A DNA stretch of 64,000 nucleotides from a candidate division FCPU426 bacterium (GTDB lineage: Bacteria > Oederibacteriota > Muellerivitia > Muellerivitales > Muellerivitaceae). Positions 1 through 64,000 of this stretch are shown piece by piece (positions within the stretch are counted from its first letter, which is position 1; every line of letters begins with the position of its first letter). The notes under the pieces were generated by a model. The model ran no database searches, had not been told where the DNA came from, and was given only the letters and a program-made list of their open reading frames with translations. The stretch lies in contig DAIDGV010000024.1 in assembly GCA_027452205.1 (NCBI GenBank), positions 30,750-94,749 of the forward strand, given 5' to 3'. Made by a program: the position numbers and the translations under genes.

Positions 1-2
1 TC

Positions 3-380
3 TTGATGGGTTTGGTGAAGAAGAACTCCATCATGTTGGTGGATTTCACCAACCAGCGCCGTGCCCAGGGAATGACCGTGCACAACGCCTTGATGGACGC
101 TTGTCCCACGCGTTTGCGCCCTATCCTGATGACCTCTTTCGCCACCATCGCCGGGGCCCTTCCAGCGGCCATCGCCTTGGGACCGGGCGCCGAGCTTCGC
201 CAACCCATGGCCATCGCGACCATCGGCGGTATCTTTTTCTCCACGATGCTGACCCTGGTGGTCATCCCCTGCGCTTACAGCCTGATGTCAGGCTTGGAAC
301 GCACGAAGGCCCACCACACGACCGGCTATGAGAAATATTCCGCCGAGAAGGAACCGAAAAAATCCAAGAAGAAAAGATAA
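3..380 (+). CDS. RND efflux transporter permease (AcrB/CzcA family), C-terminal fragment; 5' end lies outside the window
   Basis: ORF-track translation shows the typical RND C-terminal TM11-12 region (…LVDFTNQRR…MTSFATIAG…VVIPC…) followed by a lysine-rich tail. The frame is open to the window edge. Confidence 0.75.
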   Translation: MMGLVKKNSIMLVDFTNQRRAQGMTVHNALMDACPTRLRPILMTSFATIAGALPAAIALGPGAELRQPMAIATIGGIFFSTMLTLVVIPCAYSLMSGLERTKAHHTTGYEKYSAEKEPKKSKKKR

Positions 381-444
381 GGAACGAGGACCCTGGACCA
401 CGATCCCTACTTGGGGATCGTGGTTTTTTTATGCCCGGATCCGC

Positions 445-765
445 TTAAAGACCCGCGGGAATCGAGGAGGGCGTATCCACCGGCGTGGGCCGGATTTCGG
501 GAGTCGGGGTCGGAGGGCTTTTGCTCTCTTCCATTTGGGATTGGTCCAAAACCTTCAGGGCCGCCGCGTCCTTGGCGGACTCGACCGGCGCGCCAATATC
601 ACCCTCTTGGGCGCCTTTGAGCCGTGTGCCATCCACATCGTCGTTGTCGTAGGAATGGTCGGCCAGGAAGGTCGGTTTGGGACCGGGGCTTAGGCTCAGG
701 TCATCTTCCGCCCAGGTAATAAGGGGCATGCCTGTCAAAAGGATCAGCAAAAGTAGGGTTCTCAT
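445..765 (-). CDS. hypothetical small secreted protein
   Basis: 106 aa with an N-terminal hydrophobic signal-like segment (MRTLLLLILLTGMPLITWAED) and an acidic/low-complexity remainder. No recognisable family. Confidence 0.4.
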   Translation of the reverse strand: MRTLLLLILLTGMPLITWAEDDLSLSPGPKPTFLADHSYDNDDVDGTRLKGAQEGDIGAPVESAKDAAALKVLDQSQMEESKSPPTPTPEIRPTPVDTPSSIPAGL

Positions 766-840
766 TCGCCATATCCTCTCAAGTCGTTCTGTTGATATTA
801 TAGTCCCGATCGACAGTTCCTCTCACATGGAGAATACCTT

Positions 841-2388
841 TTGATCCCCGAAACCATACGACGCCGTTATCCCCTTTTTCTCTTCATCGTTCTTTACCTG
901 TTGTTCACCTTTTTTACCTTCAAGGATTTCGGCGAGACCCTGGACGAGTCGGGTGTCTATCTCCGGGGGATGGGACTTCACCAACATCTGGTCCGCGATA
1001 ACTTTCCCAGTTTGGTGGTCAGGGACCCGGGCGACGACGGCGATTTTTATGACCACTTCTACGCCATGGGTTTGAACCTGTTGGATCCGGGTCTGGACCT
1101 GGACCGATACCATTTGTTGAACCTGCTGGTCGCAACAGTGCTTTTTATCGTTCTTTTCGAATCCCTTTTAAGCCAGACCCAAAGGCCCTGGCTGAGCCTG
1201 TCCGGGCCCCTTTTCTTGTTCTTCACCCCTCGTTTCACGGGGGACATCCCTGCCAATCCGAAGGATATGCCTTTCGCCCTTTTCTATTTTCTCGCCTTGA
1301 TGGGTATTTTTCATTTCTCCCGTCGTCCAAAGGCCCCGGTTCTATGGCAAGCCTTAAGCTTGGGTCTTTTGTTCGGCCTAGCCCAATCCAGCCGAGTCTT
1401 GGGCTTCACCCTTTATCCCATCTATCTTCTTTTTGACGCCCACCGGTTTTACCACGCGAAGAACCGTTCGAACCGGGAATGGGTCGCTTATTTTCTCGAA
1501 AAGACCCAGTTATTGACGCTTGTTCTGATTGTTTCTTTCTTTTGTATGGCCGTCACTTGGCCCTATCTGGGCACTAAATTCTTCGACCATTTAAGCGAGA
1601 TCCTGGCCCTTTCCACGAGCTTTTCCTGGAACAACCCGGTCCTCTTCATGGGTCAGGAGATCTCCAGCCATGCCCTGCCTTGGACTTACTTGCCGGTCTG
1701 GTTTCTGGTCACTACACCCCTCTTCCTCTTGGCCTTCCTGGGTCTCTGGTTCCTCAAACCCCTTTCGGTGCTGAAGAACGACCTGGCCCTTTTGATGGTC
1801 CTCGCGTTGGGCTTGAACCTGGTCCTCTATTTCGGACTTCACCCCGTTCTTTATGACGGGCTTCGGCACTATCTCTTCTTTCTACCGCTTCTGGCGGCGC
1901 TGGCCTCTTTGAGTTTTATCGGTCTTTTTGAGCGCGGGAACTGGAACAGCGGCGCGAAAACCTTGGTGGTCTTGGCCTTTTTGAACTTGGCCTGGGTCGG
2001 GGTTCACATGGTCCGCTTACACCCTTATGAATACGTTTATTTCAACGAATTGACGGGGGGCTTACCCGGCGCCCAGGGCCGCTTCGAGACCGATTATTGG
2101 GGGGCCAGTTTCAAGGAAGCGGTGGAATGGCTCAGGGCCAACGAGATCAAGCCCGACCGGACCTATAAGATCAACGGCAGCGGCAATTCTTATCAGATCT
2201 TCTGTTATTTCACGCCCAACATGAAATGGGTCGATGACCCCCAAAAGGCCGACTATTACCTGTCTTTCACCCGGGACAACAAGCAAAAGCTCGCGGGCCA
2301 AAGCCCGGTGCTTCATGTGGTCCAGCGGGAAGGCGTTCCTTTGAACTATGTTTTTGACATGAAAGGATCGGGAGGCAAAAAGAAATGA
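841..2388 (+). CDS. GT-C fold polytopic membrane glycosyltransferase-like protein (PMT/ArnT-like), paralog A
   Basis: 515 aa, with about 11 predicted TM segments and an acidic FDESGVY motif in the first extracytoplasmic loop, as in the DE/DD motif of GT39/GT83 enzymes. The C-terminal soluble domain carries DYWGASFKEAVEWL. Apparent TTG start at 841, preceded by GGAG. Confidence 0.6.
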   Translation: MIPETIRRRYPLFLFIVLYLLFTFFTFKDFGETLDESGVYLRGMGLHQHLVRDNFPSLVVRDPGDDGDFYDHFYAMGLNLLDPGLDLDRYHLLNLLVATVLFIVLFESLLSQTQRPWLSLSGPLFLFFTPRFTGDIPANPKDMPFALFYFLALMGIFHFSRRPKAPVLWQALSLGLLFGLAQSSRVLGFTLYPIYLLFDAHRFYHAKNRSNREWVAYFLEKTQLLTLVLIVSFFCMAVTWPYLGTKFFDHLSEILALSTSFSWNNPVLFMGQEISSHALPWTYLPVWFLVTTPLFLLAFLGLWFLKPLSVLKNDLALLMVLALGLNLVLYFGLHPVLYDGLRHYLFFLPLLAALASLSFIGLFERGNWNSGAKTLVVLAFLNLAWVGVHMVRLHPYEYVYFNELTGGLPGAQGRFETDYWGASFKEAVEWLRANEIKPDRTYKINGSGNSYQIFCYFTPNMKWVDDPQKADYYLSFTRDNKQKLAGQSPVLHVVQREGVPLNYVFDMKGSGGKKK

Positions 2389-3911
2389 GCGCTTCTCTCC
2401 GGTCCCGCTTTCCTCTGCTGCTTTTTTTATTGGTCTATTTGACCTGGAGTTTTGGCACCTTTGGCCACTATGGGATGACCTTCGATGAATCCGGGGTCTA
2501 TGTACGCGGAATGGCCCTGGGACACTCTTTCAGCCACGAGGATACCCAGATCCTTTTCAAACACGCGCCCGACGACGGCCTGGTCATCTATGACCATTTT
2601 TATCCTTATGTTCTTTCCCTGTTGAACCCCTCCGCGGATATCGACGTTTATCATTGGCTCAACACCCTCTTCGCGCTCACCGCCTTCATCCTGCTTTTCG
2701 AATTGCTCTTGGTCCGGGTCCAAAAACCCTGGCTGGCCTTGCTGGGGCCCGTCTTTTTGGCCCTGACACCCCGTTTTTTAGGGGATATCCCCGCCAATCC
2801 CAAGGACATGCCCTTCGCGGTCTTTTATCTGCTCGCCCTGGGGCTGATCTACTTTTTCCATCAAAGATCCCGCGCCGGACTTTTGGCCCAAGCCCTCTTG
2901 TTAGGCTTGGCCTTTGGCCTGGCCGAATCCAGCCGTATCCTCGGCCTGACCCTTTTCCCGGTCTATGTCCTTTTTGACCTCCACTTCCTTTGCCGGGACC
3001 CCAAACAAGGTTGGAAAGAGTGGAAAGTCCATCTGAGGGACATGATCCTGTTGCTGACCTCGGTCTTTATCGTTTCCAGTTTCTTCCTGATAGCGACTTG
3101 GCCCTACCTGGGTTCCAACTTCTTTTTACACTTCAAGGAAGCGTTGGATATTTCCAGCGACTTTTTCTGGAAAAACCCGGTCCTCTTTTTCGGCCAAGAG
3201 ATTCCCGCGGATCATCTGCCTTGGACCTATCTTCCGGTTTGGTTCCTTTTGACCACGCCTCTTTTCATCCTCTTTTTCTGCGCTACTTCTTTCTTCTTTA
3301 TCCCGAAAATGATGAAGGACCCCCTCTATATCCTGATGGGTGTGGCGGTGACCGTGAACGGCGCTTTTTACCTTTTGTTCAAGCCCGTGCTTTATGACGG
3401 CTTGCGTCATTTCCTTTTTCTATTGCCGCTCTTGGCGGCTATCGCGGCCTTATCCGCGGCCCATTGGTTCCAAAGCGCGAAAAGGAACGGATGGTTCAAG
3501 GGTCTTCTTTTCTTGTTGGTCCTCAATATGGCGCTCGTGGGAATTCACTTGGTCCGCTTGCACCCTTACGAGTACGTCTATTTCAATGAATTGACCGGAG
3601 GACTGAAGGGCTCTTTCGGAAAGTTCGATAATGATTACTGGGGCTCCAGCTTCAAGGAAGCGGTGGAATGGCTGGAGAAGAATGAGATCACCGACCCGCG
3701 CCACACCTATAAAGTGACGGGTAGCGGCAACCGGTACCAGATCCTCTACTACTTCACGCCCAACATGGTATGGGTGGATGATCTGAAGGACGCCGATTAC
3801 TACGTTTCTTACGGCCGGGACCACAAGCAGGACCTGGCGAACCCGCTTCAATTGGTCCATCTGGTCGAACGCGAAAGAGTTCCCCTCAATTACATCTATA
3901 AGTTGAAATAG
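2385..3911 (+). CDS. GT-C fold polytopic membrane glycosyltransferase-like protein, paralog B
   Basis: 508 aa, alignable with paralog A along its whole length (FDESGVYVRGM, TPRFLGDIPANPKDMPFA, VRLHPYEYVYFNELTGGL, DYWGSSFKEAVEWL). Its ATG overlaps the upstream stop (ATGA). GGGAGG Shine-Dalgarno upstream. Confidence 0.6.
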   Translation: MSASLRSRFPLLLFLLVYLTWSFGTFGHYGMTFDESGVYVRGMALGHSFSHEDTQILFKHAPDDGLVIYDHFYPYVLSLLNPSADIDVYHWLNTLFALTAFILLFELLLVRVQKPWLALLGPVFLALTPRFLGDIPANPKDMPFAVFYLLALGLIYFFHQRSRAGLLAQALLLGLAFGLAESSRILGLTLFPVYVLFDLHFLCRDPKQGWKEWKVHLRDMILLLTSVFIVSSFFLIATWPYLGSNFFLHFKEALDISSDFFWKNPVLFFGQEIPADHLPWTYLPVWFLLTTPLFILFFCATSFFFIPKMMKDPLYILMGVAVTVNGAFYLLFKPVLYDGLRHFLFLLPLLAAIAALSAAHWFQSAKRNGWFKGLLFLLVLNMALVGIHLVRLHPYEYVYFNELTGGLKGSFGKFDNDYWGSSFKEAVEWLEKNEITDPRHTYKVTGSGNRYQILYYFTPNMVWVDDLKDADYYVSYGRDHKQDLANPLQLVHLVERERVPLNYIYKLK

Positions 3912-4490
3912 TTATTCGGGCTGGTCGCCGTTGAGTTCCCGCATGGCCGCATCGGCGCCTTGAGCGAGGAAGATTTCCACGCCTTCGGCGGCCCGATGGA
4001 TCGCCTTTTCGATCTTTTCCTTATCGTCCGGCGCGAAACCCGAAAGGACATGGTTGGGACCCTCGTTGGCGCTAGGCGGCTTTCCCACCCCCAACCGCAG
4101 CCGAGGAAAATCTTTCGAGTTCAAATGGGTAATGACCGAATCCAATCCATGGTGGCCGCCGGACCCGCCCGTGGTCTTCAGGCGCAACCGGCCCACCGGA
4201 AGGTCCAGGTCATCGGACACCACCAAGATCTGCTTGGGCGCGATCTGCCGGTAACGGGCGAAAGGCCCCACAGCCCGGCCCGACTCGTTCATGTAAGTTT
4301 GCGGGAAGAACAAGAACACCTCATGGTTCTCATGGGTGAAGCTTCCCCAGATCGCCTCGTCCTTTTCCTTGAGTTTGACGTTATGTTTCACCACGAGCTC
4401 TTCCACCACGCGGAAACCCACGTTGTGCCGGGTGTTGCGGTAATTTTCGCCCGGATTACCCAGGCCGACAATGAGGTAAGGAATTCCCAT
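3912..4490 (-). CDS. pth: peptidyl-tRNA hydrolase
   Basis: 192 aa; N-terminal LIVGLGNPG…YxxTRHNVGF motif and overall Pth family similarity. Confidence 0.9.
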   Translation of the reverse strand: MGIPYLIVGLGNPGENYRNTRHNVGFRVVEELVVKHNVKLKEKDEAIWGSFTHENHEVFLFFPQTYMNESGRAVGPFARYRQIAPKQILVVSDDLDLPVGRLRLKTTGGSGGHHGLDSVITHLNSKDFPRLRLGVGKPPSANEGPNHVLSGFAPDDKEKIEKAIHRAAEGVEIFLAQGADAAMRELNGDQPE

Positions 4491-4525
4491 GACGGTTATT
4501 TTAGGTCCTTAAGGAAGTACGGAAA

Positions 4526-4558
4526 TAAAAAAAGCCACCCCGGAAGGACCGGGATGGC
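4526..4558 (-). terminator. rho-independent terminator downstream of rplY
   Basis: Minus-strand RNA GAGCCAUCCCGG-UCCUUC-CGGGGUGGC followed by UUUUUUU. A 10-bp stem with one G·U pair. Confidence 0.6.
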
Positions 4559-4581
4559 TCTGGAATGACTTAAAGTGCGGC

Positions 4582-5310
4582 TTATTTCTTCTCAGCGGGC
4601 TTCTTGTCGCCGGCCTTCGCGTCGGCCGCCGGGGCTTCTTCCTTCTTCTTGGCGGTGAGCACTTCGGGTTCAGCGGCACCAGCGGCAGGAGCCGCGGCAG
4701 CGGCACCTTCAGCGCCCGGAGCGGCGGCTTTGACTTCTTCCGCCATCTGTTGGGCGACCGAGACGACGACCGAGCCGCCGGCTTGGACGGCTTTGACGCC
4801 TTCCGGCAGTTTCAGGTCGGAAACGTGGACCGAGTTGCCGATGACCAAGGAAGTGACATCCACTTGGATGGATTCCGGGACCTCGGTGGGCAAACATTGG
4901 ACTTCAACGGTGCGCAACATGGTCTGGAGAACGCCGCCAGCCTTGACACCCTCGCAGATGTCGCTATTTAGGATGCGGATCGGCACCTTGATGCGGATCT
5001 TTTCTTTCATGTTGATCTTATGGAAATCCGCGTGCAACACGCGGTTGCTGATCTTGTTGTATTGGATCTCTTTCACCACGGCCAGGACATTGCTTTCCTT
5101 GGCGCCTTCGATATTCAAGGCGAAGAAAATGTTCTCGCCCTTGGCGGAAGAAAGGATCTTGGTGAATTCCTTCTCGACGATCTCGATGGATTGGTTCTCT
5201 TCTTTATGACCGTAGATCTCAGCGGGCACAACGCCTTCGTTACGGCTGCGGCGGGCGCGGCTGCTGCCACGGGATTGACGGATTTTAGCGGACAAAGGTA
5301 CTTGTTTCAT
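4582..5310 (-). CDS. rplY: 50S ribosomal protein L25 / general stress protein Ctc
   Basis: 242 aa; L25/Ctc N-terminal domain (…RNEGVVPAEIYGH…) with an Ala/Lys-rich C-terminal extension. GGAG Shine-Dalgarno upstream. Confidence 0.85.
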   Translation of the reverse strand: MKQVPLSAKIRQSRGSSRARRSRNEGVVPAEIYGHKEENQSIEIVEKEFTKILSSAKGENIFFALNIEGAKESNVLAVVKEIQYNKISNRVLHADFHKINMKEKIRIKVPIRILNSDICEGVKAGGVLQTMLRTVEVQCLPTEVPESIQVDVTSLVIGNSVHVSDLKLPEGVKAVQAGGSVVVSVAQQMAEEVKAAAPGAEGAAAAAPAAGAAEPEVLTAKKKEEAPAADAKAGDKKPAEKK

Positions 5311-5368
5311 TTCGGCACGACTCCATGATTAGATGCCGTAGCGGCCTAGGCTCGCCACGAAAAGTTGC

Positions 5369-6340
5369 TTAGCGAGGATCAAGATTCTCGAACAAGGAAC
5401 TGATCGACTGTTCATTGTGGATACGCATGATCGCATCCCCCAGCAAGGGGCCCACCGGGAGGACCGTGATCTTAGGGACCCGTTTCTCCGGAGGGAGGGG
5501 AATACTATCGGTAATGATGACTTCTTTCAAGGGCGAATTTTGCAGGTTTTGCACGGCGTTTCCCGACAAAATGCCATGGCTACAGCAGGCATAGACCTCG
5601 GTAGCGCCGGCCTTCAGGATGGCCCCAACCGCTTGTACCATCGACCCGCCGGTGGAGATCATGTCGTCGGGAATAAGGACTGAACGGCCCTTCACTTCCC
5701 CGATCAGGTTCATCACTTCCACCTCGTTGGGCCCCCAGCGGCGCTTATCGACCACCGCCAAGTCCGTCCCCAGGGCCTTCGCGAAGGCGCGGGCCATCTT
5801 GATACCGCCCACGTCCGGGGAAACTACCATCAGGTCCTTCAGGTTCTTCTGGCGGACATAGTTCACGATGACCGGCAGGGCGTAAAGATGGTCCACCGGG
5901 ATGTCGAAGAAACCCTGGATCTGCTGGGCGTGAAGGTCCATCGAAAGCACCCGGTCCGCGCCGGCGGTGGTGATGATATTGGCCATCAGTTTGGCCGTAA
6001 TGGGCACCCGGGGCTGGTCTTTGCGGTCCTGGCGGGCGTAACCGTAATAAGGAAGCACGGCAGTGATACGGCGGGCGGAGGCCCGGCGGAAAGCGTCAAT
6101 CATGATGAGCAATTCGATGACGTTATCGTTCACCGGCGGGCAGGTAGGTTGGACGATGAAGATGTCCCGGCCGCGCACATCCTCGTTGATCTTGATGCGG
6201 ATCTCGCCCTCGGAAAAGCGGCTGACCATCAGGTCGCCCAGGGGAACTTTCAGGAACTCACAGATCTTCTTGGCCAGGTCCGGGTTGGCGGTCCCGCTGA
6301 AGATTTTCAACCCATTGATCGCAGTGGAGCTCGGATTCAT
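5369..6340 (-). CDS. prs: ribose-phosphate pyrophosphokinase (PRPP synthetase)
   Basis: Canonical Prs motifs are present (…IFSGTANPDLAKKI…, …PYYGYARQDRK…, …DLHAQQIQGFFDIPVDHL…). The start is most likely the internal ATG at 6340, which is preceded by AAGGAA. The ORF track instead extends the frame to 6433. Confidence 0.88.
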   Translation of the reverse strand: MNPSSTAINGLKIFSGTANPDLAKKICEFLKVPLGDLMVSRFSEGEIRIKINEDVRGRDIFIVQPTCPPVNDNVIELLIMIDAFRRASARRITAVLPYYGYARQDRKDQPRVPITAKLMANIITTAGADRVLSMDLHAQQIQGFFDIPVDHLYALPVIVNYVRQKNLKDLMVVSPDVGGIKMARAFAKALGTDLAVVDKRRWGPNEVEVMNLIGEVKGRSVLIPDDMISTGGSMVQAVGAILKAGATEVYACCSHGILSGNAVQNLQNSPLKEVIITDSIPLPPEKRVPKITVLPVGPLLGDAIMRIHNEQSISSLFENLDPR

Positions 6341-6464
6341 GTTCGTTCCTTGTTCTTGATTGACCGACAAATGGCTGAGACCCACGGAGGTGGAGAAAGG
6401 AGGGTATCGTGGGGAAACAGAGTTTAAACCCAAAAAGCGGCGAATTCAAAAATTTTATGCGGCT

Positions 6465-7820
6465 CTAACTCCTCTTTTTAACGAAAGGCTTGGCCGGCAC
6501 CCCAACCACCGTTTTGCCCGTGGGCACATCCTTCGTCACCACCGACCCGGCCCCGATGACCGCGCCTTTGCCGATGACTACCGGCGCCACCAGAGTGCTA
6601 TTGCTGCCTAAGAAGACCTTATCCCCGATCTTGGAATGGTGTTTGTTCTTGCCATCGTAATTGGCGAACACACAGCCCGCGCCCACGTTCACATCCTTAC
6701 CCAAATGAGCGTCGCCGATATAGGAAAAATGTCCCGCTTTGCTGCCCGAGGCCAAATGGGCGTTCTTCAGTTCCGTGCCCGTGCCCACATGAACGTTCTT
6801 ATCCAGCACCGACCCGCCCCGGATGTGGGCGAAGGGACCGGCGTCCGAATTGTCGCCCAGAGTGCTTTCGCTGATCCTCGAGGAACGAACCACCACGTTC
6901 TTGCCTAACTTGGCCGAGTTCAAATGGCTACCCGACCCGATATGGCAATTTTCCCCGAGGACCGTCCGGCCCAAAAGTTGCACATTGCCTTCGATGATGG
7001 AATCTTTGCCGATAAGGGTCTGGGCGCTCACTTCGACCGACCCAGGATGAAGAAAGGTCACGCCTTCCCTTTGGTGCTCTTCGATCCGGCGTAAGTTCAG
7101 CAACCGATGGGCTTCGGCCAATTGCTCCCGGTCGTTCACGCCCAAAACTTCGGTGGCGTCAGGCACCATTAGGGCGTGCACTTTCCCCCCCTGGTTGATG
7201 AGGTAATGGATGGTATCCGTCAGGTAATATTCTTTTTTCGCGTTATTGGCTTTCAGCTTGCCGAGAGCCTCGACCAGCTTGGCGGTCTTGAAGATATAAA
7301 GGCCGGCATTGATCTCATTGATGGCCAGCTCTTCCTCGCTGGCATCCTTGTGTTCCACGATGCTGTTCACCGTGCCATCCTCATGGCGGACGATGCGGCC
7401 ATAACCGAAGGGATCGGCCACCCGGGCGCTCAACAAAGCCGCCTCACCGCCCTGGACCTGATGGAATTGCCGTAAGGCCTGCACCGTCTGGGGCTGGGTC
7501 AAAGGCGCGTCCCCATAAAGGATGACCACATTGCCGCCGGATTTCTTAAGGAAAGGAACTACCTGTTGAACAGCGTGACCCGTGCCCAAGCGCTGCTTTT
7601 GCACCACCGGGATCGCCCGGTCGCCGATATAGCCGATGACCTCTTCGGCATGGGCGCCGACCACCACATAGATCTTTTGGGGGTTCAGGGCTTCGGCGTT
7701 CTCGAGGGCGTAATCGATCATGGGCTGGCCGCCCAGGGGATGGAGGACCTTGGGGAGTTTGGAGTTCATGCGGGTGCCCTCGCCCGCCGCTAAGATGATC
7801 GCCGTCAAGGACTGAGCCAC
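6465..7820 (-). CDS. glmU: bifunctional UDP-N-acetylglucosamine pyrophosphorylase / glucosamine-1-phosphate N-acetyltransferase
   Basis: 451 aa; N-terminal LAAGEGTRMNSKLPKVLHPLGG nucleotidyltransferase motif and C-terminal left-handed beta-helix hexapeptide repeats. GGGAGG Shine-Dalgarno. Confidence 0.9.
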   Translation of the reverse strand: MAQSLTAIILAAGEGTRMNSKLPKVLHPLGGQPMIDYALENAEALNPQKIYVVVGAHAEEVIGYIGDRAIPVVQKQRLGTGHAVQQVVPFLKKSGGNVVILYGDAPLTQPQTVQALRQFHQVQGGEAALLSARVADPFGYGRIVRHEDGTVNSIVEHKDASEEELAINEINAGLYIFKTAKLVEALGKLKANNAKKEYYLTDTIHYLINQGGKVHALMVPDATEVLGVNDREQLAEAHRLLNLRRIEEHQREGVTFLHPGSVEVSAQTLIGKDSIIEGNVQLLGRTVLGENCHIGSGSHLNSAKLGKNVVVRSSRISESTLGDNSDAGPFAHIRGGSVLDKNVHVGTGTELKNAHLASGSKAGHFSYIGDAHLGKDVNVGAGCVFANYDGKNKHHSKIGDKVFLGSNSTLVAPVVIGKGAVIGAGSVVTKDVPTGKTVVGVPAKPFVKKRS

Positions 7821-7866
7821 TTGACCCTCCCAAAGTGAAGAAGATGGGCCCTATGATAACCGAGGA

Positions 7867-9966
7867 TCAGGGCTTTGGAACGGGGCTTTTCATCGTTAAA
7901 AGCAGGTTCGGTAAGACCTGTTGTCTCTTCACCGGTGTCGGTCTTAAGTGATAGATCGCCCAGGGTCCTTGCTCATAGACCAGGTCCGTCCGGTGCTGGA
8001 TCAAATCGTCCAACTTGGCCCACTCTTCGTTCTTTAAAGGAAAGTAATCCGGGTCCTGTTCGATCAATCGTTGGCCTTCTTGTCCCGAGACCACCAGGTC
8101 GTCGATGCCCATTTCATAAAGGCGGTGATAGATCCCCTCACCGTCTTTTTCTTGACCGGCCAATTCCCTGAGGGCTTGTTGGTCATAGATCGTATTGGCG
8201 TAAAAATCCCGGCGGTAATAAAGACTGCGAGAATCCCCCACCAAAAGGATCCGGTCCCGAGGGGCGGTCACTTTCCCCACCGCCTCGGCGAGGCCATAGT
8301 AAGAAAGGGTCTGGGGATTGGTCTCCAAATATCCCGCACGGTTCTTGACCCCCAGGACCATCTGATCCCATTGGTAATAATCCACGCTTACACGCAAGAG
8401 TGAAAGGAAGCTGAGGGCGCCGAAAACCACCAGGAACCAGGACCACCATCGCACTTTGTTTTTTTCAAGCAGATCCAGGGCCAGTCCGATCTCGACCACC
8501 AACAACACGCAAGCCGGTATGGCCAGCCTCAATTGATGGGATACCGCGAAGCAAAGGAGAAGATAAGAAAGACCGGTCCAGCCCACCCAACTGGAAGAAG
8601 AGGAAGATGGCCGGGCAATGAACCAAAGGGGCACAAAAGCCAGGAGCAACGGTCCCACGGTTTTATCCAGGCTTCGGGTAAAAATTTGGACGACCCAATC
8701 ACCGAAAGAATGATCCATCACCCAGGGGCTCTCATGAGCGATCATCAATGCCTGTTCTTGTACTTTGGAAAAATACATTCCGCCGAACCATTGGGATAGA
8801 TAGGGATAAACCGGATTGCCCGTATAAGCCGCGTTCTTGAGGAACCAGGGCATCACGCACAGACCCACCAGCACGAGGGTGCCGATCCAGCGTTTCCAGG
8901 GCAGGGCAAACCCGGACCGGGCCCAGACCACGAAGCCCGCCAGCCAAACCACTCCCACCCCCAGGACAGCGGTTTGTTTAACCGTCCAAGCGGCGCCACC
9001 CATCAACCCGGCCAACATGAACCAATTCTCCCTGCCTTCGGCCATGGCTTTGCGGAGGGAATAAACGAAGAGAAGGATGAAAAAAGCTAGCACCACGTCA
9101 TTTTGGGCGGACCAGACCGTGGTCGAAAAAAGCGGCAGGAAGAGAATCGAAAGACCCGTTAAAACGCCCGTTGTTCGGCTTCCCTCTTCAGCCACCCAGG
9201 CCCCCGCGGCCAGGGACGTCCAAAAGAGGAAAAAGATATTCAAACCCTTGGCCGCTTCGGTTCCCTGCAGGACCATTCCGTTCCAAAGGTACAGTTCCGC
9301 GCCGAAAGGGAAACAGGTGAAAAAGTTGCCGGGGGCCTCGGCCAAACCGTGATGGAAACCCCAAAAACTGAGGGTCGAAAGATGATAGACCAGTCCGTCA
9401 AAATAGGTCACGGGAGTCCAGATCTGGGCCCATTCCAGGGCGATAAAACCGCAGGCCAGCGCGATCAACCAAGGAGTACTCGTGATATCCAGCTTCCACG
9501 CAAGCGTCCCCTTCAAGACCGGGTCTTCCCGCCACAGATCGACCAAAGCCCAAAGACAAAAAACCGTGACCAGTACCACATCGAAAGGACCGTTCCAAAG
9601 ACCGTTCAGCCCCGATCCCATCCAGAACAGATCGAGAAAAACCACTCCCAAGGCCGTTTCAAAACAAAAGCGGAGGACTTTCGAACCGAAGTTCAGACCC
9701 AGTAATCGCAAACCATATCGGCCCAACCGCCAAGTGGCCAAAGCCACCGAGCCGCAGACCAAGGTTGCCTTTAAAGACCCCCAAAGGTTGGAAGCCCAAA
9801 GAACTCCTTGGGCCTGTCTGAGGTCTTGGGACAGGACCGAAATAAAGGACAGGTCCAGGGAACGCGGCGAGAAATAGAGAAAAAGGGCAAAAAGACACCA
9901 AAGGGAGAATATCCAAACGCCAAAAAGGCCCAATGGCTTGCGGATGGATTCGAGGAGATTTCGCAA
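7867..9966 (-). CDS. hypothetical large polytopic membrane protein, possibly a glycosyltransferase or polymerase
   Basis: 699 aa; at least 12 hydrophobic helices followed by a C-terminal soluble domain of about 200 aa. No firm family assignment from sequence alone. Confidence 0.5.
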   Translation of the reverse strand: MRNLLESIRKPLGLFGVWIFSLWCLFALFLYFSPRSLDLSFISVLSQDLRQAQGVLWASNLWGSLKATLVCGSVALATWRLGRYGLRLLGLNFGSKVLRFCFETALGVVFLDLFWMGSGLNGLWNGPFDVVLVTVFCLWALVDLWREDPVLKGTLAWKLDITSTPWLIALACGFIALEWAQIWTPVTYFDGLVYHLSTLSFWGFHHGLAEAPGNFFTCFPFGAELYLWNGMVLQGTEAAKGLNIFFLFWTSLAAGAWVAEEGSRTTGVLTGLSILFLPLFSTTVWSAQNDVVLAFFILLFVYSLRKAMAEGRENWFMLAGLMGGAAWTVKQTAVLGVGVVWLAGFVVWARSGFALPWKRWIGTLVLVGLCVMPWFLKNAAYTGNPVYPYLSQWFGGMYFSKVQEQALMIAHESPWVMDHSFGDWVVQIFTRSLDKTVGPLLLAFVPLWFIARPSSSSSSWVGWTGLSYLLLCFAVSHQLRLAIPACVLLVVEIGLALDLLEKNKVRWWSWFLVVFGALSFLSLLRVSVDYYQWDQMVLGVKNRAGYLETNPQTLSYYGLAEAVGKVTAPRDRILLVGDSRSLYYRRDFYANTIYDQQALRELAGQEKDGEGIYHRLYEMGIDDLVVSGQEGQRLIEQDPDYFPLKNEEWAKLDDLIQHRTDLVYEQGPWAIYHLRPTPVKRQQVLPNLLLTMKSPVPKP

Positions 9967-10168
9967 AAAGTCGTCCTTTCTTGGATTAAGGGCGCCTTTA
10001 TTCTACTGGAAGGTTCAAAAGGTGTTCAGGGTTTCTCGAGCGTCTCATTTCGGTCACCAAGACTGATAAAAGTAAAAACCCTTTCGATCAAACCGGTCCT
10101 TTCCACTTTAAAAGACCCTTCTTTTATGGGAAACTCCGTTCCCCAACAGTTCATCCCACGAGGCATCC

Positions 10169-10918
10169 ATGAATCCCCTTTGGTTCCAAACTCTGGTTAG
10201 TGTGACCATTGTCAGCCTTTTATCTTTACTGGTAGTCATGGTGCTATGGCTCCAGCCCAGGACCCTACAAAAACTCTTGATCCCTTTGATCAGCTTGGCC
10301 GTAGGAGGTCTTTTCGGCGACGCTTTCCTTCATTTGATCCCCGATTGTTTTCAAAACACCAAGGACCCTAGTCAGGTCTCCCTCTTGATCCTTGGAGGTC
10401 TTCTTCTTTTCCTTACCCTGGAAAAAAGCATGCATTACTACCATCATCACCAGCACGAGGAGGAGGAAGTCCATCCCTATGGTTATCTCAGCCTCATAGC
10501 CGGCGGCCTGCATAACTACATCGACGGCCTGCTGATCGGTGCCTCCTATTTGGCCGGTTTCTCCGTGGGTTTGGCCACCACCTTAGCGGTGATCCTGCAT
10601 GAGATACCGCACGAATTGGGGGATTTCAGCATTTTGGTCAAGGCTGGTTTCAAACCATTGAAGGCCCTTTTTTTCAACTTCTTCTCCGCCCTGCTGGCCA
10701 TTGCGGGCGCATTGACCGCCCTGGCGCTTTCCATCGGCAATCCAGAATCTGTCACGCGGATCATCCTTCCGATGACCGCGGGCGGTTTCATTTACATTGC
10801 CGGTTCGGATCTGATCCCGGAACTGCATAAGGAAAAGACCCTTTCTTCTTCCTTGGTTCAGATATTATCCATGATCGCTGGCGCTGGACTGATGTTGCTG
10901 ATCAAACTACTGGAGTAG
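10169..10918 (+). CDS. zupT: ZIP family divalent metal transporter
   Basis: 249 aa; His-rich cytoplasmic loop (HYYHHHQHEEEEVH) and the conserved HEIPHELGDF ZIP motif. GAGG Shine-Dalgarno. Confidence 0.85.
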   Translation: MNPLWFQTLVSVTIVSLLSLLVVMVLWLQPRTLQKLLIPLISLAVGGLFGDAFLHLIPDCFQNTKDPSQVSLLILGGLLLFLTLEKSMHYYHHHQHEEEEVHPYGYLSLIAGGLHNYIDGLLIGASYLAGFSVGLATTLAVILHEIPHELGDFSILVKAGFKPLKALFFNFFSALLAIAGALTALALSIGNPESVTRIILPMTAGGFIYIAGSDLIPELHKEKTLSSSLVQILSMIAGAGLMLLIKLLE

Positions 10919-10995
10919 CTGGATTTTACTAGCCGCGTCTAGCCTCCACTAAGGCCCGAGATTAAACTGATCCTAACCCATCCAAGGAGCCAAAC

Positions 10996-11478
10996 ATGAA
11001 CGTTTATGATTTCAAAGCCAAGACCATCGACGGAAAGGAAATTTCCCTGGACGTATACAAAGGAAAAACCCTTTTGATCGTGAATGTAGCCAGCAAGTGC
11101 GGCTTTACGCCTCAATACGAGGGTTTGGAAAAGCTTTATAAGGATTACCAAGCCAAGGGTTTAGAGATATTGGGGTTTCCTTGCAATCAATTCGGCCATC
11201 AGGAACCTGGCACCGAGGCCGAGATCCAAAGTTTTTGCAGCCTGACCTACGGGGTCTCTTTCCCCATGTTCGCCAAGGTGGACGTGAACGGCGACGACGC
11301 CCATCCGCTCTATAAATACCTCACCCATGACAAACCCGGCATCTTGGGAACCGAGGCCATCAAGTGGAACTTCACCAAATTCCTTATCGGAAAGGATGGC
11401 GAACCGCTGAAACGCTACGGCTCCGCGGACAAACCGGAGAGCCTGACCGGTGATATCGAAACCGCTTTGAACAAGTAA
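10996..11478 (+). CDS. glutathione peroxidase
   Basis: 160 aa; VASKCGFTPQYEGLE…LGFPCNQFGHQEPG active-site motifs of the GPx/BtuE family. AAGGAG Shine-Dalgarno. Confidence 0.9.
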   Translation: MNVYDFKAKTIDGKEISLDVYKGKTLLIVNVASKCGFTPQYEGLEKLYKDYQAKGLEILGFPCNQFGHQEPGTEAEIQSFCSLTYGVSFPMFAKVDVNGDDAHPLYKYLTHDKPGILGTEAIKWNFTKFLIGKDGEPLKRYGSADKPESLTGDIETALNK

Positions 11479-11483
11479 TTCTG

Positions 11484-11528
11484 AAAAAGAAAAGGCCCGG
11501 CTTCGATATCGAGGCTGGGCTTTTTTTA
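11484..11528. terminator. bidirectional rho-independent terminator between convergent gpx and nmrA-like genes
   Basis: GC-rich hairpin GCCCGGCTTCGA-TATC-GAGGCTGGGC, flanked by an A-run on one side and a T-run on the other. Confidence 0.6.
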
Positions 11529-11541
11529 TTGCGCTGCTTTG

Positions 11542-12438
11542 TTAATGGGCCGTGGGCGGTTGGGTCAAAGCCTCCCGGTGGGCCAAAAGATAATTTTCAA
11601 CGCTTTGAGGTTCTTTTCCGGTCAGGTCTTTCACAGCGGTGGAAGGCACCGCCAAATATCCCTCGGCAATAGCCATTTCAAAAGAAACTAAGGCTTCTTG
11701 AAGAAAATTCGGCAACCCCGCCCCCGCATAACCCGCCTTGAGGGTACTGGCGGCCACTTGCATGAATCCAATAGGTTTTGCGGTCAATCTCGCCGCGATC
11801 GTCGCCAATTCATTCCCTTTAACAATGGCCGGGCCAGTAATATCCAACGTTCGGTTCTTGGCCTCGGCGGACAAGAGGGCCGCCGCATCCGCCTGGGCGC
11901 AATCTTCCCGGGTGACATAAGCGGCGCCGCTATCCCCCGGCGCTCCGAACAACTTGCCTTTGACGATAGCTTGGGAAAGTTTGGGGATCAAATAATCGGT
12001 ATACCAGTTGTGACGCAGGATGGTCCAAGTCATGTTACTCGCGGCCAGGGCTTGCTCGGTGCCTAAATGATCCGGCGCGAAGGTGATGGGATTTCCGGCT
12101 TCCGGTCTCGGCATGGAGGTATAAACCACATGTTTGACGCCCGCTTTTTCGGCGGCGGCTACCGCGTTCTTATGCTGGATCAGGCGCTGTCCCGGGCGGG
12201 CCAATTCGTCCGTACTGATAAGAAGCAGACGATCCACCCCCGCGAAGGCCTTTTCTAAACCGGCGGGATCCTCGAAATTGCCCGCGCGCACTTCCACTCC
12301 TTGGGCGACGAGATCCTTTAACTTGTCCGGCGTGCGGGTGACCGCCACTATCGCTCCGGCCTTGGCTTCCAATAAAAGCTCAACAACCCTTCGGCCTAAA
12401 TGACCCGATGCGCCGGTGACAAGCAATTTTCGATCCAT
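11542..12438 (-). CDS. NmrA-like / atypical SDR NAD(P)H-binding oxidoreductase
   Basis: 298 aa; N-terminal LLVTGASGHLGRRVVELL Rossmann motif and NmrA-like overall architecture. Confidence 0.75.
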   Translation of the reverse strand: MDRKLLVTGASGHLGRRVVELLLEAKAGAIVAVTRTPDKLKDLVAQGVEVRAGNFEDPAGLEKAFAGVDRLLLISTDELARPGQRLIQHKNAVAAAEKAGVKHVVYTSMPRPEAGNPITFAPDHLGTEQALAASNMTWTILRHNWYTDYLIPKLSQAIVKGKLFGAPGDSGAAYVTREDCAQADAAALLSAEAKNRTLDITGPAIVKGNELATIAARLTAKPIGFMQVAASTLKAGYAGAGLPNFLQEALVSFEMAIAEGYLAVPSTAVKDLTGKEPQSVENYLLAHREALTQPPTAH

Positions 12439-12496
12439 TTATGACCCCTTGATTCAAGAATGTTTCAGGACAATTTAGACCGGGTCAACCTTAAAA

Positions 12497-12526
12497 CCAA
12501 GCCGTCACCAAATGGTGACGGCTTGG
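12497..12526. promoter_or_regulatory. perfect 13-bp-arm inverted repeat (candidate operator or hairpin) in a divergent intergenic region
   Basis: CCAAGCCGTCACC-AAAT-GGTGACGGCTTGG. It lies between the 5' ends of the nmrA-like gene (-) and the secreted-protein gene (+). Confidence 0.4.
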
Positions 12527-12730
12527 TGAACATTAACTAATTGTGGCAAACCTCGTAAGAAACATCGTCCATATTCAATTGCGACCAACAGAATACGCCC
12601 ATCCATCCCGAGTGATTGGCGGTTCATGGGGCGAACCGGCCAACATATAGTGAAATGTTCTTGCCGGGATGAAGCTTTATCGAGAATTGTGTAGAATCGT
12701 TCTGTTATTTATTTTCCGTAGGAATTACCC

Positions 12731-13186
12731 ATGAAAAAATTACAACTGGCTTTGTTTGCTCTCTTGGTCCTAGTGGGTTCTCAATCTTGGGCAACCCGCC
12801 AAGTGAACGAGCTCGAAAAGAATTATCCGGTCCTTTCCGCCTTTTACCCTGTCCCGGACAATGAAAAAAAACAATTTAAAGACGTTTATTTCCGCTTGGG
12901 CTGGAAGGCCCGTAAGCCTTACCGGATCGCCGTCCAATTCACCAACCAATCCTATAAGACCGTACCATTGAAGTTCGCCTTGAAGGATGTGACCACCCAA
13001 AAAATGGTCATTCTGGATAAAGGGAAGAACACGGCGGTGGGCGCGGAAACCTTAGGATCCATCTCCGAAGGGGCTCTTTGGTCGGCCCTCATCCAGGATA
13101 AGAAGGATCATTTCATCCTCAGGGTCTGGGATAAGGATGGGAGCGAGACTCGTTCAAGAGAGCTCGTTTTCCAAGAAAAGAAATGA
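12731..13186 (+). CDS. hypothetical secreted protein
   Basis: 151 aa; signal peptide MKKLQLALFALLVLVGSQSWA with cleavage-like SWA-T. No recognisable domain. Confidence 0.5.
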   Translation: MKKLQLALFALLVLVGSQSWATRQVNELEKNYPVLSAFYPVPDNEKKQFKDVYFRLGWKARKPYRIAVQFTNQSYKTVPLKFALKDVTTQKMVILDKGKNTAVGAETLGSISEGALWSALIQDKKDHFILRVWDKDGSETRSRELVFQEKK

Positions 13187-13201
13187 TCCTTCTTACAGCC
13201 G

Positions 13202-13954
13202 CTACTTGGCAGTCTTTTCCGGCGGGGTCACGCCGAATTGGGCATCTACCAACGAAGCGATGACCGAATGCCCCAGGTTGTTCGGGTGCACATCCCCGTT
13301 CACGAAATATTCCGGATGGCCCATAAAGGCCGTATAGACATCGGCCACTTTCACATTGTTGGCCGCCGCCACTTCCCGGATCGACTTGTTGAATTCTTGC
13401 AAGATCCCGGCGGGTTTCATGGGTAGGCAAATACCCTTGCCGCCGTTGTTCGGATCGGGAATAGTGCAGAGCACTAGGTCGCAGTGGGGATTGAACTTCA
13501 GGATCGCTTCCACGCAGGTTTGCAGTTTGCTCTTATAGGCGGCCGCGCAAGCCATGCCCTGTTCCAGGGTGGGCGGATGGTCACAAACAATGCAAGCGCA
13601 GGAGGACTGAAGATCGCCGATCCCCACGTTCAGGACCGCGCGTTCCATGGGTCCCTTATGGGCCTGCGTGACCTTATCCAGATCCGTCTGGAGGCTCCCT
13701 TTCACGGAATCGATGGTTCCTCCCCCTTGACCGTAATTGAGCAGAGTGATATGGGGATAATACTCATCTAGGTCGCCGGCCGTCAGCGAGGCGAAGGAAT
13801 CGCTCAAAGGCATCGCCTTAGCGCCGGCGGCATAGCAGTCGCCGAATACACCGAAGACCGTGTCTTTCGGGGCGTGGCGGTAAGGCAGGGTGCCGCAGCC
13901 GGCCCCGATCAAAGCGATGGTCAACAATAGGATCGATCCGATTCTCATTTTCAT
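13202..13954 (-). CDS. SGNH/GDSL-family hydrolase lipoprotein, with Cys at the nucleophile position
   Basis: 250 aa; lipoprotein-like signal (LIGAGC). Block I reads FGDCYAAG (GDS→GDC), block II is NYGQGGGT, and block V is DGVHPNNLGH. Confidence 0.6.
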   Translation of the reverse strand: MKMRIGSILLLTIALIGAGCGTLPYRHAPKDTVFGVFGDCYAAGAKAMPLSDSFASLTAGDLDEYYPHITLLNYGQGGGTIDSVKGSLQTDLDKVTQAHKGPMERAVLNVGIGDLQSSCACIVCDHPPTLEQGMACAAAYKSKLQTCVEAILKFNPHCDLVLCTIPDPNNGGKGICLPMKPAGILQEFNKSIREVAAANNVKVADVYTAFMGHPEYFVNGDVHPNNLGHSVIASLVDAQFGVTPPEKTAK

Positions 13955-14020
13955 GGGTAACCTTTGGCAGGAATGTTCAACGAGGACTTATATTATCACT
14001 TTTCTCCGGGACACTGAAGT

Positions 14021-15040
14021 TCAAGGCCCTCCGGGCCCATAAGGTCCCCCCGGCACACGGGCATGGTCCAGGGTCCTCGCGAACTCCCGGTTGAATTTCT
14101 TCCGACCCTGGTCATTCAAGTGGGCCGGATCGGAAAAGAGCTTCCAGGAATAGATGGGGGCTTTCGGGTCCAGGATGTGGAATTGAGGGATCCTTTGTGC
14201 CGTCTGGGATAAGTAGAGTCGAAAGTCGCGGATCACTTGCGCTTTTATATGAGGCACCGAAGCCTCGTTCACGGGCATGTCCGCGAAATAGACCGGTATG
14301 CCCGCCTTCCCTAAAAGGTCCAGCGTCCTTTGAAAATAGAGGTCCACCACCGGGCTGACATGGAACCCCTGCAGTTCGGTGTCGTTGTTCAACTGCCGCG
14401 AGCCGTCCATCTGCGGGAAGGAATAGTGTCCCCGGTTTTGGACGACCAATTCCAAAGCTTCCCGGTTCTCTTTCTCACGGACGCCGTAAGGCTGGGCAAA
14501 GAACGAGGAGACCGAGTAAGAAGGGAACCCGCGGGACAGTAAGAAGGAATAAAGGTCCTGTTGGAGACCCCACAGGCCCGGGTCGGTGATGGTCAATTCT
14601 TTATCGCCCTTCTGGCGGATGTTCCCTTCGACCTCGTCGGCCTCGGGGCCGGTCAAGAGCCCGAATTTGACCGTGTTCTCCCAGTAAAAATCCGGATGGA
14701 CGAAATGGTAAGCGCTGAAAGAAAGCAATACCGCCGCCGGTTTGACCGGGGCCTTCAGGAGCTGGCGGACGAGAAAATAACTTTCAATGGGGGTACTGCC
14801 GCTCATACCGAGGTCGACCACCGTCGGCCCCAACCGATCGGGCGCCAGGTCGTTCATCACCATGGAATCGCCGAACAGCACCAGGCCCGGACGGGAATAA
14901 GTTTCGATGAGCTTTTCTTTTCCCTGGAGGATGGCGTAATCCCGGCTCAGATAAGACAAGCGGTGGTCCACCGCCCATTTCCAAACCCCGCCGAAGACCG
15001 AGGCGAAGAACAACGTGAAAACGATCAAATAGGTTCTCAT
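14021..15040 (-). CDS. DltD/AlgJ-like SGNH protein (partner of the MBOAT)
   Basis: 339 aa; N-terminal TM anchor, VLFGDSMV block I, C-terminal DPAHLNDQG block V. Immediately downstream of the MBOAT gene, as in dltBCD, algIJ and patAB. Confidence 0.65.
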   Translation of the reverse strand: MRTYLIVFTLFFASVFGGVWKWAVDHRLSYLSRDYAILQGKEKLIETYSRPGLVLFGDSMVMNDLAPDRLGPTVVDLGMSGSTPIESYFLVRQLLKAPVKPAAVLLSFSAYHFVHPDFYWENTVKFGLLTGPEADEVEGNIRQKGDKELTITDPGLWGLQQDLYSFLLSRGFPSYSVSSFFAQPYGVREKENREALELVVQNRGHYSFPQMDGSRQLNNDTELQGFHVSPVVDLYFQRTLDLLGKAGIPVYFADMPVNEASVPHIKAQVIRDFRLYLSQTAQRIPQFHILDPKAPIYSWKLFSDPAHLNDQGRKKFNREFARTLDHARVPGGPYGPGGP

Positions 15041-15051
15041 TCCCGCCCTTT

Positions 15052-16641
15052 CTAGAACTTGAAGTAAAGAAATTCACTGTTGCCGGTGATCATCAAGAGG
15101 GTCATGCTGGCCAGCAAAGCCAAAGCGAGGGCCCAGCCCCAATTGTTGCGCCAAACAAAGGATAGGACCGGCTTCTCGGCCTTGATCTTGGTCAAAGAGG
15201 CTTTCTCCGCGTCGAAAAGCTGAAGGACGTTCGGAAAGAAAAGGATGATCGCCATCCCGACCGCCAGGCTCAGCCAGCAATTGGTGAAATTCCAATAAGG
15301 CACCGTTATCCCCAGGTAATCGAGCACCGACTCGACCGGGCCCGAAAGTCCACCCACGCTGTCCCCCGTTCCCCGTCCGATCAGGGATTGGATCAGGTTC
15401 CAGGCGTCCCGCAGGTTCTTGGCGCGGAAGAAGACAAAACTGACCAGGACCGCCGTGTAGGTGAGCGCCCATTTCCAAAGGCCGTCCAAACCGCGCAACA
15501 CCGGGGAGGAAACCGTCTTTTTGGGGCCGAACCAGCGCCAGAGATGGTTCACGCTAAGATACAGGCCGTGCAGCAGGCCGAAGATCATGAATTGAAGACC
15601 CGCCCCGTGCCAGATCCCCACCAGGGTCATGGTCACCAGGGTCGGTCCCGCCAGCATCTTGAGGAATCCCTCGGCGGTGATATCGCCGGGTCTCAAAAGG
15701 CTTTTGCCTTGGGCCGCCCGGCGGCGGATGACCCAAAGGGAGATCGGGTTGTAAAGGTATAGGGTCAAATAACGGGTCAGGGAAATGTGCCAGCGCTGCC
15801 AAAAGTCGATGATGCTGCGGCTCTTGTAGGGCGAGTCGAAATTGGCTGGGAAGAAGATGTTGAACATACGGGCCAGCCCCAGGGCCATTTCCGAGTAACC
15901 GGCGAAGTCGAAATAAAGCTGGAGCGAATAACAGGCCACTCCCGCCCAGGCTTCCAGCAGGTGTTTCTCGCCCGTGTTCCGGAAGACATCCGCGGCAATG
16001 GCGGACAGGGGGTCCGCCAAAAGGACCTTTTTGGCCAACCCGAGCACGAAAATGGAAAGGCCGATGGCGATATTGTCCCAGCGGAACCGGTAGGTCTGTT
16101 TCTCGGCGAATTGGGGCATCATTTCCCGGTGATGCAGGATCGGTCCAGCGATCAGGTGCGGGAAAAAAGTCACGAAGAGCAGGTATTCTAGGAATCCCCT
16201 TTCCTTGGCGCTTCCGTCCCGAACGTCGATAAGGAACCCGATCTGCGTGAAGGTGAAAAAGGAAATACCTAGGGGCAGGATCAGGCTTCCCCAAAGCGGT
16301 CCCGCGTAAAGGGTCCGGTCATGGAACCAAGACAACAAGGCCAGCAGGTATTTGTAATAGAAGAGCGCGCCCAGGTTGGCGGTAACACCTAAAGCGAGGA
16401 TCCAGGAACAGGTCCGGGGCCTATTCCCCAGTACCTGCATGGCATAACCGCAGGCGTAATTGAAAAGAATGGAGGCCACCAACAAGATCAAGAAGACCGG
16501 CGACCACCAACCGTAGAAGAAAAGGGAAAGGAACGCCAGCCACCACTTGGCGGCGGTCTCATGGGAAAGGCCTAATAGGTAATAGACCGCCAGGGAGGCC
16601 GGGAGGAAGATGAAAAGGAAAAAAAGTGAGTTGAAAAGCAT
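15052..16641 (-). CDS. MBOAT family membrane-bound O-acyltransferase (DltB/AlgI-like)
   Basis: 529 aa polytopic protein with the MBOAT signature region (…FWQRWHISLTRYLTLYLYNP…) including the conserved His. Confidence 0.8.
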   Translation of the reverse strand: MLFNSLFFLFIFLPASLAVYYLLGLSHETAAKWWLAFLSLFFYGWWSPVFLILLVASILFNYACGYAMQVLGNRPRTCSWILALGVTANLGALFYYKYLLALLSWFHDRTLYAGPLWGSLILPLGISFFTFTQIGFLIDVRDGSAKERGFLEYLLFVTFFPHLIAGPILHHREMMPQFAEKQTYRFRWDNIAIGLSIFVLGLAKKVLLADPLSAIAADVFRNTGEKHLLEAWAGVACYSLQLYFDFAGYSEMALGLARMFNIFFPANFDSPYKSRSIIDFWQRWHISLTRYLTLYLYNPISLWVIRRRAAQGKSLLRPGDITAEGFLKMLAGPTLVTMTLVGIWHGAGLQFMIFGLLHGLYLSVNHLWRWFGPKKTVSSPVLRGLDGLWKWALTYTAVLVSFVFFRAKNLRDAWNLIQSLIGRGTGDSVGGLSGPVESVLDYLGITVPYWNFTNCWLSLAVGMAIILFFPNVLQLFDAEKASLTKIKAEKPVLSFVWRNNWGWALALALLASMTLLMITGNSEFLYFKF

Positions 16642-16662
16642 AGCGTCCTTCGGGGCCGGGGC

Positions 16663-16920
16663 TTATTTCTTCGCCGCGACCCTTTTTTCGATCAGGGCCA
16701 CGAAATCTCCCACGTTGCGCAAGGCCTCCAGCTCGGAAGCGTTGAACTTGATCCCGAACTCCATCTCCACGGCCACGATGATGTTGATATGGTTGAAGGA
16801 ATCCCAACCCTCCACGTCATCCGCGGTGGTCTCGGGCTTCAGGGTGATATCATCGTTCCCCAGCACCTGGGCAAAGATAAGGGTCAGTCGTTGAAAGATC
16901 TCGCTGCGTTCCATGGTCAT
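16663..16920 (-). CDS. acyl/peptidyl carrier protein (DltC-like)
   Basis: 85 aa acidic four-helix protein with a phosphopantetheine-attachment-like …DDVEGWDSFNHI… serine motif. Overlaps the upstream FkbH-like gene by 4 nt. Confidence 0.7.
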   Translation of the reverse strand: MTMERSEIFQRLTLIFAQVLGNDDITLKPETTADDVEGWDSFNHINIIVAVEMEFGIKFNASELEALRNVGDFVALIEKRVAAKK

Positions 16921-18869
16921 TCGCCTTTCTTCACGCGGATAAAGTGGCTGGCGGGCGGTTTTTGGCCCAGCGTCCGGGCCCAGCGGCTCTCGCCCTCAGA
17001 GACGGCCTTCAAGGTCTCGAAGCCCAAACGGGGATAATGCTCTTTCACCATGCCGTTCTTGGCCGTGGCCCGATAGACCCCGATCAACCGTTGGCCGCCC
17101 TTCTGGGCGACCTGCTCCTCTAAAAGTCCCAGCATGGCTTGCTCCACTCCCCGCCCCAGGACCCGGCAGCTCATCAGCCAGCTGTCGATCTCCCAGTCCC
17201 CCTGACCCCGGTCCAGGGCGATAAGGACACCAATGATACCATTATCCCCAAAGCGGTCGGTCAAACGGCACCACAGGGTTACCGCCTTCGGGTCTGCGGA
17301 GAAGTGCTTCACTTCCGCTTCCGTGTGCCGGCGGGTGGTTAGGTTGAATTGGTTGGTCTTATGGAGCAATTGGGCTACCCGGGGCAGATTGACCGGATCG
17401 AAAGTTCCCCAGACCAATTCCATATTGAGGCTTTTCAAATACTCCGAAAGGTCCGTGAAAGAGGCCTGGGCCTGCACGCGTTGCTGGTTTTGCCGGTACT
17501 GTTCGGTACGGGCCAGGTCATCGGATGTTACGCGGACCGACTCGAAATACCCCGCCGAGGCCAGGGTATGGATGAAAAGCGCCGGGTCTTCGGGCATTTC
17601 GGGCACCCGCACCATGGGCAGGGCCTGCCGCACTTGTTCGCGTTCAAAGGGGTTGTCGTCGACGAAGACCAGGGCGTCCAGGCCGATATTAAGTTCCTCC
17701 GCGATCTTTTTCAGGTTGGAGGCCTTGTCGTTCCAGTTGACCGCGAAACAGGCGATGTCGGTCTTTTTGAGGACCATTTCGGGATGTTTGTCGAATGGTT
17801 CCAACCCATTCGTCTCGTCGTTCTTGGAACAGACCGCCAGGATGACGCCCCGCCGGCTCAAGTCCCGGGCGTAACGTTGAAAAGCGGCGTAAGACTCGCC
17901 CAAGGCGCTGCCTTGGCCCAACCGGATGCCTTCTAAACCTTCGTCGCCGATCACGCCGCCCCAAAGGGTGTTATCCAGGTCCAGGACCAGGCATTTGGCC
18001 GACAGCCCCCGCTGGGCCGCTAAAAGCCGGGCCAGCCATTCGCCATAGAGGGGCGCGGCGGCGGGGTTTACCTCTTGTTTCGCTTTGTGCCACAGGACCG
18101 GGTCATGCCATTGGCTCAGACCGTCCACCGCGGCGCGGCCCGCGATGTCCAGCAGATCGACGGAGTTCTCGTCCGCCCAGGACCGCAGGCGCTGTTGAAA
18201 GGTTAGGAGCAGGGCCGCCGGGGAATCCGGCAGTCTTTGCTCGTTGTTGCCCATCAGGGGCTCATAAAGCGGCAGGGGCGTTTGCTGAAGGATAGGGCCC
18301 TTGAACTTTTGCCGGGCCAGCCGCCACAAGGTCACCAGTTGCTGATGGACCGCTTCCAACCGGGTTTCCGCCTCCACGGCGGTCATGCCCGGCGGCTGGG
18401 TGCCGAAAAGATGAAAGGCGTCGAAAGCGAACAAGATCGCGTTGGGGCCAAATTGATGAAGCCGGGACCGGTCGTCGGAAAGTTCCTGCAAGGCCTGGCC
18501 GTAATCGGCCACGTAAGTTTGAACGATCAGTCGGTGGCGAAGACCGCCAATGCGGATACCCGGCAAAAGCTGTTCAACGGTGGAGGACCCCAGCAAGGCC
18601 AGCCGGATCACGGGCAAACCCGGCTCGGCGGTTGAGGCGGTCTTTTCTTGGAGCGCTTTATCGGCTTGCAGGGTTTCGAGGAAGTTCAGGTCGTACCGGG
18701 CTAGGTCGGCCAGAAGGAACAAACCTTCAACCCCCTGTTTTTGTTTAGCCGCTTGGAGGGCTTTGGAAAAATACGGATGTTTGAGAAGCCAAGGCATATT
18801 CATGGGTGAAGAAGACCTCAACTGACAAGATAACGCATTATATAGGGAAAAAGGCCTTCTTCCGTTCAA
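16917..18869 (-). CDS. FkbH-like HAD-IIIC phosphatase-family protein with C-terminal GNAT-like domain (candidate carrier-protein loader)
   Basis: 650 aa. HAD motifs are LVLDLDNTLWGG (DxDxT), AVCSKN and VFVDDNP. The C-terminal region (…NGIIGVLIALD…CRVLGRGVEQAMLG…) resembles the FkbH/GNAT domain. The start codon is uncertain: TTG at 18869, or ATG at 18803/18797. Confidence 0.65.
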   Translation of the reverse strand: MNGRRPFSLYNALSCQLRSSSPMNMPWLLKHPYFSKALQAAKQKQGVEGLFLLADLARYDLNFLETLQADKALQEKTASTAEPGLPVIRLALLGSSTVEQLLPGIRIGGLRHRLIVQTYVADYGQALQELSDDRSRLHQFGPNAILFAFDAFHLFGTQPPGMTAVEAETRLEAVHQQLVTLWRLARQKFKGPILQQTPLPLYEPLMGNNEQRLPDSPAALLLTFQQRLRSWADENSVDLLDIAGRAAVDGLSQWHDPVLWHKAKQEVNPAAAPLYGEWLARLLAAQRGLSAKCLVLDLDNTLWGGVIGDEGLEGIRLGQGSALGESYAAFQRYARDLSRRGVILAVCSKNDETNGLEPFDKHPEMVLKKTDIACFAVNWNDKASNLKKIAEELNIGLDALVFVDDNPFEREQVRQALPMVRVPEMPEDPALFIHTLASAGYFESVRVTSDDLARTEQYRQNQQRVQAQASFTDLSEYLKSLNMELVWGTFDPVNLPRVAQLLHKTNQFNLTTRRHTEAEVKHFSADPKAVTLWCRLTDRFGDNGIIGVLIALDRGQGDWEIDSWLMSCRVLGRGVEQAMLGLLEEQVAQKGGQRLIGVYRATAKNGMVKEHYPRLGFETLKAVSEGESRWARTLGQKPPASHFIRVKKGE

Positions 18870-18882
18870 AAGCGGGATCGGT

Positions 18883-20289
18883 TCAGCCTTGGAATTCCAA
18901 CAACCAGGGAAGGATCTGGTCCATGGGCGTTTCCGCCACCGGCATGGTCGTGGCGGTCTGGTCCGTCGGCAGGCGGGGCAGGCGCCGCGTCGTCACCCGC
19001 ACTCCCGGCAGGGTTTCTTTCAAGTTGGCGCAAAGGGCTTCGCCTTCCTCTTTGGCCATGGCGTATTCGGCCAGGGCCTTAGGCCGCTCCTCCGGCGAGA
19101 CCGCCACCGAGGAAGGATAGAACACCGAGAACTTTTCGGTCTTTTGCCGCAAGACCGCGCAAAGGTCGCGGAACCCTTCCACATAAAAGCGGCGGAACTC
19201 CTCAAGCAGCGCGGGATCGAATTCATTCCCCCGCTTCGCGAAGATGCGTCCGGTCGCGTAATAGTAAACGTGGGTGGGGGCCCAGGGCAGGGTTTGGAGC
19301 TGGCTGGCCGCGGAAGAACGGGCATCGTAAGGCAGAAGATAGGCTTTGCCGCCGAAAGCTTGGATCTCTTTTTGAACTCTTTGGGCGTCCGACAATCCCG
19401 TGGCATAGGTCAGCGCCACTTCCGCCCCGCCCGCGGCCGCCACCTTGGCCGTGTACTCGCCAATGCCCCGGGAACCGCCTACGACCAGAACTTTTTGGCC
19501 TTTGAATTTTCCGGCAGGAACCTGCCGGGCGATCTCCTCCAAAGCGGGTTGGGTAGCCGGGGGTTTACGCCAAGCGGCATCGACCGACCCTTTCCATTGG
19601 GCGCCTTGTACCTCCATGCGAACCCTCGAGAAACGGTCATCGACCGATTGCACCGAATAGCCCAATTCAACCGCCGTTTGGGAAGGATCGAAAGCGATCT
19701 GGAAACCGACAAAGAGCGATTGAAGACCCGGGCATTCCATCCCGACCAGTCGGGACAAAGAAACCAAAAAACCGACCGTCGAGGACCCCAGCCACTGGGC
19801 GGCCTGGGGAAACAGTCCTGCCGCCGCCTCGGACAAACCCAGATGCCCTGACAGACCTGCTTTTATTTGGGAAAAGGAAAGTTCTTTGGGAAGACTCGCC
19901 GCGGGTTTTGAGGTTTCTTTTAATACCGGAGAAGCGGTGGCCGCCTTCGATCCCGTTACTAGGTCCAGGGTCATCACCTTGGCCCCGCCCGCCTCGGCTA
20001 CGCAACGCCAAACCGGGGTCGTCGTCCAAGTGTAACGAACCTCATCTCCCACATAGACCGGTTTCATGAATTGAACTGTCATCTTCGCCAAAGCGGGTCT
20101 TTCACCGGACGTGGCGGCCCAAGCCTCCAATCCCGCTAGAACGGTATGAATGCCATGGACCACCGGCATACCCATGGGCGTGCGGCGGGCTGCCAAAGGG
20201 TCCATATGCAAAGGATTGTAGTCGCCCGAAACTTGGGCGAATCGTTCTTGGTCGGCTATTTCAAAAATTTTAGAGGTCATTCGGTGCAC
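18883..20289 (-). CDS. MaoC-like (hotdog) dehydratase fused to a short-chain dehydrogenase/reductase
   Basis: 468 aa. N-terminal …FAQVSGDYNPLHMD… MaoC motif. C-terminal SDR region with VLVVGGSRGIG…NAAS-like glycine motif and a YAMAK YxxxK motif. Confidence 0.65.
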   Translation of the reverse strand: MHRMTSKIFEIADQERFAQVSGDYNPLHMDPLAARRTPMGMPVVHGIHTVLAGLEAWAATSGERPALAKMTVQFMKPVYVGDEVRYTWTTTPVWRCVAEAGGAKVMTLDLVTGSKAATASPVLKETSKPAASLPKELSFSQIKAGLSGHLGLSEAAAGLFPQAAQWLGSSTVGFLVSLSRLVGMECPGLQSLFVGFQIAFDPSQTAVELGYSVQSVDDRFSRVRMEVQGAQWKGSVDAAWRKPPATQPALEEIARQVPAGKFKGQKVLVVGGSRGIGEYTAKVAAAGGAEVALTYATGLSDAQRVQKEIQAFGGKAYLLPYDARSSAASQLQTLPWAPTHVYYYATGRIFAKRGNEFDPALLEEFRRFYVEGFRDLCAVLRQKTEKFSVFYPSSVAVSPEERPKALAEYAMAKEEGEALCANLKETLPGVRVTTRRLPRLPTDQTATTMPVAETPMDQILPWLLEFQG

Positions 20290-20340
20290 AGGTCGATCTT
20301 AAGAATTTATTTAACCTTCAAAACAACAATTCTTAGAAAT

Positions 20341-21741
20341 TTATGGGGCCTCCGCTGGGTTCCACATCAGTTGCAGATCCTTGACCATCGTTTCCGCTAT
20401 CTCTTTTTCCCCGTTCGGGTCCGAGGCGATCTTCCCGGGTTGCAAGACTTCTAACACATGGGCCGCGGGCAACCACACGCTGCTCAAAGTGCCCATGACC
20501 AGGGGGCTTCTCAATCCCTCCGCCGTTTCCATGAATTTACGGGAGGCGTTCAGGTCTTTGTAGACTGTCGGCCAGAGCCGGTACCCTTTGCCGGTCAGAT
20601 AGGCTGCTGAGGGATAATTGGGGCTGTAGTCATAATGCCAGTCGCAAAGGATGATATCTTTGGGAATGTAAGCCAGCGCTCCGTCCGTTCCATTTTCGCT
20701 CGAATCGAACTTGCTATAACCCATTTGTTCTTTGTTCAGCAGCCGGTCCGCCCACATCAGCATGGTGACATGCCGTAAGGAGAAGAACTGATGGAAAGCC
20801 AGCACTTGCTTGGCGTAAAGCTCCGCCGGGGACTTGCCCTTGCATCGCGGACAATCCCCACTGGCGATCACCATCACCTCGTCCATCCCCACATGGAACA
20901 TATCGGTCTGGAAAGCGTCTAAAAGTTCGCCGAACAGGTCGAACATAATAGGATTCACCTTCGGGTTGAGAGGGCACCAGGAGCGGCAGTAAAAATCCTT
21001 GCTGCTCAAGGTCGTTTCCGGCGTCGAACCATCCGCTGGTTCTTCCAGGTCCGGATGGGCCTTCAACAGGGCGCCAGGAGGCAAATGCCAGGATTGATGG
21101 CCCAGGCAATTGATCTCCGGGATCACCTTGATCCCGTTGTCCCGGCAAGTTTGGGTCAGGTCCCGGATCTCGGCCAAGGTCCAGGGCCGGTCCGACTGCG
21201 CGGCGATCTCCGGGTGACTTTTAAAGGCAAAGTTATAGTCGATCTCATAGACCAGCACATTACAGTGGTTCTTCACCAGTACCGTTTGGATTAGTGCCTT
21301 GATCTGGGGCAGGCTCGCCGGGCCCGAATCAAGCACATGGACTCCCCGCCAGGCTTGGCGTGGCCAATCGGCGATCGTGGCATAAGCATAACTTCCATCC
21401 GGCAGGCGCAACTGCTGAAGGGTCTGCCTTCCATAAAGCTCGCCGTGTTTGTCTTTAGCCAAAAGCAGAGCGCCACTGGCATTCACTTGAAGTAGGTAAC
21501 CTTCGTAAGGGATCTGGTGCCGGGGAAGCTGTTGGGCAAAAGCTTGGAAGAGAGCTTCCGCCTGAGGCGATCTTTTCACGCTGTCATACTCGACCGCCAC
21601 ATTTCCAGTCGTCCCCGATCCGGCGAGCCAATTCAGGACCTGGGGCTTGGGCTCCAGGGAAGGTTCTGTTCCCCATACCTTTGAAAAAAAAACGAAACAG
21701 AGAACAGCCAGAACGAACCGGTGGATTGAAATTTGTCTCAT
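20341..21741 (-). CDS. secreted glycoside hydrolase family 20-like protein (beta-N-acetylhexosaminidase-like)
   Basis: 466 aa; signal peptide. …VIPEINCLGHQSW… and …HVGMDEV… resemble the GH20 catalytic (H-x-G-G/D-E) region. Confidence 0.5.
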   Translation of the reverse strand: MRQISIHRFVLAVLCFVFFSKVWGTEPSLEPKPQVLNWLAGSGTTGNVAVEYDSVKRSPQAEALFQAFAQQLPRHQIPYEGYLLQVNASGALLLAKDKHGELYGRQTLQQLRLPDGSYAYATIADWPRQAWRGVHVLDSGPASLPQIKALIQTVLVKNHCNVLVYEIDYNFAFKSHPEIAAQSDRPWTLAEIRDLTQTCRDNGIKVIPEINCLGHQSWHLPPGALLKAHPDLEEPADGSTPETTLSSKDFYCRSWCPLNPKVNPIMFDLFGELLDAFQTDMFHVGMDEVMVIASGDCPRCKGKSPAELYAKQVLAFHQFFSLRHVTMLMWADRLLNKEQMGYSKFDSSENGTDGALAYIPKDIILCDWHYDYSPNYPSAAYLTGKGYRLWPTVYKDLNASRKFMETAEGLRSPLVMGTLSSVWLPAAHVLEVLQPGKIASDPNGEKEIAETMVKDLQLMWNPAEAP

Positions 21742-21847
21742 GGTTATTCCTTAATGATTGCTGAAGGCCCCACAATTTTTACATAAGGCGGAACAAAGAG
21801 ACATCTTTTCAAGTTTAGAAAACACAATAAATCCGCCTAAAAACAAA

Positions 21848-21886
21848 AAAACCAGCCCCTTCTTTTAAAGGGGCTGGGTTTTTCAA
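21848..21886. terminator. bidirectional rho-independent terminator downstream of tRNA-Gln
   Basis: AAAAAAA-CCAGCCCCTT-CTTTTAA-AGGGGCTGG-GTTTTT. A 10-bp GC stem flanked by A- and T-runs. Confidence 0.7.
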
Positions 21887-21961
21887 TGGCTGGGGCGGTA
21901 GGATTCGAACCTACGAATGCCAGATCCAAAATCTGGTGACTTACCGCTTGTCGACGCCCCA
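21887..21961 (-). tRNA. tRNA-Gln (anticodon UUG), CCA encoded
   Basis: Reverse complement TGGGGCGTCGACAAGCGGTAAGTCACCAGATTTTGGATCTGGCATTCGTAGGTTCGAATCCTACCGCCCCAGCCA. Cloverleaf with a 7-bp acceptor stem, anticodon stem CCAGA/TCTGG, loop TTTTGGA, and a GTTCGAATC T-loop. Closely resembles E. coli tRNA-Gln. Confidence 0.9.
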
Positions 21962-22045
21962 ATGTTCGATAAATAAAGGAAAAACTGAAGAAACGAGGGT
22001 GTAATTTAATTCCCCGGAAGGCGTTAATCAAGTGTAAAGAAGGCC

Positions 22046-22282
22046 TTGGAGACCCGGAAAAGGCCGTGTTACGCTGAACTTATGAGCAATGAACAAGTTC
22101 CTTTCGAGATCCGCTCCCTTCCCTCGCTTTTAGAGCTTGGCCAGCGGACCAAACAAGACCGTTACGTCAATGAGACCGAGGAGCTTTTTTACACCTGTCC
22201 TCAATGCGGCCACCCCATGGTGACCAAAAAATGCAAGATCGTCTGCTACACCTGCCACTATTTCATTGGTTGCGTAGAATGA
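22046..22282 (+). CDS. hypothetical small zinc-ribbon protein
   Basis: 78 aa; CPQC-x12-CYTC plus additional Cys/His (…CHYFIGC). The 3' end overlaps the convergent hydrolase gene by about 25 nt. Confidence 0.35.
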   Translation: METRKRPCYAELMSNEQVPFEIRSLPSLLELGQRTKQDRYVNETEELFYTCPQCGHPMVTKKCKIVCYTCHYFIGCVE

Positions 22283-23346
22283 ACTTTCTTTAGGAAAAAG
22301 GCTTCTAATTTTTTCGAGAGACTTTCTTTAGGCTGCTGCATCGGCAGCACCTTGGCGTTCTTTAAAAGTTCCTTTTGGTCCGGCTCCGGAAAATGGTCAC
22401 GCACTTCTTTCAAGAACCCCTTGACCGCCTGCTCGTAAGCCTCGGGCGCGATCAGGTAGGTCTGTTCATGCCCCGCATCCGGCACATAGACCAGGGCCCG
22501 GTGGTGGGTTTGGGTCATATTGAACAACTGTCTCACTTCTGAGGATCGGGCTAGATCATCGGCTTCACCGGTGATATAGAGGATGGGCACCTCATTGAAA
22601 TGGGCCACTACCGGGGCCAGGTCTAGGTCCGTCGCGGTCAAGTTTAGCCCGGTCAAAAGATCGTAATCCTTCAAACATAGGTCCAAAAAGCCGGGCAACC
22701 TAGTGAAGACCCCACCCAAAGTACGCTGGGCGACATAGGACTTGCCATTAGGCAAGGGGCTGTCCGCGATGACCGCGTCCACTTGGGGATATTGGGCCGC
22801 CGCGCGGATCGAGCTAATGGCGCCCATGGAAAAGCCCATAAAGACCAGGGGCCGGACCAAATGATGGCTATCCTCAAGGTAATGGACTGCGGCTAGGTAA
22901 TCCCCTGCTTCAAGGACCCCGCCTGAAACCGGGCTCTCCCCGCTGAGGCCCTCTCCCCTTTGATCGAAAAGAAGGACCTGGTAACCCGCCTTGACCAGGA
23001 ATTCCGCGCGGCTCAGCATTTGGCCCCGGTTCTTGAAGATACCGTGGCTCAAGAGGATCGTTCCCAAGGGTTTATGGACCTTCGGAGGCATCCACCAGCC
23101 GGAGATGACAATATCTTCTGGGGTCTTGAAGGAAACGTCTTTATAGGCAAAACCATCGTCTTTGGGGGTCCAATGGATAGCCAGCCGGATCTTGGATTTG
23201 GCTACGATCGAGGCCGCGATCTTCCCTGGCAAAAGGACATAAACGAAATAACTGAAACCGGCCACAACAAGAGCCAAGAGAATGAGCCCAATGACCAGGA
23301 TGGTCTTGAGCCCTTTATTTGTCTTTTCCATCTTGGAATGATTCAT
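22258..23346 (-). CDS. alpha/beta hydrolase-fold membrane-anchored protein
   Basis: 362 aa; N-terminal TM, nucleophile elbow GFSMGA (GxSxG), and Asp/His candidates downstream. Confidence 0.7.
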   Translation of the reverse strand: MNHSKMEKTNKGLKTILVIGLILLALVVAGFSYFVYVLLPGKIAASIVAKSKIRLAIHWTPKDDGFAYKDVSFKTPEDIVISGWWMPPKVHKPLGTILLSHGIFKNRGQMLSRAEFLVKAGYQVLLFDQRGEGLSGESPVSGGVLEAGDYLAAVHYLEDSHHLVRPLVFMGFSMGAISSIRAAAQYPQVDAVIADSPLPNGKSYVAQRTLGGVFTRLPGFLDLCLKDYDLLTGLNLTATDLDLAPVVAHFNEVPILYITGEADDLARSSEVRQLFNMTQTHHRALVYVPDAGHEQTYLIAPEAYEQAVKGFLKEVRDHFPEPDQKELLKNAKVLPMQQPKESLSKKLEAFFLKKVHSTQPMK

Positions 23347-24215
23347 CGCTTCTCGATCCCCGTTGGAATGGTCTTGGTAATGAAGACCTCGAACCCTTCA
23401 GCTTGGAAACTTTCACTGATAGAAGTCGCTTCTTTTTCGTTAGCGGTCACCGCGAATACCGTTGGGCCGCTGCCCGAGACCAAGGCGCCCTTGGCCCCCG
23501 CTTGGACCAGACGGTCCTTGACCGCCTTCACATCGGGACGCAGATGGAAGGCCGCAGTCTCAAGACCATTAAAAAGGGCGGCGGCAAAATCGTCCACCGT
23601 TCCTTTTTCAAGGAACTTCTCGAAGGACAACACCTTTTCTCCCGAGGTCAGTTGGGCTTTGCCCGAACGGTATACCGCCGGGGTTGAAAGACCTTCGGGG
23701 GTCTTGATGAGCAAAAGGGATATGGGAATGAACCCTTTCCAGGGAGTGATCTTTTCCCCTCGGCCCGTGCCCAAAGCCGCACCGCCGGTCAAAAAGAAAG
23801 GAACATCGGACCCCAACCGGCCCGCCAGATCCATCATTTGGCTTTCAGGCACATCCGCTTCGTAAAGCCATTGCAAGCCCCGCAAGACCGCCGCCGCGTC
23901 ACTGGAACCGCCACCTAACCCCGCCGCCACGGGGATGTTCTTTTGCAAGGTGATCGACACACCGCCTTTGCCGCCTAAAACCTCGGCCATGAAAAGTTTG
24001 GCGGCCTTCACGATCAAGTTGGAATCATCCAAGGTCAGGTCTTGGGGACCCTTCTCAAGGACCAGTTGGATACCTTGGTCTTTTTTTTCAAAAGAAAGCT
24101 GGTCGAAAAGACCAACAGCTTGGAAGACCAGGGCCAGTTCATGATAACCGTCCGGCCGGAGTCCCAGCACTTCAAGGATCGGATTGATCTTGGCGGGGGT
24201 GCGAAGGGTCAGCAC
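23343..24215 (-). CDS. ispE: 4-diphosphocytidyl-2-C-methyl-D-erythritol kinase
   Basis: 290 aa; GHMP kinase fold with N-terminal PAKINPILEVLG…DGYH and PVAAGLGGGSSDAAA ATP-binding motifs. Confidence 0.88.
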   Translation of the reverse strand: MLTLRTPAKINPILEVLGLRPDGYHELALVFQAVGLFDQLSFEKKDQGIQLVLEKGPQDLTLDDSNLIVKAAKLFMAEVLGGKGGVSITLQKNIPVAAGLGGGSSDAAAVLRGLQWLYEADVPESQMMDLAGRLGSDVPFFLTGGAALGTGRGEKITPWKGFIPISLLLIKTPEGLSTPAVYRSGKAQLTSGEKVLSFEKFLEKGTVDDFAAALFNGLETAAFHLRPDVKAVKDRLVQAGAKGALVSGSGPTVFAVTANEKEATSISESFQAEGFEVFITKTIPTGIEKR

Positions 24216-24221
24216 GGATCT

Positions 24222-25961
24222 TTATTGCCCGTCCGTTGTGGCCGATTGATACTTTTTCAGTTCCGCGGCAAAATCCTTGTTATCCGGGTCCAGTTCCGCC
24301 GCCTTTTTCCATTGGAGTACCGCGTCGTCGGACTTGCCCAATTTAAGGTCGGTCTGCCCCAAGTGGTCATAAACGACCGCGTCATCTTTCTCTTTTTTCT
24401 CCGGCAAGAGGTCGATGGATTTCTCAAATTCCTCTTTGGCGGCCGGATATTTTCCCTGGCGGAAATAAACCCAACCCAAACTATCCATGTAGTAAGCGTT
24501 CTTCGGGTCCAACTTCAGGGCTGTCAGCACGTATTTTTCTGCGTCTGGCAGATTCTCCCCCCGATCAGCGTAAGAATAGCCTAAATAGTTATAGGCTTCA
24601 GCGTTGTCCGGCTGGACCTGGATGACCTTCTTCATGCATTCCATGGCTTCACTGAACTTTTGGTTTTTTTCCAAAACAATGGCCAGATTGAAATAGGCTT
24701 GTACCAGGGTGCCTGTGTTGTAATCGGCTTGTTGTTTGCTCTTAAAAGTCTGTTCGGCTGAGATCACCTTGCGGTAATCCGCTTCCGCTTCGTCCATCTT
24801 TTCCTTTTCCTGGGCCATCATGCCCTTCATCAGGACCAGCTCCGGATGGTTCGGATTGGCTTTCAATCCATCCTCGATCGTCTTTTCACTCAAGTCGTCC
24901 TTCTTTTCTTTGTTGTAAAGGATCCCCAATCGAACCCAAGCGTCCACCGACTTGTTGTCATTCTCGAGGATCGCTTTGACCTGGGCCTCGGCGTTGACGA
25001 AGTCGTTCATTTCTTCATAGACCGCCGATAAGCGGAAACGCACCAACGCGTTGGTCGGCTGGCTTTCCAAAAGCACCTTAAAGGACTCGATGGCCTTTTC
25101 ATAATTCTTTAAATTAAAATAACAAAGACCGATGTAATCATAGACCGCCGTGTCCTTGGAGTTGAGCTTGGAGTAGGTTTGGAAAGACTCCAAAGCCTTG
25201 GCATATTCCTTCTGGTTGTAATGGATCTCGCCCAAAGCCAAAAAGGTCTGTGCGCTTTGAGGATTGATCTTGGCCAAACTTTCATAGGTTGCGATGGCAT
25301 CCTCGGGTTTTTGGTCCAGTTCATAGACCAACCCCAGCGAGGTATAGGCCGGCTCCAATTCCGGATCGATCTCGATGGCTCTTTTGAAAGCCTCCTCGGC
25401 CTTGGCCACTTGGTTGCCACGGGTATAGATAAGACCCATGTTGTAATAGACTCCCGCGGTCTTGGGGTTGTTGATAAGGATCTTTTCATAGGTGTTCAGG
25501 GCGTCTTCGAGGCGGTTCTGATTGGCCAGGACCCCCGCCAAGTAATATTCAGCGTCCATGTTGTTCGGGTCGATCTCCAAGACCTTGCTGTATTCCTTTT
25601 GAGCCTTTCCATATTCACCCTGGGAAGCGAAAAGATTGGCCAACAGTAACCGGGTCTTGATGTTATTGGGTTCAAGCCGGATGGACTTCTGGAGTTCTTC
25701 CTCGGTCTTATATTCGAGGCCTTCCACGTAATAGTGCGAGGCTAATCTTTCGTGGATCGTCGAGGAAGCGGGGTCGTAACGGGCCGCTTGGTCGAATTCC
25801 ACGGTGGCCCGGCCGCCATCTTGGTAAAGCTGGGCGTAAAGCCCGCAAGCGTAATGCCAATAGGCCCGGGGATCGACCTTAAGACTATCGTCGCCTTTGG
25901 CTCGCAGGGGTTGGGCGCAAAGAAGGAGGACTAAAAGGAGGCTCTTTTTCATAAAATCCAA
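24222..25961 (-). CDS. secreted tetratricopeptide-repeat (TPR) protein
   Basis: 579 aa; signal peptide and more than 12 consecutive 34-residue TPR units (W-LG-Y/A-F-A-P pattern). Confidence 0.8.
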   Translation of the reverse strand: MDFMKKSLLLVLLLCAQPLRAKGDDSLKVDPRAYWHYACGLYAQLYQDGGRATVEFDQAARYDPASSTIHERLASHYYVEGLEYKTEEELQKSIRLEPNNIKTRLLLANLFASQGEYGKAQKEYSKVLEIDPNNMDAEYYLAGVLANQNRLEDALNTYEKILINNPKTAGVYYNMGLIYTRGNQVAKAEEAFKRAIEIDPELEPAYTSLGLVYELDQKPEDAIATYESLAKINPQSAQTFLALGEIHYNQKEYAKALESFQTYSKLNSKDTAVYDYIGLCYFNLKNYEKAIESFKVLLESQPTNALVRFRLSAVYEEMNDFVNAEAQVKAILENDNKSVDAWVRLGILYNKEKKDDLSEKTIEDGLKANPNHPELVLMKGMMAQEKEKMDEAEADYRKVISAEQTFKSKQQADYNTGTLVQAYFNLAIVLEKNQKFSEAMECMKKVIQVQPDNAEAYNYLGYSYADRGENLPDAEKYVLTALKLDPKNAYYMDSLGWVYFRQGKYPAAKEEFEKSIDLLPEKKEKDDAVVYDHLGQTDLKLGKSDDAVLQWKKAAELDPDNKDFAAELKKYQSATTDGQ

Positions 25962-26043
25962 ACTTTCAAGGTTTTAGGAAAGGTATTATATCGTACCCCA
26001 CCCGCAAAAAGACAAGGCGTCGCAGCGCCGTTCCATGGAGACT

Positions 26044-27351
26044 TTAGTGGTTCAAAAGGGCTTGGGCGGTCTGGATTCCCTGCTCCAGGGCCGATTCCAT
26101 GCTGCCATATTCCCACCGACCATACCGTCCCACCGAATACACATCCTGCTTTTGATAAAAACTCAAAAGCTCCTCAACGATCCCGTTACGAACATCGTCA
26201 TAAATGACATAAGCGCCCGGCAAGTCCAGATCGACCCGGGTCACAAGCTGCTTTTGGGAAGTGATCCAACCCAGTTCTTTCAGTTTTTTCACCGCATGCC
26301 GGCCTAATACCGCTGGATCTGGACGGCCACCCCGGTAAGAGAATTCCACATAGAGGGAATAATGGTTCTTGGGAGCCGCTGTCGGCACACAAGCGCTGAC
26401 CGAACCTGCCCGATGGAATTGAAATTCCTCCTCAGGGAAATAGACCCAACTATAAGGGATGGGCTGTTTCCCTTTGAGACCAAAATTGATGTTATAGATC
26501 GAAGTAGCTTTGAGTTCTTGGGCAGCCTTTCGAAGTCGCGAGGGCATGCCCTGAGTTAGCCGGACCAACTGCGGTAAAGGCAGGCTAGAGACCAAGTTCT
26601 GATAGTCGATCGTGAACCCTGACCCTAGGTAAGCTTGTTTCTTTTGAAGGTCCAGCCGATCCAAGCTGGCGCCCCTCCACAGATAAGGAAGTTCCGACGC
26701 GATGGTTTCGGGAAGCACCGAGATTCCGCCTTGGTCCGGATAAAGAAAAGTCGCATTGTAACCCGTATCCGACCATTTTTTCCTCAAGGCGCCCTCCACC
26801 ACTTCTTTTACCTTGGGCGATGGTACGAAGCGACCCATCCAATGGGTCGTCAGTTTCTCTAATGGGAATTTCCATAACTTTTGGTTGTAGGGGAACATGA
26901 AATGCTTCGAGATACCGTGTCCGAAGGAATCCACGCACCATTCCCGGAAGTTAGCCGGGGCCCGGGAGCTTGAATTGAACCGCCGATGAAGCTGAGCCTC
27001 CAAATAACCCAGGACGTTGTCCTTGGCGACCGAGGATGGTAACCCCGCGTTGTTCTCTTGGTAGGGATATTCGCTATAGGACCTTTGGCTATAGATCACC
27101 GCGTGACGGTGCCGCGTCTTGAAACTTTTACCGATGAACCGCTCCGCCCACCGATGGATCTCCGGTTTATGGAAATGCAAGAAATGCCCGGTGTAGTCGA
27201 AAGTGAACCCGTGATCCATGATGGTGCGGCACAGGCCGCCGAGGTTCTTTTGTTTTTCGACCAAGAGATAGGGTTTGAACTTGTCCGCTAGTTCCCGGGC
27301 GCAAGAAAGCCCCGCTAAACCACCCCCTGCGATCAGCGTTTCGACCTTCAT
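26044..27351 (-). CDS. FAD-dependent flavoprotein of the UDP-galactopyranose mutase / amine-oxidase superfamily
   Basis: 435 aa; N-terminal GGGLAGLSCA Rossmann motif. …TGHFLHF… resembles the UGM G-x-H-x-F-H segment. C-terminal …GRYGRWEYGSM… resembles the UGM terminal motif. Confidence 0.5.
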   Translation of the reverse strand: MKVETLIAGGGLAGLSCARELADKFKPYLLVEKQKNLGGLCRTIMDHGFTFDYTGHFLHFHKPEIHRWAERFIGKSFKTRHRHAVIYSQRSYSEYPYQENNAGLPSSVAKDNVLGYLEAQLHRRFNSSSRAPANFREWCVDSFGHGISKHFMFPYNQKLWKFPLEKLTTHWMGRFVPSPKVKEVVEGALRKKWSDTGYNATFLYPDQGGISVLPETIASELPYLWRGASLDRLDLQKKQAYLGSGFTIDYQNLVSSLPLPQLVRLTQGMPSRLRKAAQELKATSIYNINFGLKGKQPIPYSWVYFPEEEFQFHRAGSVSACVPTAAPKNHYSLYVEFSYRGGRPDPAVLGRHAVKKLKELGWITSQKQLVTRVDLDLPGAYVIYDDVRNGIVEELLSFYQKQDVYSVGRYGRWEYGSMESALEQGIQTAQALLNH

Positions 27352-28439
27352 TTTTTTTGGCCTTTTTTTGGCAGGCTGGGAGGTTCTTTCAGGAATATCT
27401 GGAAGCGACTTTCCTTGATCTTGACGATACCTTCATCCATTGGAATGAGCGCGACAAAAAGGGTGACCAGCATCAACGCGAAGAAGAACACCAGGATAAA
27501 GACTAGGGCCCTTTTTTCGGAAAGACGAACAAGAAATCCAGCCATGAGGACCAGGATAAAAGAGACGAACCAAAGGGTATGGACCGTCTGTTTGACCGTG
27601 AAGCCGATCTTGCGAAGCCGTAGGGCTAAATGATCATTGGAGCCCCGGAACATGGACCGGCCCCGGATGAAACGGATCATCATGACCAACGCGGTATCGT
27701 AGAGGGGAACGGCCAGGATAAGGACTGGAGCGCAAAGACCCACGATATTGTTCTGGGTATAACCATGGCCCATCGCTAGCGCCGAGAGGGTGAACCCTAA
27801 AAAGAGCGCGCCCGAGTCCCCCATATAAATACGGGCCGGTTGGTAATTGTAAGGCAAAAAACCCAGCACGCTGCCCGCCAAGACCGCGGCGGCCAATGGC
27901 ACATAACTATGCGCCGCCAAGGAAGGGACCATCACAAAACCTAAACAGGCGATGGCCACCACTCCGCTGGAAAGCCCATCCATGATGTCGATGATGTTCA
28001 CCGCGTTGGTCACCGCCAACACCCAAAAGATGGTCATCGCATAGGTCAGGATGGGATGGCTTGGAAGGAACTCGATCTTGAGGCCGAAGACGATCAAAAG
28101 GACCGCCGCCACGATCTCAAAGAAGAACTTCATGGCCGGGCTCAGGGAGAAAAGATCATCCACTAGACCCATCAAGGCCACGACCGTGCCGCCGATCAGG
28201 ATAGCGAAAAGGGCTTTGGTATCCGGCGGCGGGGCCAGGCTGAGCGTGCCGAAGAGGACTAGAAGGAACGAAAAATAAATAGCCAGGCCGCCCAAATAGG
28301 GGATGGGGGCTGTATGTTTTTTGAGTTGTCCGCTGGGCGCATCCAGGAATTGGGACTTCAGGGCGACCTTGCGGAAGACGGGGGTAAGCCCCAAGGAAAG
28401 GACGAAGGCGCAGATAAAGGTGATCCAGTTGGTGTTCAT
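27348..28439 (-). CDS. polyprenyl-phosphate HexNAc-1-phosphate transferase (WecA/MraY family, GT4 PNPT)
   Basis: Polytopic protein with MraY/WecA-like motifs (…IPYLGGLAI…, …NAVNIIDIMDGL…). The likely start is the ATG at 28439, which has a GGGAGG Shine-Dalgarno. The ORF track instead extends to a TTG at 28472. Confidence 0.8.
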   Translation of the reverse strand: MNTNWITFICAFVLSLGLTPVFRKVALKSQFLDAPSGQLKKHTAPIPYLGGLAIYFSFLLVLFGTLSLAPPPDTKALFAILIGGTVVALMGLVDDLFSLSPAMKFFFEIVAAVLLIVFGLKIEFLPSHPILTYAMTIFWVLAVTNAVNIIDIMDGLSSGVVAIACLGFVMVPSLAAHSYVPLAAAVLAGSVLGFLPYNYQPARIYMGDSGALFLGFTLSALAMGHGYTQNNIVGLCAPVLILAVPLYDTALVMMIRFIRGRSMFRGSNDHLALRLRKIGFTVKQTVHTLWFVSFILVLMAGFLVRLSEKRALVFILVFFFALMLVTLFVALIPMDEGIVKIKESRFQIFLKEPPSLPKKGQKK

Positions 28440-28559
28440 AGGTGTCCTCCCTGGTCTTTCGGCCACGGGCAATGGGAATCACAAAGGCATTAGAACTATA
28501 ACATAGGGCTTAAAGGCTTAACGGAACGAAAGGCTTTTTCCGGAAGCTTTTTGAGGCAT

Positions 28560-28596
28560 AAAAAAAGCCCCGGTGGGTCGGACCGAGGCTTGGAGG
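28560..28596 (-). terminator. terminator-like hairpin (bEBP gene terminator and/or attenuator in the wecA-like leader)
   Basis: Minus-strand RNA AAGCCUCGG-UCCGACCCAC-CGGGGCUU followed by UUUUUUU. It lies between the sigma-54 promoter and the wecA-like start codon. Confidence 0.5.
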
Positions 28597-28663
28597 CTGT
28601 TTAGATTGTTGATTCGTTTGAAAACCATCCAGTTGTCGCTGGCCGTTTTCACCTTTATTTAAA

Positions 28664-28678
28664 GCAACCATCGTGCCA
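28664..28678 (-). promoter_or_regulatory. sigma-54 (-24/-12) promoter
   Basis: Minus-strand TGGCACGATGGTTGCT matches the consensus TGGCAC-N5-TTGC exactly. It points toward the wecA-like gene. Confidence 0.65.
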
Positions 28679-28750
28679 ACTGGGACTTTTTTAAAAAGCC
28701 TTTAATTCGGCCCCTTTTGAAAACCCCGTGTAAAGAATTTCGTCTCAAAT

Positions 28751-28800
28751 GTGTAAAATATATTAACACTATTTACACTATGTATCAATAATTTACACTT
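28751..28800. promoter_or_regulatory. AT-rich repeat cluster, candidate enhancer (UAS) for the adjacent bEBP
   Basis: Four copies of GTGTAAA(T)/GTGTTAA in about 50 bp, including the inverted pair GTGTAAAATATATTAACAC. It lies 70-120 bp upstream of the sigma-54 promoter and immediately 3' of the activator gene. Confidence 0.5.
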
Positions 28801-30688
28801 ACGACTCCGTATGAATACCGTATTTACGGATCTTTTGATACAGCGTGGGTCGGCTGATCCCTAGCCGTTGGGCCGCTTCCTTCTTGTTGTAGCGGGATTC
28901 TTGGAGCACTTTCAGGATCATTTCTCGTTCCACCGATTGGAGTACCCCCGAAGAAGGCAAGGTCCTTTCTTCTACCGGGTTCGAGGCCACCAACAACGGC
29001 GAACCAGTCAGTTCGGCGGGCAAATGTTCGGGCCGGATGACCACGTCATCGTTCAGTGTCACGATCCGTTCGACCACGTTCTCCAGCTCACGCACATTTC
29101 CCGGCCAGCGGTATTGCTGCATGAGGACCAAGGCTTCTTTCGAAACTCCTTCGAACCGGGTCTGGCGTTTTGACTTCATTTTATCCAGGAAGTATCGGAT
29201 CAAAAGTTGAAGATCACCCTCTCTGGCGCGTAGCGGTGGCATCTCCACGACAATAACATTGAGCCGGTAAAAAAGGTCCTCACGGAAACGGCCGGTCTGG
29301 ATGGCTTGTTTAAGGTCGCGGTTGGTGGCGGCAATGACCCGTATATCCACCTTTACCGTCTCGTTCCCGCCTACCCGTTCCAGTTGGCGCTCTTGGAGTA
29401 CCCGTAAAAGTTTGACTTGGGTCGAAAGGGATATTTCCCCGATCTCGTCCAAAAAGACGGACCCCTGGTTGGCCGCCTCGAACTTACCTTGTTTTTGTCC
29501 CAGGGCTCCGGTGAAGGAACCCTTTTCATGCCCGAAGAGCTCGCTTTCCAACAGGGATTCGCTCAGTGCCGAACAGTTGATCGCCACGAAAGGTTTGTCA
29601 TGCCTGGCCGACAGCTCGTGAATGGACCGGGCCACTAATTCTTTTCCCGTTCCGTTCTCGCCCAAAATGAGTACCGTGGCGTCACTGGCGGCGGCCCGTT
29701 TGATGAGTTCTTGGATCTGTTTCATCGATCGGCTTTCGCCGACTAGATGTGTCTCTTCCCCGCGCCGTTCAGGCTTGGCGGCCGCCGCAGAGACCATGGA
29801 TTTGGACAAAGAGAAAAGGATCGAAGCCGCGTCCTTGGAGGACTTCACGAATTCCTCGTAATCCTGTTTCATCTGGCCCGTAAGGCCCTCGTGATAATAG
29901 ACCTGTCCCAGGTTATAGATAGCGTTCTTATGGTCCGGGTCTTTTTGAAGAACGGACTTGAATTCGACAATGGCTTTTTCCATTTCATTCTTCTTGAAAT
30001 AACAGACCCCCAAGTCATTCTGCAAATTCAGCTTTTCGGCGCCGTCGGGCAATATCTTCAGGGCTTTTTTATAGACCGATATGGCCTCATCGTAACGCTC
30101 CAGGGTCATCAAACAGTCGCCCAAGCCACCCAGGGCTAGGACGTTCTTGGGGCCTGTCTTTAAAGCGATCTCATATTGTTCGAGCGCGTTCTCGACATCG
30201 CCCCGCTGTTTGAAGAGCATCCCCAGGTTTAACCGGCATTGCAGTTGTAAACTCTCTTGAGTATGGAAAAGGCCTAAATAAAAACTGCCCGGAGTCAATG
30301 GATGAATGAGCCGGAGGGTCTCAGAAAAGGCGAACATGGCATCCCCCACCCGCCCCCGTTTGAGATGGATAAGACCCATGTTGAACCGGACATCCAATAA
30401 ATCGTGCCGCAGCTTGAGGGCGGTTTCGTAATGATCCAAAGCGTCATCATCGCGTTGTAAGTGGAAAGAAGCGTGCCCCATGTCCCGGAAGGCGAAGAAA
30501 CTATTCGGTCTTTTCTTGAGCGTGGCGCGAAAAAGCTCCAGGGCTTGGGCATATTCGCCTTGTTCGAAGGCATCCATGCCTTCGACCGTAGTCTTATCCA
30601 AGGGTTCATAGGCGATACCGCAGACCGGGCAAAAACGGAAAGCTTCTTGCGTACGCTCGCCACATTCCCGGCAAAGGAAGCTGTCCAT
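28799..30688 (-). CDS. sigma-54-dependent transcriptional activator (bEBP) with N-terminal zinc ribbon and TPR sensor region
   Basis: 629 aa. N-terminal CRECG…CPVCG, followed by about 300 aa of TPR repeats. AAA+ sigma-54 activator core (GESRSMKQI…[14 protein letters not shown]…[21 protein letters not shown]-like). C-terminal Fis-type HTH. Confidence 0.85.
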
Positions 30689-30690
30689 GG

Positions 30691-31074
30691 TCAGCCCCTT
30701 CCCCTGGGCTTTTTAGTCGCCTTTTTGGAGGCCATCTCGTTCTTTTTGCCTGTCAATTGGCGGATCTGGAGGGTGGCTAGTTTGGCGCCCTGGGGTAGGT
30801 TTGTATATCGCTTCTCCAGCTTCTGATACCAAGCCAAGGCTTCTTTGGTCTTCCCTTCTTTTTGGAGTTTGTAACCCTTTCGGAACTCCTTTTCGAACTC
30901 GATGAACTTCTCTTGCTCTTCCCGAGAAAGTTTGGTGGTCCAAAGATGGGCGAATTCGGTCAGCGCCGCCATAGTCATGAGATAGATGAAGTAGGGGGGG
31001 AAAGCGTACGCGGCCAAAAGGGCGATGATAGTCAGCCCGCCCCAATCCTCTTTTTTTAAGATGGTCTTAGCCAT
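30691..31074 (-). CDS. hypothetical small membrane protein co-transcribed with the bEBP
   Basis: One TM helix ([25 protein letters not shown]) then a Lys/Glu-rich tail. The stop overlaps the bEBP start (ATGA). The start is uncertain: ATG at 31074 with GAGGGG upstream, or the longer ORF starting at 31143. Confidence 0.45.
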
Positions 31075-31442
31075 GTACCCCTCGTGTAAAAGAACCTGAC
31101 ACCTAAAGACGCAAAAGTGGCTTGCTACAGATTGAACAGTCACATTCTACGCCCGAGCTAAGGGTGCTTGAAGCTTTGGTTTTTGATTTTGCCTTAAAAA
31201 CCCAGTCTCATCCCTGCAAGCCCCCAGACAATGGCGTAAAAATGCAGCGATTCCGTAGCGCAAGGGGGCGCCTCTTGGAAAGCTTCAGTCCCCTGTTTTT
31301 TGCCAAAACCGTGTCGCTCATAACTAAGGACCCACGGGGGGATGGGTGGAGCAGTAGTCTCTCGGCATTCGTAATTTTCTGATCCACGCAGGTGCGTGGC
31401 GGGCTTAAAGGGATGAGGCTAAAAGAAAAAGTCTGCACAAAA

Positions 31443-31474
31443 CAAAAAAGCCCCGGTGGAATTCCACCGAGGCT
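31443..31474 (-). terminator. rho-independent terminator downstream of pnp
   Basis: Minus-strand GCCUCGGUGG-AAUU-CCACCGGGGC followed by UUUUUUGUUUU. Confidence 0.7.
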
Positions 31475-31494
31475 TTGGTTTTACGAGCGGATCG

Positions 31495-33603
31495 TTAATT
31501 CTTCTTATAATCCGCGATATTCAGGCCCAAGGCTTCCTTGCGGGAAAGCTTGATCTTCTTGGTTTTCGGGTCGATCCCGATGCACTTCACCAAGAGTTCA
31601 TCACCTTCCTTCAGGACGTCTTCCACCCGTTCCACCCGCTTGTTGTCCAGCTGGGAAACGTGCACCAGACCGTCTGTACCCGGAAGGATCTCGACAAAAG
31701 CACCGAAGTCCATGATCTTCTTGACCGTACCGAAGTAGACCTTACCTTCTTCCGCTTCAGCCATAAGGCCGTTGATGAAGTTTTGGGCGTTCTCGATATC
31801 TTTGCCATTGGCTGAAGCGATGGCGACCGTACCATCGTCCTCCACGTTGATATCGACCTTATAGTCTTCTTGGATCTTCTTGATCATCGCACCGCCCTTA
31901 CCGATGATGTCGCGGATCTTGTCCACGGGGATCTTCATCGAAACGATCCGGGGAGCGTAATCCGACATTTTGGTGCGAGGCGCCGACAGGCTCTTATCCA
32001 TGATATCCAAGATGGTCAAGCGGCCTTGCTTGGCCTGGGTCAGGCCCTTTTCAACGACCTCAAAAGTGAGGCCGGTGATCTTGATGTCCATTTGGATGGC
32101 AGTGATGCCTTTACGGGTACCGGCCACTTTGAAGTCCATATCACCGAAATGATCTTCCAAACCTTGGATGTCGGTCAGGATAGCGTACTTGGACAGGTCT
32201 TCATTGGAGACCAAACCTAGAGCCACACCCGCGCAAGCGCTCTTTAAAGGAACGCCGGCGTCCATCAACGACAAAGAGCCGCCGCAGACCGAGGCCATGG
32301 AGGACGAACCGTTCGATTCCAGGATATCCGAGGTCACTTGGATGGTGTAAGGGAACGAATCCGCCGGTGGCAGCAGAGGCTCCAACGCGCGTTCGGCCAA
32401 ATTGCCATGGCCGATCTCACGACGGCCCGGACTCATGATGCGCTTGATCTCGCCCACCGAGTAAGGCGGGAAATTGTAGTGAAGCATGAAACGCTTCTTT
32501 TGTTCGCCTTCGAGCTCTTCGAGGATCTGTTGATCGTCCTTCGTGCCCAGGGTCGAGACCACCAAAGCCTGGGTCTGACCACGGGTAAAGAGCGCCGAAC
32601 CGTGGGTCCGGGGCAATATCCCGACTTCGGTCGTGATCGGGCGGAATTCATCGAATTTCCGGCCGTCTTGGCGTTCATGACGGTCCAAAATGGCCTCGCG
32701 GACCAGGTCGGACTCGATGGAATGAAGGATCGATTTGATGTCCTTCTCCTTTTCCGGGTACTTTTCCTTCAAGGCCGTGACGGTCTCTTTAGCGACCGCG
32801 CTGATGGCGTCTTGACGCTTGAGTTTGTCCTTTTCCGCCATGGCGGTCTTCATCTTCACCAAAGCGAAGCCCTTCACATCCGCGACCAAAGCCGCGTCCG
32901 GCAAGACCAGGGTCAAGGCGCGTTTCGATTTCCCGGCGCGCTTCACCAGTTCATCCTGCAGGTCGATGATTTTTTGGCATTCTTTGTGGGCCAGTTTGAT
33001 GGCTTCGAGAACGACCGATTCGGACTCTTCTTTCGCCCCGCCTTCGACCATGACGATGGCCTTACGACTAGCTGCCACGATCAGATCGAGAGTGCTGTTT
33101 TCCATCTGCTTGAATGTCGGGTTGACGACCAAGTCGCCGTTCACCCGGCCAACGCGCACGCAGCCAAAACGATCGGCCACGGGGATATCCGAGACCGCCA
33201 AAGCGGCGGAAGCGGCGGAAACCGCCAAAACATCGGAATTGTTCTCTTGGTCCGACGAGACCACCGTGGCCATCAACTGGACTTCATTGAAGAAGCCATC
33301 CGGGAAAAGCGGACGGATCGGACGGTCGATCAAGCGGGAGGTCAAGATCTCGGTCGTCCGGGGACGGCCTTCGCGCTTGAACCAGCCGCCGGGGATACGA
33401 CCCGCAGCCGACGAGCGTTCGCGGTATTCAACGGTGAGCGGGAAAAAATCCTTGCCGGGCATCGGTTCTTTTGCCCCGACGACGGCGACAATGACGACGG
33501 TGTCGCCATATTGGGCGACGATCGAACCATCGGCTTGCTTGGCCATACGGCCGGTCTCAAATGACAGCGTGGTGTGGCCTAGCGTAGTGCTGACACGTTC
33601 CAT
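31495..33603 (-). CDS. pnp: polynucleotide phosphorylase
   Basis: 702 aa; two RNase PH domains, KH and S1 domains (…GRRFMLHYNFPP…, …KFGAVRIA-like C-terminus). Confidence 0.92.
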   Translation of the reverse strand: MERVSTTLGHTTLSFETGRMAKQADGSIVAQYGDTVVIVAVVGAKEPMPGKDFFPLTVEYRERSSAAGRIPGGWFKREGRPRTTEILTSRLIDRPIRPLFPDGFFNEVQLMATVVSSDQENNSDVLAVSAASAALAVSDIPVADRFGCVRVGRVNGDLVVNPTFKQMENSTLDLIVAASRKAIVMVEGGAKEESESVVLEAIKLAHKECQKIIDLQDELVKRAGKSKRALTLVLPDAALVADVKGFALVKMKTAMAEKDKLKRQDAISAVAKETVTALKEKYPEKEKDIKSILHSIESDLVREAILDRHERQDGRKFDEFRPITTEVGILPRTHGSALFTRGQTQALVVSTLGTKDDQQILEELEGEQKKRFMLHYNFPPYSVGEIKRIMSPGRREIGHGNLAERALEPLLPPADSFPYTIQVTSDILESNGSSSMASVCGGSLSLMDAGVPLKSACAGVALGLVSNEDLSKYAILTDIQGLEDHFGDMDFKVAGTRKGITAIQMDIKITGLTFEVVEKGLTQAKQGRLTILDIMDKSLSAPRTKMSDYAPRIVSMKIPVDKIRDIIGKGGAMIKKIQEDYKVDINVEDDGTVAIASANGKDIENAQNFINGLMAEAEEGKVYFGTVKKIMDFGAFVEILPGTDGLVHVSQLDNKRVERVEDVLKEGDELLVKCIGIDPKTKKIKLSRKEALGLNIADYKKN

Positions 33604-33639
33604 TCATTCCTCCTTGGAATTTTTAGGATAAAAGCGAAG

Positions 33640-33906
33640 TTATTTGCGAAGTCCCAAACGATCCAAGAGCGCGGCATAACGGTTCACATTGTTCTTTTTC
33701 AAGAAGTCCAACAGCCGGCGGCGTTGGCCGACCAGTTTGAGCAATCCACGGCGGGACGCGTGGTCTTTCGGATGGGACTTGAAATGTTCCGTGAGATAGT
33801 TGATGCGTTCGGTAACGAGAGCGACTTGGACTTCCGGGGAACCGGTATCCCCTTCCTTCTGTTTGAAATCTTGGATCAACTGGGTCTTCTTATCTTTCGT
33901 CATCAT
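33640..33906 (-). CDS. rpsO: 30S ribosomal protein S15
   Basis: 89 aa from the ATG at 33906, which has a GAGGAG Shine-Dalgarno ([14 protein letters not shown]…LLDRLGLRK). The ORF track instead extends the frame upstream to 34026. Confidence 0.9.
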
Positions 33907-34107
33907 GGCGTACTGCTCCTCAAATAAAAATTTACGGATAGGCTCCCCCTGGACCAAGCCGCCGTTAGAGAGAACGGGGGCCGAGTGAAGGATCATTGCC
34001 TTCGTCTTGCGGGCAAAGCCCAGCAAGGTGCGTCATTCTAGGGAGTTTGAAAGGGGGTGTAAAGGAGATAACCCATGGAAAACCAAGGAAAAGGCCTGGT
34101 TTTGGTC

Positions 34108-35007
34108 CTATTTAAGCCCAGCCAAAGAAGCTTTCTCGATCTTCGCCAGGTCTTTCTGGATCTGCCGGACGAGGAGCCCCGATGAGGCGAATTTCTTCTC
34201 CGGGCGAAGGTAATCCAACAAGTGGACCCGCATGGTTTTGCCATAAAGCTTGCCGTAATAATGCATCAAATGTACCTCGGCCTGGCGGTGATGATCATCG
34301 TTCTGGAAAGTGGGACGGTGGCCCAGGTTCATCCCGGCCCGGTAGTACTTGGAACCAAGCTTGACCGCGGCGGCATAAACACCATCTTTCGGCAAAAGCT
34401 CCTCAGCCACTTTTAAGTTCGCCGTGCGAAACCCGATCCGGCGGCCTTCTTTTTTGCCATGCACGACCAACCCCTCGATGGAATAGGGCCGGCCTAACAT
34501 TTGATTGGCCCACTGGGTCCTTCCCTGGGCCAAGGCCTCCCGGATGCGACTGGAGGACACCACTTGGCCTTTTAACCGGACCGGCTTCACACCTTTCACT
34601 TCAAAACCGTGCTTCTTTCCCAGTTGGACCAAAGTCTTCACATCACCCTGGGCTTTGTGCCCAAAACGGAAGTTGTCGCCGATCACCACTCCTTTCAGTT
34701 GACCCTTGGAACGGAGCCACTGAACGAACTGTTCAGGAGATTTTTGGGAGAACTTTTTATCAAAACGAATGATATGGACTTCCCGCGCGCCTTTAGCCCG
34801 AAGCAGTTCAAAATTGGCGGATCGGCTCAAAAGAAAAGGGACACGCGGCCCGCCGCGAAGCACATGGATCGGATGGTCATGGAAGGTAAGGACCTGGGGC
34901 TGGGCCCGGTATTTGCGGGCCAAACGGATGGTTTCTTTCAATAAGGCTTGATGGCCCAAATGCACGCCATCAAAGACCCCGATCGTCAATATGATGTTCT
35001 TTTTCAT
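34108..35007 (-). CDS. ribF: bifunctional riboflavin kinase / FMN adenylyltransferase
   Basis: 299 aa; N-terminal GVFDGVHLGHQ adenylyltransferase motif and C-terminal riboflavin kinase domain. Confidence 0.9.
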   Translation of the reverse strand: MKKNIILTIGVFDGVHLGHQALLKETIRLARKYRAQPQVLTFHDHPIHVLRGGPRVPFLLSRSANFELLRAKGAREVHIIRFDKKFSQKSPEQFVQWLRSKGQLKGVVIGDNFRFGHKAQGDVKTLVQLGKKHGFEVKGVKPVRLKGQVVSSSRIREALAQGRTQWANQMLGRPYSIEGLVVHGKKEGRRIGFRTANLKVAEELLPKDGVYAAAVKLGSKYYRAGMNLGHRPTFQNDDHHRQAEVHLMHYYGKLYGKTMRVHLLDYLRPEKKFASSGLLVRQIQKDLAKIEKASLAGLK

Positions 35008-35912
35008 TCCATTCCCTCAAGACCGAAAACTTTCTTCGGCTTCAGCAACCCTTCTTCCCATTCGCCGATGGCGCAAAGTCGGCCCTGAGCATTCATCAAG
35101 CGCATCGGACCCGCCGGTGCTTTTTCCCAGTTCAATTTTTGACCCAAGCAAATGGCGGTCAGCTGCTGTTCCTCCAATTCCAATGCCGGTAAGTGCGCGG
35201 CCAAGCGGGAGGACGGAAGCAACATACCCGAAAGGTCCCCTGCTTCAACCTTTTTCTGGATCTCCTCCAGCGCGATCGCATTGGACAAGGTGAAAGGACC
35301 GACTTTCGACCGTTCCAGCTTTTCCATGCAACCGCCAGTACCCAAGGCAACACCCAGGCTTTCGCAAAGGACCCTCACATAAGTGCCCGGTGAGCAAAGG
35401 ACACGGAAAGAGACCCGTGGCAATTCCACCGAAAGAACTTCGACCTCGAATATCTGGATGGGGCGGGCCTTGCGTTCGACCGTCACGCCCTTGCGGGCTA
35501 GCTCATGCAGTTTTTGACCACCCACTTTGACCGCTGAAACCATCGGCGGCACCTGTTCGGTAATGTTTTTAAGTTCCATGACCGCTTGCTTCGCATTTTT
35601 GGAGGTCAGGCCATTGACTGGATTTTCTGAAAGGACCTTTCCCGTCACATCACCGCTGTCGGTGGTCTTTCCGAGCAGGCAAACGGCCCGGTATTCTTTA
35701 TTGAATGAGGCATATTCGACTAAACGGGTAGCGTCACCGATCGCTAAAGATAGAACACCCGTGGCCAAAGGATCCAGGGTGCCTAAATGACCTATTTGTT
35801 TTTCTTTGAGGATGCGACGGACCACCGCGACCACATCATGGGAGGTGAAAGAGGGGGCTTTGTGAACGTTCAACACACCGTTCATAGGGCCTACTTGATC
35901 GCTTGTTGGCAA
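35004..35912 (-). CDS. truB: tRNA pseudouridine(55) synthase
   Basis: 302 aa; catalytic motif HLGTLDPLATGVL and C-terminal PUA-like region. Overlaps ribF by 4 nt. Confidence 0.9.
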   Translation of the reverse strand: MPTSDQVGPMNGVLNVHKAPSFTSHDVVAVVRRILKEKQIGHLGTLDPLATGVLSLAIGDATRLVEYASFNKEYRAVCLLGKTTDSGDVTGKVLSENPVNGLTSKNAKQAVMELKNITEQVPPMVSAVKVGGQKLHELARKGVTVERKARPIQIFEVEVLSVELPRVSFRVLCSPGTYVRVLCESLGVALGTGGCMEKLERSKVGPFTLSNAIALEEIQKKVEAGDLSGMLLPSSRLAAHLPALELEEQQLTAICLGQKLNWEKAPAGPMRLMNAQGRLCAIGEWEEGLLKPKKVFGLEGME

Positions 35913-36874
35913 ACCTTCAGCACTTTTTGGAGGGCGCTTTTTAACGGTCCGGGCAGGATGGCGCCCGCCGCATAGGTATGTCCACCGCCGTGAAAGAACC
36001 GGGCGATGTTCGCCACGTTGACCTTGTTGTCCCCCGAGCGTAGTGACAATTTATATTGGCCGTCAGCTCGTTCCTTAAGAAAGGCCGCGATCTTGACCGT
36101 GTCGATCTTGCGGATCTGGTTGACAAGGTTCTCCGTATCGTCGTCCACCGCGCCGGTTTTTTTGAGTTCTTTCAGGGAAAGGGTCATGGTGCCGATCTGG
36201 CCCTTATCGTGAAGCCGGATATTCCCCAACGAAAGTCGGTTCAGTTCCATGGCTTCTTTAGTGATGCCTGAGAATATCTTCTTGTTCACTTCAGCGCCAT
36301 CCGCGCCCTTTTCCATCAGCTCCGCAGCTAGGCGCAGCACATCCGGGGTTGTGTTGGAATTACGGAACCCGCCGGTGTCGGTCACCACCGAGGTATAAAC
36401 GCTTTCGCTGATGGCCTTATCGATCTTGACGCCCATCTTTTCGATCAAGCGATAGACCACTTCTCCCGTTGCAGCGGCCTTGGGAAGGACCAGATTGTAA
36501 TCCCCATAATAGTTGTTGGAATAATGGTGGTCGATGTTGACCAGGATACCGAACTCTTCCCGGCGGACTCCTTCCCGGATGCGGGAGAAGTTCCCGGCAT
36601 CCATGACCACACAAACATCATGGGAGGGGATCCGGTCCGACTGGCGATAGGCCTTCGCGAAAGGCAAATAGGTATAGCGGGGCGGCAAGGCGTCGTGGTT
36701 CACCACGAACACTTTTCTTCCCATCCGTTTCAGGGCCACATAGAGGGCCGATTGAGCCCCCAATCCGTCGCCGTCCGGATTCACGTGGGTGGTCAACACA
36801 AAGGTCTTTTTCGAGCGGATAAGACGGACTACATCCTCGTAACGGTTCTGATGGCGGTGAGGTTTACTCTTCAT
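35891..36874 (-). CDS. nrnA: DHH-family phosphoesterase (NrnA-like oligoribonuclease/pAp phosphatase)
   Basis: 327 aa; DHH motif HVNPDGDGLGA…DHH and DHHA1 C-terminal GGGH. Confidence 0.85.
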   Translation of the reverse strand: MKSKPHRHQNRYEDVVRLIRSKKTFVLTTHVNPDGDGLGAQSALYVALKRMGRKVFVVNHDALPPRYTYLPFAKAYRQSDRIPSHDVCVVMDAGNFSRIREGVRREEFGILVNIDHHYSNNYYGDYNLVLPKAAATGEVVYRLIEKMGVKIDKAISESVYTSVVTDTGGFRNSNTTPDVLRLAAELMEKGADGAEVNKKIFSGITKEAMELNRLSLGNIRLHDKGQIGTMTLSLKELKKTGAVDDDTENLVNQIRKIDTVKIAAFLKERADGQYKLSLRSGDNKVNVANIARFFHGGGHTYAAGAILPGPLKSALQKVLKVCQQAIK

Positions 36875-37229
36875 TTTTAGGTTTTTCCTCGGCCTTAAGT
36901 TCGTTGAGGATGGTGCGGATCTTCAACGAATGGTCCAGGGATTCATCCAGTTTGAAATGGATATCCGGGTTATAGCGCAAATTCAGCTTCGCGCCCAACT
37001 CCTTGCGAATGAACCCCTTGGCCCTTTGAAGGCCCTCAAGGGATTCTTTCCGGGTCTGTTCGTCACCCATGATGGAAACATAAATGGTGGCGTTTCGCAG
37101 GTCTTCCGCGGTATCCACAGTGGTCACCGTGACGAAATGGATGCTTGGGTCCTTAACGCCGGAGATCAGCATGAGGCTGACTTCCCTTTTGATCGCTTCA
37201 GAGACCCGGTCCGCTCTTTTGAAACTCAT
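36864..37229 (-). CDS. rbfA: ribosome-binding factor A
   Basis: 121 aa; RbfA KH-like fold (…RADRVSEAIKREVS…VTVTTVD…). Confidence 0.88.
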   Translation of the reverse strand: MSFKRADRVSEAIKREVSLMLISGVKDPSIHFVTVTTVDTAEDLRNATIYVSIMGDEQTRKESLEGLQRAKGFIRKELGAKLNLRYNPDIHFKLDESLDHSLKIRTILNELKAEEKPKNEE

Positions 37230-37242
37230 CGCGTCAAGCCCC

Positions 37243-39534
37243 TTAGTCGATCAGCTTTTGAGCGACCGCTTCGAGCACATAAGCCTCGATCTGATCGCCT
37301 TCTTTAAGGTCGGCGCCATCAACACCGATACCGCACTCGTAATTGGTGGCCACTTCTTTGACGTCGTCCTTGAAACGGCGCAAAGAGGTTAAAGGACCTT
37401 CATAGACCATTTCCTCGCCGCGATAGACCTTCACCTTGCACTTGCTGGTGATCTTGCCCGAGAGGACCATGGACCCGGCGATGACGCCCTTAGGCGTGCT
37501 GAAGAGCTGGCGCACTTCCGCGCGTCCGATGACGGCTTGTCGATAGACCGGCTCCAGAAGGCCTTCCATGGCCTTGCGAACGTCTTCCACGGCGTCGTAA
37601 ATGATCTTATAAACACGGACGTCCACGTCTTCTTTTTCAGCGGTGGCCTTACCATTCGAGTCCATCTTCACGTTGAAACCAACGACGATGGCGTTCGAAG
37701 CGGAAGCCAGGAGGATATCCGAATTCACGATATTCCCCGTGCCGCTATGGATAACTTTAAGAATGACCTTTTCGGTCGAGAGTTTTTCCAGGGATTGACG
37801 CAAGGCTTCGACCGACCCTTGCACGTCACCCTTGACGATGACCTTGAGTTCCTTGATCTGTCCCTCTTTGATCTGCTCGAAGAGGTTGTCCAGGGTAATG
37901 TGCTTCATGGCGCCGACCAAGCGGTTATCCTTCTGGGCTTCCGCGCGGCGGCTTGAGATCTCACGGGCCAATTTGGCGTCCTCGACCACATAGAACACAT
38001 CGCCGGCTTGGGGCACATCGTTCAACCCGAGCACTTCCACAGGGGTAGCGGGTCCAGCGGACTTCACCAAATGCGCCAGGTCGTCCTGCATGGCCTTCAC
38101 ACGGCCATAAGTATTACCAGCCAAAAGGTTATCGCCTACCTTGAGCGTTCCTTTTTCGACCAGCAAGGTGGCCACCGTACCGCGGCCTTTGTCCAACCGG
38201 GCCTCCAGCACCACTCCCTTGGCGGTGCGGTTCGGATTGGCTTTCAACTCCAAAACTTCCGCTTGGAGAAGGATCATTTCGAGAAGCTTCTCGAGGTTCA
38301 AACGCTTCTTGGCCGAAACCTCCACGAAAATGGTCTGGCCACCCCATTCTTCAGGCACCAATCCCCTTTCGGCGACCTGGGTCTTGACCCGGTCCGGGTT
38401 CGCTTCGGGTTTATCGATCTTGTTGATCGCAACGATGATGGGTACCTTGGCTTCTTTGGCGTGGTCGATGGCTTCGAGGGTTTGTGGCATCACACCGTCG
38501 TCAGCGGCGACGACCAGGACCACAATATCCGTGGCCTTGGCGCCACGGGCGCGCATCAGGGTGAAAGCCTCATGACCCGGGGTATCGAGGAAGGTGATAA
38601 GGCCTTTCTCATGCTTCACTTGGTAAGCGCCGATATGCTGGGTGATACCACCCGCTTCGCCTTCGGCCACCTTGGTCTTACGGATGGCGTCCAGCAGCAA
38701 GGTTTTCCCATGGTCAACGTGACCCATAATGGTCACCACCGGAGGACGGGAAACGAGGGTTGTCGGATCTTCAGCTTCTTCTTGGAGCATTTCGGTGCCG
38801 AACAAGGGAACCACTTCCACTTCGGCGTCATGGGCCCCGGCCAATGTTTCGGCCACGGTCATGTCCAAGCGTTGGTTGATGGTGGCGAGGATCTTGAGGT
38901 CGAACAATTCCTTGATGAGTACGCCCGGTTTCACGTTAAGCTTTTGGGCCAATTCAGAGACCGTAATGCCTTCGCTGATCTTGATCTTGGTCAGGACCTT
39001 CTTTTCGCCGGACTCGTCCACATTGGCGTGTTCCAAGGCTTTGAGCTTTTCTTCCATGGAAAGCTCGGGTTTGGCCGGGGCCGCGGCAACGTTTTTCTTC
39101 CGGGCCGCCATACCATGACCGCCGGACTTACCGGGCATCGGCGGCTTAGCGCCGACAGGCACCTTGCGCGGAGCGATCGTCTTGGGTGCCGGATAGGTCG
39201 CGGTGGGAGATGGATTTTGATTGTACTGAGGTGCACCCAGCTTCATGCCGGGACGCAGCGTGGTGGTGATCTTCGGGGCGGCTGGTCGGGCCGTGGGAGC
39301 CGCAGCGGTGGCGGTTGTCGCCGGAGTTTTGGTCGGAGGCGGTGGGGCGGTCGCCACAGGAGTGACCGAAACCAGGTCCGCGAGACCTAAGTCTTTGCGA
39401 ATGGCCGATTGAATGGCGTCGTCCACCAAGGTCAATTGGCTGGGCACCACAAAACCGAGCTTCTTGCAGCGGTCGAGTATGTCCTTACTAGGAAGGTTCA
39501 GTTCTTTAGCGAATTCAAAAAGGCGTTTATTCAT
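37243..39534 (-). CDS. infB: translation initiation factor IF-2
   Basis: 763 aa; N-terminal IF2_N ([13 protein letters not shown]), proline/alanine-rich linker, GTPase G-domain ([17 protein letters not shown]), and C-terminal beta-barrels. Confidence 0.93.
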
Positions 39535-39537
39535 GGA

Positions 39538-40827
39538 TTATTCGTTTCCTTCGCTTTCCGTAACAGGGTCAATATGGGGAATCACCGGTAACCCGGCCTC
39601 ATCCTTGGTTAATTCCACTTCGGCCGGCACTTCGCCGGTCACCGCGCCCTCGTCGATCTCATCCGGAGGGGCCGCGGCCTTTTCTTCATCGGTCTTGAAA
39701 ACGGCTTCCGCCGAGGGGGCCGCCGCAGGGGCTTCCTGTTCCTCACCGGTCACTTCCTGGAAGTGGGCATCCATGCGGGCGCGTTCTTCTTGGGCGTGCT
39801 GTTCTTCGTTCTTGATGTCGATCTTAATACCCGTCAAACGGGCCGCCAAACGGGCGTTCTGGCCCTTCTTGCCGATGGCTAAGGACAACTGATCATTGGG
39901 CACGATCACTTCCGCCGAAGGAATTTCAGGATGGAACACAATGCGCGCAATCTTGGCCGGCGACAAGGCGTTGGACAGATAGGAATGAGGGTCCTCGTCC
40001 CAACGGACAATATCCACCTTCTCACCGTGGATCTCGTCCACGATGTTCTGCACACGGATACCCTTCACGCCCACGCAAGCGCCCACTGCGTCGATACGGT
40101 CGTCGCCCATGGAACGCACGGCGATCTTGGTGCGGGCCCCGGCTTCGCGGGCCACGTTCTCGATCTTCACGGCGCCGTCATAGATCTCCGGCACTTCCAA
40201 TTCGAACAATTTACGGACTAGGCCCGGATGGGCGCGGCTAACGATGATGGCGGGACCCTTCAAGGTCTTTCGCACTTCAAGCACCAACAACTTCATGCGG
40301 TCGCCGGTGGCGTAATGCTCCCGGGGAACTTGTTCCTTGGCAGGCATCATGGCTTCGGTGTCGCCCAGGGACACGATGACATTGCGGCCTTCGTAGCGAA
40401 GGATACTGCCGGTGATGATGTCGCCTTCCTTTTCCTTGAACTGATCGAACACGCTTTGGCGCTCGGCATCCTGGACGCGTTGCACGATGACCTGCTTGGC
40501 GGTTTGCGCGGCGATGCGGCCGAACTGTTCGTTAGGAATGCGCACCTTGATGACCCCGCCCAATTCGGCGTTGGCGTCCAATTTGCGAGCATCTTCCAAT
40601 TTGATCTGGGTGGCGGCATCTTCGATCTTGTCGACGACCTCTTTTAAATAAAAAGCCCGGAACTCATAGTTGATCTCGTCGAACTCCACGTCCACTTCCT
40701 GATTGGCGCCATAGACCTTCTTGGCGGCTGACGAAAGGGCGGCTTGGATCGCCTCGATGAGTTTTTTCTTATCGATGCGTTTTGTATGTTCCAGTTGGCT
40801 CATCACTAAAGCTAATTCGTTACCCAT
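39538..40827 (-). CDS. nusA: transcription termination/antitermination factor NusA
   Basis: N-terminal domain, S1 domain and two KH domains are recognisable. There is an acidic C-terminal extension. Start ATG at 40827 (alternatively GTG at 40836). Confidence 0.9.
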   Translation of the reverse strand: MGNELALVMSQLEHTKRIDKKKLIEAIQAALSSAAKKVYGANQEVDVEFDEINYEFRAFYLKEVVDKIEDAATQIKLEDARKLDANAELGGVIKVRIPNEQFGRIAAQTAKQVIVQRVQDAERQSVFDQFKEKEGDIITGSILRYEGRNVIVSLGDTEAMMPAKEQVPREHYATGDRMKLLVLEVRKTLKGPAIIVSRAHPGLVRKLFELEVPEIYDGAVKIENVAREAGARTKIAVRSMGDDRIDAVGACVGVKGIRVQNIVDEIHGEKVDIVRWDEDPHSYLSNALSPAKIARIVFHPEIPSAEVIVPNDQLSLAIGKKGQNARLAARLTGIKIDIKNEEQHAQEERARMDAHFQEVTGEEQEAPAAAPSAEAVFKTDEEKAAAPPDEIDEGAVTGEVPAEVELTKDEAGLPVIPHIDPVTESEGNE

Positions 40828-40859
40828 GTCCCTCACTCCAAGTAAGCGTAGGTTAAGCG

Positions 40860-41321
40860 TCAGATCTCAACGACCAAATTCGATCGCTTCACAGCCTTGA
40901 AAGGCACCCAAAGGGTCCTTTTTCCATCCACGACTTCCACTGACCCATCCTTCACTTCGCCCAATCGGCCTCGGAAGGTGATCATCCCCTCAACCGGCTC
41001 GGCGAAAACGAACTGAGCCAAACGGCCCGAGAACCTCTGGCAATCTTCCAAATGCCGCAAGGGCCGGTCCATACCCGGCGAGGAAACCTCTAGCAGATAA
41101 GAAGGACCAATCAGGTCCAACTCATCAAGCTTCTTCTCCAGCTCCATGCTGACCGCCGCGCATTCTTCCACAGTGATCTTGCCGGACTTCTTATCGATGG
41201 CCACCGACACCGTCAATTTCTTGCCTTGGGGGCGCACCGTCAGGTCGAACAACTCGACGAAGTTGTCTTTCGCCACGGCCTCGGCCAATTGCCTCAGTTG
41301 CCCGACCTGGGTCATATCCAT
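40860..41321 (-). CDS. rimP: ribosome maturation factor RimP
   Basis: 153 aa from the ATG at 41321, which has a GAGGG Shine-Dalgarno. RimP N and C domains (…LFDLTVRPQGKKLTVSVAID…). The longer ORF-track frame would read through an upstream terminator hairpin. Confidence 0.85.
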   Translation of the reverse strand: MDMTQVGQLRQLAEAVAKDNFVELFDLTVRPQGKKLTVSVAIDKKSGKITVEECAAVSMELEKKLDELDLIGPSYLLEVSSPGMDRPLRHLEDCQRFSGRLAQFVFAEPVEGMITFRGRLGEVKDGSVEVVDGKRTLWVPFKAVKRSNLVVEI

Positions 41322-41375
41322 AGATGCCCTCAAATAAAAAACGGCCTTTCGGCCGCAGGTTTGTCCCAACAGGTG

Positions 41376-41409
41376 AAAAAAAAAGTGGGCCTGGAAGGGC
41401 CCACTTTTT
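41376..41409. terminator. bidirectional terminator between polC and rimP
   Basis: AAAAAAAAA-GTGGGCC-TGGAAG-GGCCCAC-TTTTT. Confidence 0.6.
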
Positions 41410-41637
41410 GGGACTGCCTTAAATTCGAGCGTTATTCTATGCAGAAAGCCCTTTGAAGGCAAGGGAAGGCCCTGAAAATGGCCGGAAATAAAGGGTTTTA
41501 AGGGCTAGCAGGTTGTTGAAAAAGTCAGGTTTAGGGACTTTTTCATACTTACGAACGAGCCGCCCATCATAAAAACCACGTTTTAAGTGGCTCGTTCTAA
41601 CCCATGGCGGCCGACAGGAAGCTTTATCGGCTTCCTG

Positions 41638-44600
41638 TTAAAAAAGCGAAACCTGTTTGGAATCGGGCATATTCTTGAGACATCCCGTTTCCTTAAGGAT
41701 CTCAATGACGTTCTTGTTCACCCCGCAGCGCTCCGTAATGTCCTCAATGGAGGTATAGGGGCCCTTTTGGCGATCTTCCTTGATGGATTCCGCTGCGGTC
41801 TCGCCCAACCCCGGCAAGCCGATCAGCGGTGGGCGAAGCATCTTCTCCCCGTTGGATTCCTCGACGAGGAACTGGCTACTGTCGGATTTATAGATGTCGA
41901 CCGGCAAGAATTTGAATCCTCGGGCATAGACCTCTTCCACCACATCCAGCACGGAGGCTTCGTCCAGTTCTTTGTTCGTGGGTTTTTCCAGGGAACGGAT
42001 CAATTTGATGCGGTCCTTGGTACGGCCGAGACCGCCGCAAGCCACGATCGCGTCAAAACCGAAAGCCTTATTGGTGAAATAGTCGGCGTAAAAAGCTAAG
42101 GGATGATGCACTTTGAAATAGGCGATACGGAAACTCATGATGCAATAAGCCACCGCGTGGGCTTTTGGGAAGATATATTTGATCTTCCGGCAGCTTTCGA
42201 TGTACCAGACCGGGGTCTTCACATCCTTCATGGCTTGTTCGTATTCGGGTTTAAGACCCTTGCCCTTACGCACATCCTCCATGATCTTGAAGGCCAGAGC
42301 CTCGTCCATACCCCGGCCCACGAGATCGTTCAACATATCATCCCGGGTCGAGACCACTGTGGCAATGGTGGCGGTCTTGTTCTTGATGAGGTCTTGGGCA
42401 TTGCCCAACCAAACGTCCGTACCGTGGGCCAATCCCGACAGACGCACTAAATGCTCGAACTTGGTCGGTTTGGTGTCCCTCAACATGTCCATGGCGAAAT
42501 TGGTGCCGAACTCGGGTACGCCTAAGGTACCCAGATCTTTGTCGATCTTGGTCTTGAGATTGAGGGTCGAGGTGTCGGAAAAAAGTTTCATCGTTTTTTC
42601 GTCGTTCAACGGAATGAAGATGGGATCAACGCCCGTCATGTTCTGCAGGCGCTTCAGGCTGGTCGGATTATCATGGCCGAGAATGTCGAGTTTGACCAAA
42701 CAGTCGTGCATACTGGCGTAATCGAAATGGGTCGTGACGATCTCGCCATCTTTATTGTCCGCCGGATGCTGCACCGGGCAAACGTCCGTGATCTCGATGT
42801 CTTGAGGAAGAATGACGATACCGCCCGGATGCTGACCGGTGGTTTTTGAAACCCCTGAGCAGCCCTTGACCAACCGGTTGAGTTCCGCGTTCCGGGCCTT
42901 TTTCCCTTGTTCTTCCACATATTTCTTCACAAAACCATAAGCGATCCGGTCTTGGACCGCCGAGATGGTACCCGCGCGGAAACAGTGGTCCTTGCCGAAA
43001 AGTTCTTCTACATATTTATGGGCGTGGTGCTGGTACTCGCCGGAGAAGTTCAGGTCGATATCCGGCATCTTGTCTCCCTTGAAACCCATGAAGACCTCGA
43101 ATGCGATACTGAACCCGTCCCGGATCATTTCTTTGTCGCACTTTGGACAGTTCTTGGAAGGCAGGTCCACCCCCGCAGTCGAGGCGGGTTTTTCGGGGAA
43201 CTCATGATGAAGGTCTTCCGCGCAGCGCCAATGCGGCGGCAAGGGATTGACCTCGGTAATGCCGCTCAAGAAAGCCACGAAAGAACTGCCGACGGACCCA
43301 CGGCTTCCAACGATGTATCCGTCCGACAGGGACTTGGTGACCAGCTTCATCGCGATCACATAGAGCGTCGCGAACTTGTTATTGATGATGGCATCTAATT
43401 CCTTGTTGAGACGCTTCTCAATAAAGGCCGGCAAGGTCTCGCCGTAAAGAGCATGGGCCTTGTCGATCGCGGTCTTTCGCAGCTGCTCGTCGGCCCCTTC
43501 CCAATTGGGAGATAAGGTCTTGGTGGGCAACGGCTCCACATCCTCGATCATCGCGGCGATCTTTTGCGGGTTGGTCACCACCAGCTCGTGGGTGATCTCT
43601 TCGTCGAAATAGGAAAAATCATCCTTCAGCTCATTCGTGGTCTTGAAAAAAAGCGGGGCCTGGCGTTCAATGCCGTAACCCATTCCCGCTTGCAGGATCT
43701 TGCGGTAAACCCCGTCCTGGGGTTCGATAAAATGGGAGTCACCAGTGGCCACGACCGGCTTGCCCAGCTTTTTGCCGGTCTCATAGATGACCTTGGTCAG
43801 GGATTGAAGCTCCTCCATGTCCTTGACCGTCCCGTCGGAGATCATGAACTCGTTATTGGCGCAGGGCTGGATCTCCACGTAATCGTAAAACTTCGCCACT
43901 TCTTCGATAGGTTTGGTCTTGTGCAGCAAATGCTGCCAAATCTCGCCCTGTTCGCAGGCCGACCCGACCACCAAACCTTCGCGGTGCTGTTCTAGTAAGG
44001 CCTTCGGGATCAGGGGACGTTTATAGAAGTACTTCATGTGGCTTTCAGAGACCAATTGATAAAGGTTCTTGAGGCCTGTGCGGTTCTTCACCAGAAGGAT
44101 GATGTGGTATATCTCCATGCCCCGTTCGCGCTTGAACTCATCCACGAGATAGCCTTCGATGCCCAATATCAGCTTGATCCCATGCTTTTTCGCGGCCGCC
44201 TTGGCGTCCGGATAGGCCTGGACCACCCCGTGGTCCGTAATGGCGATCGCCGGATGTCCCCATTTGGCGGCCCTTTCGATCAAGGCTTCGATCTTCGAAA
44301 GGCCGTCCATCCGGCTCATCTGCGTGTGGCAGTGAAGCTCCACCCGTTTCTCTGTAGCTGTATCCATACGGCCCGCAGGCCGTCCCACTTTAACAATATC
44401 CTTTGCCGTCAAAGTCAGCTCGTCGGCCTGGTACTTATCGAACCGAAGGTCCCCCCTCACTTTGACCCAATCCTTCTCTTTTAACCCGCCTTTGAATTTT
44501 CCGTCGTTCTCGTGAAAGAGCCGGATATCCAGCGAGTCATTGAAATCCGTGATGGTCATCTTGACCAAATGTCGTCCGCTACGGGTTTGGAACTCCTCAT

Positions 44601-45375
44601 ACAGGATGATCTCGCCCTCGACCACGTAACCATTGGCCTCGTCGGTCACGCTCATAGTCTGGGGGTCCGCGGCGATAGTGCGGCCAAAGATAAGGGTCGA
44701 AATTTGGGCCTTGGGCGCGTTCGCTTCTGCCGGTTTTTGTTCGGGTTCGGGAGGTAATTCGGGCATGACTAGGGAGTTGATCTCAAGCTTCACTTCCAGT
44801 TCGACACCACAACGGGCCCGCAGGACTTCTTTAGTGAACTTTTCACATTGGCGGCGTTCTAACTGCTGGCGGGCCAGCTCATGGGGCACTTGGATCAACA
44901 AGGTCGGCCCCTCGACCTTGAATTGATAATGGGAGAACCACCCTTCGGCGATTTCCGCATCTTCCATCAGACAAAAAACAAAATCCTTTTGATGGCAAAC
45001 CAGATAATCCGCCGGCGCCATGACCCCGGCCAAATAATGCACGTCCAGCACTACGCGGTTCACACCGGGCATACTTTCTTTTAAATGCGTGGAGACATTG
45101 GTATAGCATTCGGCGCTCACGGGCTTGGGCATACGCAACCGAAGGACCAGGATTCCCTTTTCGGGATAGATCTGGACGCCCAAAACCTCGGACTCCATGA
45201 ACTTTTCTTTTTCATGGCACTCGAGGGGGATCTGTTGAAGTAATTGGTAAAAAGGAGAGGCGGATGTTTCGGTTTCCGGGGACGACGGACTGCTGACGGG
45301 TGTCATCCTGCCTCCATCAAAGATCATGTGGGAATGGGTCAAAGGAGTGAGCGAAGTTCTTTTTGAACTATACAA
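41638..45375 (-). CDS. polC: DNA polymerase III alpha subunit, PolC-type, lacking the inserted 3'-5' exonuclease domain
   Basis: 1245 aa. An N-terminal domain plus OB fold precede the PHP domain. …VELHCHTQMSRMDG…KWGHPAIAITDHGVVQAYPDA…KKHGIKLILGIEG… is near-identical to the Firmicutes PolC PHP. The PHP region is contiguous with no DEDD exonuclease insertion. The C-terminus carries PolC-type tandem HhH (…GVNKNVIEILKETGCL…QVSLF). Confidence 0.85.
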   Translation of the reverse strand: MYSSKRTSLTPLTHSHMIFDGGRMTPVSSPSSPETETSASPFYQLLQQIPLECHEKEKFMESEVLGVQIYPEKGILVLRLRMPKPVSAECYTNVSTHLKESMPGVNRVVLDVHYLAGVMAPADYLVCHQKDFVFCLMEDAEIAEGWFSHYQFKVEGPTLLIQVPHELARQQLERRQCEKFTKEVLRARCGVELEVKLEINSLVMPELPPEPEQKPAEANAPKAQISTLIFGRTIAADPQTMSVTDEANGYVVEGEIILYEEFQTRSGRHLVKMTITDFNDSLDIRLFHENDGKFKGGLKEKDWVKVRGDLRFDKYQADELTLTAKDIVKVGRPAGRMDTATEKRVELHCHTQMSRMDGLSKIEALIERAAKWGHPAIAITDHGVVQAYPDAKAAAKKHGIKLILGIEGYLVDEFKRERGMEIYHIILLVKNRTGLKNLYQLVSESHMKYFYKRPLIPKALLEQHREGLVVGSACEQGEIWQHLLHKTKPIEEVAKFYDYVEIQPCANNEFMISDGTVKDMEELQSLTKVIYETGKKLGKPVVATGDSHFIEPQDGVYRKILQAGMGYGIERQAPLFFKTTNELKDDFSYFDEEITHELVVTNPQKIAAMIEDVEPLPTKTLSPNWEGADEQLRKTAIDKAHALYGETLPAFIEKRLNKELDAIINNKFATLYVIAMKLVTKSLSDGYIVGSRGSVGSSFVAFLSGITEVNPLPPHWRCAEDLHHEFPEKPASTAGVDLPSKNCPKCDKEMIRDGFSIAFEVFMGFKGDKMPDIDLNFSGEYQHHAHKYVEELFGKDHCFRAGTISAVQDRIAYGFVKKYVEEQGKKARNAELNRLVKGCSGVSKTTGQHPGGIVILPQDIEITDVCPVQHPADNKDGEIVTTHFDYASMHDCLVKLDILGHDNPTSLKRLQNMTGVDPIFIPLNDEKTMKLFSDTSTLNLKTKIDKDLGTLGVPEFGTNFAMDMLRDTKPTKFEHLVRLSGLAHGTDVWLGNAQDLIKNKTATIATVVSTRDDMLNDLVGRGMDEALAFKIMEDVRKGKGLKPEYEQAMKDVKTPVWYIESCRKIKYIFPKAHAVAYCIMSFRIAYFKVHHPLAFYADYFTNKAFGFDAIVACGGLGRTKDRIKLIRSLEKPTNKELDEASVLDVVEEVYARGFKFLPVDIYKSDSSQFLVEESNGEKMLRPPLIGLPGLGETAAESIKEDRQKGPYTSIEDITERCGVNKNVIEILKETGCLKNMPDSKQVSLF

Positions 45376-45474
45376 CCGCCACCAAAAAAATCAATGGTTT
45401 TAAACCCGCCAAGCGGAACAATATAAAATATTTATACGAACTCGCAAAAGGTCAATAATCGGGGCAAATAAATT

Positions 45475-46290
45475 TTACGGCTCAAAAAAGATCCCGAGTC
45501 CCCAATAACTTTCCGGGGACTGATAGAACTGACCATAAGGGCTGTTCCCGGTATAAAAAACAAGAGCTGTCTGAATGGACTGATGGCTGTCCCGGTGCCA
45601 CTTATATTGTAGCCCGATCTGCAAAGTTTGATCGACCACACCTCCCGCCTCACCCAGGATCTTGATGTCATAGGTCGCGTAACCGCGGATCTGTGTACCC
45701 AAGATAAAATGGGAGAAATCGGTATAACCTTCGATACCGCCGTGGAAAAAAAGCCGCGGGTCATTTTCATCCGGGGACAAGTGGGTCCAATAACAAGGTC
45801 CGCCATAGATCCTGAAATTATCAAAAAGATGATCGGAAAATGTCAGTCGGAGACTTTCCCTGGAATAGATGATGTGGGGAAATTGGTAAAAGAACTCGTC
45901 CCCCAGATGGGAACTGACATGTTCATATTCCAACCGGCCAGAAAAGGTCCCTGCGACATAACTGAAGTAGGTTCCCAAGTACCAATCGCTGACCCGTAAC
46001 GGAAAGATCGCGTTACCCAAAGAATCCAATTGGAGATAAGAATCACCCTCGATACCCCAGCCCCATTGGGACGCGTCCTGGGGCTGCCATTGAAGGATCT
46101 CGATCGTTTGGCCAATGGAGCCGTCGTAATGGTTCTTGTCCGGCTGAGCGATGATGCCATACTGCGGCTCCCGCAGGTCGCCGATCAAAGGTTCGAACAA
46201 GGGTTCCGCTGGCAAAAAAGTCCATCGATCAGCCCAGGCGCCCGAGCTCGTGGCCCAGAAGAAGAGGAGAAGGATGATCTTTTTCTTCAT
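45475..46290 (-). CDS. hypothetical secreted protein, paralog 1 of tandem pair (possible outer-membrane protein)
   Basis: 271 aa; signal peptide MKKKIILLLFFWATSSGAWA. Shares with its neighbour W-FLP…P-IGD-RE, …HLGD…, and a C-terminal aromatic-rich …YGQFYQSPESYWGLGIFFEP. Confidence 0.55.
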   Translation of the reverse strand: MKKKIILLLFFWATSSGAWADRWTFLPAEPLFEPLIGDLREPQYGIIAQPDKNHYDGSIGQTIEILQWQPQDASQWGWGIEGDSYLQLDSLGNAIFPLRVSDWYLGTYFSYVAGTFSGRLEYEHVSSHLGDEFFYQFPHIIYSRESLRLTFSDHLFDNFRIYGGPCYWTHLSPDENDPRLFFHGGIEGYTDFSHFILGTQIRGYATYDIKILGEAGGVVDQTLQIGLQYKWHRDSHQSIQTALVFYTGNSPYGQFYQSPESYWGLGIFFEP

Positions 46291-46302
46291 GTCGCTCGGT
46301 CC

Positions 46303-47139
46303 TTAAAAATCGAAAAAGGTTGCCAGGCCCCAATGAGAATCTGGCTGGTTATAGAATTGGCCGTATTGGCTCAATCCGTTGTAATAAAGGATCGCCATGC
46401 GGATAGCCCGGGGCTCGTTCGGCGAAGCTTTCCACTCGATACCCAATTGGAATTCCAGGTCCCAAATGGAATATTCAGCGTCCCATTTGCCATAACCAGT
46501 GAGATAGGACCGCATGGAACTGGAATCGATCTTCCAATAGGGGGAATAGAACTCCGTTCCAAGGGAAGCGTAATATTGGACCGTGTCGCCCACCACAAAA
46601 GGTAGGTCCCAAATACCCGCCCTTGAATAGACCCGGAAATAGTCGCAAGGTTCGAAGGAGACGGTTTCCTCGATAGCTTCTCGCGAATAATTCACGGCCG
46701 GACTATAAAAAAGAGGGATTTGGATACCTTGAAGAGAATCGCCCAAGTGAGTGCTTTCATGGAAGGCGTCGAGCTTGAAGGAAAAGTCGCTCAAACAACT
46801 CGAAAGGTAGGTGCCGATATAAAAATCCCCGTCCCGCATCGGAAAGGTGGCCCCATCCTCATCCAACAGGATGAAAGCCGAGGCGAAAAGTCCCCAACCG
46901 AACTGGATATCCTCTTGGGGCGCGTAACGGATCAATTCCAAGCTGCCGCCGACTTGGCCTTCATAACGGACCGAATCCAAATGAGCGGTGATACCCGTCA
47001 GAGATTCCCGAAAATCCCCGATCATAGGTTTGAAGACCGTACTCGAGGGTAAAAAAGACCAATCCGAAGCGCCAGCCCACAGCGGTGACGTTCCAGAAAG
47101 AAGGATGAGGAGGGAACTAACCTTTAAGAATTTTTTCAT
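46303..47139 (-). CDS. hypothetical secreted protein, paralog 2 of tandem pair
   Basis: 278 aa; signal peptide. Alignable with paralog 1 along its length. C-terminus …YGQFYNQPDSHWGLATFFDF. Confidence 0.55.
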   Translation of the reverse strand: MKKFLKVSSLLILLSGTSPLWAGASDWSFLPSSTVFKPMIGDFRESLTGITAHLDSVRYEGQVGGSLELIRYAPQEDIQFGWGLFASAFILLDEDGATFPMRDGDFYIGTYLSSCLSDFSFKLDAFHESTHLGDSLQGIQIPLFYSPAVNYSREAIEETVSFEPCDYFRVYSRAGIWDLPFVVGDTVQYYASLGTEFYSPYWKIDSSSMRSYLTGYGKWDAEYSIWDLEFQLGIEWKASPNEPRAIRMAILYYNGLSQYGQFYNQPDSHWGLATFFDF

Positions 47140-48271
47140 AGGCGCTGATCATGCGTTTGGCCATCGAGGTTGAGGACCATTTATCCGCTTCCGATAAAGT
47201 TTCGGATTTTTTCTGGTCGTAAAGCTTCGGGTCGGTCAACATCCGGCGCACCGCGTCGGTGAACTCGTCCTCGTTCAGTTTGGTCACCAAGCCACCCTTG
47301 CTGGACGCCATCACGTCCTTGATGCCCATCTCGCCTACAGCCACCACCGGCGTACCCGCCGCCATGGCCTCGGTCACGACCAACCCTTGGGTCTCGGTAA
47401 TGGAAGCGAACACGAACAGGTCGGATCCCGCGTAACAATCGCGCCAATCCTCTTTGCTGAGATACCCGGCGAAATGAACGATATCTTGCATTTTGAGTTC
47501 ATCGACCAGTTTTTCCAAACGCTTCTTGGCGGCCCCTTCCCCAGCGATGAGGAAACGGATCTGAGGGATCTCCGGACGGAGACGATGGACGACCTTGATG
47601 AGGAAATCAATGTTCTTCTCTTCGGCGACCCGGCCCATGAAGAGCAGCAATTTATCGCCCGGTTTATAACCTTTAAGGTTCCGGAAACGTTCCCGGTCCC
47701 GTCCCTCGAAACGTTGAAGGCGGATGCCTGTCGGGATGACCTCGATGGGTTTCGTCACGTTATAGCTCAACAGAACGTTCTGCATTTCAGTGGACGGTGT
47801 GATGAGCAGGTCACAAGAGTTGCAGTATTTTCGGCTGGTGGACTTGGCATACCAAATACCCAGCGCTTTGGGCAGGAACCAAAGGTAATGTTCGGTATAA
47901 GCGGCGAAAAGCGTGTGATAGGTATGAACGACCTTGGCCCCGCTTTTGCGGGCCCATTTCACCGCAGGGCCGCCGATCGTGAATGGCGTCTGGGTATGAA
48001 CGATGTCGTATTTCTCATCGATGAATTGTTGGACCAGCTTTTTATCCTTGCTCGGCAGGCCCAAACGGTCTTCCGGATCGAAGAACAAGTACATGGAAGG
48101 AAAGCGGAAAACCTTATAGTGGTCGCTGTCATCGATGGAATTGGGAAAAGCAGGGGCGTAAATATGGACTTCGTGGCCTAACTTGCCGAATTCCTCAGCG
48201 AAAATCTGGGTAGAGGCGGCGACCCCGTTGATGCGGGGAAAATAGGTGTCGGTGACCAAGGCGATTTTCAC
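47117..48271 (-). CDS. glycosyltransferase family 4 (GT-B, retaining)
   Basis: 384 aa. N-terminal MKIALVTDTYFPRINGVA sugar-acceptor domain. C-terminal E-x7-E-like donor-binding region (…GEGAAKKRLE…ETQGLVVTEAMAAGTPVV). Confidence 0.8.
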   Translation of the reverse strand: MKIALVTDTYFPRINGVAASTQIFAEEFGKLGHEVHIYAPAFPNSIDDSDHYKVFRFPSMYLFFDPEDRLGLPSKDKKLVQQFIDEKYDIVHTQTPFTIGGPAVKWARKSGAKVVHTYHTLFAAYTEHYLWFLPKALGIWYAKSTSRKYCNSCDLLITPSTEMQNVLLSYNVTKPIEVIPTGIRLQRFEGRDRERFRNLKGYKPGDKLLLFMGRVAEEKNIDFLIKVVHRLRPEIPQIRFLIAGEGAAKKRLEKLVDELKMQDIVHFAGYLSKEDWRDCYAGSDLFVFASITETQGLVVTEAMAAGTPVVAVGEMGIKDVMASSKGGLVTKLNEDEFTDAVRRMLTDPKLYDQKKSETLSEADKWSSTSMAKRMISAYEKILKG

Positions 48272-48289
48272 GTCGGACCTTTCATACGT

Positions 48290-50017
48290 CTAGGGTGTGC
48301 AGAACTTCCATTCGACTTCGGCCACTTCTTTCACTTTGTTCATTACGTCGGCCACTACCACTTTGGCCACGTCCTTTTCCCGGCGGCGTTTGATCTCGAC
48401 CAGGCCTTCTTTAAGGCCCCGCGCGCCAACCCGTACCGAAATAGGGAATCCTAGCAGGTCCGCGTCCTTGAACTTGAACCCAGCGGAAGCTTCCATGCGG
48501 TCATCATAAAGAACCTCATAGCCTGCCTGTCTTAATTTTTCGTAAAACTCGTCGGCGATCTTGGCCACTTCCGGCTCCGCCGGGTTCAGGCAAAGCAGGT
48601 GAACTTGATAAGGCGCCGTTGCGATAGGCCAGATGATGCCATCCGCATCATAATGCTGCTCGATGGTTGCCGCTACCGTGCGGGTCACGCCGATGCCATA
48701 ACAACCCATGACCGCTTCTTTATCTTTGCCGTCCTCGCCCAGGTACACGCACTTCATGGCTTGAGAATATTTGGTGCCTAGTTTGAAGGTTTGGCCCACT
48801 TCGATGCCCCGCCCCACTTTCAATTCTTTGCCGCATTTCGGGCAACCATCGCCGTTGATCACATTACGGAAGTCGCCCCACTCGGGTTCTGCAAAGTCTC
48901 GTCCAAATTCCACACCGGTCAAATGGATATCTTTCTTCAATCCGCCGGTCACATATTGGTGACCACCCTGTAAGGCCTTGTCCGCCAGAATCTTCACTCC
49001 CGACAGGCCCACTGGGCCGGCGAAACCCACCGGGGCTTTGGTCACTTCATAGACCTTTTCCCCGCTCGCCAAGGCGATCTCGGCCGCTTGCAGGTGATTT
49101 TGAACTTTCACTTCGTTCACATCATGGTCGCCCCGCACCAGCACCACCACCGGTTTGCCATCCGCGATGAAGACGAGAGTCTTAATGAATTGGCTAGCGG
49201 GCAATTTTAAAAGAGCGCCCACATCCTCGACCGTGTGTTTGCCCGGTGTGGAGACTTCTTGAAAAGGTCCGCCCGCGGCCGCGGTCGCGTGGGGCGTGGG
49301 ATTGCCGAAAGCTTTTTCCAGATTGGCCGCGTAATCGCAGGAAGAGCACATGGCCACCGCTGCTTCGCCGGTGTCAGCCAACACCATGAACTCATGGGTA
49401 AAGCTGCCTCCGATAAGACCCGAATCCGCCTCGACTGGCGAGAAGTTCAATCCACAGCGTTTAAAGATGCGTTTGTAAGCTTCGACCATGATCCAATAGG
49501 TCTTGTCCGCCGCCGCGTCATCGACATCGAAGGAATAACCATCCTTCATCAGGAACTCACGGCTGCGCATCACGCCAAAGCGGGGGCGTACTTCGTCGCG
49601 GAACTTGGTGGCGATCTGGAACAGGTTCATCGGTAGTTGTTTGTAGCTCTTGAGTTCCCGGCGGACCAGATCCGTGATGACCTCTTCGTGGGTAGGCCCC
49701 AAGGCGTAATCCCGCTCATGACGATCCTTGACCCGCATCAGTTCTTTTCCATATTTCTGCCAGCGGCCTGTTTCCTGCCACAATTCCGCCGGGGTCATGA
49801 TAGGCATCAGCACTTCTTGCGCGCCCGCCCGTTCCATTTCCTCCCGGATGATCTGGTTGATCTTGAGGATGACCTTCTGGCCCAGGGGCAGGTATTCATA
49901 GAAACCCGCCGCGACCTTGCGCATCAACCCGGCCCGAAGCATCAGCTTGTGGGACGGGATCTCCGCTTCTTGGGGTGTTTCTTTAACGGTGGGAATGAAG
50001 GCTTTCGAAACGCGCAT
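48290..50017 (-). CDS. proS: proline--tRNA ligase (bacterial type with editing domain)
   Basis: 575 aa; class II aaRS motifs, INS editing domain and C-terminal anticodon-binding domain. Confidence 0.92.
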   Translation of the reverse strand: MRVSKAFIPTVKETPQEAEIPSHKLMLRAGLMRKVAAGFYEYLPLGQKVILKINQIIREEMERAGAQEVLMPIMTPAELWQETGRWQKYGKELMRVKDRHERDYALGPTHEEVITDLVRRELKSYKQLPMNLFQIATKFRDEVRPRFGVMRSREFLMKDGYSFDVDDAAADKTYWIMVEAYKRIFKRCGLNFSPVEADSGLIGGSFTHEFMVLADTGEAAVAMCSSCDYAANLEKAFGNPTPHATAAAGGPFQEVSTPGKHTVEDVGALLKLPASQFIKTLVFIADGKPVVVLVRGDHDVNEVKVQNHLQAAEIALASGEKVYEVTKAPVGFAGPVGLSGVKILADKALQGGHQYVTGGLKKDIHLTGVEFGRDFAEPEWGDFRNVINGDGCPKCGKELKVGRGIEVGQTFKLGTKYSQAMKCVYLGEDGKDKEAVMGCYGIGVTRTVAATIEQHYDADGIIWPIATAPYQVHLLCLNPAEPEVAKIADEFYEKLRQAGYEVLYDDRMEASAGFKFKDADLLGFPISVRVGARGLKEGLVEIKRRREKDVAKVVVADVMNKVKEVAEVEWKFCTP

Positions 50018-50125
50018 GGACTTCCTTACAAAGAAGATGGACCGGACAAAAGACGAGGGGCCCGGCCTAGGCCGAACCCCTCAAGTCGACTATTTTCACC
50101 AAAGCCGGAAAGACCGCAAGACCTT

Positions 50126-51223
50126 TTACTTCTTCTCGGTCATTTCCTTTTGGCGCTTTTTGATCTCTTCGATCAGGTTCGGGACCAGGTCTTCTTCTTT
50201 CAGGCGGCGTTTGATCTTCCCGCCCTTTTCAATGATGACGCCATGGCCCTTTTCGGAGCAAAGGCCGACATCCGCCTCGGCGCCTTCGCCCAGTCCGTTG
50301 ACCACGCAGCCCATGATGGCTACCCGCATGGGGGTCTTCATGGTGAGGGTCGCGGTCTCCACTTGATCGACCATCTTCTCCAGGTCCACATGGCAGCGCC
50401 CGCAGGTGGGGCAAGCCACGATATCGACCCCTTCTTTACGGTAACCCATGGAACGGAGCAGGTGGGTCGCCACCTTCACTTCTTCCACCGGGTCCGCGGT
50501 GAGGGAAACACGGATCGTGTCGCCGATACCATCGGCCAACACCGCGCCGATACCCGCCGCGCTCTTGGTCGTGCCTTGCATCTTGGTCCCAGCTTCGGTC
50601 ACACCGACATGGAACGGATAGTCGCATTGTTCAGCCAAGAGACGATAGGAACGGATCATGGTCGGCACATGGGAGCTCTTCACCGAGATGATCATTTGGT
50701 GGTAATCAAAGGTTTCGATGAACTTGATATGGCGCATGGCCGATTCGACGATGGCTTCCGGGGTCGGGTGCCCGTGCTTTTCGAGGATGTCTTTTTCGAG
50801 GGAGCCCGAGTTGACACCCACCCGCATGGCCACATTGTGCTTTTTGCACTTTTCGACCACTTGGGCCAAACGGTCCATCCCGCCGATGTTACCCGGATTG
50901 ATGCGGATCTTATCCGCTCCGGCGTCGACCGCGCCTAAAGCGATCTGGTAAGCGAAATGGATATCCGCCACCAGAGGAACGGTCATTTTGGCTTTGATCT
51001 TATCGAGCACTTTAAGGGACTGTTGGCTTTCGACCGTCACGCGGATGATCTCGCAACCCGCGTCTTCCAGTCGTTTGATCTGATCGATGGTCTCTTGCAC
51101 GTCATAGGTATGGGTATTGGTCATCGATTGAATGGAGACGGGGGCGCCGCCGCCTACTTGGACTTTACCCACCATCACCGCGCGGGTCTTCCGGCGGGGG
51201 ATCTCGTAGAACATTTCAGCCAT
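50126..51223 (-). CDS. ispG: 4-hydroxy-3-methylbut-2-en-1-yl diphosphate synthase (GcpE)
   Basis: 365 aa; TIM-barrel N-domain (…VSIQSMTNT…) and C-terminal 4Fe-4S Cys motif (CPTCGRC…). Confidence 0.92.
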   Translation of the reverse strand: MAEMFYEIPRRKTRAVMVGKVQVGGGAPVSIQSMTNTHTYDVQETIDQIKRLEDAGCEIIRVTVESQQSLKVLDKIKAKMTVPLVADIHFAYQIALGAVDAGADKIRINPGNIGGMDRLAQVVEKCKKHNVAMRVGVNSGSLEKDILEKHGHPTPEAIVESAMRHIKFIETFDYHQMIISVKSSHVPTMIRSYRLLAEQCDYPFHVGVTEAGTKMQGTTKSAAGIGAVLADGIGDTIRVSLTADPVEEVKVATHLLRSMGYRKEGVDIVACPTCGRCHVDLEKMVDQVETATLTMKTPMRVAIMGCVVNGLGEGAEADVGLCSEKGHGVIIEKGGKIKRRLKEEDLVPNLIEEIKKRQKEMTEKK

Positions 51224-51391
51224 TTTTACCTCGAACTAACATTTTAATGAAACCGGCTTGTGCCGCTTCGCAGAAGCGGTGCGGCCATGACTATTTGTTA
51301 ACCTCTTGATTATCCGGCACCCCCTCGACCGTTTCAAGGTAAGAAACCCCTCAAAAACCCACGGATTCAGCTAAAAGGCTATAATGCCCGC

Positions 51392-52285
51392 ATGTCCACC
51401 AACACCTTGGTCCTATCCGCGGGAAGCTTGGGTGATTCGATCTTAGCCTTGCCCGCCTTGCAACAACTTCAGGCCCGGTCACCGGTCACCTTGGCTGGCA
51501 CTTCTCCTTACATTCAAATGGGCGCCTCCCTCTTAGGGGTGGAAAAAGTGGTTCCTCTGGAAGGTCTTCTTCAAGTCATCCACGCGGATCAAGCTCTGGA
51601 CAAGGCCTTTTGGGATGGATTTTCCGACGTTTATGTTTTTTTCAAGGACCGGGACCCCAAGTTGATCGAGCGGCTCCAAGGTCTTTCTCACTTGAAGCTT
51701 CATTTATCCTCCGAGACCTTCGCGGAATTCTTGAAGAAAGAGCGGTGGGCCGGGGAATATTGGCTCAACTTGATCCAGGACAAGACCCCTTCCTCATCCG
51801 AAACCTCGCATTCATGCCGCCTTCACATCACACCCGACATCCTCGAAAGAGGCGCCCTCCTTTGCGACTTTTTGGGCGTTTTGAACCCCCTGATCATCCA
51901 TCCCGGCAGCGGTAACCCGGCCAAGAACGCACCTTTGGGCTTTTTCAAGAAAGCCGCCGAAAAAGCCGCTAAAGAATCCGGAAAAGATGTCCTGGTCATT
52001 TGGGGCGATGCCGAGCTTCAACAAGCTGACGAGATCATGGAAACTTTTAAAGGGATGGAAAAGGTGAAGGTCCTGCCCGACCTTTTGATGCTCCGGGACC
52101 TGATCGCGGTCTTGACCCAAGCCCGGGGTTATCTGGGCAACGATAGCGGGGTCACACATCTCGCTTCCGCTTGCGGCGTAAAGACCTTCGCGGTCTTCAA
52201 TTCCACCGACGCCAAGGTCTGGGGCCCTCAGGAAGCCATCATCCTGGCCGCCATGCAGACCCTCTACTCAAGCAAGGATCAGTGA
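51392..52285 (+). CDS. glycosyltransferase family 9-like (LPS heptosyltransferase-like) protein
   Basis: 297 aa. N-terminal SAGSLGDSILALPAL resembles the GT9 RLSSLGDVVLTLP motif. C-terminal YLGNDSGVTHLASACGV resembles GNDSGPMHLAAA. Confidence 0.6.
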   Translation: MSTNTLVLSAGSLGDSILALPALQQLQARSPVTLAGTSPYIQMGASLLGVEKVVPLEGLLQVIHADQALDKAFWDGFSDVYVFFKDRDPKLIERLQGLSHLKLHLSSETFAEFLKKERWAGEYWLNLIQDKTPSSSETSHSCRLHITPDILERGALLCDFLGVLNPLIIHPGSGNPAKNAPLGFFKKAAEKAAKESGKDVLVIWGDAELQQADEIMETFKGMEKVKVLPDLLMLRDLIAVLTQARGYLGNDSGVTHLASACGVKTFAVFNSTDAKVWGPQEAIILAAMQTLYSSKDQ

Positions 52286-53344
52286 ACCCACCCGGTTACG
52301 GCCGCTTTGCTTGGCCTCATAAAGGCTTTTGTCCGCCGACACCTTCAGGTTCATGGGGTTTGGCGCCGTCTCCGGGAATGAAGCCACTCCCACACTCAGG
52401 GTCACCGCCTGTACCTGATCGACCCCTACATCCTTCGCTACCGCTTGCACTAACCGGTCCGCGATCATCTTCGTCCGTTCGATCGGTGTTTCCGGCAGGA
52501 TGATGGCGAACTCTTCCCCGCCAATCCTGGAAACGATATCGATGTTGCGTACGCCTGAACGCAGGGTCAAAGCCGCTCGCTTCAAGACCTCGTCCCCGAT
52601 ATTGTGTCCCCAACGGTCATTGATGGATTTGAAATGGTCCAGGTCCGCGTAAAGAAGGCCCATGGAACGCATGTGACGGGCCGCCCGTTTGAACTCGAAT
52701 TCCAAGGCTTCATCGAAATAACGGCGGTTATAGACACCCGTCAGCGGGTCGGTGATGGTCAGGTTCAACACTTTATGATGCAGACGGTAAGACTCGATGG
52801 CTAATCCCGCCTGGGTGGCAAAATTGAGAAGCGCTTGCAGATCGGATTTTTTGATGGTCTTTTTCGTGAAGAGATTGTCCACCGCAAGGACACCGATGGT
52901 CTTGTTCTTGTCCAACTTGATGGGTACTTGGGCGCAGCAAATGACCTTGCCCAAAAAGTCCCTTTCGTAGACTTCCTTAGTGACCTTCTTTTTGACGTTG
53001 TTGCTGATACCCCACTGTACATGGCCGTGTACCAGGTCCGAGAACCAATGGATGCCCTTGGCTGGACCGCAGGGGAACTCAATATCGGTTGTTTCGTATT
53101 CGCCGTGCTGGTCGATACCCATCACTTGTTTGATCAGGTTACCGGTTTCGTTGACCAAAAAAATACCGGCCCGGTCGAACCCGAGACCTTTGGTCACGTT
53201 GTCGATGATGAGTTTGTAGATGTCCTCAAGCGATTGATGGGTGCGGATGCTTTCCATCACGTTGCGGTACATCAAGACTTCTTGTTGAAGTTCATTTTTC
53301 TGAAGGGTCAGCTTCCGAAGACGACTATTGCGTGGTTGTGCCAT
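52268..53344 (-). CDS. GAF-domain diguanylate cyclase (GGDEF)
   Basis: N-terminal GAF-like region. GGDEF domain with …RIGGEEFAIILP… active site and RxxD-like I-site context. Start ATG at 53344 preceded by GGGAG. Confidence 0.8.
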   Translation of the reverse strand: MAQPRNSRLRKLTLQKNELQQEVLMYRNVMESIRTHQSLEDIYKLIIDNVTKGLGFDRAGIFLVNETGNLIKQVMGIDQHGEYETTDIEFPCGPAKGIHWFSDLVHGHVQWGISNNVKKKVTKEVYERDFLGKVICCAQVPIKLDKNKTIGVLAVDNLFTKKTIKKSDLQALLNFATQAGLAIESYRLHHKVLNLTITDPLTGVYNRRYFDEALEFEFKRAARHMRSMGLLYADLDHFKSINDRWGHNIGDEVLKRAALTLRSGVRNIDIVSRIGGEEFAIILPETPIERTKMIADRLVQAVAKDVGVDQVQAVTLSVGVASFPETAPNPMNLKVSADKSLYEAKQSGRNRVGSLILA

Positions 53345-53479
53345 AGGTGTTGTCTCCCGAGGTAAACATTTTCCCACAATTCCCAAAAAAGGGAGCGAAT
53401 TTCAGGGGGAAAATGCACGGGAAATGACCGCAATGCCTGAGAACGTGCTCAGGACAAGAACATCTTCATTTCCAAGGTC

Positions 53480-55879
53480 TTATCGGATAGAGCTGTTCAC
53501 GGGGCCCAGAGCGGACAAGGGGACCGGTCGATATCGGTTTTCCCTGGGGGTTTTCCACGCCAGGTTCATCGCCGAAAAATACCCATCGCCCATTTGGAAC
53601 CCGATCTCAAATCGGTGCCATCCCTTTTTCAAGGTCATCGCACCTGAGGGAGAGGGTCCCCAAGGAGTTAAGGGTTTTTGGTCGACGGACAGATTCGCTT
53701 TGTCCGTGGATTGGGTGAGGGCCAAAAAGGAATATTCACCGGTCGCGGGAGCGAAGATTTGACCCGACCAGCGCGCCGTGGAAACGTTCGAGTAAAAATC
53801 TGCTTTGGAAACATAATTGACCACCGGATCCCATTGTTCAAAAACCACAGAGTCTTCTTTTTCATATTGGACCAACAAACCGCGATCGAGCGATAACTGG
53901 GTCAAACAATTCTCGTCCAAGGGTATCCTCCGCCCCTCCGGATCCGTCTGCCATAATTGAAGGGTGTCCAGGTCCGCCTTGGTCACACGCACTTTCAAGG
54001 AGTGGTAACCCCGGATTAGGGCAACAGCCTTATTCCCTCGCACTGGATTCCCATCGACCTCCCAAAGGACCTGACGGGCCCCTCGGGAACCAAAACGATA
54101 GGACCCACTTTCCGGGACGAACCAACAAGCTGCGCCGGTCCTTCGAAAGGCCTTTTTCGCCGAAGACCCGGGCGTCCATTTCATCCCGCGTGAGGCGCGC
54201 AGCAGGGCCGAAGTCACTTTCACTTCATAGACCAAGGGCGATCCTTGGGGATCATTTAGAACGGTTACGGAAGCATCCGGATAAAGTTCTTTCAAAAGCT
54301 CCAGGATGCCCGCTTCCCCACGGGTCAGAATGAAACAAACGCCTTCCTTGGATAAAGGCGCCTGCGCGAAGGCCAGATCCCGGGGCCAATCCCATTGCCG
54401 GAAGTCCTTCAGGTGATCGAAAGCTAGGAACCGAACGGTCAAATGGGGTCCGAAACTGGGGCAAAGGATCATTTGATATTGGGAACCCAGCCGGGCGATC
54501 TCCTGACCCGCCAAGGTTGGTCCCAGGTCAAAGAAGATCGGGGCACGATTATCTTTTTCTTGGATCCGGAAAAGCTCGTCCGCGTTAAGACCCGCGATAA
54601 GGACGCAACACAGCACCGGCAACACCGCTTTCCATGGTCCTTGGCCAACCCGCTGGGTAAGCGACCACAAGGCTTGGCCCGCCCAAAAAAGCACACAAGG
54701 TAACAGTGGGAACACGTGGCTGATGTTGGTTGGGTCCGTGGAAAGGATGTCGGTCAGGCTAAAACCAAAGAAGACGGCCAAAGTATAGAAAAACACCCTT
54801 TGCCGCCAATTCCACAGTGCCCAAACCAATCCGATTACGGCCAAAAAGTGCGTGACCGGGTCCAACATGGGCATTTGATCGGTCGTCTGTTTGGGGGAGG
54901 GGTCTCCTTGACGGCCAAAAAGTCCCAGGAACTTTCCTGTATTTTCGACCAAAGGCATCAGGCTTTTCTGTTCGACAATGGTCCAACCAACGAACTGTTC
55001 CGCCGGATAACCCTGGCCAAATTGGGGCGTCTGGGCCCAATGGCAGATTAGCGGGGATAAAACAGCTAAGAACGTCAGTCCAAAGGCCAGCCATTTCCCT
55101 TTTTGGTCCTGGAAAGCCTGCGGTACACGGGTGATCTCATAAAGAAAGACCAACACAACGATGACCGGAAAGACCCGGTAGGAATAATACCCATAGAAAC
55201 CCAACCCGACCCAAAGACCCGCGGCCCAAAAGGGCCAACGCTTGCCGCTCTTTGATCCATGTGACAGCAAAAAAAGACTTCCATAAGCGAAAAAGAACGG
55301 AAGTTGATCGATCCCTGCCCAGCGGCAAAGATAAGCGTCCCAATGACAGACCGCGCCCAAGGCCGTGGCACAGAGGGCCGGCCCCACTCCAGCCAATTTC
55401 CGAAAAAAAAGATAGGTCACGATCAAGGCCAGGAATGAATAGGTCGCCGTCAACAAAGCGGCGTTCAAGGCGGTCGGTTGGAAGAATTTGAACCACAACG
55501 CCCCCGGATAAAGGGGCAAGGAGGGACAGTCCAGCAAGGGGGTCTCAAAGAAAGGATGCCAACCGTTCAAGACCATCAAACTGCCCAAAGCGGGCACTGC
55601 CTGGTCCAAGCACAGTCCACTGGGAAACCGGTCCAAGTGGTAGGTTCGAAAGAAGACTGCTGCAACAAGGATGACCGGCAACAAGGTCATTTCCGCCCAA
55701 GGCGAAAGTGGGTTGGGGTTGTCTTTTTTTGAAGTGTCTGTCTTAATGAAAAGGACGGCGGAGAGGACAAAAAGGGACAAGGAACAAAGGGTCAAAATAA
55801 AACCGCCGTGCTGGGCCAATAAGAACTGACCCAGCACGGCGGATAGAACGACCAGGAAAGGGTAAAGAATACCGATCAC
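53480..55879 (-). CDS. GT-C-like polytopic membrane glycosyltransferase fused to C-terminal PA14-like carbohydrate-binding domains
   Basis: 799 aa. N-terminal region of about 480 aa has about 12 TM helices and an ArnT/PMT-like first loop (…FRTYHLDRFPSGLCLDQA…). The C-terminal region of about 300 aa has two beta-rich repeats with PA14-like G-x-Y-x-F…W-x-G-x-H signatures. Confidence 0.6.
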   Translation of the reverse strand: MIGILYPFLVVLSAVLGQFLLAQHGGFILTLCSLSLFVLSAVLFIKTDTSKKDNPNPLSPWAEMTLLPVILVAAVFFRTYHLDRFPSGLCLDQAVPALGSLMVLNGWHPFFETPLLDCPSLPLYPGALWFKFFQPTALNAALLTATYSFLALIVTYLFFRKLAGVGPALCATALGAVCHWDAYLCRWAGIDQLPFFFAYGSLFLLSHGSKSGKRWPFWAAGLWVGLGFYGYYSYRVFPVIVVLVFLYEITRVPQAFQDQKGKWLAFGLTFLAVLSPLICHWAQTPQFGQGYPAEQFVGWTIVEQKSLMPLVENTGKFLGLFGRQGDPSPKQTTDQMPMLDPVTHFLAVIGLVWALWNWRQRVFFYTLAVFFGFSLTDILSTDPTNISHVFPLLPCVLFWAGQALWSLTQRVGQGPWKAVLPVLCCVLIAGLNADELFRIQEKDNRAPIFFDLGPTLAGQEIARLGSQYQMILCPSFGPHLTVRFLAFDHLKDFRQWDWPRDLAFAQAPLSKEGVCFILTRGEAGILELLKELYPDASVTVLNDPQGSPLVYEVKVTSALLRASRGMKWTPGSSAKKAFRRTGAACWFVPESGSYRFGSRGARQVLWEVDGNPVRGNKAVALIRGYHSLKVRVTKADLDTLQLWQTDPEGRRIPLDENCLTQLSLDRGLLVQYEKEDSVVFEQWDPVVNYVSKADFYSNVSTARWSGQIFAPATGEYSFLALTQSTDKANLSVDQKPLTPWGPSPSGAMTLKKGWHRFEIGFQMGDGYFSAMNLAWKTPRENRYRPVPLSALGPVNSSIR

Positions 55880-55891
55880 CTTTCCGACAGC

Positions 55892-56872
55892 TTACTTCTT
55901 ATTTTTCTTCTTTTCTTTTTTACGCTTCTCTTTTTCCAACTTCTTACGGTCTTTTTTGGAGAGTTTCTCCGGCTTGGCCGCTTTTTTCTTGCCCTTGGAC
56001 TTTTTCATGGCTTCCAAAAGGGCATTGCCGATCTCGCCGGGGCTCTTCGCCACAACGATCCCCGCCGCTTCTAACGCCGCGATCTTCTCTTTGGCCGTCC
56101 CTTTACCGCCCGAAACGATGGCGCCGGCATGGCCCATGCGTTTGCCCGGGGGCGCTGAGGCGCCCGCGATGAAGGCAGCGACAGGCTTTTTCATGTGTTT
56201 CTTCACATAGAGGGCCGCTTCTTCCTCGTTGGACCCGCCGATCTCACCGATCATGATGACCGCTTCGGTATTTTTATCCTCGTTCAGCAATCGCATGGCG
56301 TCGATATGGGTGGTTCCCACGATCGGGTCGCCGCCAATGCCGATACAGGTGGATTGGCCCATGCCCAATTGGGTCACTTGCCAGACCGCCTCATAAGTAA
56401 GCGTCCCCGAGCGGGAAACGATGCCGATCTTGCCCGGGCGGTGGATATAACCCGGCATGATGCCCACCTTGGCCACGCCCGGCGTGATGATGCCTGGGCA
56501 GTTGGGACCGATGAGGCGTACGTCTGGATAACCCTTGAGGATCTTATTCACCTTGGCCATGTCATTGGCCGGGATGCCTTCGGTGATGCAAACGATGAGC
56601 TTGATGCCTCCAGCCGCCGCTTCCAGGATGGCGTCCGCGGCGAACAGGGCCGGAACGAAGATCATCGTGGTGTTGGCGCCAGTAGCCTTGACCGCTTGTT
56701 CAACGGTGTCGAACACCTTAAAACCCTCGATCTCGGTGCCGCCCTTGCCCGGCGTTACGCCGCCGACCATCTTGGTGCCGTACTCACGGCAGGCTTTCGA
56801 GTGGAACAATCCGGCAGTACCGGTGATCCCTTGGCAAATGACCTTCGCGTTCTTGTCGAGTAATACGCTCAT
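55892..56872 (-). CDS. sucD: succinyl-CoA synthetase alpha subunit, with about 35-aa lysine-rich C-terminal tail
   Basis: The SucD CoA-binding and phosphohistidine domains are intact. The protein ends …[37 protein letters not shown]. Confidence 0.88.
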
Positions 56873-58041
56873 GAGTTGGCTCCTTTCACCGCAGCCACCA
56901 CAGCTTTGGCGGCTTCATCCATGCTGGAGGCGAAGCTGTATTTAAGACCGGATTGGGCCAGGAGTTCTTTCCCCTTTTCCACGTTGGTCCCTTCCAAACG
57001 CACGACCAAAGGCAGCGACAAGCCCACTTCCTTGGCCGCGTCGATGATGCCCTGGGCGATGACATCGCACTTGGCGATGCCGCCGAAGATGTTGACCAAG
57101 ATGGCCTTCACCCGGGTATCGGACAAAATGATCTTGAAAGCCTGGGTGACCGCCTTTTGGCTGGCGCTGCCGCCCACGTCCAAGAAGTTAGCTGGGGAAC
57201 CCCCGAAATATTGGATCGCGTCCGCGGTGGCCATGGCCAGACCCGCGCCATTCACCAGGCAGCCGATATAACCGTCCAGGGAGATATAGGAAAGGCCATG
57301 CTGGGCCGCTTCCAGTTCCCGGGCGTCTTCCTCGTCGGGATCGCGCCAGGTGGCGTAATCTTTATGACGGGCCAGGCCGTTGTCCTCAAAATCGACCTTG
57401 GCGTCCAAGCAATGGATGGAACCATCCTTCAGGACGACCAGGGGATTCACTTCGAGCATCGACAGGTCCAGGTCCATGAAGCATCTCACCATGTTCTGGA
57501 ACAACTTGGCCCCTTGGTTGATCGCTTCTTGAGGCAACCCTAAGCGCAGATGTAACTGACGGGCTTGATAGGCGTGCAACCCTTCGATCGGGTCCACGAT
57601 GATCTTGAAGATGGCTTCCGGTTTGGTGACAGCCAACTCTTCGATCTCCGTGCCGCCCTCGGCGGAAGCCAGGATGATCGGCGTGCGGTTCACGCGGTCC
57701 AGGACCACGGAAACATAGAGTTCCTTTACGTAATCCACCGCGGGGGTAATGAAGATCTTCTTCACCAGTTTGCCTTCGGGCCCGGTCTGGGGGGAAATAA
57801 GGGTCATGCCCAGGATGGCCGCGGACTTCTCTTGCACTTCCTGCTCGGTCTTCGCGAACTTGACCCCGCCAGCCTTACCACGGCCACCGGCATGGACTTG
57901 GGCTTTCACCACCCAGGGACCCTGGGGGAACTTTTTCAAGGCTTCATCGACCTCGGAAAGGTGCTTCACCACCGCGCCCGGTGTGACCGGGATGCCGTAC
58001 TTGGCGAAGATCTCCTTGGCTTGATATTCATGAAGTTTCAC
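56869..58041 (-). CDS. sucC: succinyl-CoA synthetase beta subunit
   Basis: 390 aa; ATP-grasp N-domain ([19 protein letters not shown]) and CoA-ligase C-domain. Overlaps sucD by 4 nt. Confidence 0.92.
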
Positions 58042-58094
58042 GATCGCTCCTTCAAGAAAAGATTGAACGACAGCTCACAGCCACTCGAACATCC

Positions 58095-59507
58095 TCAACG
58101 AATATGATTGTGCATTTCGAGGAAGATATTTTTGAAATCATTGAAGACCGTCAAGGCCATCAGACCGATCACCAGCACGAAACCAACCTGCTGGTAGATC
58201 ATCTGGGCTTTCACCGAGACCGGGCTCCTTTTGATGGCTTCGATCAGGCAAAGGACGATCTGGCCGCCATCCACCACCGGGATAGGCAGCAGGTTCATCA
58301 CGAAAAGGATGAGGGAGATCACGATCACGCTGTGGATCAGGTCCTGCAGGCCTTGGGTGGCGTTCTGGTACATCATCCGCATGATGGTCACCGGCCCGGC
58401 CACATTGTCCTTCAGGGAAACTTGCCCCGTGAACAACTTCACGATTCCGTCGACCAGCATTTTGGACAAGTTCAGGGTGTAGTTGGTCGCGTCGCTTACC
58501 GCCGTCAGGACGGGTACCCGTTTCATTTCGGGTTTGCCATTGTCCACCGGGCTGATACCGATCGCCTTGTAATAACCATTGAAGATACGGGGGATGGTGA
58601 TGGTGTGGGCCGTTTTATCGCGAATGAACTCGATCTGCAAATTTTCAGTCGAGGCGTTGCGGATCAGATAGGCTAGTTGGGCCCAGTCGGTCACTTTTTG
58701 GCCATTCACTTGGGTGATCTCATCCCCATCTTGAAGCCCGGCGTTACGGGCCGGTTGTCCTAAGAGCGCCTGCCCCACGATGGGGTCTTTTCGGTCCGAG
58801 ATGCCCAGTTCGGTATTGTCCGTCGGCACAGGACCCAACCCCGCCTTGGCTAACAAACGCAGCGCACTGATATCCGAACTCGCCCAGGGACTTTCCGGTT
58901 TGGCCCCACGCTCGATAGTGGCGGTCTCGACCTTATTCTTGCGTTGATAAGTGATGACAACGCTCTTGCCATAATCGGGTAAAAGATCGTCGTAGGCCGT
59001 GTTCAGGTTGTCGATCGGTTTGCCGTTGACCGTCAAAAGAAGGTCGCCTTCGTGTAACCCCGCTTTGGCCGCTAGGCTGTTCGGCGGCACGAAGCCCAAG
59101 AGAGGCTGCGCGATCTCCATCGGTTCGCCTAGGCAAATAAAGAGCCCTGCGGTCAGTACAAGCGCGGAAAGGAAGTTCATGCCCGGTCCGGCTAAAAGGA
59201 TGATGACCCGCTTCCACCAGGAAGCGAAGAGGAACTCTCCCGGTTCGGCGGGCTTTTGGTGCATCGTCTCGGCGGAAGAATCGCTCAGGTCCCCGCCCTT
59301 CATCTTGCAAAAGCCGCCCAAGGGCACCACCCGGATCGCGTAAAGGGTCTTGCCCCATTGGCGGGAAAGGAAAGTCGGGCCGAAACCCAGGGCGAACTCC
59401 TCGACTTCCACTCCAAAGAGACGGGCAGCCAGGAAATGGCCCGATTCATGGATAAAGATCATGAAGCTGAAGAAAAGAAGGACTTCGACTAGGTGAATGA
59501 TGTTCAT
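58095..59507 (-). CDS. rseP: RIP metalloprotease RseP (site-2 protease) with PDZ domains
   Basis: 470 aa; HExxH motif in TM1 (IHESGHFLAA), tandem PDZ domains, and LDG motif (…NLLPIPVVDGG…). Confidence 0.88.
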   Translation of the reverse strand: MNIIHLVEVLLFFSFMIFIHESGHFLAARLFGVEVEEFALGFGPTFLSRQWGKTLYAIRVVPLGGFCKMKGGDLSDSSAETMHQKPAEPGEFLFASWWKRVIILLAGPGMNFLSALVLTAGLFICLGEPMEIAQPLLGFVPPNSLAAKAGLHEGDLLLTVNGKPIDNLNTAYDDLLPDYGKSVVITYQRKNKVETATIERGAKPESPWASSDISALRLLAKAGLGPVPTDNTELGISDRKDPIVGQALLGQPARNAGLQDGDEITQVNGQKVTDWAQLAYLIRNASTENLQIEFIRDKTAHTITIPRIFNGYYKAIGISPVDNGKPEMKRVPVLTAVSDATNYTLNLSKMLVDGIVKLFTGQVSLKDNVAGPVTIMRMMYQNATQGLQDLIHSVIVISLILFVMNLLPIPVVDGGQIVLCLIEAIKRSPVSVKAQMIYQQVGFVLVIGLMALTVFNDFKNIFLEMHNHIR

Positions 59508-59534
59508 GGATTTCCTTTTAGGACCAGCAGCAAC

Positions 59535-60689
59535 TCAGCCAACGATGCGGGCGGCTTCAGATCGGGCCCAGCGATCGGCCAACAATATACCATCGAGGTT
59601 TCCGTTTGTCAGGGGCCGGTATCGGGACAAAACCTTCGAAATGATCTTGGGAATGCTGATAAAAGCTATCTGTTTATTCAGAAAACGGCTTACTGCCACT
59701 TCGTTGGCCGCATTTAACACAGCCGGATAAGTCCCACCTTTCTTCCCCGCCGCGTAAGCCAGGTCCACGCAGAGGAATTTCTTCCGGTCGGGTTTTTGGA
59801 AATTCAATTGGGCGATCTCCGTCAGTTTCAACCGGCTCACCGGCGCGTGTCCTCGGAAAGGATAGGTCATGGCGTATTGGATGGGGATCTGCATGTCCGT
59901 CGTTCCCAACTGGGCCAACACCGACCCGTCGATAAATTCCACCATGGAATGAACGATGGACTCGGGGTGGATGACGATGTCGATCTTCTCGAAAGGCACG
60001 TTAAAGAGGAAATGAGCCTCGATGACCTCCAGCCCCTTGTTCATCAGGGTGGCTGAATCGATGGTGATCTTGGGGCCCATGCGCCAAGTCGGATGGTTCA
60101 AGGCTTGCTTGAGCGTGATCTTTTTGAAGTGCTTCTGGTCGAGATTCCGGAAAGGGCCGCCCGAAGCGGTCAGGATGACCTTGTGGATCTCCGACAAGGG
60201 CGGGGCCCCCGCCAGGCATTGGAATACCGCGCAATGCTCGCTATCGACCGGGAGGATTCTCGAACCGGACTTTTTCGCGGCCTTCGTTACCACTTCCCCG
60301 GCCATAACCATGGTCTCTTTGTTCGCTAAGGCGATATCCTTGCCCTTTTCGATGGCGGTCAGGGTCGGCTTTAATCCCGCCGCGCCCACAATGGCCGAAA
60401 GCACCAGGTCCGCGCCCGACTCCCCGGCCACCGTCACGACCCCTTCTTCCCCAGCTAAGAGTTTGGTCGAGGTTCCCTTCGTCAACGCTTTGAGTTCCTG
60501 CCAAAGATTGGCGTCCATAATGGCGGCCATCCTGGGTTTATAGGTTTTGATCTGTTGGGCCAGCAGTTTGACGTTTCGGTACGCGGTCAGCCCGGTCACT
60601 TGGAATTGGGGCTTGAGGTTATCAACGACCTTCAGGGTGGAAACACCGATGGACCCGGTCGAACCCAGGATGGCGATCTTTTTGGACAT
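59535..60689 (-). CDS. dxr: 1-deoxy-D-xylulose 5-phosphate reductoisomerase
   Basis: 384 aa; N-terminal GSTGSIG NADPH-binding motif and DXR catalytic and C-terminal domains. Confidence 0.92.
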   Translation of the reverse strand: MSKKIAILGSTGSIGVSTLKVVDNLKPQFQVTGLTAYRNVKLLAQQIKTYKPRMAAIMDANLWQELKALTKGTSTKLLAGEEGVVTVAGESGADLVLSAIVGAAGLKPTLTAIEKGKDIALANKETMVMAGEVVTKAAKKSGSRILPVDSEHCAVFQCLAGAPPLSEIHKVILTASGGPFRNLDQKHFKKITLKQALNHPTWRMGPKITIDSATLMNKGLEVIEAHFLFNVPFEKIDIVIHPESIVHSMVEFIDGSVLAQLGTTDMQIPIQYAMTYPFRGHAPVSRLKLTEIAQLNFQKPDRKKFLCVDLAYAAGKKGGTYPAVLNAANEVAVSRFLNKQIAFISIPKIISKVLSRYRPLTNGNLDGILLADRWARSEAARIVG

Positions 60690-60748
60690 TCATATTCCCT
60701 GCGTTTTGATGAACGGCAAGCGGTGTTGGATTATAGCACCGCCGAACA

Positions 60749-60783
60749 TAAAAAAAACGGGAAGCGGTTTCCCGCTTCCCGTT
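60749..60783 (-). terminator. rho-independent terminator downstream of dnaK
   Basis: Minus-strand AACGGGAAGCGGG-AAA-CCGCUUCCCGUU followed by UUUUUUUU. Confidence 0.75.
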
Positions 60784-60805
60784 CATGGATCCTATCGGGA
60801 TAAAG

Positions 60806-62737
60806 TTATTTCTTATCCTTATCCACCGGTTCGTACTCGGCATCGACCGCGCCCTCTTGGCCGCCGTCTTTCTTGGCCCCGTCGCCTCCCGGGGCGCCAG
60901 CCGCGCCGGCCCCTTGGGCTTCCTGGGCCGCCTTGTACATGACCTCACCTAGCTTCATCGAGGCTTCGTTCAACTCGTCCGAAGCCTTCTTGATGGCCTC
61001 GATATCGTCACTAGAGAGGACCTTTTTCAGTTCCTCCAACTTCTCCTCGATCTTCTTCTTGGTGTCGCCATCGACCTTATCGCCGTAATCCTTCAGCGCC
61101 TTTTCGGTGCTATAGACCAGGGTATCGGCATGGTTCTTGGCTTCGATCTTCTCTTTCTTCTTTTTGTCCTCTTCAGCGTGCAGTTCCGCGTCCTTCTGCA
61201 TCTTCTTGATCTCGTCTTCCGAGAGACCCGAGGAGGGGGTAATGCGGATAGCTTGTTCCTTGCCCGTGCCCAGGTCCTTGGCGGACACGTTCAAGATACC
61301 GTTGGCGTCGATGTTGAACGTCACCTCGATCTGGGGGACGCCGCGCGGCGCCGGCGGGATGCCGACCAGGTCGAACTTGCCCAGCGTGCGGTTGTCCGAG
61401 GCCATTTCGCGCTCGCCTTGGAGCACGTGGATGGACACCGCCGGTTGGTTGTCCGAGGCGGTCGAGAACACTTGGCTCTTCTTGGCCGGGATGGTGGTAT
61501 TGCGTTCGATGACCTTGGTCATCACCGCGCCCATGGTTTCCACGCCCAAAGAGAGCGGGGTCACGTCGAGCAGCAGAACGTCCTTCACTTCACCCTTCAA
61601 AACGCCACCCTGGACCGCGGCGCCGATGGCGACGACTTCGTCCGGATTCACACCCTTATGGGGTTCCTTCTTGAAGAAGTCTTTCACGGTCTTTTGGACC
61701 AGCGGCATGCGGGTCATTCCACCCACCAGCACCACTTCATGGATATCGTCCACCGTCAACCCGGCGTCCTTCAAGGCCTTGCGGCAGGGTTCCAGGGTAT
61801 TGGTGACCAGGTCGCCGACCAATTGTTCCAGCTTAGCGCGGGACAATTTCACGTTCAAATGCTTCGGGCCCGAGGCATCCGCGGTGATGAAGGGCAGGTT
61901 GATATCGGTCTCGTTGGAGGCCGACAGGTCGATCTTCGCTTTTTCAGCCGCTTCCTTCAGGCGCTGCAGGGCCATGCGGTCGTTCTTCAGGTCCACGCCC
62001 GTTTCTTTTTTGAAATCGTCGATGAGCCACTCGATGATGTGCTGGTCGAAGTCGTCTCCGCCCAAGTGGGTGTCCCCGTTGGTGGACTTCACTTCAAAAA
62101 CCCCATCACCCAGTTCGAGCACGGACACGTCGAAAGTACCGCCGCCCAGGTCATAGACCGCGATCTTCTCGTTCTTTTGTTTCTTGTCCAGGCCATAGGC
62201 CAGGGCCGCCGCTGTCGGCTCGTTGATGATGCGCAGAACATCCAACCCGGCGATCTTGCCGGCGTCCTTGGTGGCTTGGCGCTGGGCGTCATTGAAATAA
62301 GCCGGGACCGTAATGACCGCTTCGGTAATAGGGGAGCCCACATAGGCTTCCGCGTCGGCCTTGAGCTTTTGCAGGATCATGGCCGAAATTTCCGGGGGGG
62401 AGAACTCTTTATCGTTCACGCTCACCCGGACGTCGCCGTTGGAGGATTCTTTCAGGTTATAAGGGACCAATTTGCGGTCGCGTTCCACCTCGGCGTCATG
62501 CAGCTTGCGGCCCATGAAGCGCTTGATGGAAAAGACCGTGTTGGTCGGGTTGGTGATGGCTTGGTTCTTGGCCACCCGGCCCACCAGACGTTCTCCCGAT
62601 TTGGAAAAGCCGACCACCGACGGGGTGGTGCGGGCGCCTTCGGAATTGGCGATAACAACCGGTTCGCCGCTTTCCATGATCGCCATACAGGAATTGGTCG
62701 TTCCCAGGTCGATGCCTAAAACTTTGTTCGTAGCCAT
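60806..62737 (-). CDS. dnaK: molecular chaperone DnaK (Hsp70)
   Basis: Hsp70 signatures ([28 protein letters not shown]). Start ATG at 62737 with a GGGAG Shine-Dalgarno; the ORF track extends 6 codons further upstream. Confidence 0.93.
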
Positions 62738-62816
62738 AATGATTCTCCCTTTCATTCACAAGGCCAGTTTAGGCCTTGGATTCTTCCTTCTAAATGATGT
62801 GCGTCATGACCGCCGC

Positions 62817-63332
62817 TTAAGAAGCGGGGTTTTTCGCGATCTTCACTAATGTCGGGCGCAGGACCCGGTCGTTCAACATATAACCGGCCTGCAATTCCTC
62901 GATCACCGTCTCATCCGGATGGTCTTGGGTTTCTTCTTGGAACATCACTTCGTGGAAGCGGGGGTCGAACTTCTGGCCCTTGGCTTGGATGCGGGTTACC
63001 TGGTTCTTTTCCAGGAACGAGTGGAACTGTTTGAGCGTCAATTCCACGCCTTGCTTCAAACTGAGCAGACCCTTGTCCGTATCGTCCGCGGGTAAAGCCG
63101 CCAACGCCCGTTCCAGATTGTCCGCGATGACCAAGACCTCTTTCAGGAGCCCGGCTTGCGAGAATTTAAGAAGCTCTTCCTTTTCCTTCAAGGCGCGTTT
63201 CTTGAAGTTCTCAAAATCCGCGGCCAAATAGAGCATCTTCTCTTTGACTTCGTCGTGTTTCTTTTGCCAATCCTCGGCCGGAGCGGCCTCGGTGGCGGTT
63301 TGAGCTTCTGGGTTAACGACAGGTTCGGTCAT
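62817..63332 (-). CDS. grpE: nucleotide exchange factor GrpE
   Basis: GrpE coiled-coil and beta-domain (…YLAADFENFKKR…). Probable start ATG at 63332 with GGAG. The ORF track extends to a TTG at 63365. Confidence 0.85.
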   Translation of the reverse strand: MTEPVVNPEAQTATEAAPAEDWQKKHDEVKEKMLYLAADFENFKKRALKEKEELLKFSQAGLLKEVLVIADNLERALAALPADDTDKGLLSLKQGVELTLKQFHSFLEKNQVTRIQAKGQKFDPRFHEVMFQEETQDHPDETVIEELQAGYMLNDRVLRPTLVKIAKNPAS

Positions 63333-63386
63333 TACGAATACTCCAAGGGGATCGGCTTGGCCCAAAAAGGCCTGTAACGCTCAGCC

Positions 63387-63414
63387 ATAATAGGTAGGCT
63401 CATTGGAAAGTCAA
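63387..63414 (-). promoter_or_regulatory. candidate sigma-70-type promoter for grpE-dnaK
   Basis: Minus-strand TTGACT-N16-TATTAT about 50 nt upstream of the grpE ATG. No CIRCE inverted repeat is present. Confidence 0.35.
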
Positions 63415-63448
63415 CGTCTGCGGGACAGCTGGAAGAGGGCTAAAACCC

Positions 63449-64000
63449 TCACACCATAAGGGTTTCGAGAATGCCGTTGAGTACGAAGTACCCTTTGGCC
63501 GTGGCCCGGTAATGGCCGTCATGGAGGGAGAGAAAACCCTCTTTCACGAAACGATTGAACCGCTCTTTATAAGACGACCCGCCTTGGGAGCGGACATAGG
63601 CTTCCAGTTCTTCCTGGGACACGCCGTCCTTGGTGCGGAACCGGAGCATGATCCTTTCCCAGGCCTGGACCGATCCGGACAGGGCTTCCTTCACCAATAG
63701 ACCGCGGCGGCCCTGGGGCGCTTGGCGGATATACTCCATCAGGTCGTCGCCATGCCCATGGCGGACGCCTTTGACCGTACCCACCGCGGAGACACCGAAA
63801 CCCCAATAATCTTCCCCCCGCCAAATGTTCCAATTATGGTGGCAAGCGAAACCCCGCTTGGAAAAATTGGAGACCTCGTATTGCTCGTAACCCCGCTCGG
63901 TCAGGAACATCTGGGCAAAGGTATATTCATCAGCCATTTGCTCGTCGCTGGGCAGCAACAACCCTTCTTCGACTTGCCGGGCCAAAGGCGTTCCTTCTTC
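63449..64000 (-). CDS. hemW: radical-SAM heme chaperone HemW / oxygen-independent coproporphyrinogen-III oxidase-like protein, C-terminal part; 5' end outside the window
   Basis: HemN_C-like C-terminal domain (…LMLRFRTKDGVSQEELE…). The reading frame continues past position 64000. Confidence 0.7.
   Translation of the reverse strand, partial: EEGTPLARQVEEGLLLPSDEQMADEYTFAQMFLTERGYEQYEVSNFSKRGFACHHNWNIWRGEDYWGFGVSAVGTVKGVRHGHGDDLMEYIRQAPQGRRGLLVKEALSGSVQAWERIMLRFRTKDGVSQEELEAYVRSQGGSSYKERFNRFVKEGFLSLHDGHYRATAKGYFVLNGILETLMV

Follow-up and report, generated by a model that had tools for sequence, protein, structure and literature searches.

A tandem pair of predicted GT-C glycosyltransferase paralogs from an unnamed bacterial family in candidate phylum FCPU426

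Results

Two overlapping open reading frames, here called A and B, lie on the forward strand near one end of the window, the whole 64-kb stretch of DNA that was analyzed. ORF A (positions 841–2388, 515 aa) encodes a GT-C fold glycosyltransferase paralog and opens with a TTG codon, a start that gives the protein an N-terminus in register with its homologs in the alignment; GGAG, a Shine-Dalgarno-like sequence, is found at 829–832 (forward strand), 8 nt 5′ of this codon. ORF B (2385–3911, 508 aa, ATG start) encodes the second GT-C fold glycosyltransferase and adjoins pth, as the single copy does in related genomes. The ATGA stop/start overlap given in the preliminary description is present on the forward strand at 2385–2388 (ATG at 2385–2387, TGA at 2386–2388), and the Shine-Dalgarno-like GGGAGG for B (2370–2375, forward strand) falls within the 3′ end of A, 9 nt 5′ of the ATG of B. 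A terminator-like hairpin (395–426, forward strand) lies 3′ of the upstream RND pump gene and separates it from the A–B unit, and no such hairpin stands out between A and B. Based on the overlap, the position of the Shine-Dalgarno-like site of B inside A and the distribution of hairpins, we infer that A and B are transcribed together, probably as one bicistronic unit with translational coupling.

BLASTP aligns the two proteins end to end with one gap and 278/508 identical positions (55%; 54.7%, E 1e-168), in agreement with their earlier portrayal as tandem paralogs, alignable over their length and identical at about half of positions in the conserved blocks. Of four motifs that had been quoted for both proteins, TPRFxGDIPANPKDMPFA, VRLHPYEYVYFNELTGGL and DYWG[AS]SFKEAVEWL are indeed common to A and B, whereas FDESGVY is exact in B only and reads LDESGVY in A.

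Both proteins are members of a large bacterial family that has neither a name nor a Pfam or NCBIfam model. Searches of both proteins against Pfam and NCBIfam returned nothing at E ≤ 1, and the models put forward for them in the preliminary description, PF02366, PF13231 and PF02516, match neither protein even at this threshold. The family comprises about 4,000 clusters at 50% identity (E ≤ 1e-30) and is distributed over many phyla, among them FCPU426, Patescibacteria, Verrucomicrobiota, Cyanobacteria and Acidobacteriota; we found no description of it in the literature. Its copy number varies, unrelated phyla repeatedly have copies in tandem or close to each other, and arrays of GT-C genes occur elsewhere, with four in a row at one locus (L088). 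Among 51 members of the family only 4 match PMT_2, at best with E 5.6e-7, and one homolog at 30% identity is labeled “ArnT family / GT39” by NCBI. Against PDB sequences, phmmer searches with A and B found nothing, the family profile retrieved yeast Pmt2 only (E 0.0087), and a profile of the C-terminal domain retrieved nothing relevant and no oligosaccharyltransferase (OST).

The single-chain AF2 model of B (pLDDT 92.6, pTM 0.93) has 11 transmembrane (TM) helices, starts in the cytoplasm and ends in a periplasmic α/β domain (residues 393–508, encoded at 3561–3908 on the forward strand), the conservation of which exceeds that of the membrane helices. The long first periplasmic loop contains helices, with helix 35–50 coming after TM1. 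Taken together, model and conservation give A the same 11-helix architecture as B. This orientation is in keeping with a positive-inside count, the mean number of K+R being 11.3 in short cytoplasmic loops versus 3.7 in short periplasmic loops, and with conservation, which reaches 0.86 in periplasmic loop EL2 and 0.81 in EL5 against 0.22–0.36 in the cytoplasmic loops; both lines of evidence favor the earlier placement of the acidic D-E motif in the first extracytoplasmic loop. The predicted fold is a polytopic membrane fold in which a conserved 7-TM module at the N-terminus is followed by a variable one at the C-terminus, and extracytoplasmic loop 1 has an acidic residue with a putative catalytic role in its first helix. 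Structure prediction assigns A and B with confidence to the integral-membrane glycosyltransferases of the GT-C fold, class GT-CA, and so supports what had first been proposed for the fold of both proteins.

Conservation across 51 family sequences, together with the model of B, points to a candidate active site on the periplasmic side. D34, E35, D141, R184, R341 and H342 of B are invariant, and each of them maps to a periplasmic loop. D34–E35 (codons at 2484–2489, forward strand; invariant in 51/51 sequences) heads the first helix in outer loop 1 and is the putative catalytic pair of B; in A, the corresponding acidic residues of this loop, likewise putatively catalytic, are D35–E36 (codons at 943–948, forward strand). 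Two further invariant sites of B may contact the donor phosphate: R184 (2934–2936, forward strand) in the periplasmic turn between TM5 and TM6, and R341–H342 (3405–3410, forward strand) in the periplasmic loop between TM9 and TM10. These catalytic and phosphate-binding roles are assigned by positional analogy. All 20 family-invariant residues are retained in both proteins and, among the 112 columns conserved at ≥80%, A retains 108 and B 109 with conservative deviations, so that judged by their conserved residues both A and B look active.

Two other genes of the window, both on the minus strand, encode predicted GT-C proteins. The product of 7867–9966 (699 aa), previously described as a membrane protein of unknown family, is a PMT_2-type GT-C (PMT_2 E 2.4e-8); its gene heads a glmU-prs-ctc-pth string and is syntenic in relatives. 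The gene at 53480–55879 (799 aa) had been called GT-C-like, which holds, as its product matches PMT_2 (E 3.5e-7) and carries a C-terminal PA14 domain. The glmU-prs-ctc-pth string lies on the opposite strand and converges on A–B. Such a string is a widespread housekeeping arrangement, and a functional link of A–B to prs or glmU, through polyprenyl-phosphoribose or UDP-GlcNAc, is unsupported. Outside FCPU426, the Microcystis homologs overlap a GT2 gene whose product has C-terminal TM helices, like GtrB/ArnC, and GT2 genes flank other family members too. No gene for a GtrB-like GT2 or a GtrA-like flippase is present in the 64-kb window, clustering of all ORFs of 80 loci revealed no conserved neighbor outside the FCPU426 syntenic block, and three extra Pfam-annotated contexts of the family have no common partner. 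Lacking a GT2 or flippase gene in the window and a family-wide neighbor, the neighborhood leaves donor and acceptor unconstrained.

The syntenic locus, acrB-GT-C-pth-L25-prs-glmU, contains one copy of the gene in at least seven FCPU426 relatives (single-copy loci L001, L004, L006, L007, L010, L083 and L084-86). A pair occupies it only in the window, in L005 and in L081/82; in the pairs of L005 and L081 the two genes may overlap by ATGA, or otherwise are 24 nt apart. The closest orthologs of B are found in single-copy loci (P0002, 74% identity; the L001 clade, 62–65%), and no ortholog of A above 59% identity was present in the databases searched. In a neighbor-joining (NJ) tree, B groups with P0002 and the L001 clade to the exclusion of A with 100% bootstrap support; deep nodes are star-like, with 52–58% identity all round, and the tree does not support both members being orthologous among the three pairs. 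A recent duplication of B as the source of A was considered and rejected, since A is 54.7% identical to B and 56–58% to other members of the clade and the tree excludes A. Either an old duplication in tandem or the insertion of a second copy from the family probably gave rise to the pair.

Discussion

We consider it probable that A and B are two catalytically intact GT-CA paralogs that are co-transcribed. Their most likely mode of action is as separate enzymes that have diverged in acceptor, linkage or donor specificity, rather than as an obligatory heterodimer. By analogy with solved GT-CA enzymes, an Asp or Glu of loop 1 would be the catalytic base, acting on a hydroxyl group of the acceptor on the outer side of the inner membrane. 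The donor would be a polyprenyl-phosphate-linked sugar, its phosphate held by the invariant arginines of the TM5–6 and TM9–10 loops, and transfer would invert the anomeric configuration, with the acceptor bound between loop 1 and the C-terminal domain. A lipid-phosphate-sugar donor is suggested by the GT2 genes that overlap the Microcystis homologs and flank other members, in keeping with the logic of three-component systems (PMC11127046).

The preliminary description had assigned the pair to a PMT/ArnT-like family. In the model, the layout fits ALG12/ALG9 (GT22) best, rather than PMT or ArnT, and these GT22 enzymes give both the best structural match and the matching architecture (PMC13503287); the family is not specifically PMT/ArnT-like. 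ALG12 and ALG9 possess 7+4 TM helices followed by a C-terminal luminal domain; in ALG12 the catalytic base lies in the first helix of LL1, and arginines that contact the donor phosphate lie in the TM5–6 and TM9–10 loops (PMC13503287). The A/B family has the same conserved 7-TM module, four further TM helices and a C-terminal domain on the luminal/periplasmic side (PMC13503287). The first helix of loop 1 opens with an acidic pair followed by Ser, VEES in ALG12 and FDES in B, so that D34–E35 of B would occupy a position analogous to the ALG12 catalytic base E35 (PMC13503287; numbering checked), and ALG12 R185 falls in the same TM5–6 loop as R184 of B (PMC13503287). Sequence, on the other hand, offers little: ALG12/ALG9 are only about 10% identical to A/B, PF03901 (GT22) matches neither A, B nor any family member scanned, and a vertebrate ALG12 profile gives no significant match in hhalign (E 0.03, probability 1.65%). 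The sole segment that hhalign aligned pairs R341 of B with ALG12 R312 (“DGLRHFLFLLP” versus “KELRFIIYTFP”), again without significance, and the HKExRF motif of the GT22 TM9–10 loop is absent from the A/B family in its literal form, the family having the invariant R341–H342 in this loop. In terms of GT22 membership, the 7+4 TM helices and the C-terminal domain are there, whereas a PF03901 or significant profile match is not. The shared architecture, C-terminal domain and catalytic layout led us to speculate that the eukaryotic GT22 ER mannosyltransferases (ALG9/ALG12/PIG-B) have their bacterial counterpart in this family, and that a few lineages, this one among them, might additionally employ two diverged copies as a heteromer; we hold this only tentatively, as a possibility on the unlikely side. 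As A and B are bacterial proteins, the carrier would be of the undecaprenyl type and not dolichyl, and the acceptor could not be the eukaryotic N-glycan precursor. If true, a GT22 counterpart would constitute a new GT-C family in CAZy and would be relevant to how the lipid-linked glycan machinery of eukaryotes originated.

The coupling of the genes had originally been taken to suggest that A and B form a functional heterodimeric glycosyltransferase, on the premise that eukaryotic PMTs are obligate heterodimers. This premise is too broad, Pmt4 having been solved as a homodimer (9i5k), although GT-C heterodimers are known from the structures of Pmt1-Pmt2 (6p25) and EmbA-EmbB (7bvf). The ATGA overlap makes co-translation likely, both partners are intact, as in Pmt1-Pmt2, and two further lineages have a tandem pair in the same locus, possibly with an ATGA overlap too. 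Against these points, the pair is not co-conserved in related genomes, an outcome that the preliminary description had itself named as refuting: the loci of the closest orthologs of B and four more syntenic loci have a single copy, A has no ortholog above the 59% level, and the NJ tree does not relate both members of the three pairs as orthologs. Ordinarily a single gene serves in this family, its product working as a monomer or homodimer. Because most related genomes have one copy, an obligatory two-protein enzyme is unlikely, and we give a heterodimer in the manner of Pmt1-Pmt2 or EmbA-EmbB a low probability.

We regard as improbable in still greater degree that A and B act like the oligosaccharyltransferases STT3/PglB/AglB, which would imply transfer of a preassembled glycan from a polyprenyl-diphosphate carrier to protein. 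The top Foldseek matches are STT3A/STT3B (E 1e-6 to 1e-5), and “DYWG” at the start of the C-terminal domain recalls WWDYG. However, the model of B has 11 TM helices and not 13, PF02516 is not matched, and the GT2 genes beside the Microcystis homologs point to a monophosphate-monosaccharide donor. Only the Y of DYWG is in a column conserved at ≥90%, the W lying outside such columns; homology of DYWG to WWDYG is unsupported, given this pattern of conservation and the failure of the C-terminal-domain profile to retrieve an OST from the PDB. Least credible of all is that one copy is a redundant duplicate drifting to loss, or a non-catalytic GT-C-fold scaffold like PIG-U/GAB1, for while A forms an orphan branch without close orthologs and most relatives dispense with a second copy, both ORFs are full length, neither protein has lost an invariant residue or departs from the conserved columns other than conservatively, and from their common node the branch of A is no longer than that of B.

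Enzymes of the GT-C class modify envelopes, lipids and surface proteins at the outer face of the membrane; to our knowledge, most bacterial GT-C families have no known substrate, and we know of no cultured member of candidate phylum FCPU426. With four GT-C genes within 64 kb, the envelope in this phylum is suggested to be heavily glycosylated. We read A and B as ordinary members of a known enzyme class from an uncharacterized family, and their tandem arrangement as one that paralog expansion ordinarily produces. A widespread family that is invisible to Pfam and NCBIfam can nonetheless be assigned to GT-CA by structure prediction, and its likely catalytic residues can be named.

Comparison with PMT (GT39; PF02366, PF13231) shows that the D-E motif of loop 1 is also present in A/B, and as this motif is common to other GT-CA families it does not discriminate PMT. 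The only sequence-level links of the family point to PMT and ArnT (GT83), namely the PMT_2 matches and the Pmt2 profile match; hhalign against the profile of the window's own PMT_2-type GT-C was not significant (E 0.063). PMTs contain a luminal MIR domain between late TM helices, whereas A and B show no Pfam match to MIR and the model of B has only a 43-residue loop 4 and the C-terminal α/β domain. ArnT is reported to have 13 TM helices, compared with 11 in the model of B.

Gtr-type three-component systems of periplasmic glycosylation combine a GtrA flippase, a GtrB GT2 synthase and a GT-C transferase, and GT136 is also placed with them. In such systems a membrane GT2 makes the polyprenyl-phosphate monosaccharide that the GT-C is expected to use (PMC11127046), and the Microcystis homologs overlap a GT2 gene of this kind; A–B differ in having no GT2 or flippase gene alongside or anywhere in the window. 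The mycobacterial EmbA-EmbB resemble A–B as adjacent paralogous GT-C genes in one operon that follow a polyprenyl-phosphate-sugar logic. Tight coupling of two paralogs is also what would be expected of a heteromer and, with the adjacent paralogs EmbA-EmbB solved as a heterodimer, it counts against the reading of A and B as separate enzymes. The Emb proteins differ from A and B in their length of about 1,050–1,090 residues and in their carbohydrate-binding modules (PMC11127046), and the A–B pair is missing from most close relatives.

Gene organization of the tandem pair

ORF A (positions 841-2388, forward strand) begins with TTG and encodes 515 aa, and ORF B (2385-3911, forward strand) begins with ATG and encodes 508 aa. 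Their products align end to end in BLASTP, with one gap and 278/508 identical residues (55%, E 1e-168). At the junction (...AAGAAATGAGC...) the TGA of A (2386-2388) is overlapped by the ATG of B (2385-2387), confirming the tandem, overlapping paralogs of the preliminary description. The motifs quoted there were all present, except that FDESGVY reads LDESGVY in A. GGGAGG lies 9 nt 5' of the ATG of B and GGAG 8 nt 5' of the TTG of A, and the N-terminus that this TTG gives to A agrees with those of homologs. A terminator-like hairpin (395-426) is located 3' of the upstream RND pump gene; the A-B boundary has no hairpin comparable to it, and the convergent pth gene has its stop one base beyond the end of B. 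The coupling of A and B is operon-like. Divergent from A is a 106-aa ORF (445-765, reverse strand) with a signal peptide-like N-terminus and no Pfam match; among homologous loci in other genomes, L083 and L084-86 have a similar-sized counterpart there, and L001, L005, and L081 do not.

Predicted fold, topology, and conserved residues

A and B matched no Pfam-A or NCBIfam model even at E ≤ 1, including PF02366, PF13231, and PF02516, and no PDB sequence. With the profile of an alignment of 51 family members, yeast Pmt2 was the only contact in the PDB (E 0.0087), and 4 of the 51 members reached PMT_2 (best E 5.6e-7). An AlphaFold2 model of B built from this alignment has a mean pLDDT of 92.6 and a pTM of 0.93, and its Foldseek matches in the PDB at ranks 1 to 24 are all GT-C enzymes (STT3A/B, ALG12, Pmt4, PglB, DPY19, Emb, and AftA). 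Pairwise structural scores were 26.0 for ALG12, 23.2 for ArnT, 22.8 for Pmt4, 21.7 for AglB, 20.3 for Pmt2, and 20.0 for STT3B, at sequence identities of 9 to 15%. For the predicted GT-C fold the modeled structure is decisive, sequence searches being nearly mute. The earlier PMT/ArnT-like GT-C assignment thus stands as to fold, on the model and Foldseek, and falls as to PMT/ArnT membership, on the Pfam result.

From the B model together with hydropathy, 11 TM helices are predicted. Across the family, Lys+Arg averages 11.3 in the short loops assigned to the cytoplasmic side versus 3.7 in those assigned to the periplasmic side, which places the N-terminus inside and the long first loop (28-97) and the C-terminal domain (393-508) outside. 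Family conservation agrees with this placement, at 0.86 in periplasmic loop EL2, 0.81 in EL5, and 0.60 in the C-terminal domain versus 0.22 to 0.36 in cytoplasmic loops, and the acidic first loop is extracytoplasmic as proposed earlier. Every invariant polar residue (B numbering: D34, E35, Y39, Y73, H90, D141, R184, R341, H342, Y397, and Y399) is on the periplasmic side, so that the conserved acidic and basic residues face outward. Both A and B keep 20/20 invariant residues, and 108/112 (A) and 109/112 (B) of the columns conserved at ≥80%; judged by alignment, neither looks degenerate. The single-copy ortholog of one FCPU426 MAG (L010, 8001-9514) aligns as two pieces with ∼30 residues missing near 350-378, perhaps reflecting a frameshift, pseudogenization, or an error of assembly.

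Family distribution and gene neighborhoods

A word-indexed search returned 316 relatives, all labeled hypothetical. When 1.84 billion cluster representatives were searched exhaustively with the profile, 3,954 passed E ≤ 1e-30 and 11,051 passed E ≤ 1e-3, and a genome scan gave at least 563 family loci; the family is large and is not modeled by current sequence libraries. MAGs of candidate division FCPU426 supply the nearest relatives; other members occur in Patescibacteria (Roizmanbacteria, WWE3, and Saccharibacteria), Puniceicoccaceae, Microcystis, Waterburya, and Acidobacteriota. A Thalassobacterium homolog (30% identical) is named 'ArnT family glycosyltransferase / glycosyltransferase family 39 protein' by NCBI.

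Clustering the ORFs of 80 loci, with three further Pfam-annotated contexts, revealed no family-wide conserved neighbor. In Microcystis, the 3' end of the family member is overlapped by a downstream GT2 gene with C-terminal TM helices, GtrB/ArnC-like (M. ichthyoblabe L056, 7932-10588; also L054, L055, and L070), and GT2 genes flank several other members. This fits the periplasmic glycosylation logic of a GT2 synthase plus a GT-C transferase (PMC11127046). The Microcystis overlap is the best available clue to polyprenyl-phosphate sugar use by the family and indicates a tractable organism for experiments. No GtrB/ArnC-like GT2 gene lies within the 64-kb window.

The window encodes two further GT-C proteins. 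The 699-aa product of 7867-9966 (reverse strand), previously of 'unknown family', matches PMT_2 (E 2.4e-8), has a sub-threshold LIC_10190_fam match, and resembles DUF8201; its gene lies immediately 5' of glmU-prs-ctc-pth, shares their strand, and is found in synteny in every FCPU426 relative. The 799-aa product of 53480-55879 (reverse strand), already noted as GT-C-like, matches PMT_2 (E 3.5e-7) and has a C-terminal PA14 domain, possibly a carbohydrate-binding module; its gene adjoins sucCD-like genes. Elsewhere on the reverse strand, a GDSL-like hydrolase, a DUF1574-like protein, and an MBOAT acyltransferase in series (13202-18869) look like a set O-acetylating an exported polysaccharide, followed by a 650-aa ORF of no family with weak FkbH/NIF hints only. 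Another tandem paralog pair, adjacent DUF1207 proteins of 271 and 278 aa (45475-47139, reverse strand), sits beside a GT4 glycosyltransferase. A PolC-type DNA polymerase III with polC N-terminal domains (41638-45375, reverse strand) and a GT9 heptosyltransferase-like protein (51392-52285, forward strand) place a Gram-positive-type replicase and an LPS-type enzyme in one genome, an unusual combination.

Copy number and origin of the pair

FCPU426 relatives share a syntenic locus in the order RND pump - GT-C - pth - L25 - prs - glmU - 699-aa GT-C. One family copy occupies this locus in L001, L004, L006, L007, L010, L083 (protein P0002, the closest ortholog of B, 74%), and L084-86 (P0004, 65%); only the window, L005, and L081/L082 have two tandem copies. 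The pair is not conserved across relatives. The preliminary description had read the coupled genes as a heterodimeric glycosyltransferase, for which EmbA-EmbB and Pmt1-Pmt2 are precedents; co-conservation, the test that it had itself proposed, fails at these mostly single-copy loci, and we consider a heterodimer improbable.

A bootstrapped NJ tree joins B to P0002 and to the L001 clade, each at 100%, and leaves A outside. A is 53 to 58% identical to every relative, with no ortholog above 59% in the databases searched, and at 54.7% is no nearer to B than to other clade members; A therefore did not arise by recent duplication of B. The two members within the L005 pair, and within the L081 pair, are equally diverged (51-53%). 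Deep nodes are star-like, making an ancient duplication with several losses indistinguishable from repeated gains. Whichever the origin, the pth-adjacent copy works alone in most genomes. Loci of Patescibacteria, cyanobacteria, and verrucomicrobia likewise contain tandem or nearby copies, and one metagenomic contig (L088, 5332-12073) has four consecutive GT-C genes (PMT_2, family member, PMT_2, and PMT); arrays of paralogs are therefore usual in enzymes of this class. The L088 array is followed by GT4, methyltransferase, and DUF2298 genes. A and B are GT-C glycosyltransferase paralogs, ordinary in kind: the preliminary observation was correct and its interpretation partly so.

Proposed mechanism and comparison with known GT-C enzymes

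We propose that A and B act independently, with diverged specificity. D34/E35 would serve as catalytic base and R184 and R341 as phosphate ligands, in a putatively inverting transfer from a polyprenyl-phosphate monosaccharide to an acceptor bound between loop 1 and the C-terminal domain.

DYWG (3633-3644, B residues 417-420; likewise in A) opens the C-terminal periplasmic domain. It recalls WWDYG of STT3/PglB/AglB, with only its Tyr conserved at ≥90% in the family, and a search for a sequence link of the motif or domain to OSTs found none. OST-like enzymes are unlikely, given 11 TM helices in the model, absence of WWDYG itself, and no match to PF02516.

A 2026 paper on the structures of ALG3/9/12 describes the GT-CA class as combining a conserved module of 7 TM helices with a variable one, the catalytic base being located in luminal loop 1, on its first helix; ALG9 and ALG12 have four more TM helices and a luminal domain at the C-terminus, and chicken ALG12 uses E35 as base and binds the donor phosphate through R67, R185 (TM5-6 loop), and R312 (TM9-10 loop) (PMC13503287). 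The 9s6t_A sequence confirms this numbering (E35, first E of KVEESF; R185 in VFRSEL; R312 in HKELRF). In the A/B family, FD34E35S opens the first loop-1 helix, as does ALG12 E35; the TM5-6 turn contains invariant R184 (cf. R185) and the TM9-10 loop invariant R341-H342 (cf. R312), and the 11 TM helices in total and C-terminal α/β domain resemble ALG9 and ALG12. Profile comparison by hhalign was not significant with ALG12 (E 0.12) or a vertebrate ALG12 profile (E 0.03, probability 1.65%); the sole segment aligned, itself not significant, pairs DGLR341HFLFLLP with KELR312FIIYTFP. A comparison with the profile of the window's own PMT_2-type GT-C was as weak (E 0.063). Given matching landmarks with a non-significant sequence link, we place A and B in the GT-CA class as enzymes belonging to a separate sequence family, nearest in architecture to GT22; they are not members of PMT, ArnT, GT22, or OST.

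Follow-up and report, generated by a model that had tools for sequence, protein, structure and literature searches.

Positions 13202-21741 of the 64 kb stretch of DNA analysed here (the window) carry seven minus-strand ORFs, whose intergenic distances range from a 4-nt ATGA overlap up to 79 nt. A preliminary description had listed seven co-directional, tightly spaced genes at this locus; all were confirmed at the coordinates below, and their family assignments hold. The genes and flanking features are as follows:

12731..13186, plus strand: 151-aa secreted protein, family unassigned; convergent, ending 15 nt downstream of the operon
13202..13954, minus strand: GDSL-family lipoprotein-like protein, 250 aa (Lipase_GDSL_2, 58.3 bits vs 32.9)
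14021..15040, minus strand: membrane-anchored SGNH-fold transferase, 339 aa, related to DltD, DUF1574 and LB_356
15052..16641, minus strand: MBOAT, 529 aa, with conserved His285 and His345
16663..16920, minus strand: stand-alone ACP (PP-binding), 85 aa
16917..18803, minus strand: FkbH-like loader, 628 aa, probable real start ATG 18803
18883..20289, minus strand: MaoC hotdog (de)hydratase fused to an SDR reductase, 468 aa; alternative start at 20280 possible
20341..21741, minus strand: secreted GH20-like glycoside hydrolase, 466 aa, the first gene of the operon
21852-21877, minus strand: strong terminator with an 11-bp stem, 3' of tRNA-Gln
21887-21961, minus strand: tRNA-Gln, just upstream of the operon and part of its upstream boundary (21852..21961)

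The operon is bounded upstream by tRNA-Gln and the terminator and downstream by the convergent gene, with a promoter and RBS region of about 110 nt between the terminator and the GH20 start. Searched against Pfam, the convergent 151-aa protein gave no significant match. Its homologues lie inside the cluster of two related loci, L084 and L085 (44-46% identity), and in L001 (79%), and it is an eighth conserved gene of the neighbourhood, kept alongside the cluster within this lineage, that the preliminary description missed. The conserved core, in turn, is narrower than seven genes and comprises the MaoC-SDR fusion, the FkbH-like protein, the ACP, the MBOAT and the DltD-like SGNH protein.

The mechanical ORF of the FkbH-like gene (16917-18869) starts at TTG 18869. 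Since the 94%-identical P0001 is also 628 aa long, ATG 18803 is probably the true start, and the length of 650 aa first given is probably too great. Its assignment as an FkbH-like HAD-IIIC/GNAT protein stands, with 308 bits against TIGR01686 (FkbH) over the full length of the FkbH domain, twice the cut-off of 147, and 57.7 bits against HAD-IIIC. However, there are three domains rather than two: an N-terminal SGNH-like FkbH_N domain, which keeps its Ser, Gly, Asn and His, precedes the HAD-IIIC phosphatase and GNAT-like acyl-transfer domains. Sequence inspection found the HAD motifs and cysteines intact. The extra SGNH-like domain has no role in the relay model below and could change its chemistry. 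The ACP was as originally described, scoring 35.1 bits against PP-binding (cut-off 20.8); its predicted phosphopantetheine site is Ser41 in GWDSF (codon 16798-16800), the GWDS motif is kept in the ACPs of related loci, and the ATGA overlap that places the ACP start on the FkbH stop was read directly from the sequence. No AMP-binding (adenylating) ORF was found within the 64 kb window, in agreement with the earlier claim that a DltA-type ligase is missing, and the FkbH-type HAD/GNAT enzyme appears to be the only candidate loader at the locus.

Canonical FkbH enzymes, e.g., OzmB, convert 1,3-bisphosphoglycerate to glyceryl-ACP, and for bryostatin the DH-KR-FkbH-ACP loading module of BryA has been proposed to yield D-lactyl-ACP by the same logic of dehydration and reduction, a module paralleled in the window by the adjacent dehydratase and ketoreductase. 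D-lactate-ACP is also the product named in a quoted summary of the FkbH loading reaction. The fusion protein matches MaoC (63.5 bits) and adh_short (33 bits) in Pfam and carries the hydratase motif FAQVSGDYNPLH together with GGSRGIG and YAMAK. Homologous fusions adjoin FkbH-ACP in nine related loci (L005, L010, L012, L022, L040, L041, L084, L085 and L087), and MaoC-SDR accompanies the pair even where a WcbI-type protein is the transferase instead of an MBOAT. This co-occurrence fits the acyl-ACP tailoring role previously suggested for the dehydratase/ketoreductase, and the fusion is thus a predicted tailoring enzyme.

The MBOAT scored 74.4 bits in Pfam (cut-off 27), and its only sequence-level relatives in the PDB are DltB structures (6BUG, E 2e-27), with which both WH motifs align. 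It was rejected as a DltB orthologue, since it scored 180 bits against TIGR04091, for which the cut-off is 375. Its C-terminal extension ends in FLYFKF (codons 15055-15072), an instance of the FXYXXF terminus that has been established experimentally as the acyl-tyrosine shuttle of PatA and DltX (PMC12148441). No other ORF of the 64 kb window ends in this way, and an F[LI]YFxF terminus occurs in almost all FkbH-linked MBOATs. Since the motif is fused to the enzyme, as is typical of PatA/AlgI-type enzymes, DltX would not be needed. The 339-aa protein had been described as DltD/AlgJ-like. Structure prediction gave it an SGNH fold, for which Foldseek ranked DltD first, and this upholds the first half of that description; however, no sequence match to the AlgJ or AlgX families was found, and by sequence it has only a sub-threshold match to DUF1574 (19.8 vs 29.1). 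Its predicted catalytic residues are the nucleophile Ser59 and Asp304-x-x-His307, in a conserved Ser/Asp/His pattern.

Of 83 related loci, 75 have an ACP gene adjoining that of the FkbH-like protein and 41 have an MBOAT gene no more than 10 kb away from it, an arrangement far beyond chance. An SGNH partner is present in 31 of the 41 loci with an MBOAT and in none of those without. The FkbH-ACP-MBOAT-SGNH set, found in Acidobacteriota, in Alpha-, Beta- and Gammaproteobacteria, in one cyanobacterium and in this uncultured lineage, occurs in four gene orders, and the genes stay adjacent throughout; the neighbourhood is therefore conserved across phyla with its order shuffled. The surroundings of several related loci are concerned with glycans: the copy on pSymB of S. 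meliloti sits beside capsule-export genes, GT2 and GT87 proteins are encoded near the cluster in Paraburkholderia, PMT_2 GT-C proteins in L085 and a WcbI-type polysaccharide acetyltransferase in Niveispirillum. A porin-like gene adjoins the cluster in L001, so the host is probably diderm.

The proposed logic is shared with the DltABCD(X) system for D-alanylation of Gram-positive teichoic acids, in which acyl groups pass from a cytoplasmic thioester through the MBOAT to an acyl-tyrosine, an SGNH serine and the polymer. Both have a small dedicated carrier protein, a DltB-related MBOAT and a membrane-anchored SGNH protein, that of the window having its best Foldseek matches in DltD. However, DltA is absent from the window, where the FkbH-type enzyme is the sole loader candidate; no DltX microprotein is encoded there, FXYXXF being fused to the extra C-terminal extension of the MBOAT; the window adds a tailoring step by a dehydratase-reductase; an uncharged hydroxy acid, not an amino acid, is predicted as the acyl group; and the host is probably diderm. 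PatA/PatB(+Ape1), AlgI/J/F/X and WssH/I likewise combine an MBOAT that carries a fused FXYXXF with a periplasmic or membrane-anchored SGNH transferase, and in this lineage the extra SGNH esterase-like protein (cf. Ape1), the small secreted accessory (cf. AlgF) and the operon's glycoside hydrolase extend the resemblance. Such acetyl-CoA-dependent MBOAT-SGNH systems for O-acetylation are explicitly stated to work without a carrier protein (PMC12148441), whereas in the window the MBOAT gene has as syntenic neighbours an ACP gene and a loader gene that are coupled in translation. Its SGNH partner, moreover, falls in an uncharacterised DUF1574/LB_356/DltD-like group and not in the AlgX, AlgJ or PatB families.

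Polyketide FkbH synthases (FkbH, OzmB, the tetronate Tmn16-type and BryA) share with the window protein a full-length FkbH domain (HAD-IIIC and GNAT-like parts) and a dedicated adjoining ACP. Unlike them, the window protein has the N-terminal FkbH_N domain and is accompanied by a MaoC hotdog-SDR fusion where they have the DH and KR domains of a PKS, and a membrane acyltransferase relay lies downstream in place of a PKS/ketosynthase recipient. The comparable protein BF1531 from Bacteroides fragilis carries the annotation uncharacterised, and its crystal structure (PDB 3SLR) is of a fragment without the C-terminal GNAT-like domain. Two metagenomic loci, L088 and L092, encode an MBOAT of the window's cluster with an FLYFQF terminus, and a carrier protein (PP-binding) gene directly follows it. 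Their SGNH partners are of the AlgX family, and an AMP-binding enzyme indicates a DltA-type adenylating loader in the position of FkbH, so that the loader appears interchangeable. These loci, which likewise appear to be uncharacterised, also encode an outer-membrane TPR protein resembling NfrA/PgaA, which suggests a system for exopolysaccharide secretion.

Taken together, the gene content and synteny make it probable that these genes form a relay in which a carrier protein supplies a three-carbon hydroxy-acyl group, to be ester-linked to a polymer of the envelope outside the cytoplasm. The proposal of a Dlt-like carrier-MBOAT-SGNH relay with an FkbH-type enzyme in place of DltA thereby gains support from cross-phylum synteny and from the carrier-linked MBOAT clades described below. 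We infer the following order of transfer. The HAD domain of the FkbH-like enzyme, together with a conserved cysteine, would take up the glyceryl unit from 1,3-bisphosphoglycerate, and the GNAT-like domain would load it onto the ACP, at the phosphopantetheine arm that Ser41 carries. MaoC would then strip the 3-hydroxyl from glyceryl-ACP, giving enol-pyruvoyl- and then pyruvoyl-ACP, which the fused SDR would reduce, probably to lactyl-ACP; relatives that lack the fusion would use glyceryl-ACP directly. At the cytoplasmic face the MBOAT would accept the acyl group from the ACP and, by way of a conserved histidine, place it on the tyrosine in its FLYFKF end at the outer face, from where the DltD-like protein would take it onto Ser59 and finally attach it to the acceptor polymer at a hydroxyl group. 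Neither that polymer nor its synthase is encoded in the operon. If true, this would be Dlt-like surface acylation with a glycolysis-derived hydroxy acid and a non-DltA loading enzyme. We found no description of an FkbH loader combined with a Dlt-like relay within the searchable literature, and to our knowledge neither a lactyl nor a D-glyceroyl ester on an envelope polymer has been reported in these taxa.

The MBOAT-SGNH pair could instead be an acetyl-CoA-dependent O-acetyltransferase of the PatAB/AlgIJ kind, with FkbH, ACP and MaoC-SDR feeding another, cytoplasmic acylation, and the two halves clustered only because they decorate the same polymer; we regard this as unlikely. It would account for the finding that MBOAT-SGNH pairs at similar sequence distance (36-47% identity) mostly lack a neighbouring carrier gene; for the majority of close MBOAT relatives, which share the FLYFQF end and the SGNH partner, none lies within 3-6 kb. 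ACP use therefore does not extend to the whole family. Acetyl-CoA users also have the fused FXYXXF motif (PMC12148441), about half of the related loci have FkbH-ACP pairs without a nearby MBOAT, and one has the cytoplasmic WcbI-type transferase. However, carrier linkage is clade-specific and not random. In a reverse test, in which MBOATs were chosen by MBOAT similarity alone and then scored for carrier linkage, almost all FkbH-linked MBOATs, the window's among them, fell into three clusters. Of the metagenomic cases in these clusters that could be determined, 8 of 11 were carrier-linked, and in a large sister cluster about 2 of 16. The adjacency of the four genes across phyla despite four gene orders also argues against separate halves, as do the DltB-only PDB relatives of the MBOAT and the pairing of its cluster with a carrier protein and AMP-binding enzyme in L088 and L092. 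In Stutzerimonas, moreover, the four genes form a stand-alone unit between regulators, which offers no other transferase as recipient of the acyl-ACP.

A relay of the proposed kind might also carry an acyl unit of non-glycerate origin, the loader using another acyl phosphate or phospho-acid, or the SGNH-like domain adding or exchanging an acyl, so that the unit is neither glyceryl nor lactyl. The 630-aa architecture, in which FkbH_N retains SGNH-type residues, is unlike the roughly 360-aa polyketide FkbH enzymes, and its only solved structure is the uncharacterised 3SLR; we nevertheless think such a substrate rather improbable, since TIGR01686 is matched over its full length with HAD motifs and cysteines intact, and a MaoC dehydratase with a ketoreductase would exactly suit a 2,3-dihydroxyacyl thioester. 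Characterised FkbH enzymes all come from secondary-metabolite pathways, and very large ORFs or AMP-binding enzymes occur in some MBOAT-less FkbH loci, as might be expected if glyceryl-ACP were built into a tetronate or butenolide, or into an unusual lipid that contains glycerate, with the MBOAT as a lipid acyltransferase. We consider such a small-molecule or lipid cluster very improbable, since profile searches found no ketosynthase, PKS, NRPS or FabH-like enzyme in the operon, several neighbours are secreted proteins, and the MBOAT has an extracytoplasmic acyl-shuttle motif and a periplasm-facing SGNH partner.

Under the proposed relay, the GDSL lipoprotein, the GH20 enzyme and the 151-aa protein would be accessories of this lineage that trim, remodel or present the polymer. 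The GH20-like protein scored 46.9 bits against Glyco_hydro_20 (cut-off 22.3), with GH20b also above its cut-off, and has a signal-like N-terminus and the catalytic motif HVGMDE. Its gene occurs in L001-L003 only (about 90% identical) and not in L084, L085 or 80 genome loci, and no homologue of the GDSL lipoprotein was detected beside FkbH in the related loci examined, except L001. Both therefore fall outside the core retained from the original seven-gene composition and are lineage-specific, limited to relatives 94% identical in the FkbH-like protein; the earlier hint from the GH20 gene at a PNAG-like or other HexNAc polymer is confined to this lineage with it. The GDSL lipoprotein, possibly an esterase or editing enzyme, has an atypical GDC block I with Cys40 at the expected Ser position, as does its homologue in L001.

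The operon comprises seven open reading frames (ORFs) at 13202-21741, all read in one direction on the (-) strand and encoding, in order, a GH20-like protein, a MaoC-SDR fusion, an FkbH-like loader, an ACP, an MBOAT, a 339-aa SGNH protein (14021-15040), and a GDSL lipoprotein. This co-directional arrangement, given in the preliminary description, was confirmed by the ORFs together with their family matches. Two features mark its upstream end:

21887-21961, (-) strand: tRNA-Gln, anticodon TTG, the upstream boundary of the operon
21852-21877: strong, bidirectional terminator with an 11-bp stem, after the tRNA-Gln and immediately upstream of the operon

The terminator and the GH20-like gene are about 110 nt apart, with a ribosome-binding site in between, and the last stop codon of the operon is 15 nt from the end of a convergent downstream ORF. 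Successive genes are separated by 51, 79, -4, 21, 11, and 66 nt, with the 79-nt gap reduced to 13 nt if the FkbH-like gene starts at a TTG codon, and the -4 gap is an ATGA overlap read directly from the sequence. Considering these boundaries and the short internal gaps, the unit is compact and cleanly delimited. An Rfam scan returned nothing beyond the tRNA, and scans for consensus sigma-70 promoters gave matches no better than those in shuffled sequence. The G+C content was 0.53-0.60 across the operon vs. 0.50-0.59 elsewhere, with no clear island. The tRNA-Gln and terminator form a possible integration landmark.

Assignment of the putative loader to the FkbH family was borne out by scores above cut-off for both TIGR01686 (FkbH; 308.3 bits, cut-off 146.65, covering model positions 3-320 of 323) and the HAD-IIIC model TIGR01681 (57.7 bits, cut-off 35.75), and its HAD catalytic residues are intact. 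Pfam alone gave no match to this protein; the assignment came from NCBIfam. The HAD motif DxDxT reads LVLDLDNTLWGG, with D275, D277, and T279, and is invariant, along with CSKND, K360, and DDNPFE, in an alignment of 60 homologues. Three cysteines are candidates to carry a glyceryl-S-enzyme intermediate: in the same alignment C546 (SCRVLGR) never varies, and C271 and C325 are kept in at least 90% of the sequences. The most likely start is the ATG at 18803, yielding a protein of 628 aa, as in P0001, a 94%-identical homologue. Residues 1-270 of the product of this gene (16917-18803, (-) strand) make up FkbH_N, an N-terminal domain of SGNH-like fold in which Ser73, Gly102, Asn187, and His233 are kept in at least 90% of the 60 homologues. 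The original HAD-IIIC/GNAT label was thus correct but incomplete, because this additional domain is present. Retention of these four residues suggests a putative second catalytic activity in the loader; we know of no current FkbH enzyme model that would explain one. The 630-aa FkbH-like family is very large, with at least 8000 candidates at E 1e-3, and many homologues are >50% identical across phyla.

The carrier protein exceeded the threshold for PF00550 (PP-binding; 35.1 bits, cut-off 20.8), and its predicted phosphopantetheine serine lies in the motif GWDS(41)F, of which GWDS is kept in the ACPs of related loci. It can therefore be accepted as a carrier protein, as originally described, and its serine is conserved. 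Its closest PDB match is 2LML, a putative ACP (E 3.6e-19). In the MaoC-SDR fusion, both domains scored above the curated Pfam thresholds, and the motifs FAQVSGDYNPLH, GGSRGIG, and YAMAK are intact in translation. The fusion occurred in 9 of the 83 loci sampled with the FkbH-like protein (described below). It is found beside FkbH-ACP whatever the type of transferase, MBOAT or WcbI-type, and thus behaves as expected for an acyl-ACP tailoring enzyme.

MBOAT-SGNH relays are the main bacterial route for acylating polymers outside the membrane, and such acylation affects resistance to antimicrobial peptides, lysozyme, and phage and shapes biofilm properties. The operon's MBOAT scored 74.4 bits against PF03062 (cut-off 27) and carries catalytic-type histidine motifs, in agreement with its initial assignment: W344-H345-G346 is invariant, W284-H285 is nearly so, and both align with the His motifs of DltB. 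At the sequence level its PDB relatives are DltB structures only (E about 1e-27), and it scored 180.1 bits against the DltB equivalog TIGR04091, below the cut-off of 375. With 529 aa it exceeds DltB by ~120 residues, and its C-terminus is FLYFKF, a fused FXYXXF motif. This motif acts as an acyl shuttle: the MBOAT loads an acyl group onto the motif's tyrosine, from which the SGNH partner receives it. In Dlt the motif resides on the microprotein DltX, and in PatA and other acetyl-CoA systems it forms part of the MBOAT itself (PMC12148441, Anderson, Schultz and colleagues). No other ORF of the 64-kb window has an FXYXXF ending, i.e., no separate DltX-like ORF was found there.

The 339-aa protein had been labelled DltD/AlgJ-like; its likeness to DltD is upheld by structure and not by sequence family. 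Searches against PF04914 (DltD) and other SGNH Pfam families gave nothing above threshold, its sole Pfam match being DUF1574 at 19.8 bits (cut-off 29.1), and its homologues have weak or faint LB_356 and DUF1574 matches on record. Neither was PF16822 (ALGX) matched in this protein; ALGX was readily detected in proteins of L088 and L092, two metagenomic loci with an AMP-binding loader. Its predicted structure has an SGNH fold (pLDDT 80, pTM 0.81), and the top six Foldseek matches to the model are DltD chains (E 2e-5 to 2e-3, TM 0.40-0.45). The SGNH partners share no more than 11-27% identity, yet an N-terminal membrane helix, the G-[DS]-S serine (S59), P256, and the DxxH histidine (H307) are kept among them; the protein has the block I Ser and block V DxxH expected of the SGNH pattern, plus an N-terminal membrane anchor. 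DUF1574 is an SGNH family with no function known (PMC9487903).

Gene neighborhoods were compared in 83 loci, comprising the 80 best genome matches to the FkbH-like protein and 3 close metagenomic relatives. An ACP gene was adjacent to the FkbH-like gene in 75 of these 83 loci, and 41 had an MBOAT within 10 kb of it; nearly all of the FkbH-linked MBOATs end in F[LI]YFxF. Single-linkage clustering of the locus ORFs was too strict for the SGNH partner and a profile HMM was used instead, which matched in 31 of the 41 MBOAT-containing loci and in none of those lacking an MBOAT, the misses being mostly truncated contigs. Four gene orders were seen: FkbH-ACP-MBOAT-SGNH; MBOAT-FkbH-ACP-SGNH (Stutzerimonas, Pseudomonas); FkbH-ACP-SGNH-MBOAT; and MBOAT-SGNH-ACP-FkbH (S. 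meliloti). Adjacency of the four genes is kept through all of them, so that the module is syntenic in related genomes, with its order shuffled. Cultured carriers are Sinorhizobium meliloti (pSymB), Stutzerimonas stutzeri, Pseudomonas baltica, and Paraburkholderia fynbosensis. In S. stutzeri KOS6 the four genes stand alone as a unit, and P. fynbosensis LMG 27177 also possesses the MaoC-SDR fusion. The S. meliloti locus, L086 (strain 1021, pSymB 622241-641892), contains:

5489-7222: MBOAT, ending FLYQGF
7226-8455: 409-aa SGNH-like protein (GGST ... DPGH)
8516-8767: ACP (QWDS)
8626-10688: FkbH-like gene

The profile HMM missed the 409-aa protein, which was assigned by motifs alone. Strain 1021 has a frameshift in this FkbH gene, which gives a single uninterrupted match in most of the other strains listed and is intact in, for example, GR4 and Rm41. 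As a general alternative partner in MBOAT-less loci, a WcbI-type transferase was considered and rejected, WcbI-like genes being present in 3 loci only (L024, L026, and L087, a Niveispirillum plasmid). In L087, the FkbH-ACP donor pair occurs with a cytoplasmic transferase in place of the MBOAT:

7896-12376 of L087 (Niveispirillum cyanobacteriorum plasmid NZ_CP025615.1): FkbH-like protein, ACP, WcbI-family putative polysaccharide acetyltransferase, and MaoC-SDR fusion

Since the forward sample had been picked via FkbH, we also performed a reverse scan, in which metagenomes were searched with an MBOAT alignment. Among the 80 loci obtained, FkbH was nearby in 9, an ACP in 13, and an SGNH partner in 37; therefore, the MBOAT-SGNH pair is wider than its FkbH-linked subset. 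Acetyl-CoA use is presumed for most of this wider family, and the main rival explanation holds that the pair in our operon likewise uses acetyl-CoA and merely neighbors an unrelated acyl-ACP pathway. However, carrier linkage proved to be clade-specific. When 99 MBOATs with an FXYXXF ending were clustered, the FkbH-linked ones fell into three clusters: that of the window's MBOAT (17 FkbH-linked, 2 with a carrier and no FkbH gene, 2 unlinked, 1 undetermined), a Stutzerimonas cluster (14 of 15 FkbH-linked), and a third (3 FkbH-linked, 1 carrier only, 1 unlinked, 1 undetermined). In a large sister cluster (n = 49), 14 were clearly unlinked, 33 undetermined, and only 2 carrier-linked. Among those metagenomic loci whose flanking DNA was long enough, a carrier gene was present in 8 of 11 loci of the FkbH-type clusters vs. 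about 2 of 16 of the sister cluster. Stand-alone four-gene units, which also exist, weigh against mere neighborhood, as do variants with an AMP-binding enzyme. Two such variants combine genes for an AMP-binding enzyme and a PP-binding protein with those for an MBOAT, SGNH proteins of the AlgX family, and a TPR protein of the outer membrane that is NfrA/PgaA-like:

4866-8710 of L088: variant gene set with AMP-binding loader
474-9346 of L092: variant gene set with AMP-binding loader

The MBOATs of both belong to the window's MBOAT cluster, so DltA-type and FkbH-type loaders hold equivalent positions on closely related MBOATs. These loci look like a Dlt-style adenylating loader placed on an exopolysaccharide-type acylation system, an arrangement that also seems to be undescribed, and they are the strongest support for the idea, put forward in the preliminary description, that FkbH replaces DltA. 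The accompanying claim that no DltA-type ligase is present held within the 64-kb window, where an HMM built from AMP-binding proteins found no such ORF in any frame (E up to 10), the positive control having worked. Overall, the core of the first interpretation, a Dlt-like relay with FkbH as loader, is supported by synteny, the MBOAT clades, and L088/L092, whereas several of its details have been corrected.

Canonical FkbH enzymes convert 1,3-bisphosphoglycerate to glyceryl-ACP, and a hotdog of the (R)-hydratase type is able to dehydrate a 3-hydroxyacyl thioester. Dehydration followed by reduction to lactyl-ACP has been proposed to occur on the DH-KR-FkbH-ACP loading module in bryostatin biosynthesis. 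In one summary, the product of FkbH loading modules is given as D-lactate-ACP. The operon, read from its genes, is probably an ACP-dependent envelope acylation system. We propose that the FkbH-like loader would charge the ACP and the MaoC-SDR fusion would tailor the bound acyl group, 2,3-dihydroxypropanoyl-ACP being dehydrated to pyruvoyl-ACP and then ketoreduced to lactyl-ACP. The acyl group would subsequently be taken up by the MBOAT at its histidine, relayed via the C-terminal tyrosine to the serine of the SGNH protein, and end up on an envelope polymer. By analogy with known FkbH chemistry, the chance that the transferred group derives from glycerate is close to, though below, even; that it is specifically lactyl is rather doubtful. 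We suggest, more tentatively than the glycerate origin itself, that the module may represent a widespread, undescribed envelope modification of diderm bacteria, Gram-negative ones included. Its ester groups, glyceroyl or lactyl, would be drawn straight from 1,3-bisphosphoglycerate without ATP-dependent adenylation and bound to an ACP of their own. An MBOAT with the acyl-tyrosine shuttle fused to it would then bring them across the membrane to a transferase resembling DltD, for attachment to capsule, EPS, or LPS. Such esters would be isosteric with those of D-alanylation but uncharged, and FkbH- and DltA-type loaders would be interchangeable within one MBOAT clade.

As in Dlt, a carrier protein is combined with a DltB-like MBOAT and an SGNH protein resembling DltD. 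However, the operon is not a Dlt system, since it has neither DltA nor DltX and its MBOAT falls below the DltB cut-off. It shares the fused acyl-shuttle motif with PatA/AlgI systems, but those lack carrier proteins whereas an ACP is encoded here, and its loader is of a kind borrowed from polyketide extender-unit biochemistry. Novelty lies not in any single part or in the overall logic, all of which are known, but in the wiring, the acyl group predicted, and how widely the module is distributed. Searches of full-text literature found no description of the FkbH-ACP-MBOAT-SGNH combination, and prior mention elsewhere is possible. In the current view, a carrier protein is used only in the Dlt pathway, the other MBOAT/SGNH pathways having none and taking acyl-CoA as donor (PMC12148441). 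If our proposal is true, the conserved module would be a third donor route, and new ester substituents (glycerate or lactate) would be predicted on capsules or other envelope polymers. Three groups without a known function would gain a first biological role as well, namely the 630-aa proteins with an FkbH_N domain (thousands of homologues; PDB 3SLR), the DUF1574/LB_356 SGNH group, and the MBOAT clade linked to them. Because the module is present in culturable organisms, the hypothesis is directly testable.

Clues to the acceptor, for which the operon has no gene, were sought in the neighborhoods of relatives. A Capsule_synth gene and genes for ABC-2/ABC capsule export are found within a few kb of the S. 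meliloti pSymB module, and the module of Paraburkholderia fynbosensis (L010) is beside GT2 and GT87 glycosyltransferases, GT87 being a GT-C gene inside the cluster. In L085, a more distant member of the window's lineage, three PMT_2 GT-C genes are directly beside the FkbH cluster, and in L087 the WcbI-family putative polysaccharide acetyltransferase is a further glycan-related neighbor of FkbH-ACP. Proteins similar to those of L085 are also encoded in the window, as are several further candidates for glycan-related functions upstream of the tRNA:

7867-9966 and 53480-55879, (-) strand: pair of large membrane proteins resembling PMT_2 (GT-C type) glycosyltransferases, a PA14 domain being present in one
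22258-28472, (-) strand: alpha/beta hydrolase, GHMP kinase, TPR protein, FAD amine-oxidase-like protein, and WecA/MraY-type (Glycos_transf_4) phosphoglycosyl transferase

The PMT_2/GT-C genes may be a link to the acceptor glycan, and those at 22258-28472 may belong to a glycan pathway. Otherwise, the window is ordinary chromosome of an uncultured lineage, encoding a PolC-type DNA polymerase III (41638-45375, (-) strand; 1385 bits to the PolC equivalog), IF-2, NusA, PNPase, DnaK, ProS, RseP, and GlmU, and the nearest named relatives of its DnaK, Deferribacter and Ca. Omnitrophica, are only 71-73% identical. The genome has 50-60% G+C and sigma-54 activators, and a porin-like gene is near the cluster in L001, a close metagenomic relative. 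Together with PolC, this unusual mix points to a little-known lineage.

The remaining genes appear to be accessories of this lineage. The GH20-like protein scored 46.9 bits against PF00728 (cut-off 22.3) over a partial stretch (model 69-227 of 348) and 35.1 bits against PF02838 (cut-off 26.1), and its catalytic D-E pair was read in translation as HVGMDE. It had been taken as a hint of a HexNAc-containing, PNAG-like acceptor, a clue we dropped because the gene is not kept outside close relatives, being confined to three of them among the 83 loci. The last gene of the operon (13202-13954, (-) strand) encodes a GDSL lipoprotein-like protein (58.3 bits against Lipase_GDSL_2, cut-off 32.9) in which both the block I Ser nucleophile and the block III Asn are absent, block I being GDC (Cys40) in place of GDS and block III GIGD in place of GxND. 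Both GDC and GIGD are kept in the 86%-identical L001 homologue, and from its motifs the protein would be either a cysteine-based SGNH enzyme or inactive. Neither the GH20 nor the GDSL lipoprotein gene was found in L085 or in L084, a second distant lineage member; the set conserved in these two loci (65% identity) consists of MaoC-SDR, FkbH, ACP, MBOAT, the SGNH partner, and a small protein encoded beside the operon:

12731-13186, (+) strand: 151-aa secreted protein without a family match, convergent with the operon

Homologues of this protein are 79% identical in L001 and 44-46% identical within the clusters of L084 (3726-4181) and L085 (7458-7919), and the protein may assist acylation as an accessory similar to AlgF.

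Follow-up and report, generated by a model that had tools for sequence, protein, structure and literature searches.

A predicted sigma-54-dependent small RNA gene adjoining the gene of a TPR-type activator in a candidate division FCPU426 bacterium

Within a 64,000-nt stretch of contig DAIDGV010000024.1 (assembly GCA_027452205.1), referred to here as the window and providing all coordinates below, the segment 28558–28798 most probably represents a complete, self-contained gene for a non-coding RNA of ~95 nt, transcribed by means of sigma-54 and activated by the product of the adjacent TPR-type bEBP gene; the probability of this reading is put at about three in four. An earlier note on this DNA had described an activator gene, repeats, a promoter, a hairpin and a ribosome-binding site (RBS) with its ATG. 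All of these are present, on the minus strand like every feature described here unless indicated, and require only small corrections. The last of three roles suggested there for the hairpin, the 3′ end of a sigma-54-dependent small RNA (sRNA) of ~90 nt, fits best with the conserved, structured and terminated ~95-nt stretch that is found, and all of the noted elements are conserved across ~24 related loci.

The ~24 loci of the comparison set are metagenomic and encode activators that are 51–85% identical to the window's bEBP, so that near-identical strains are not being compared; ~70 full-length relatives of the bEBP, at 56–82% identity, were detected. The whole rpsO-pnp-orf150-bEBP-GT4 neighbourhood is syntenic in the clade. 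A genome search using the bEBP as query identified a sole true ortholog, in a candidate division FCPU426 MAG (L001), which is uninformative on the intergenic region because of an IS-like insertion after its bEBP gene. Three further loci (L051, L074, and L127) carry insertions after the bEBP stop codon and before the dyad repeats described below, and these hence leave dyads, promoter and RNA together. Sequence comparison establishes the conservation, geometry and structure of the segment and the absence of an open reading frame (ORF) from it, and by phylogenetic footprinting the activator gene, the putative repeat enhancer and the predicted −24/−12 promoter are a real unit.

The bEBP gene (28799–30688) encodes a protein with an N-terminal CxxC...CxxC arrangement, a TPR region, a sigma-54 AAA+ domain and a C-terminal HTH_8 domain. 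Pfam matches comprise Sigma54_activat (PF00158, 245 bits), AAA_lid_14 (PF25601), TPR families and HTH_8 (PF02954), the last being a Fis-type HTH detected at residues 584–623 with 55 bits. The Walker A motif GENGTGKE and the Walker B region DEIGE are present, and there is no receiver domain, the N-terminus being of the TPR/CxxC type. The loop reads GSFTGA compared with the canonical GAFTGA, keeping the F and the T, and this deviation was counted against the main reading. Judged by its domains and motifs, the upstream gene encodes a genuine bEBP, and a crude motif scan detected no second bEBP in the window. Directly upstream of it in all related loci is orf150 (30691–31074), which specifies a small conserved protein, 127 aa long when counted from the ATG at 31074, that is hydrophobic in an N-terminal segment and has no match to any Pfam or NCBIfam family. 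Since its stop codon lies 2 nt before the bEBP start, orf150 is probably the first gene of an activator operon.

Between the bEBP stop codon and the promoter lies the repeat cluster. Four copies of GTGTAAA had been reported within 28751–28800; this interval contains three exact copies and one variant, and the fourth exact copy is situated 17 bp beyond it. The exact copies are at 28792–28798 and 28772–28778 on the minus strand and at 28751–28757 and 28728–28734 on the plus strand, and the one-mismatch copy, GTGTTAA, is at 28763–28769 on the minus strand. The window contains nine exact GTGTAAA sequences against 3.5 expected, and four of these are found within 71 bp. The AT-richness ascribed to the cluster is borne out, 28728–28800 having a GC content of 23%, the lowest of all 73-nt stretches in the window, for which a value of 54.4% was measured rather than the ~58% that had been stated for the genome.

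The repeats form two 19-bp dyads, GTGTAAA-N5-TTTACAC, centred at ~−137 and ~−108. Dyad A (GTGTAAATTATTGATACAT; 28780–28798), the more distal one, starts right after the bEBP stop codon, and dyad B (GTGTTAATATATTTTACAC; 28751–28769), which matches at 13 of 14 positions, is 29 bp away. This arrangement recurs in the related loci, dyad A being located at −136 to −150 in 22 of 23 and at −127 in the remaining one (L122), and dyad B at −98 to −120 in all 23, always 28–30 bp from dyad A. The two dyads are thus placed like upstream activator sites, ~80–150 bp from the promoter, and constitute a putative bEBP enhancer. The E. coli glnAp2 promoter has a comparable layout, in which two NtrC dyad sites ~three helical turns apart are found ~110–140 bp upstream of the −24/−12 promoter, although the NtrC half-site is TGCACC and that of the putative bEBP sites is GTGTAAA. 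Closer to the promoter, at ~−47, is an A/T-rich element (AATTAAAGGCTTTTT; 28693–28707), which reads TTTTAAAGGGYTTTT in most relatives, appears by eye to keep an equal distance to the promoter in most loci, and corresponds to weak dyad-scan matches at −46 to −58 in L044, L048, L055, and L069. It is possibly a site for an architectural protein or an intrinsic bend; visual inspection of the interval separating dyads and promoter revealed no IHF consensus.

A third dyad (GTGTCAGGTTCTTTTACAC; 31084–31102) stops 10 nt short of the orf150 ATG and matches 12 of the 14 specified positions of GTGTAAA-N5-TTTACAC. A single such site, before or at the orf150 start, was detected in the pnp-to-bEBP interval of all 18 loci examined, and it is this constant copy just upstream of the orf150-bEBP operon that ties the motif to the bEBP. 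The position of the third dyad also suggests autoregulation, and the site is regarded as a probable autoregulatory operator of the orf150-bEBP operon.

The predicted sigma-54 promoter (TGGCACGATGGTTGCT; 28663–28678) has GG at −25/−24 and GC at −13/−12, one helical turn from each other, and matches every specified position of TGGCAC-N5-TTGCW, in agreement with the full match to TGGCAC-N5-TTGC previously claimed. In a scan with this consensus, TGGCACGATGGTTGCT was the window's only match at zero or one mismatch. On its own such a match is not significant, since 1.65 are expected per window at up to one mismatch (~0.06 for exact matches, a rough estimate), and the case for the promoter rests instead on conservation: in an alignment of 18 distinct sequences neither TGGCA nor TTGC changes while the N5 spacer drifts, giving the consensus TGGCAY-N5-TTGCW. 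In 18 loci the promoter is situated 113–146 nt past the bEBP stop codon, and promoter-like sites can also be detected in L051, L074, L122, L126, and L127, as well as in L128, where TATGC replaces TTGC. A search of the window and of all fetched loci and flanks for the RpoN-box motif was negative, and the presence of sigma-54 in the lineage is deduced from the bEBP and the promoter.

It could be argued that nothing regulatory is encoded here, in that the hairpin terminates activator transcripts, the −24/−12 match is due to chance and the repeats are AT-rich filler. A lone consensus match in 64 kb is, on the above expectation, not improbable, and the bEBP stop codon is followed by no other terminator. 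Such an explanation nevertheless leaves unaccounted for the conservation of the promoter core, the dyads, their spacing and the transcribed segment among loci whose bEBPs share only 51–85% identity, and in which the promoter spacer and the pnp terminators close by have drifted, as well as the sparing of the unit by insertions, and it is considered extremely improbable.

From the geometry of the promoter, the RNA is predicted to start at 28652 ± 2 and to extend to a U-tract at its 3′ end (28558–28652, ~95 nt). A covariance model (R1) detects it with 96.7 bits as the sole match in the 64-kb window and yields 19 matches of 62–101 bits in related loci, one per locus. The window RNA folds with a minimum free energy (MFE) of −28.4 kcal/mol (z −2.39). 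In the alignment 96.6% of cells are paired compared with 88.5% in shuffles and 18–63% in slid controls, and the covariation score of 0.373 (0.204 in shuffles) was reached by none of 500 shuffles. The 5′ stem-loop, SL1 (28619–28651), has the apical loop CGACAA, and each of its four inner pairs has both partners substituted among the sequences (CG/UA, AU/GC). All 23 versions are predicted to form a 5′ hairpin, with a mean z of −2.2 against dinucleotide shuffles; these per-sequence folds were used because the 5′ arms lie in different alignment registers, which prevents scoring of the extended stem by column.

SL1 is followed by a single-stranded A/C-rich linker beginning AAACGAAUCAA (28592–28618), in which UUUCAAACGAAYCAAAA is conserved and which ends in CCUCC (28592–28596), a sequence resembling an anti-Shine-Dalgarno. 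Of 23 versions, 20 have CCUCC exactly, 0–4 nt before the terminator, and the mean unpaired probability of linker and CCUCC is 0.79–0.99, so that together they represent a conserved and, as predicted by folding, accessible seed region of the kind expected of an sRNA. The 16S 3′ tail, GAUCACCUCCUUA, has 8–11 nt in common with eight versions of the RNA, and a seed resembling this tail is an unusual feature.

A protein-coding product of the sigma-54 promoter has also to be considered, as distant homolog loci apparently provide one: in L124 and L125 a sigma-54-like promoter after the bEBP gene precedes a 62–65-codon ORF containing EAM(R/Q)K(V/A)KG(Y/F)GGVKKG. Within the clade, 19 sequences contain neither a conserved ORF nor a conserved RBS; five of the 19 lack any ORF of at least eight codons, the ORFs of the others differ in frame and start, and only those of the window and L069 have a Shine-Dalgarno-like match upstream of the start. 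Moreover, the pattern of conservation is structural, with a covarying stem, and not codon-like, making a small protein a scarcely credible product of the clade loci. With a predicted promoter of its own, a Rho-independent terminator and no conserved ORF, the RNA has, by sequence, the attributes of an independent unit. It belongs to none of the families in Rfam 15, CrcZ, Pxr, Qrr, and GlmY included, when these are searched with covariance models: at gathering thresholds the whole window yields only one tRNA, and over 28350–28900 at E-values up to 10 only spurious matches of 10–21 bits are obtained. The RNA represents a new family, found in a bacterial lineage without cultured members, and its gene layout is one already known from Pseudomonas and Myxococcus. 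To our knowledge, no sRNA has been described so far in this candidate division FCPU426 lineage.

The intrinsic terminator (28558–28591) consists of the stem AAGCCUCGGU/ACCGGGGCUU, the loop CCGACCC and U7. The hairpin and U7 placed earlier at 28560–28596 are therefore present, with the stem-loop corrected to 28591–28565 and the T7 to 28564–28558. The stem has 10 pairs, six of them G-C, around a 7-nt loop; 98.9% of its cells are paired across 19 sequences, and it contributes ~14–20 kcal/mol, calculated as full minus truncated MFE. GACCC is retained in the loop (YGACCCA) in 21 of 23 versions, whereas loop and stem are free to vary in the pnp terminators of these loci. Of the other roles suggested for the hairpin, that of the activator's own terminator is partly right: no other terminator exists past the bEBP stop codon, and the hairpin for this reason probably ends activator transcripts as well. 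The attenuator, by comparison, finds no counterpart, as 19 folds cut before the 3′ arm revealed no conserved antiterminator and no Rfam cis-regulatory family was matched; in the truncated folds the 5′ arm is unpaired or engaged in short non-conserved pairings, with the sole exception of L055, where nine of 10 positions pair.

These observations bear on the genes that follow. GT4 (27348–28439) encodes an MraY/WecA-family polyprenyl-phosphate sugar-phosphate transferase (PF00953, 115 bits), the match to WecA (TIGR02380) being 104 bits and below the cut-off of 326. The GGGAGG site and start codon assigned to it are confirmed, with the RBS at 28451–28446 and the ATG at 28439–28437. The next gene, for an amine-oxidase-like FAD protein (26044–27351; PF01593, PF13450), has a start that overlaps the GT4 stop, indicating co-transcription of the two; the co-transcription reported earlier stands, but the flavoprotein, described there as UGM-like, has only a weak, N-terminal match to UDP-galactopyranose mutase (39 bits vs a cut-off of 304). 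The promoter had been viewed as a sigma-54 switch for this operon, and a corresponding explanation is that it drives GT4 and the flavoprotein gene, with the RNA as a 5′ leader and the hairpin as a conditional terminator that is overcome by a protein or ligand. In every related clade locus reaching that far, GT4 indeed follows the RNA on the same strand without an intervening gene, and CCUCC could in principle mask the GGAGG of GT4 in a read-through transcript. Adjacency, however, cannot separate an independent sRNA from a leader in a neighbourhood that is syntenic throughout, and GT4 is regarded as a neighbour gene whose membership in the sigma-54 unit is not implied by its position.

Several features argue against the leader. 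The 95 nt are conserved in both sequence and structure, they end in a strong and invariant terminator for which none of the 19 sequences offers a conserved antiterminator, and Rfam riboswitch and leader families do not match. The spacer between terminator and GT4 spans anything from ~65 to 200 nt and shows little conservation save for the RBS and an extended −10-like box (TGTTATAGT; 28495–28503), which is found as such or as the variants TGTTATATT, TGTTATTAT, TGTTATTCT, and TGTTATGAA between terminator and GT4 in 17 loci and in L122. Although no convincing −35 was seen, the box is probably a promoter element of the GT4 operon, and the GT4-flavoprotein operon most likely has its own promoter; some read-through from the RNA into GT4 is possible. 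On inspection, the RBS of GT4 in L062 and L063 is AAGGA, which has only 4 bp of complementarity to the CCUCC motif, and pairing of the RNA with the GT4 translation-initiation region is not above background. Furthermore, the distant homolog L125 retains the activator followed by the sigma-54-like promoter and a small terminated product, and has no GT4 gene. A leader function is accordingly judged unlikely, and an sRNA gene would correct the tempting mis-annotation of sigma-54 as the direct switch of a WecA-like operon. The characterization of sigma-54 control over a glycan pathway as unusual was in any case overstated, sigma-54 having been proposed to control the bacterial exterior in general (PMC3162934).

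For the sRNA gene, the following sequence of events may be envisaged. The HTH_8 domain of the bEBP would bind the two GTGTAAA-N5-TTTACAC dyads at ~−137 and ~−108, and the protein would oligomerise and contact a closed complex of the sigma-54 holoenzyme at TGGCAC-N5-TTGCT, which looping of the DNA across the ~−47 A/T-rich element may help; ATP hydrolysis would then open the promoter. Transcription, its dependence on sigma-54 and the bEBP, and the exact 5′ end are in this scheme predictions from the architecture of the locus, as are the targets of the RNA. The transcript would fold into the 5′ hairpin, the A/C-rich single-stranded linker with CCUCC, and the terminator that releases it. This terminator probably also ends orf150-bEBP transcripts, and through the third dyad, upstream of orf150, the bEBP would regulate its own operon.

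If the sRNA gene is accepted, the odds are about even that the RNA pairs in trans with Shine-Dalgarno regions via CCUCC and the linker, blocking translation, and the conserved GACCC loop would provide a second C-rich contact or a protein-binding site. Targets were sought in the 64-kb window plus flanks. The linker's reverse complement is absent from the rest of the window, and when linker and CCUCC were compared with ~50 translation-initiation regions of the window using RNAduplex, the value for GT4 was −9.7 and the mean −10.3. Likewise, none of the initiation regions of neighbouring genes in 19 loci stands out from background; those of the pnp orthologs in the 19 loci average −11.0 (background −8.4, sd 3.4), a value attributable to their strong AAGGAGG site.

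That the sigma-54-dependent sRNA does not pair with mRNAs but binds or sequesters a protein, such as an RNA chaperone or translational regulator, in the way that CrcZ acts on Hfq/Crc, is a doubtful but plausible variant. The YGACCCA terminator loop, which 21 of 23 versions conserve, has the appearance of a recognition motif, UUGACCC is seen again as a loop in SL1 of L066 and L127, and the linker is conserved, yet a complementary target was not found in the window. Known sponges, on the other hand, carry many repeated sites where this RNA has one linker and one copy of CCUCC; GGA repeats of the CsrA type are absent, and crude motif scans of the window found no Hfq or CsrA signatures. A bolder and rather unlikely proposal is that the RNA imitates the 16S 3′ tail in a regulated manner, as the sole direct sigma-54 output of a TPR-sensor activator, and acts as a broad brake on translation by masking Shine-Dalgarno sequences, not as the regulator of one target. 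Ribosomes and the exposed (UCA)CCUCC(U) of the induced RNA would then compete for strong Shine-Dalgarno sites, with selectivity added, or a protein recruited, by the GACCC loop. In a weaker form of the same proposal, the RNA could couple an envelope signal, perceived by the orf150 membrane protein and the TPR region, to the translation of envelope-glycan genes such as GT4.

The design of the sRNA gene has precedents. In Pseudomonas, crcZ is located directly downstream of cbrB and is transcribed from the sigma-54 promoter PcrcZ, which is activated by CbrB, and one terminator is common to the primary sRNA and the bEBP read-through transcripts (PMC5113210). Here, too, the predicted sRNA gene lies 3′ of the bEBP gene on the same strand, with a predicted sigma-54 promoter in the short stretch between them, and no terminator separates the bEBP stop codon from the promoter. 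CrcZ itself is a protein sponge of ~400 nt with several A-rich Hfq/Crc-binding motifs, unlike the present RNA of ~95 nt, which has one CCUCC motif and, as no Rfam family matched, no detected resemblance to CrcZ in sequence or structure, and CbrB is a two-component response regulator, whereas the bEBP has a TPR/CxxC N-terminus in place of a receiver domain. In Myxococcus and relatives, the 108-nt, sigma-54-dependent pxr, with its stem-loops, is intergenic and downstream of the activator gene nla19 (PMC5568312); Pxr is reported to have three predicted stem-loops and targets that are still unknown (PMC11928866). The predicted RNA shares the size of ~100 nt, the sigma-54 promoter, the intergenic position after an activator gene and the stem-loop fold, but differs in lineage, activator input domain and downstream gene, and no homology was detected.

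One or a few sigma-54-dependent sRNAs are likewise the main direct output of the bEBPs LuxO (Qrr; Vibrio) and GlrR (GlmY; Enterobacteria) (PMC10162802, PMC4152352). An sRNA as main output is also what is predicted for the present bEBP. The Qrr and GlmY genes adjoin the activator locus and either diverge from the activator operon or precede it, whereas the present RNA lies directly downstream; seeds and mechanisms differ, and no homology was detected. In the Firmicutes, RsaE/RoxS-type sRNAs are described as short RNAs that pair with G-rich Shine-Dalgarno regions by means of exposed C-rich motifs in loops and single strands (PMC6158497, PMC8216469). The single-stranded CCUCC and the GACCC loop resemble these in design only, as predicted pairing elements, with a different type of promoter and no homology. 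The bEBP-then-own-sRNA design of cbrB-crcZ and nla19-pxr would in this way extend to a distant lineage and to an activator of the non-two-component, TPR type, and a lineage represented only by metagenomes would gain a regulatory RNA family, complete with promoter, enhancer and a probable operator for autoregulation. Both the predicted operator GTGTAAA-N5-TTTACAC and the covariance model can be used to annotate genomes and to seek the regulon.

A minor observation concerns the terminator of the window's pnp gene, the stem arms of which are identical to those of the sRNA terminator. The idea of a shared terminator word was rejected given the free variation of pnp terminators across loci, and the other two exact ACCGGGGCTT matches, at 682 and 49029, have neither hairpin nor T-run. 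The identity of the stem arms does explain the weak matches of the covariance model at pnp 3′ ends.

On the minus strand of the window, pnp (31495-33603) is followed by a small conserved open reading frame, orf150 (30691-31074), the gene for a 629-aa sigma-54 activator (bEBP; 28799-30688), a 359-bp intergenic region, a Glycos_transf_4 gene of the MraY/WecA family (GT4; 27348-28439) and, overlapping it, an amine-oxidase-like flavoprotein gene (26044-27351), with genes for a TPR protein and ispE after it. All of the elements described in the earlier note (activator, repeats, promoter, hairpin and downstream gene) are present. The sigma-54 module is real and most likely yields a terminated small RNA (sRNA). 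In place of a receiver domain, the N-terminus of bEBP carries a CxxC...CxxC segment and TPR repeats; these are followed by a sigma-54 AAA+ domain (PF00158, 245 bits), in which the loop reads GSFTGA, and by an HTH_8 at the C-terminus. The orf150 product (~125 aa) belongs to no known family; a hydrophobic stretch at its N-terminus is followed by a helical, TPR-like central part, and the tail is basic. Its gene is always located directly 5′ of bEBP, with its stop codon 2 nt ahead of, or overlapping, the bEBP start, and the protein may act on the TPR-type bEBP as a signalling partner or as an anti-activator.

A single bEBP ortholog was detected in the genome-collection search, in a candidate division FCPU426 MAG (locus L001; 73% identity), the one named MAG behind the taxonomic label, and ~70 full-length orthologs (56-82% identity) in a large protein database. 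About 30 orthologous loci were obtained from a metagenome search using the TPR region as query, and more distant loci were added via protein look-ups. The order rpsO-pnp-orf150-bEBP-GT4-flavoprotein is kept throughout the relatives; no rpoN gene was seen in the available sequence.

Exact GTGTAAA sequences are found at 28792-28798 and 28772-28778 (minus strand) and at 28751-28757 and 28728-28734 (plus strand). Four copies had been assigned to 28751-28800; three exact copies and a GTGTTAA variant (28763-28769, minus strand) do lie there, and the fourth exact copy, at 28728-28734, lies outside. The window contains nine exact copies against 3.5 expected, four of them within 71 bp. The stretch had been called AT-rich, as it is: at 23% GC, 28728-28800 is the lowest of all 73-nt stretches in the window, which measures 54.4% GC rather than the ~58% previously quoted for the genome. 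The predicted sigma-54 promoter, TGGCACGATGGTTGCT (28663-28678, minus strand), is the only site in the window within one mismatch of TGGCAC-N5-TTGCW; matches at 2 mismatches number below chance expectation, and the lone consensus match is not significant by itself. Among the relatives, 18 of the 22 loci whose sequence continues past bEBP have TGGCAY-N5-TTGCW 113-146 nt after its stop codon, and in the alignment the core TGGCA and TTGC are invariant while the five spacer bases vary freely. When 19-mers were scored against GTGTAAA-N5-TTTACAC, two dyads centred at approximately -137 and -108 from the predicted start were found 28-30 bp apart in 23/23 loci, and a conserved TTTTAAAGGGYTTTT element is located at approximately -47. 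The predicted promoter and enhancer are conserved as a unit. A third dyad copy (31084-31102), which ends 10 nt before the orf150 ATG and has no sigma-54 site alongside, is positioned just upstream of orf150 in 18/18 loci, tying the dyad motif to this bEBP and suggesting bEBP autoregulation.

Conservation among the relatives extends over the ~95 nt that run from the predicted +1 (~28652) to the U-tract (28558). A covariance model built on 18 sequences has one match in the whole window (28558-28654, 96.7 bits) and one strong match per related locus (19 distinct, 62-101 bits); shorter or divergent versions were recognised by eye in four further loci (L122, L126, L127, and L128). In every version a 5′ hairpin comes first, then an A/C-rich linker in single-stranded form (UUUCAAACGAAYCAAAA...) and CCUCC, and last a terminator. 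In the model alignment 96.6% of cells are paired, versus 88.5% in shuffles, and none of 500 shuffles reached the covariation score of 0.373 (0.204 in shuffles); slid controls were only 18-63% paired. Each of the four inner base pairs in the 5′ hairpin has changed on both sides (CG/UA, AU/GC), and per-sequence folds predict this hairpin in 23/23 versions, with a mean z of -2.2 against dinucleotide shuffles. Its loops vary (CGACAA, GAAA, UUGACCC), and its retention despite this indicates that structure is conserved beyond sequence. In two divergent versions (L066:3135-3150 and L127 ~5443-5462) the 5′ hairpin loop is UUGACCC, the same as the terminator loop, so that the motif occurs twice per RNA. 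The CCUCC motif is kept unchanged in 20 of 23 versions, always lies 0-4 nt 5′ of the terminator and has an unpaired probability of 0.79-0.99; in eight of the more divergent versions it is extended to UCACCUCCU(UA), of which 8-11 nt are identical to the 16S 3′ tail. The canonical 16S 3′ tail is GAUCACCUCCUUA. No conserved ORF was found in the sRNA: five sequences are without any ORF of at least 8 codons, and the ORFs in the others agree neither in frame nor in start, most of them with no SD-like site.

The intrinsic terminator (28591-28565, minus strand) consists of 10 pairs and a 7-nt loop followed by T7, and GACCC is found in the loop in 21 of 23 versions. Both loop and stem of the pnp terminators at the same loci are freely variable, which argues that the sRNA hairpin is constrained beyond the needs of termination. 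In the window the pnp terminator, AAAGCCTCGGTGGAATTCCACCGGGGCTTTTTT (31440-31475, minus strand), has stem arms identical to those of the sRNA terminator, which explains why several loci give weak model matches at the 3′ end of pnp; since pnp terminators diverge freely across loci, the resemblance looks incidental and a meaningful kinship was rejected. The stretch from the bEBP stop to the dyads contains no terminator, so orf150-bEBP transcripts probably end at the sRNA terminator as well.

The earlier note had proposed as the main function of the module a switch of the GT4 operon, in which the sRNA region would be a leader, and had offered the 3′ end of a ~90-nt sigma-54-dependent sRNA as another reading of the hairpin. 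The latter is the best fit to a conserved, structured, non-coding RNA of ~95 nt, and the leader reading appears unlikely. GT4 adjacency to the sRNA is conserved, but so equally is the whole neighbourhood, and adjacency therefore does not discriminate between the two. Against a leader, the terminator is strong and invariant, nascent transcripts folded without the 3′ arm give no conserved antiterminator, and no riboswitch or leader family was matched. The terminator-GT4 spacer (~65-200 nt) is also poorly conserved save for the ribosome-binding site and TGTTATAGT, a conserved extended -10-like box; the GT4 promoter, like the sRNA 5′ end, is a prediction. Finally, at the locus of a distant homolog, L125, the activator is followed by a sigma-54-like promoter with a small, terminated product, and parAB lies downstream instead of GT4. 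Partial read-through into GT4 is possible.

The GT4 start codon is ATG in the window (28440-28470, minus strand); judged by an alignment of the conserved ...GGAGGACACC(N)NTG AAC... region, the corresponding codon in many relatives is TTG or apparently CTG. A conserved CCGG...CCGGG hairpin-like segment in the GT4 5′ UTR of closer relatives (L042-L048 and L061) is absent from the window.

Comparison of the loci shows a conserved enhancer and predicted sigma-54 promoter, followed by a structured non-coding RNA with its terminator, and a putative operator copy at the activator operon. On the basis of these sequence features, the TPR-type bEBP, possibly controlled via the co-transcribed membrane protein orf150, would bind both dyads, oligomerise and open the sigma-54 closed complex. 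The released ~95-nt RNA would pair with Shine-Dalgarno regions via its exposed CCUCC and linker and repress translation, and the GACCC loop may provide a second C-rich contact or a protein-binding site. The linker complement is absent from the window, and pairing of the sRNA with neighbour-gene initiation regions, including that of GT4, is no better than background; the RNA may instead act by binding a protein.

The module shares its layout with cbrB-crcZ in Pseudomonas (PMC5113210) and nla19-pxr in myxobacteria (PMC5568312): in each, the gene for a sigma-54-dependent sRNA comes immediately after that of a sigma-54 activator. At cbrB-crcZ the sRNA terminator has been shown to end activator-gene transcripts as well (PMC5113210). 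LuxO-Qrr and GlrR-GlmY are further cases of bEBPs with an sRNA as output. The enhancer geometry resembles the NtrC sites at glnAp2, and the C-rich seed design recalls RsaE/RoxS. The input domain of bEBP differs from those of the activators in the compared systems. No Rfam family was matched, and the lack of any covariance-model match places the sRNA outside the compared families; it is a new family within an already known bEBP-then-sRNA layout.

In two loci with distant TPR-bEBP homologs, L124 (6440-6780; 41% identity) and L125 (6140-6560; 38%), a sigma-54-like promoter 3′ of the activator (AGGTATGATTATTGCG and TGGTATAATTTTTGCC, respectively) is followed by an ORF of 62-65 codons instead of the sRNA, and then by a terminator. 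These ORFs share GHxGxGR...EAM(R/Q)K(V/A)KG(Y/F)GGVKKG and have no Pfam or NCBIfam match. The ancestral arrangement may have been an activator followed by a sigma-54 promoter of its own and a small product, and the product may then have been swapped.

Additional DNA has been inserted after bEBP in L051, L074, and L127, each time 5′ of the dyads, so that dyads, promoter and transcript stay linked. In L051 (11886-12790) a 268-aa ORF right after the bEBP stop is followed by a duplicated bEBP 3′-end remnant (~12700-12795) and then by intact dyads, promoter and sRNA, suggesting a past insertion or duplication; L074 (1340-2200) has ~0.85 kb of unrelated AT-rich DNA and L127 (4873-5280) ~400 bp. In L001 and L056 unrelated DNA comes straight after bEBP and the contigs stop short of where the module could appear; that in L001 (5000-8075) contains two reverse-strand ORFs (246 and 518 aa) and is possibly an IS, and that in L056 (1944-3500) starts within dyad A. 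The site right after the bEBP stop codon seems insertion-prone.
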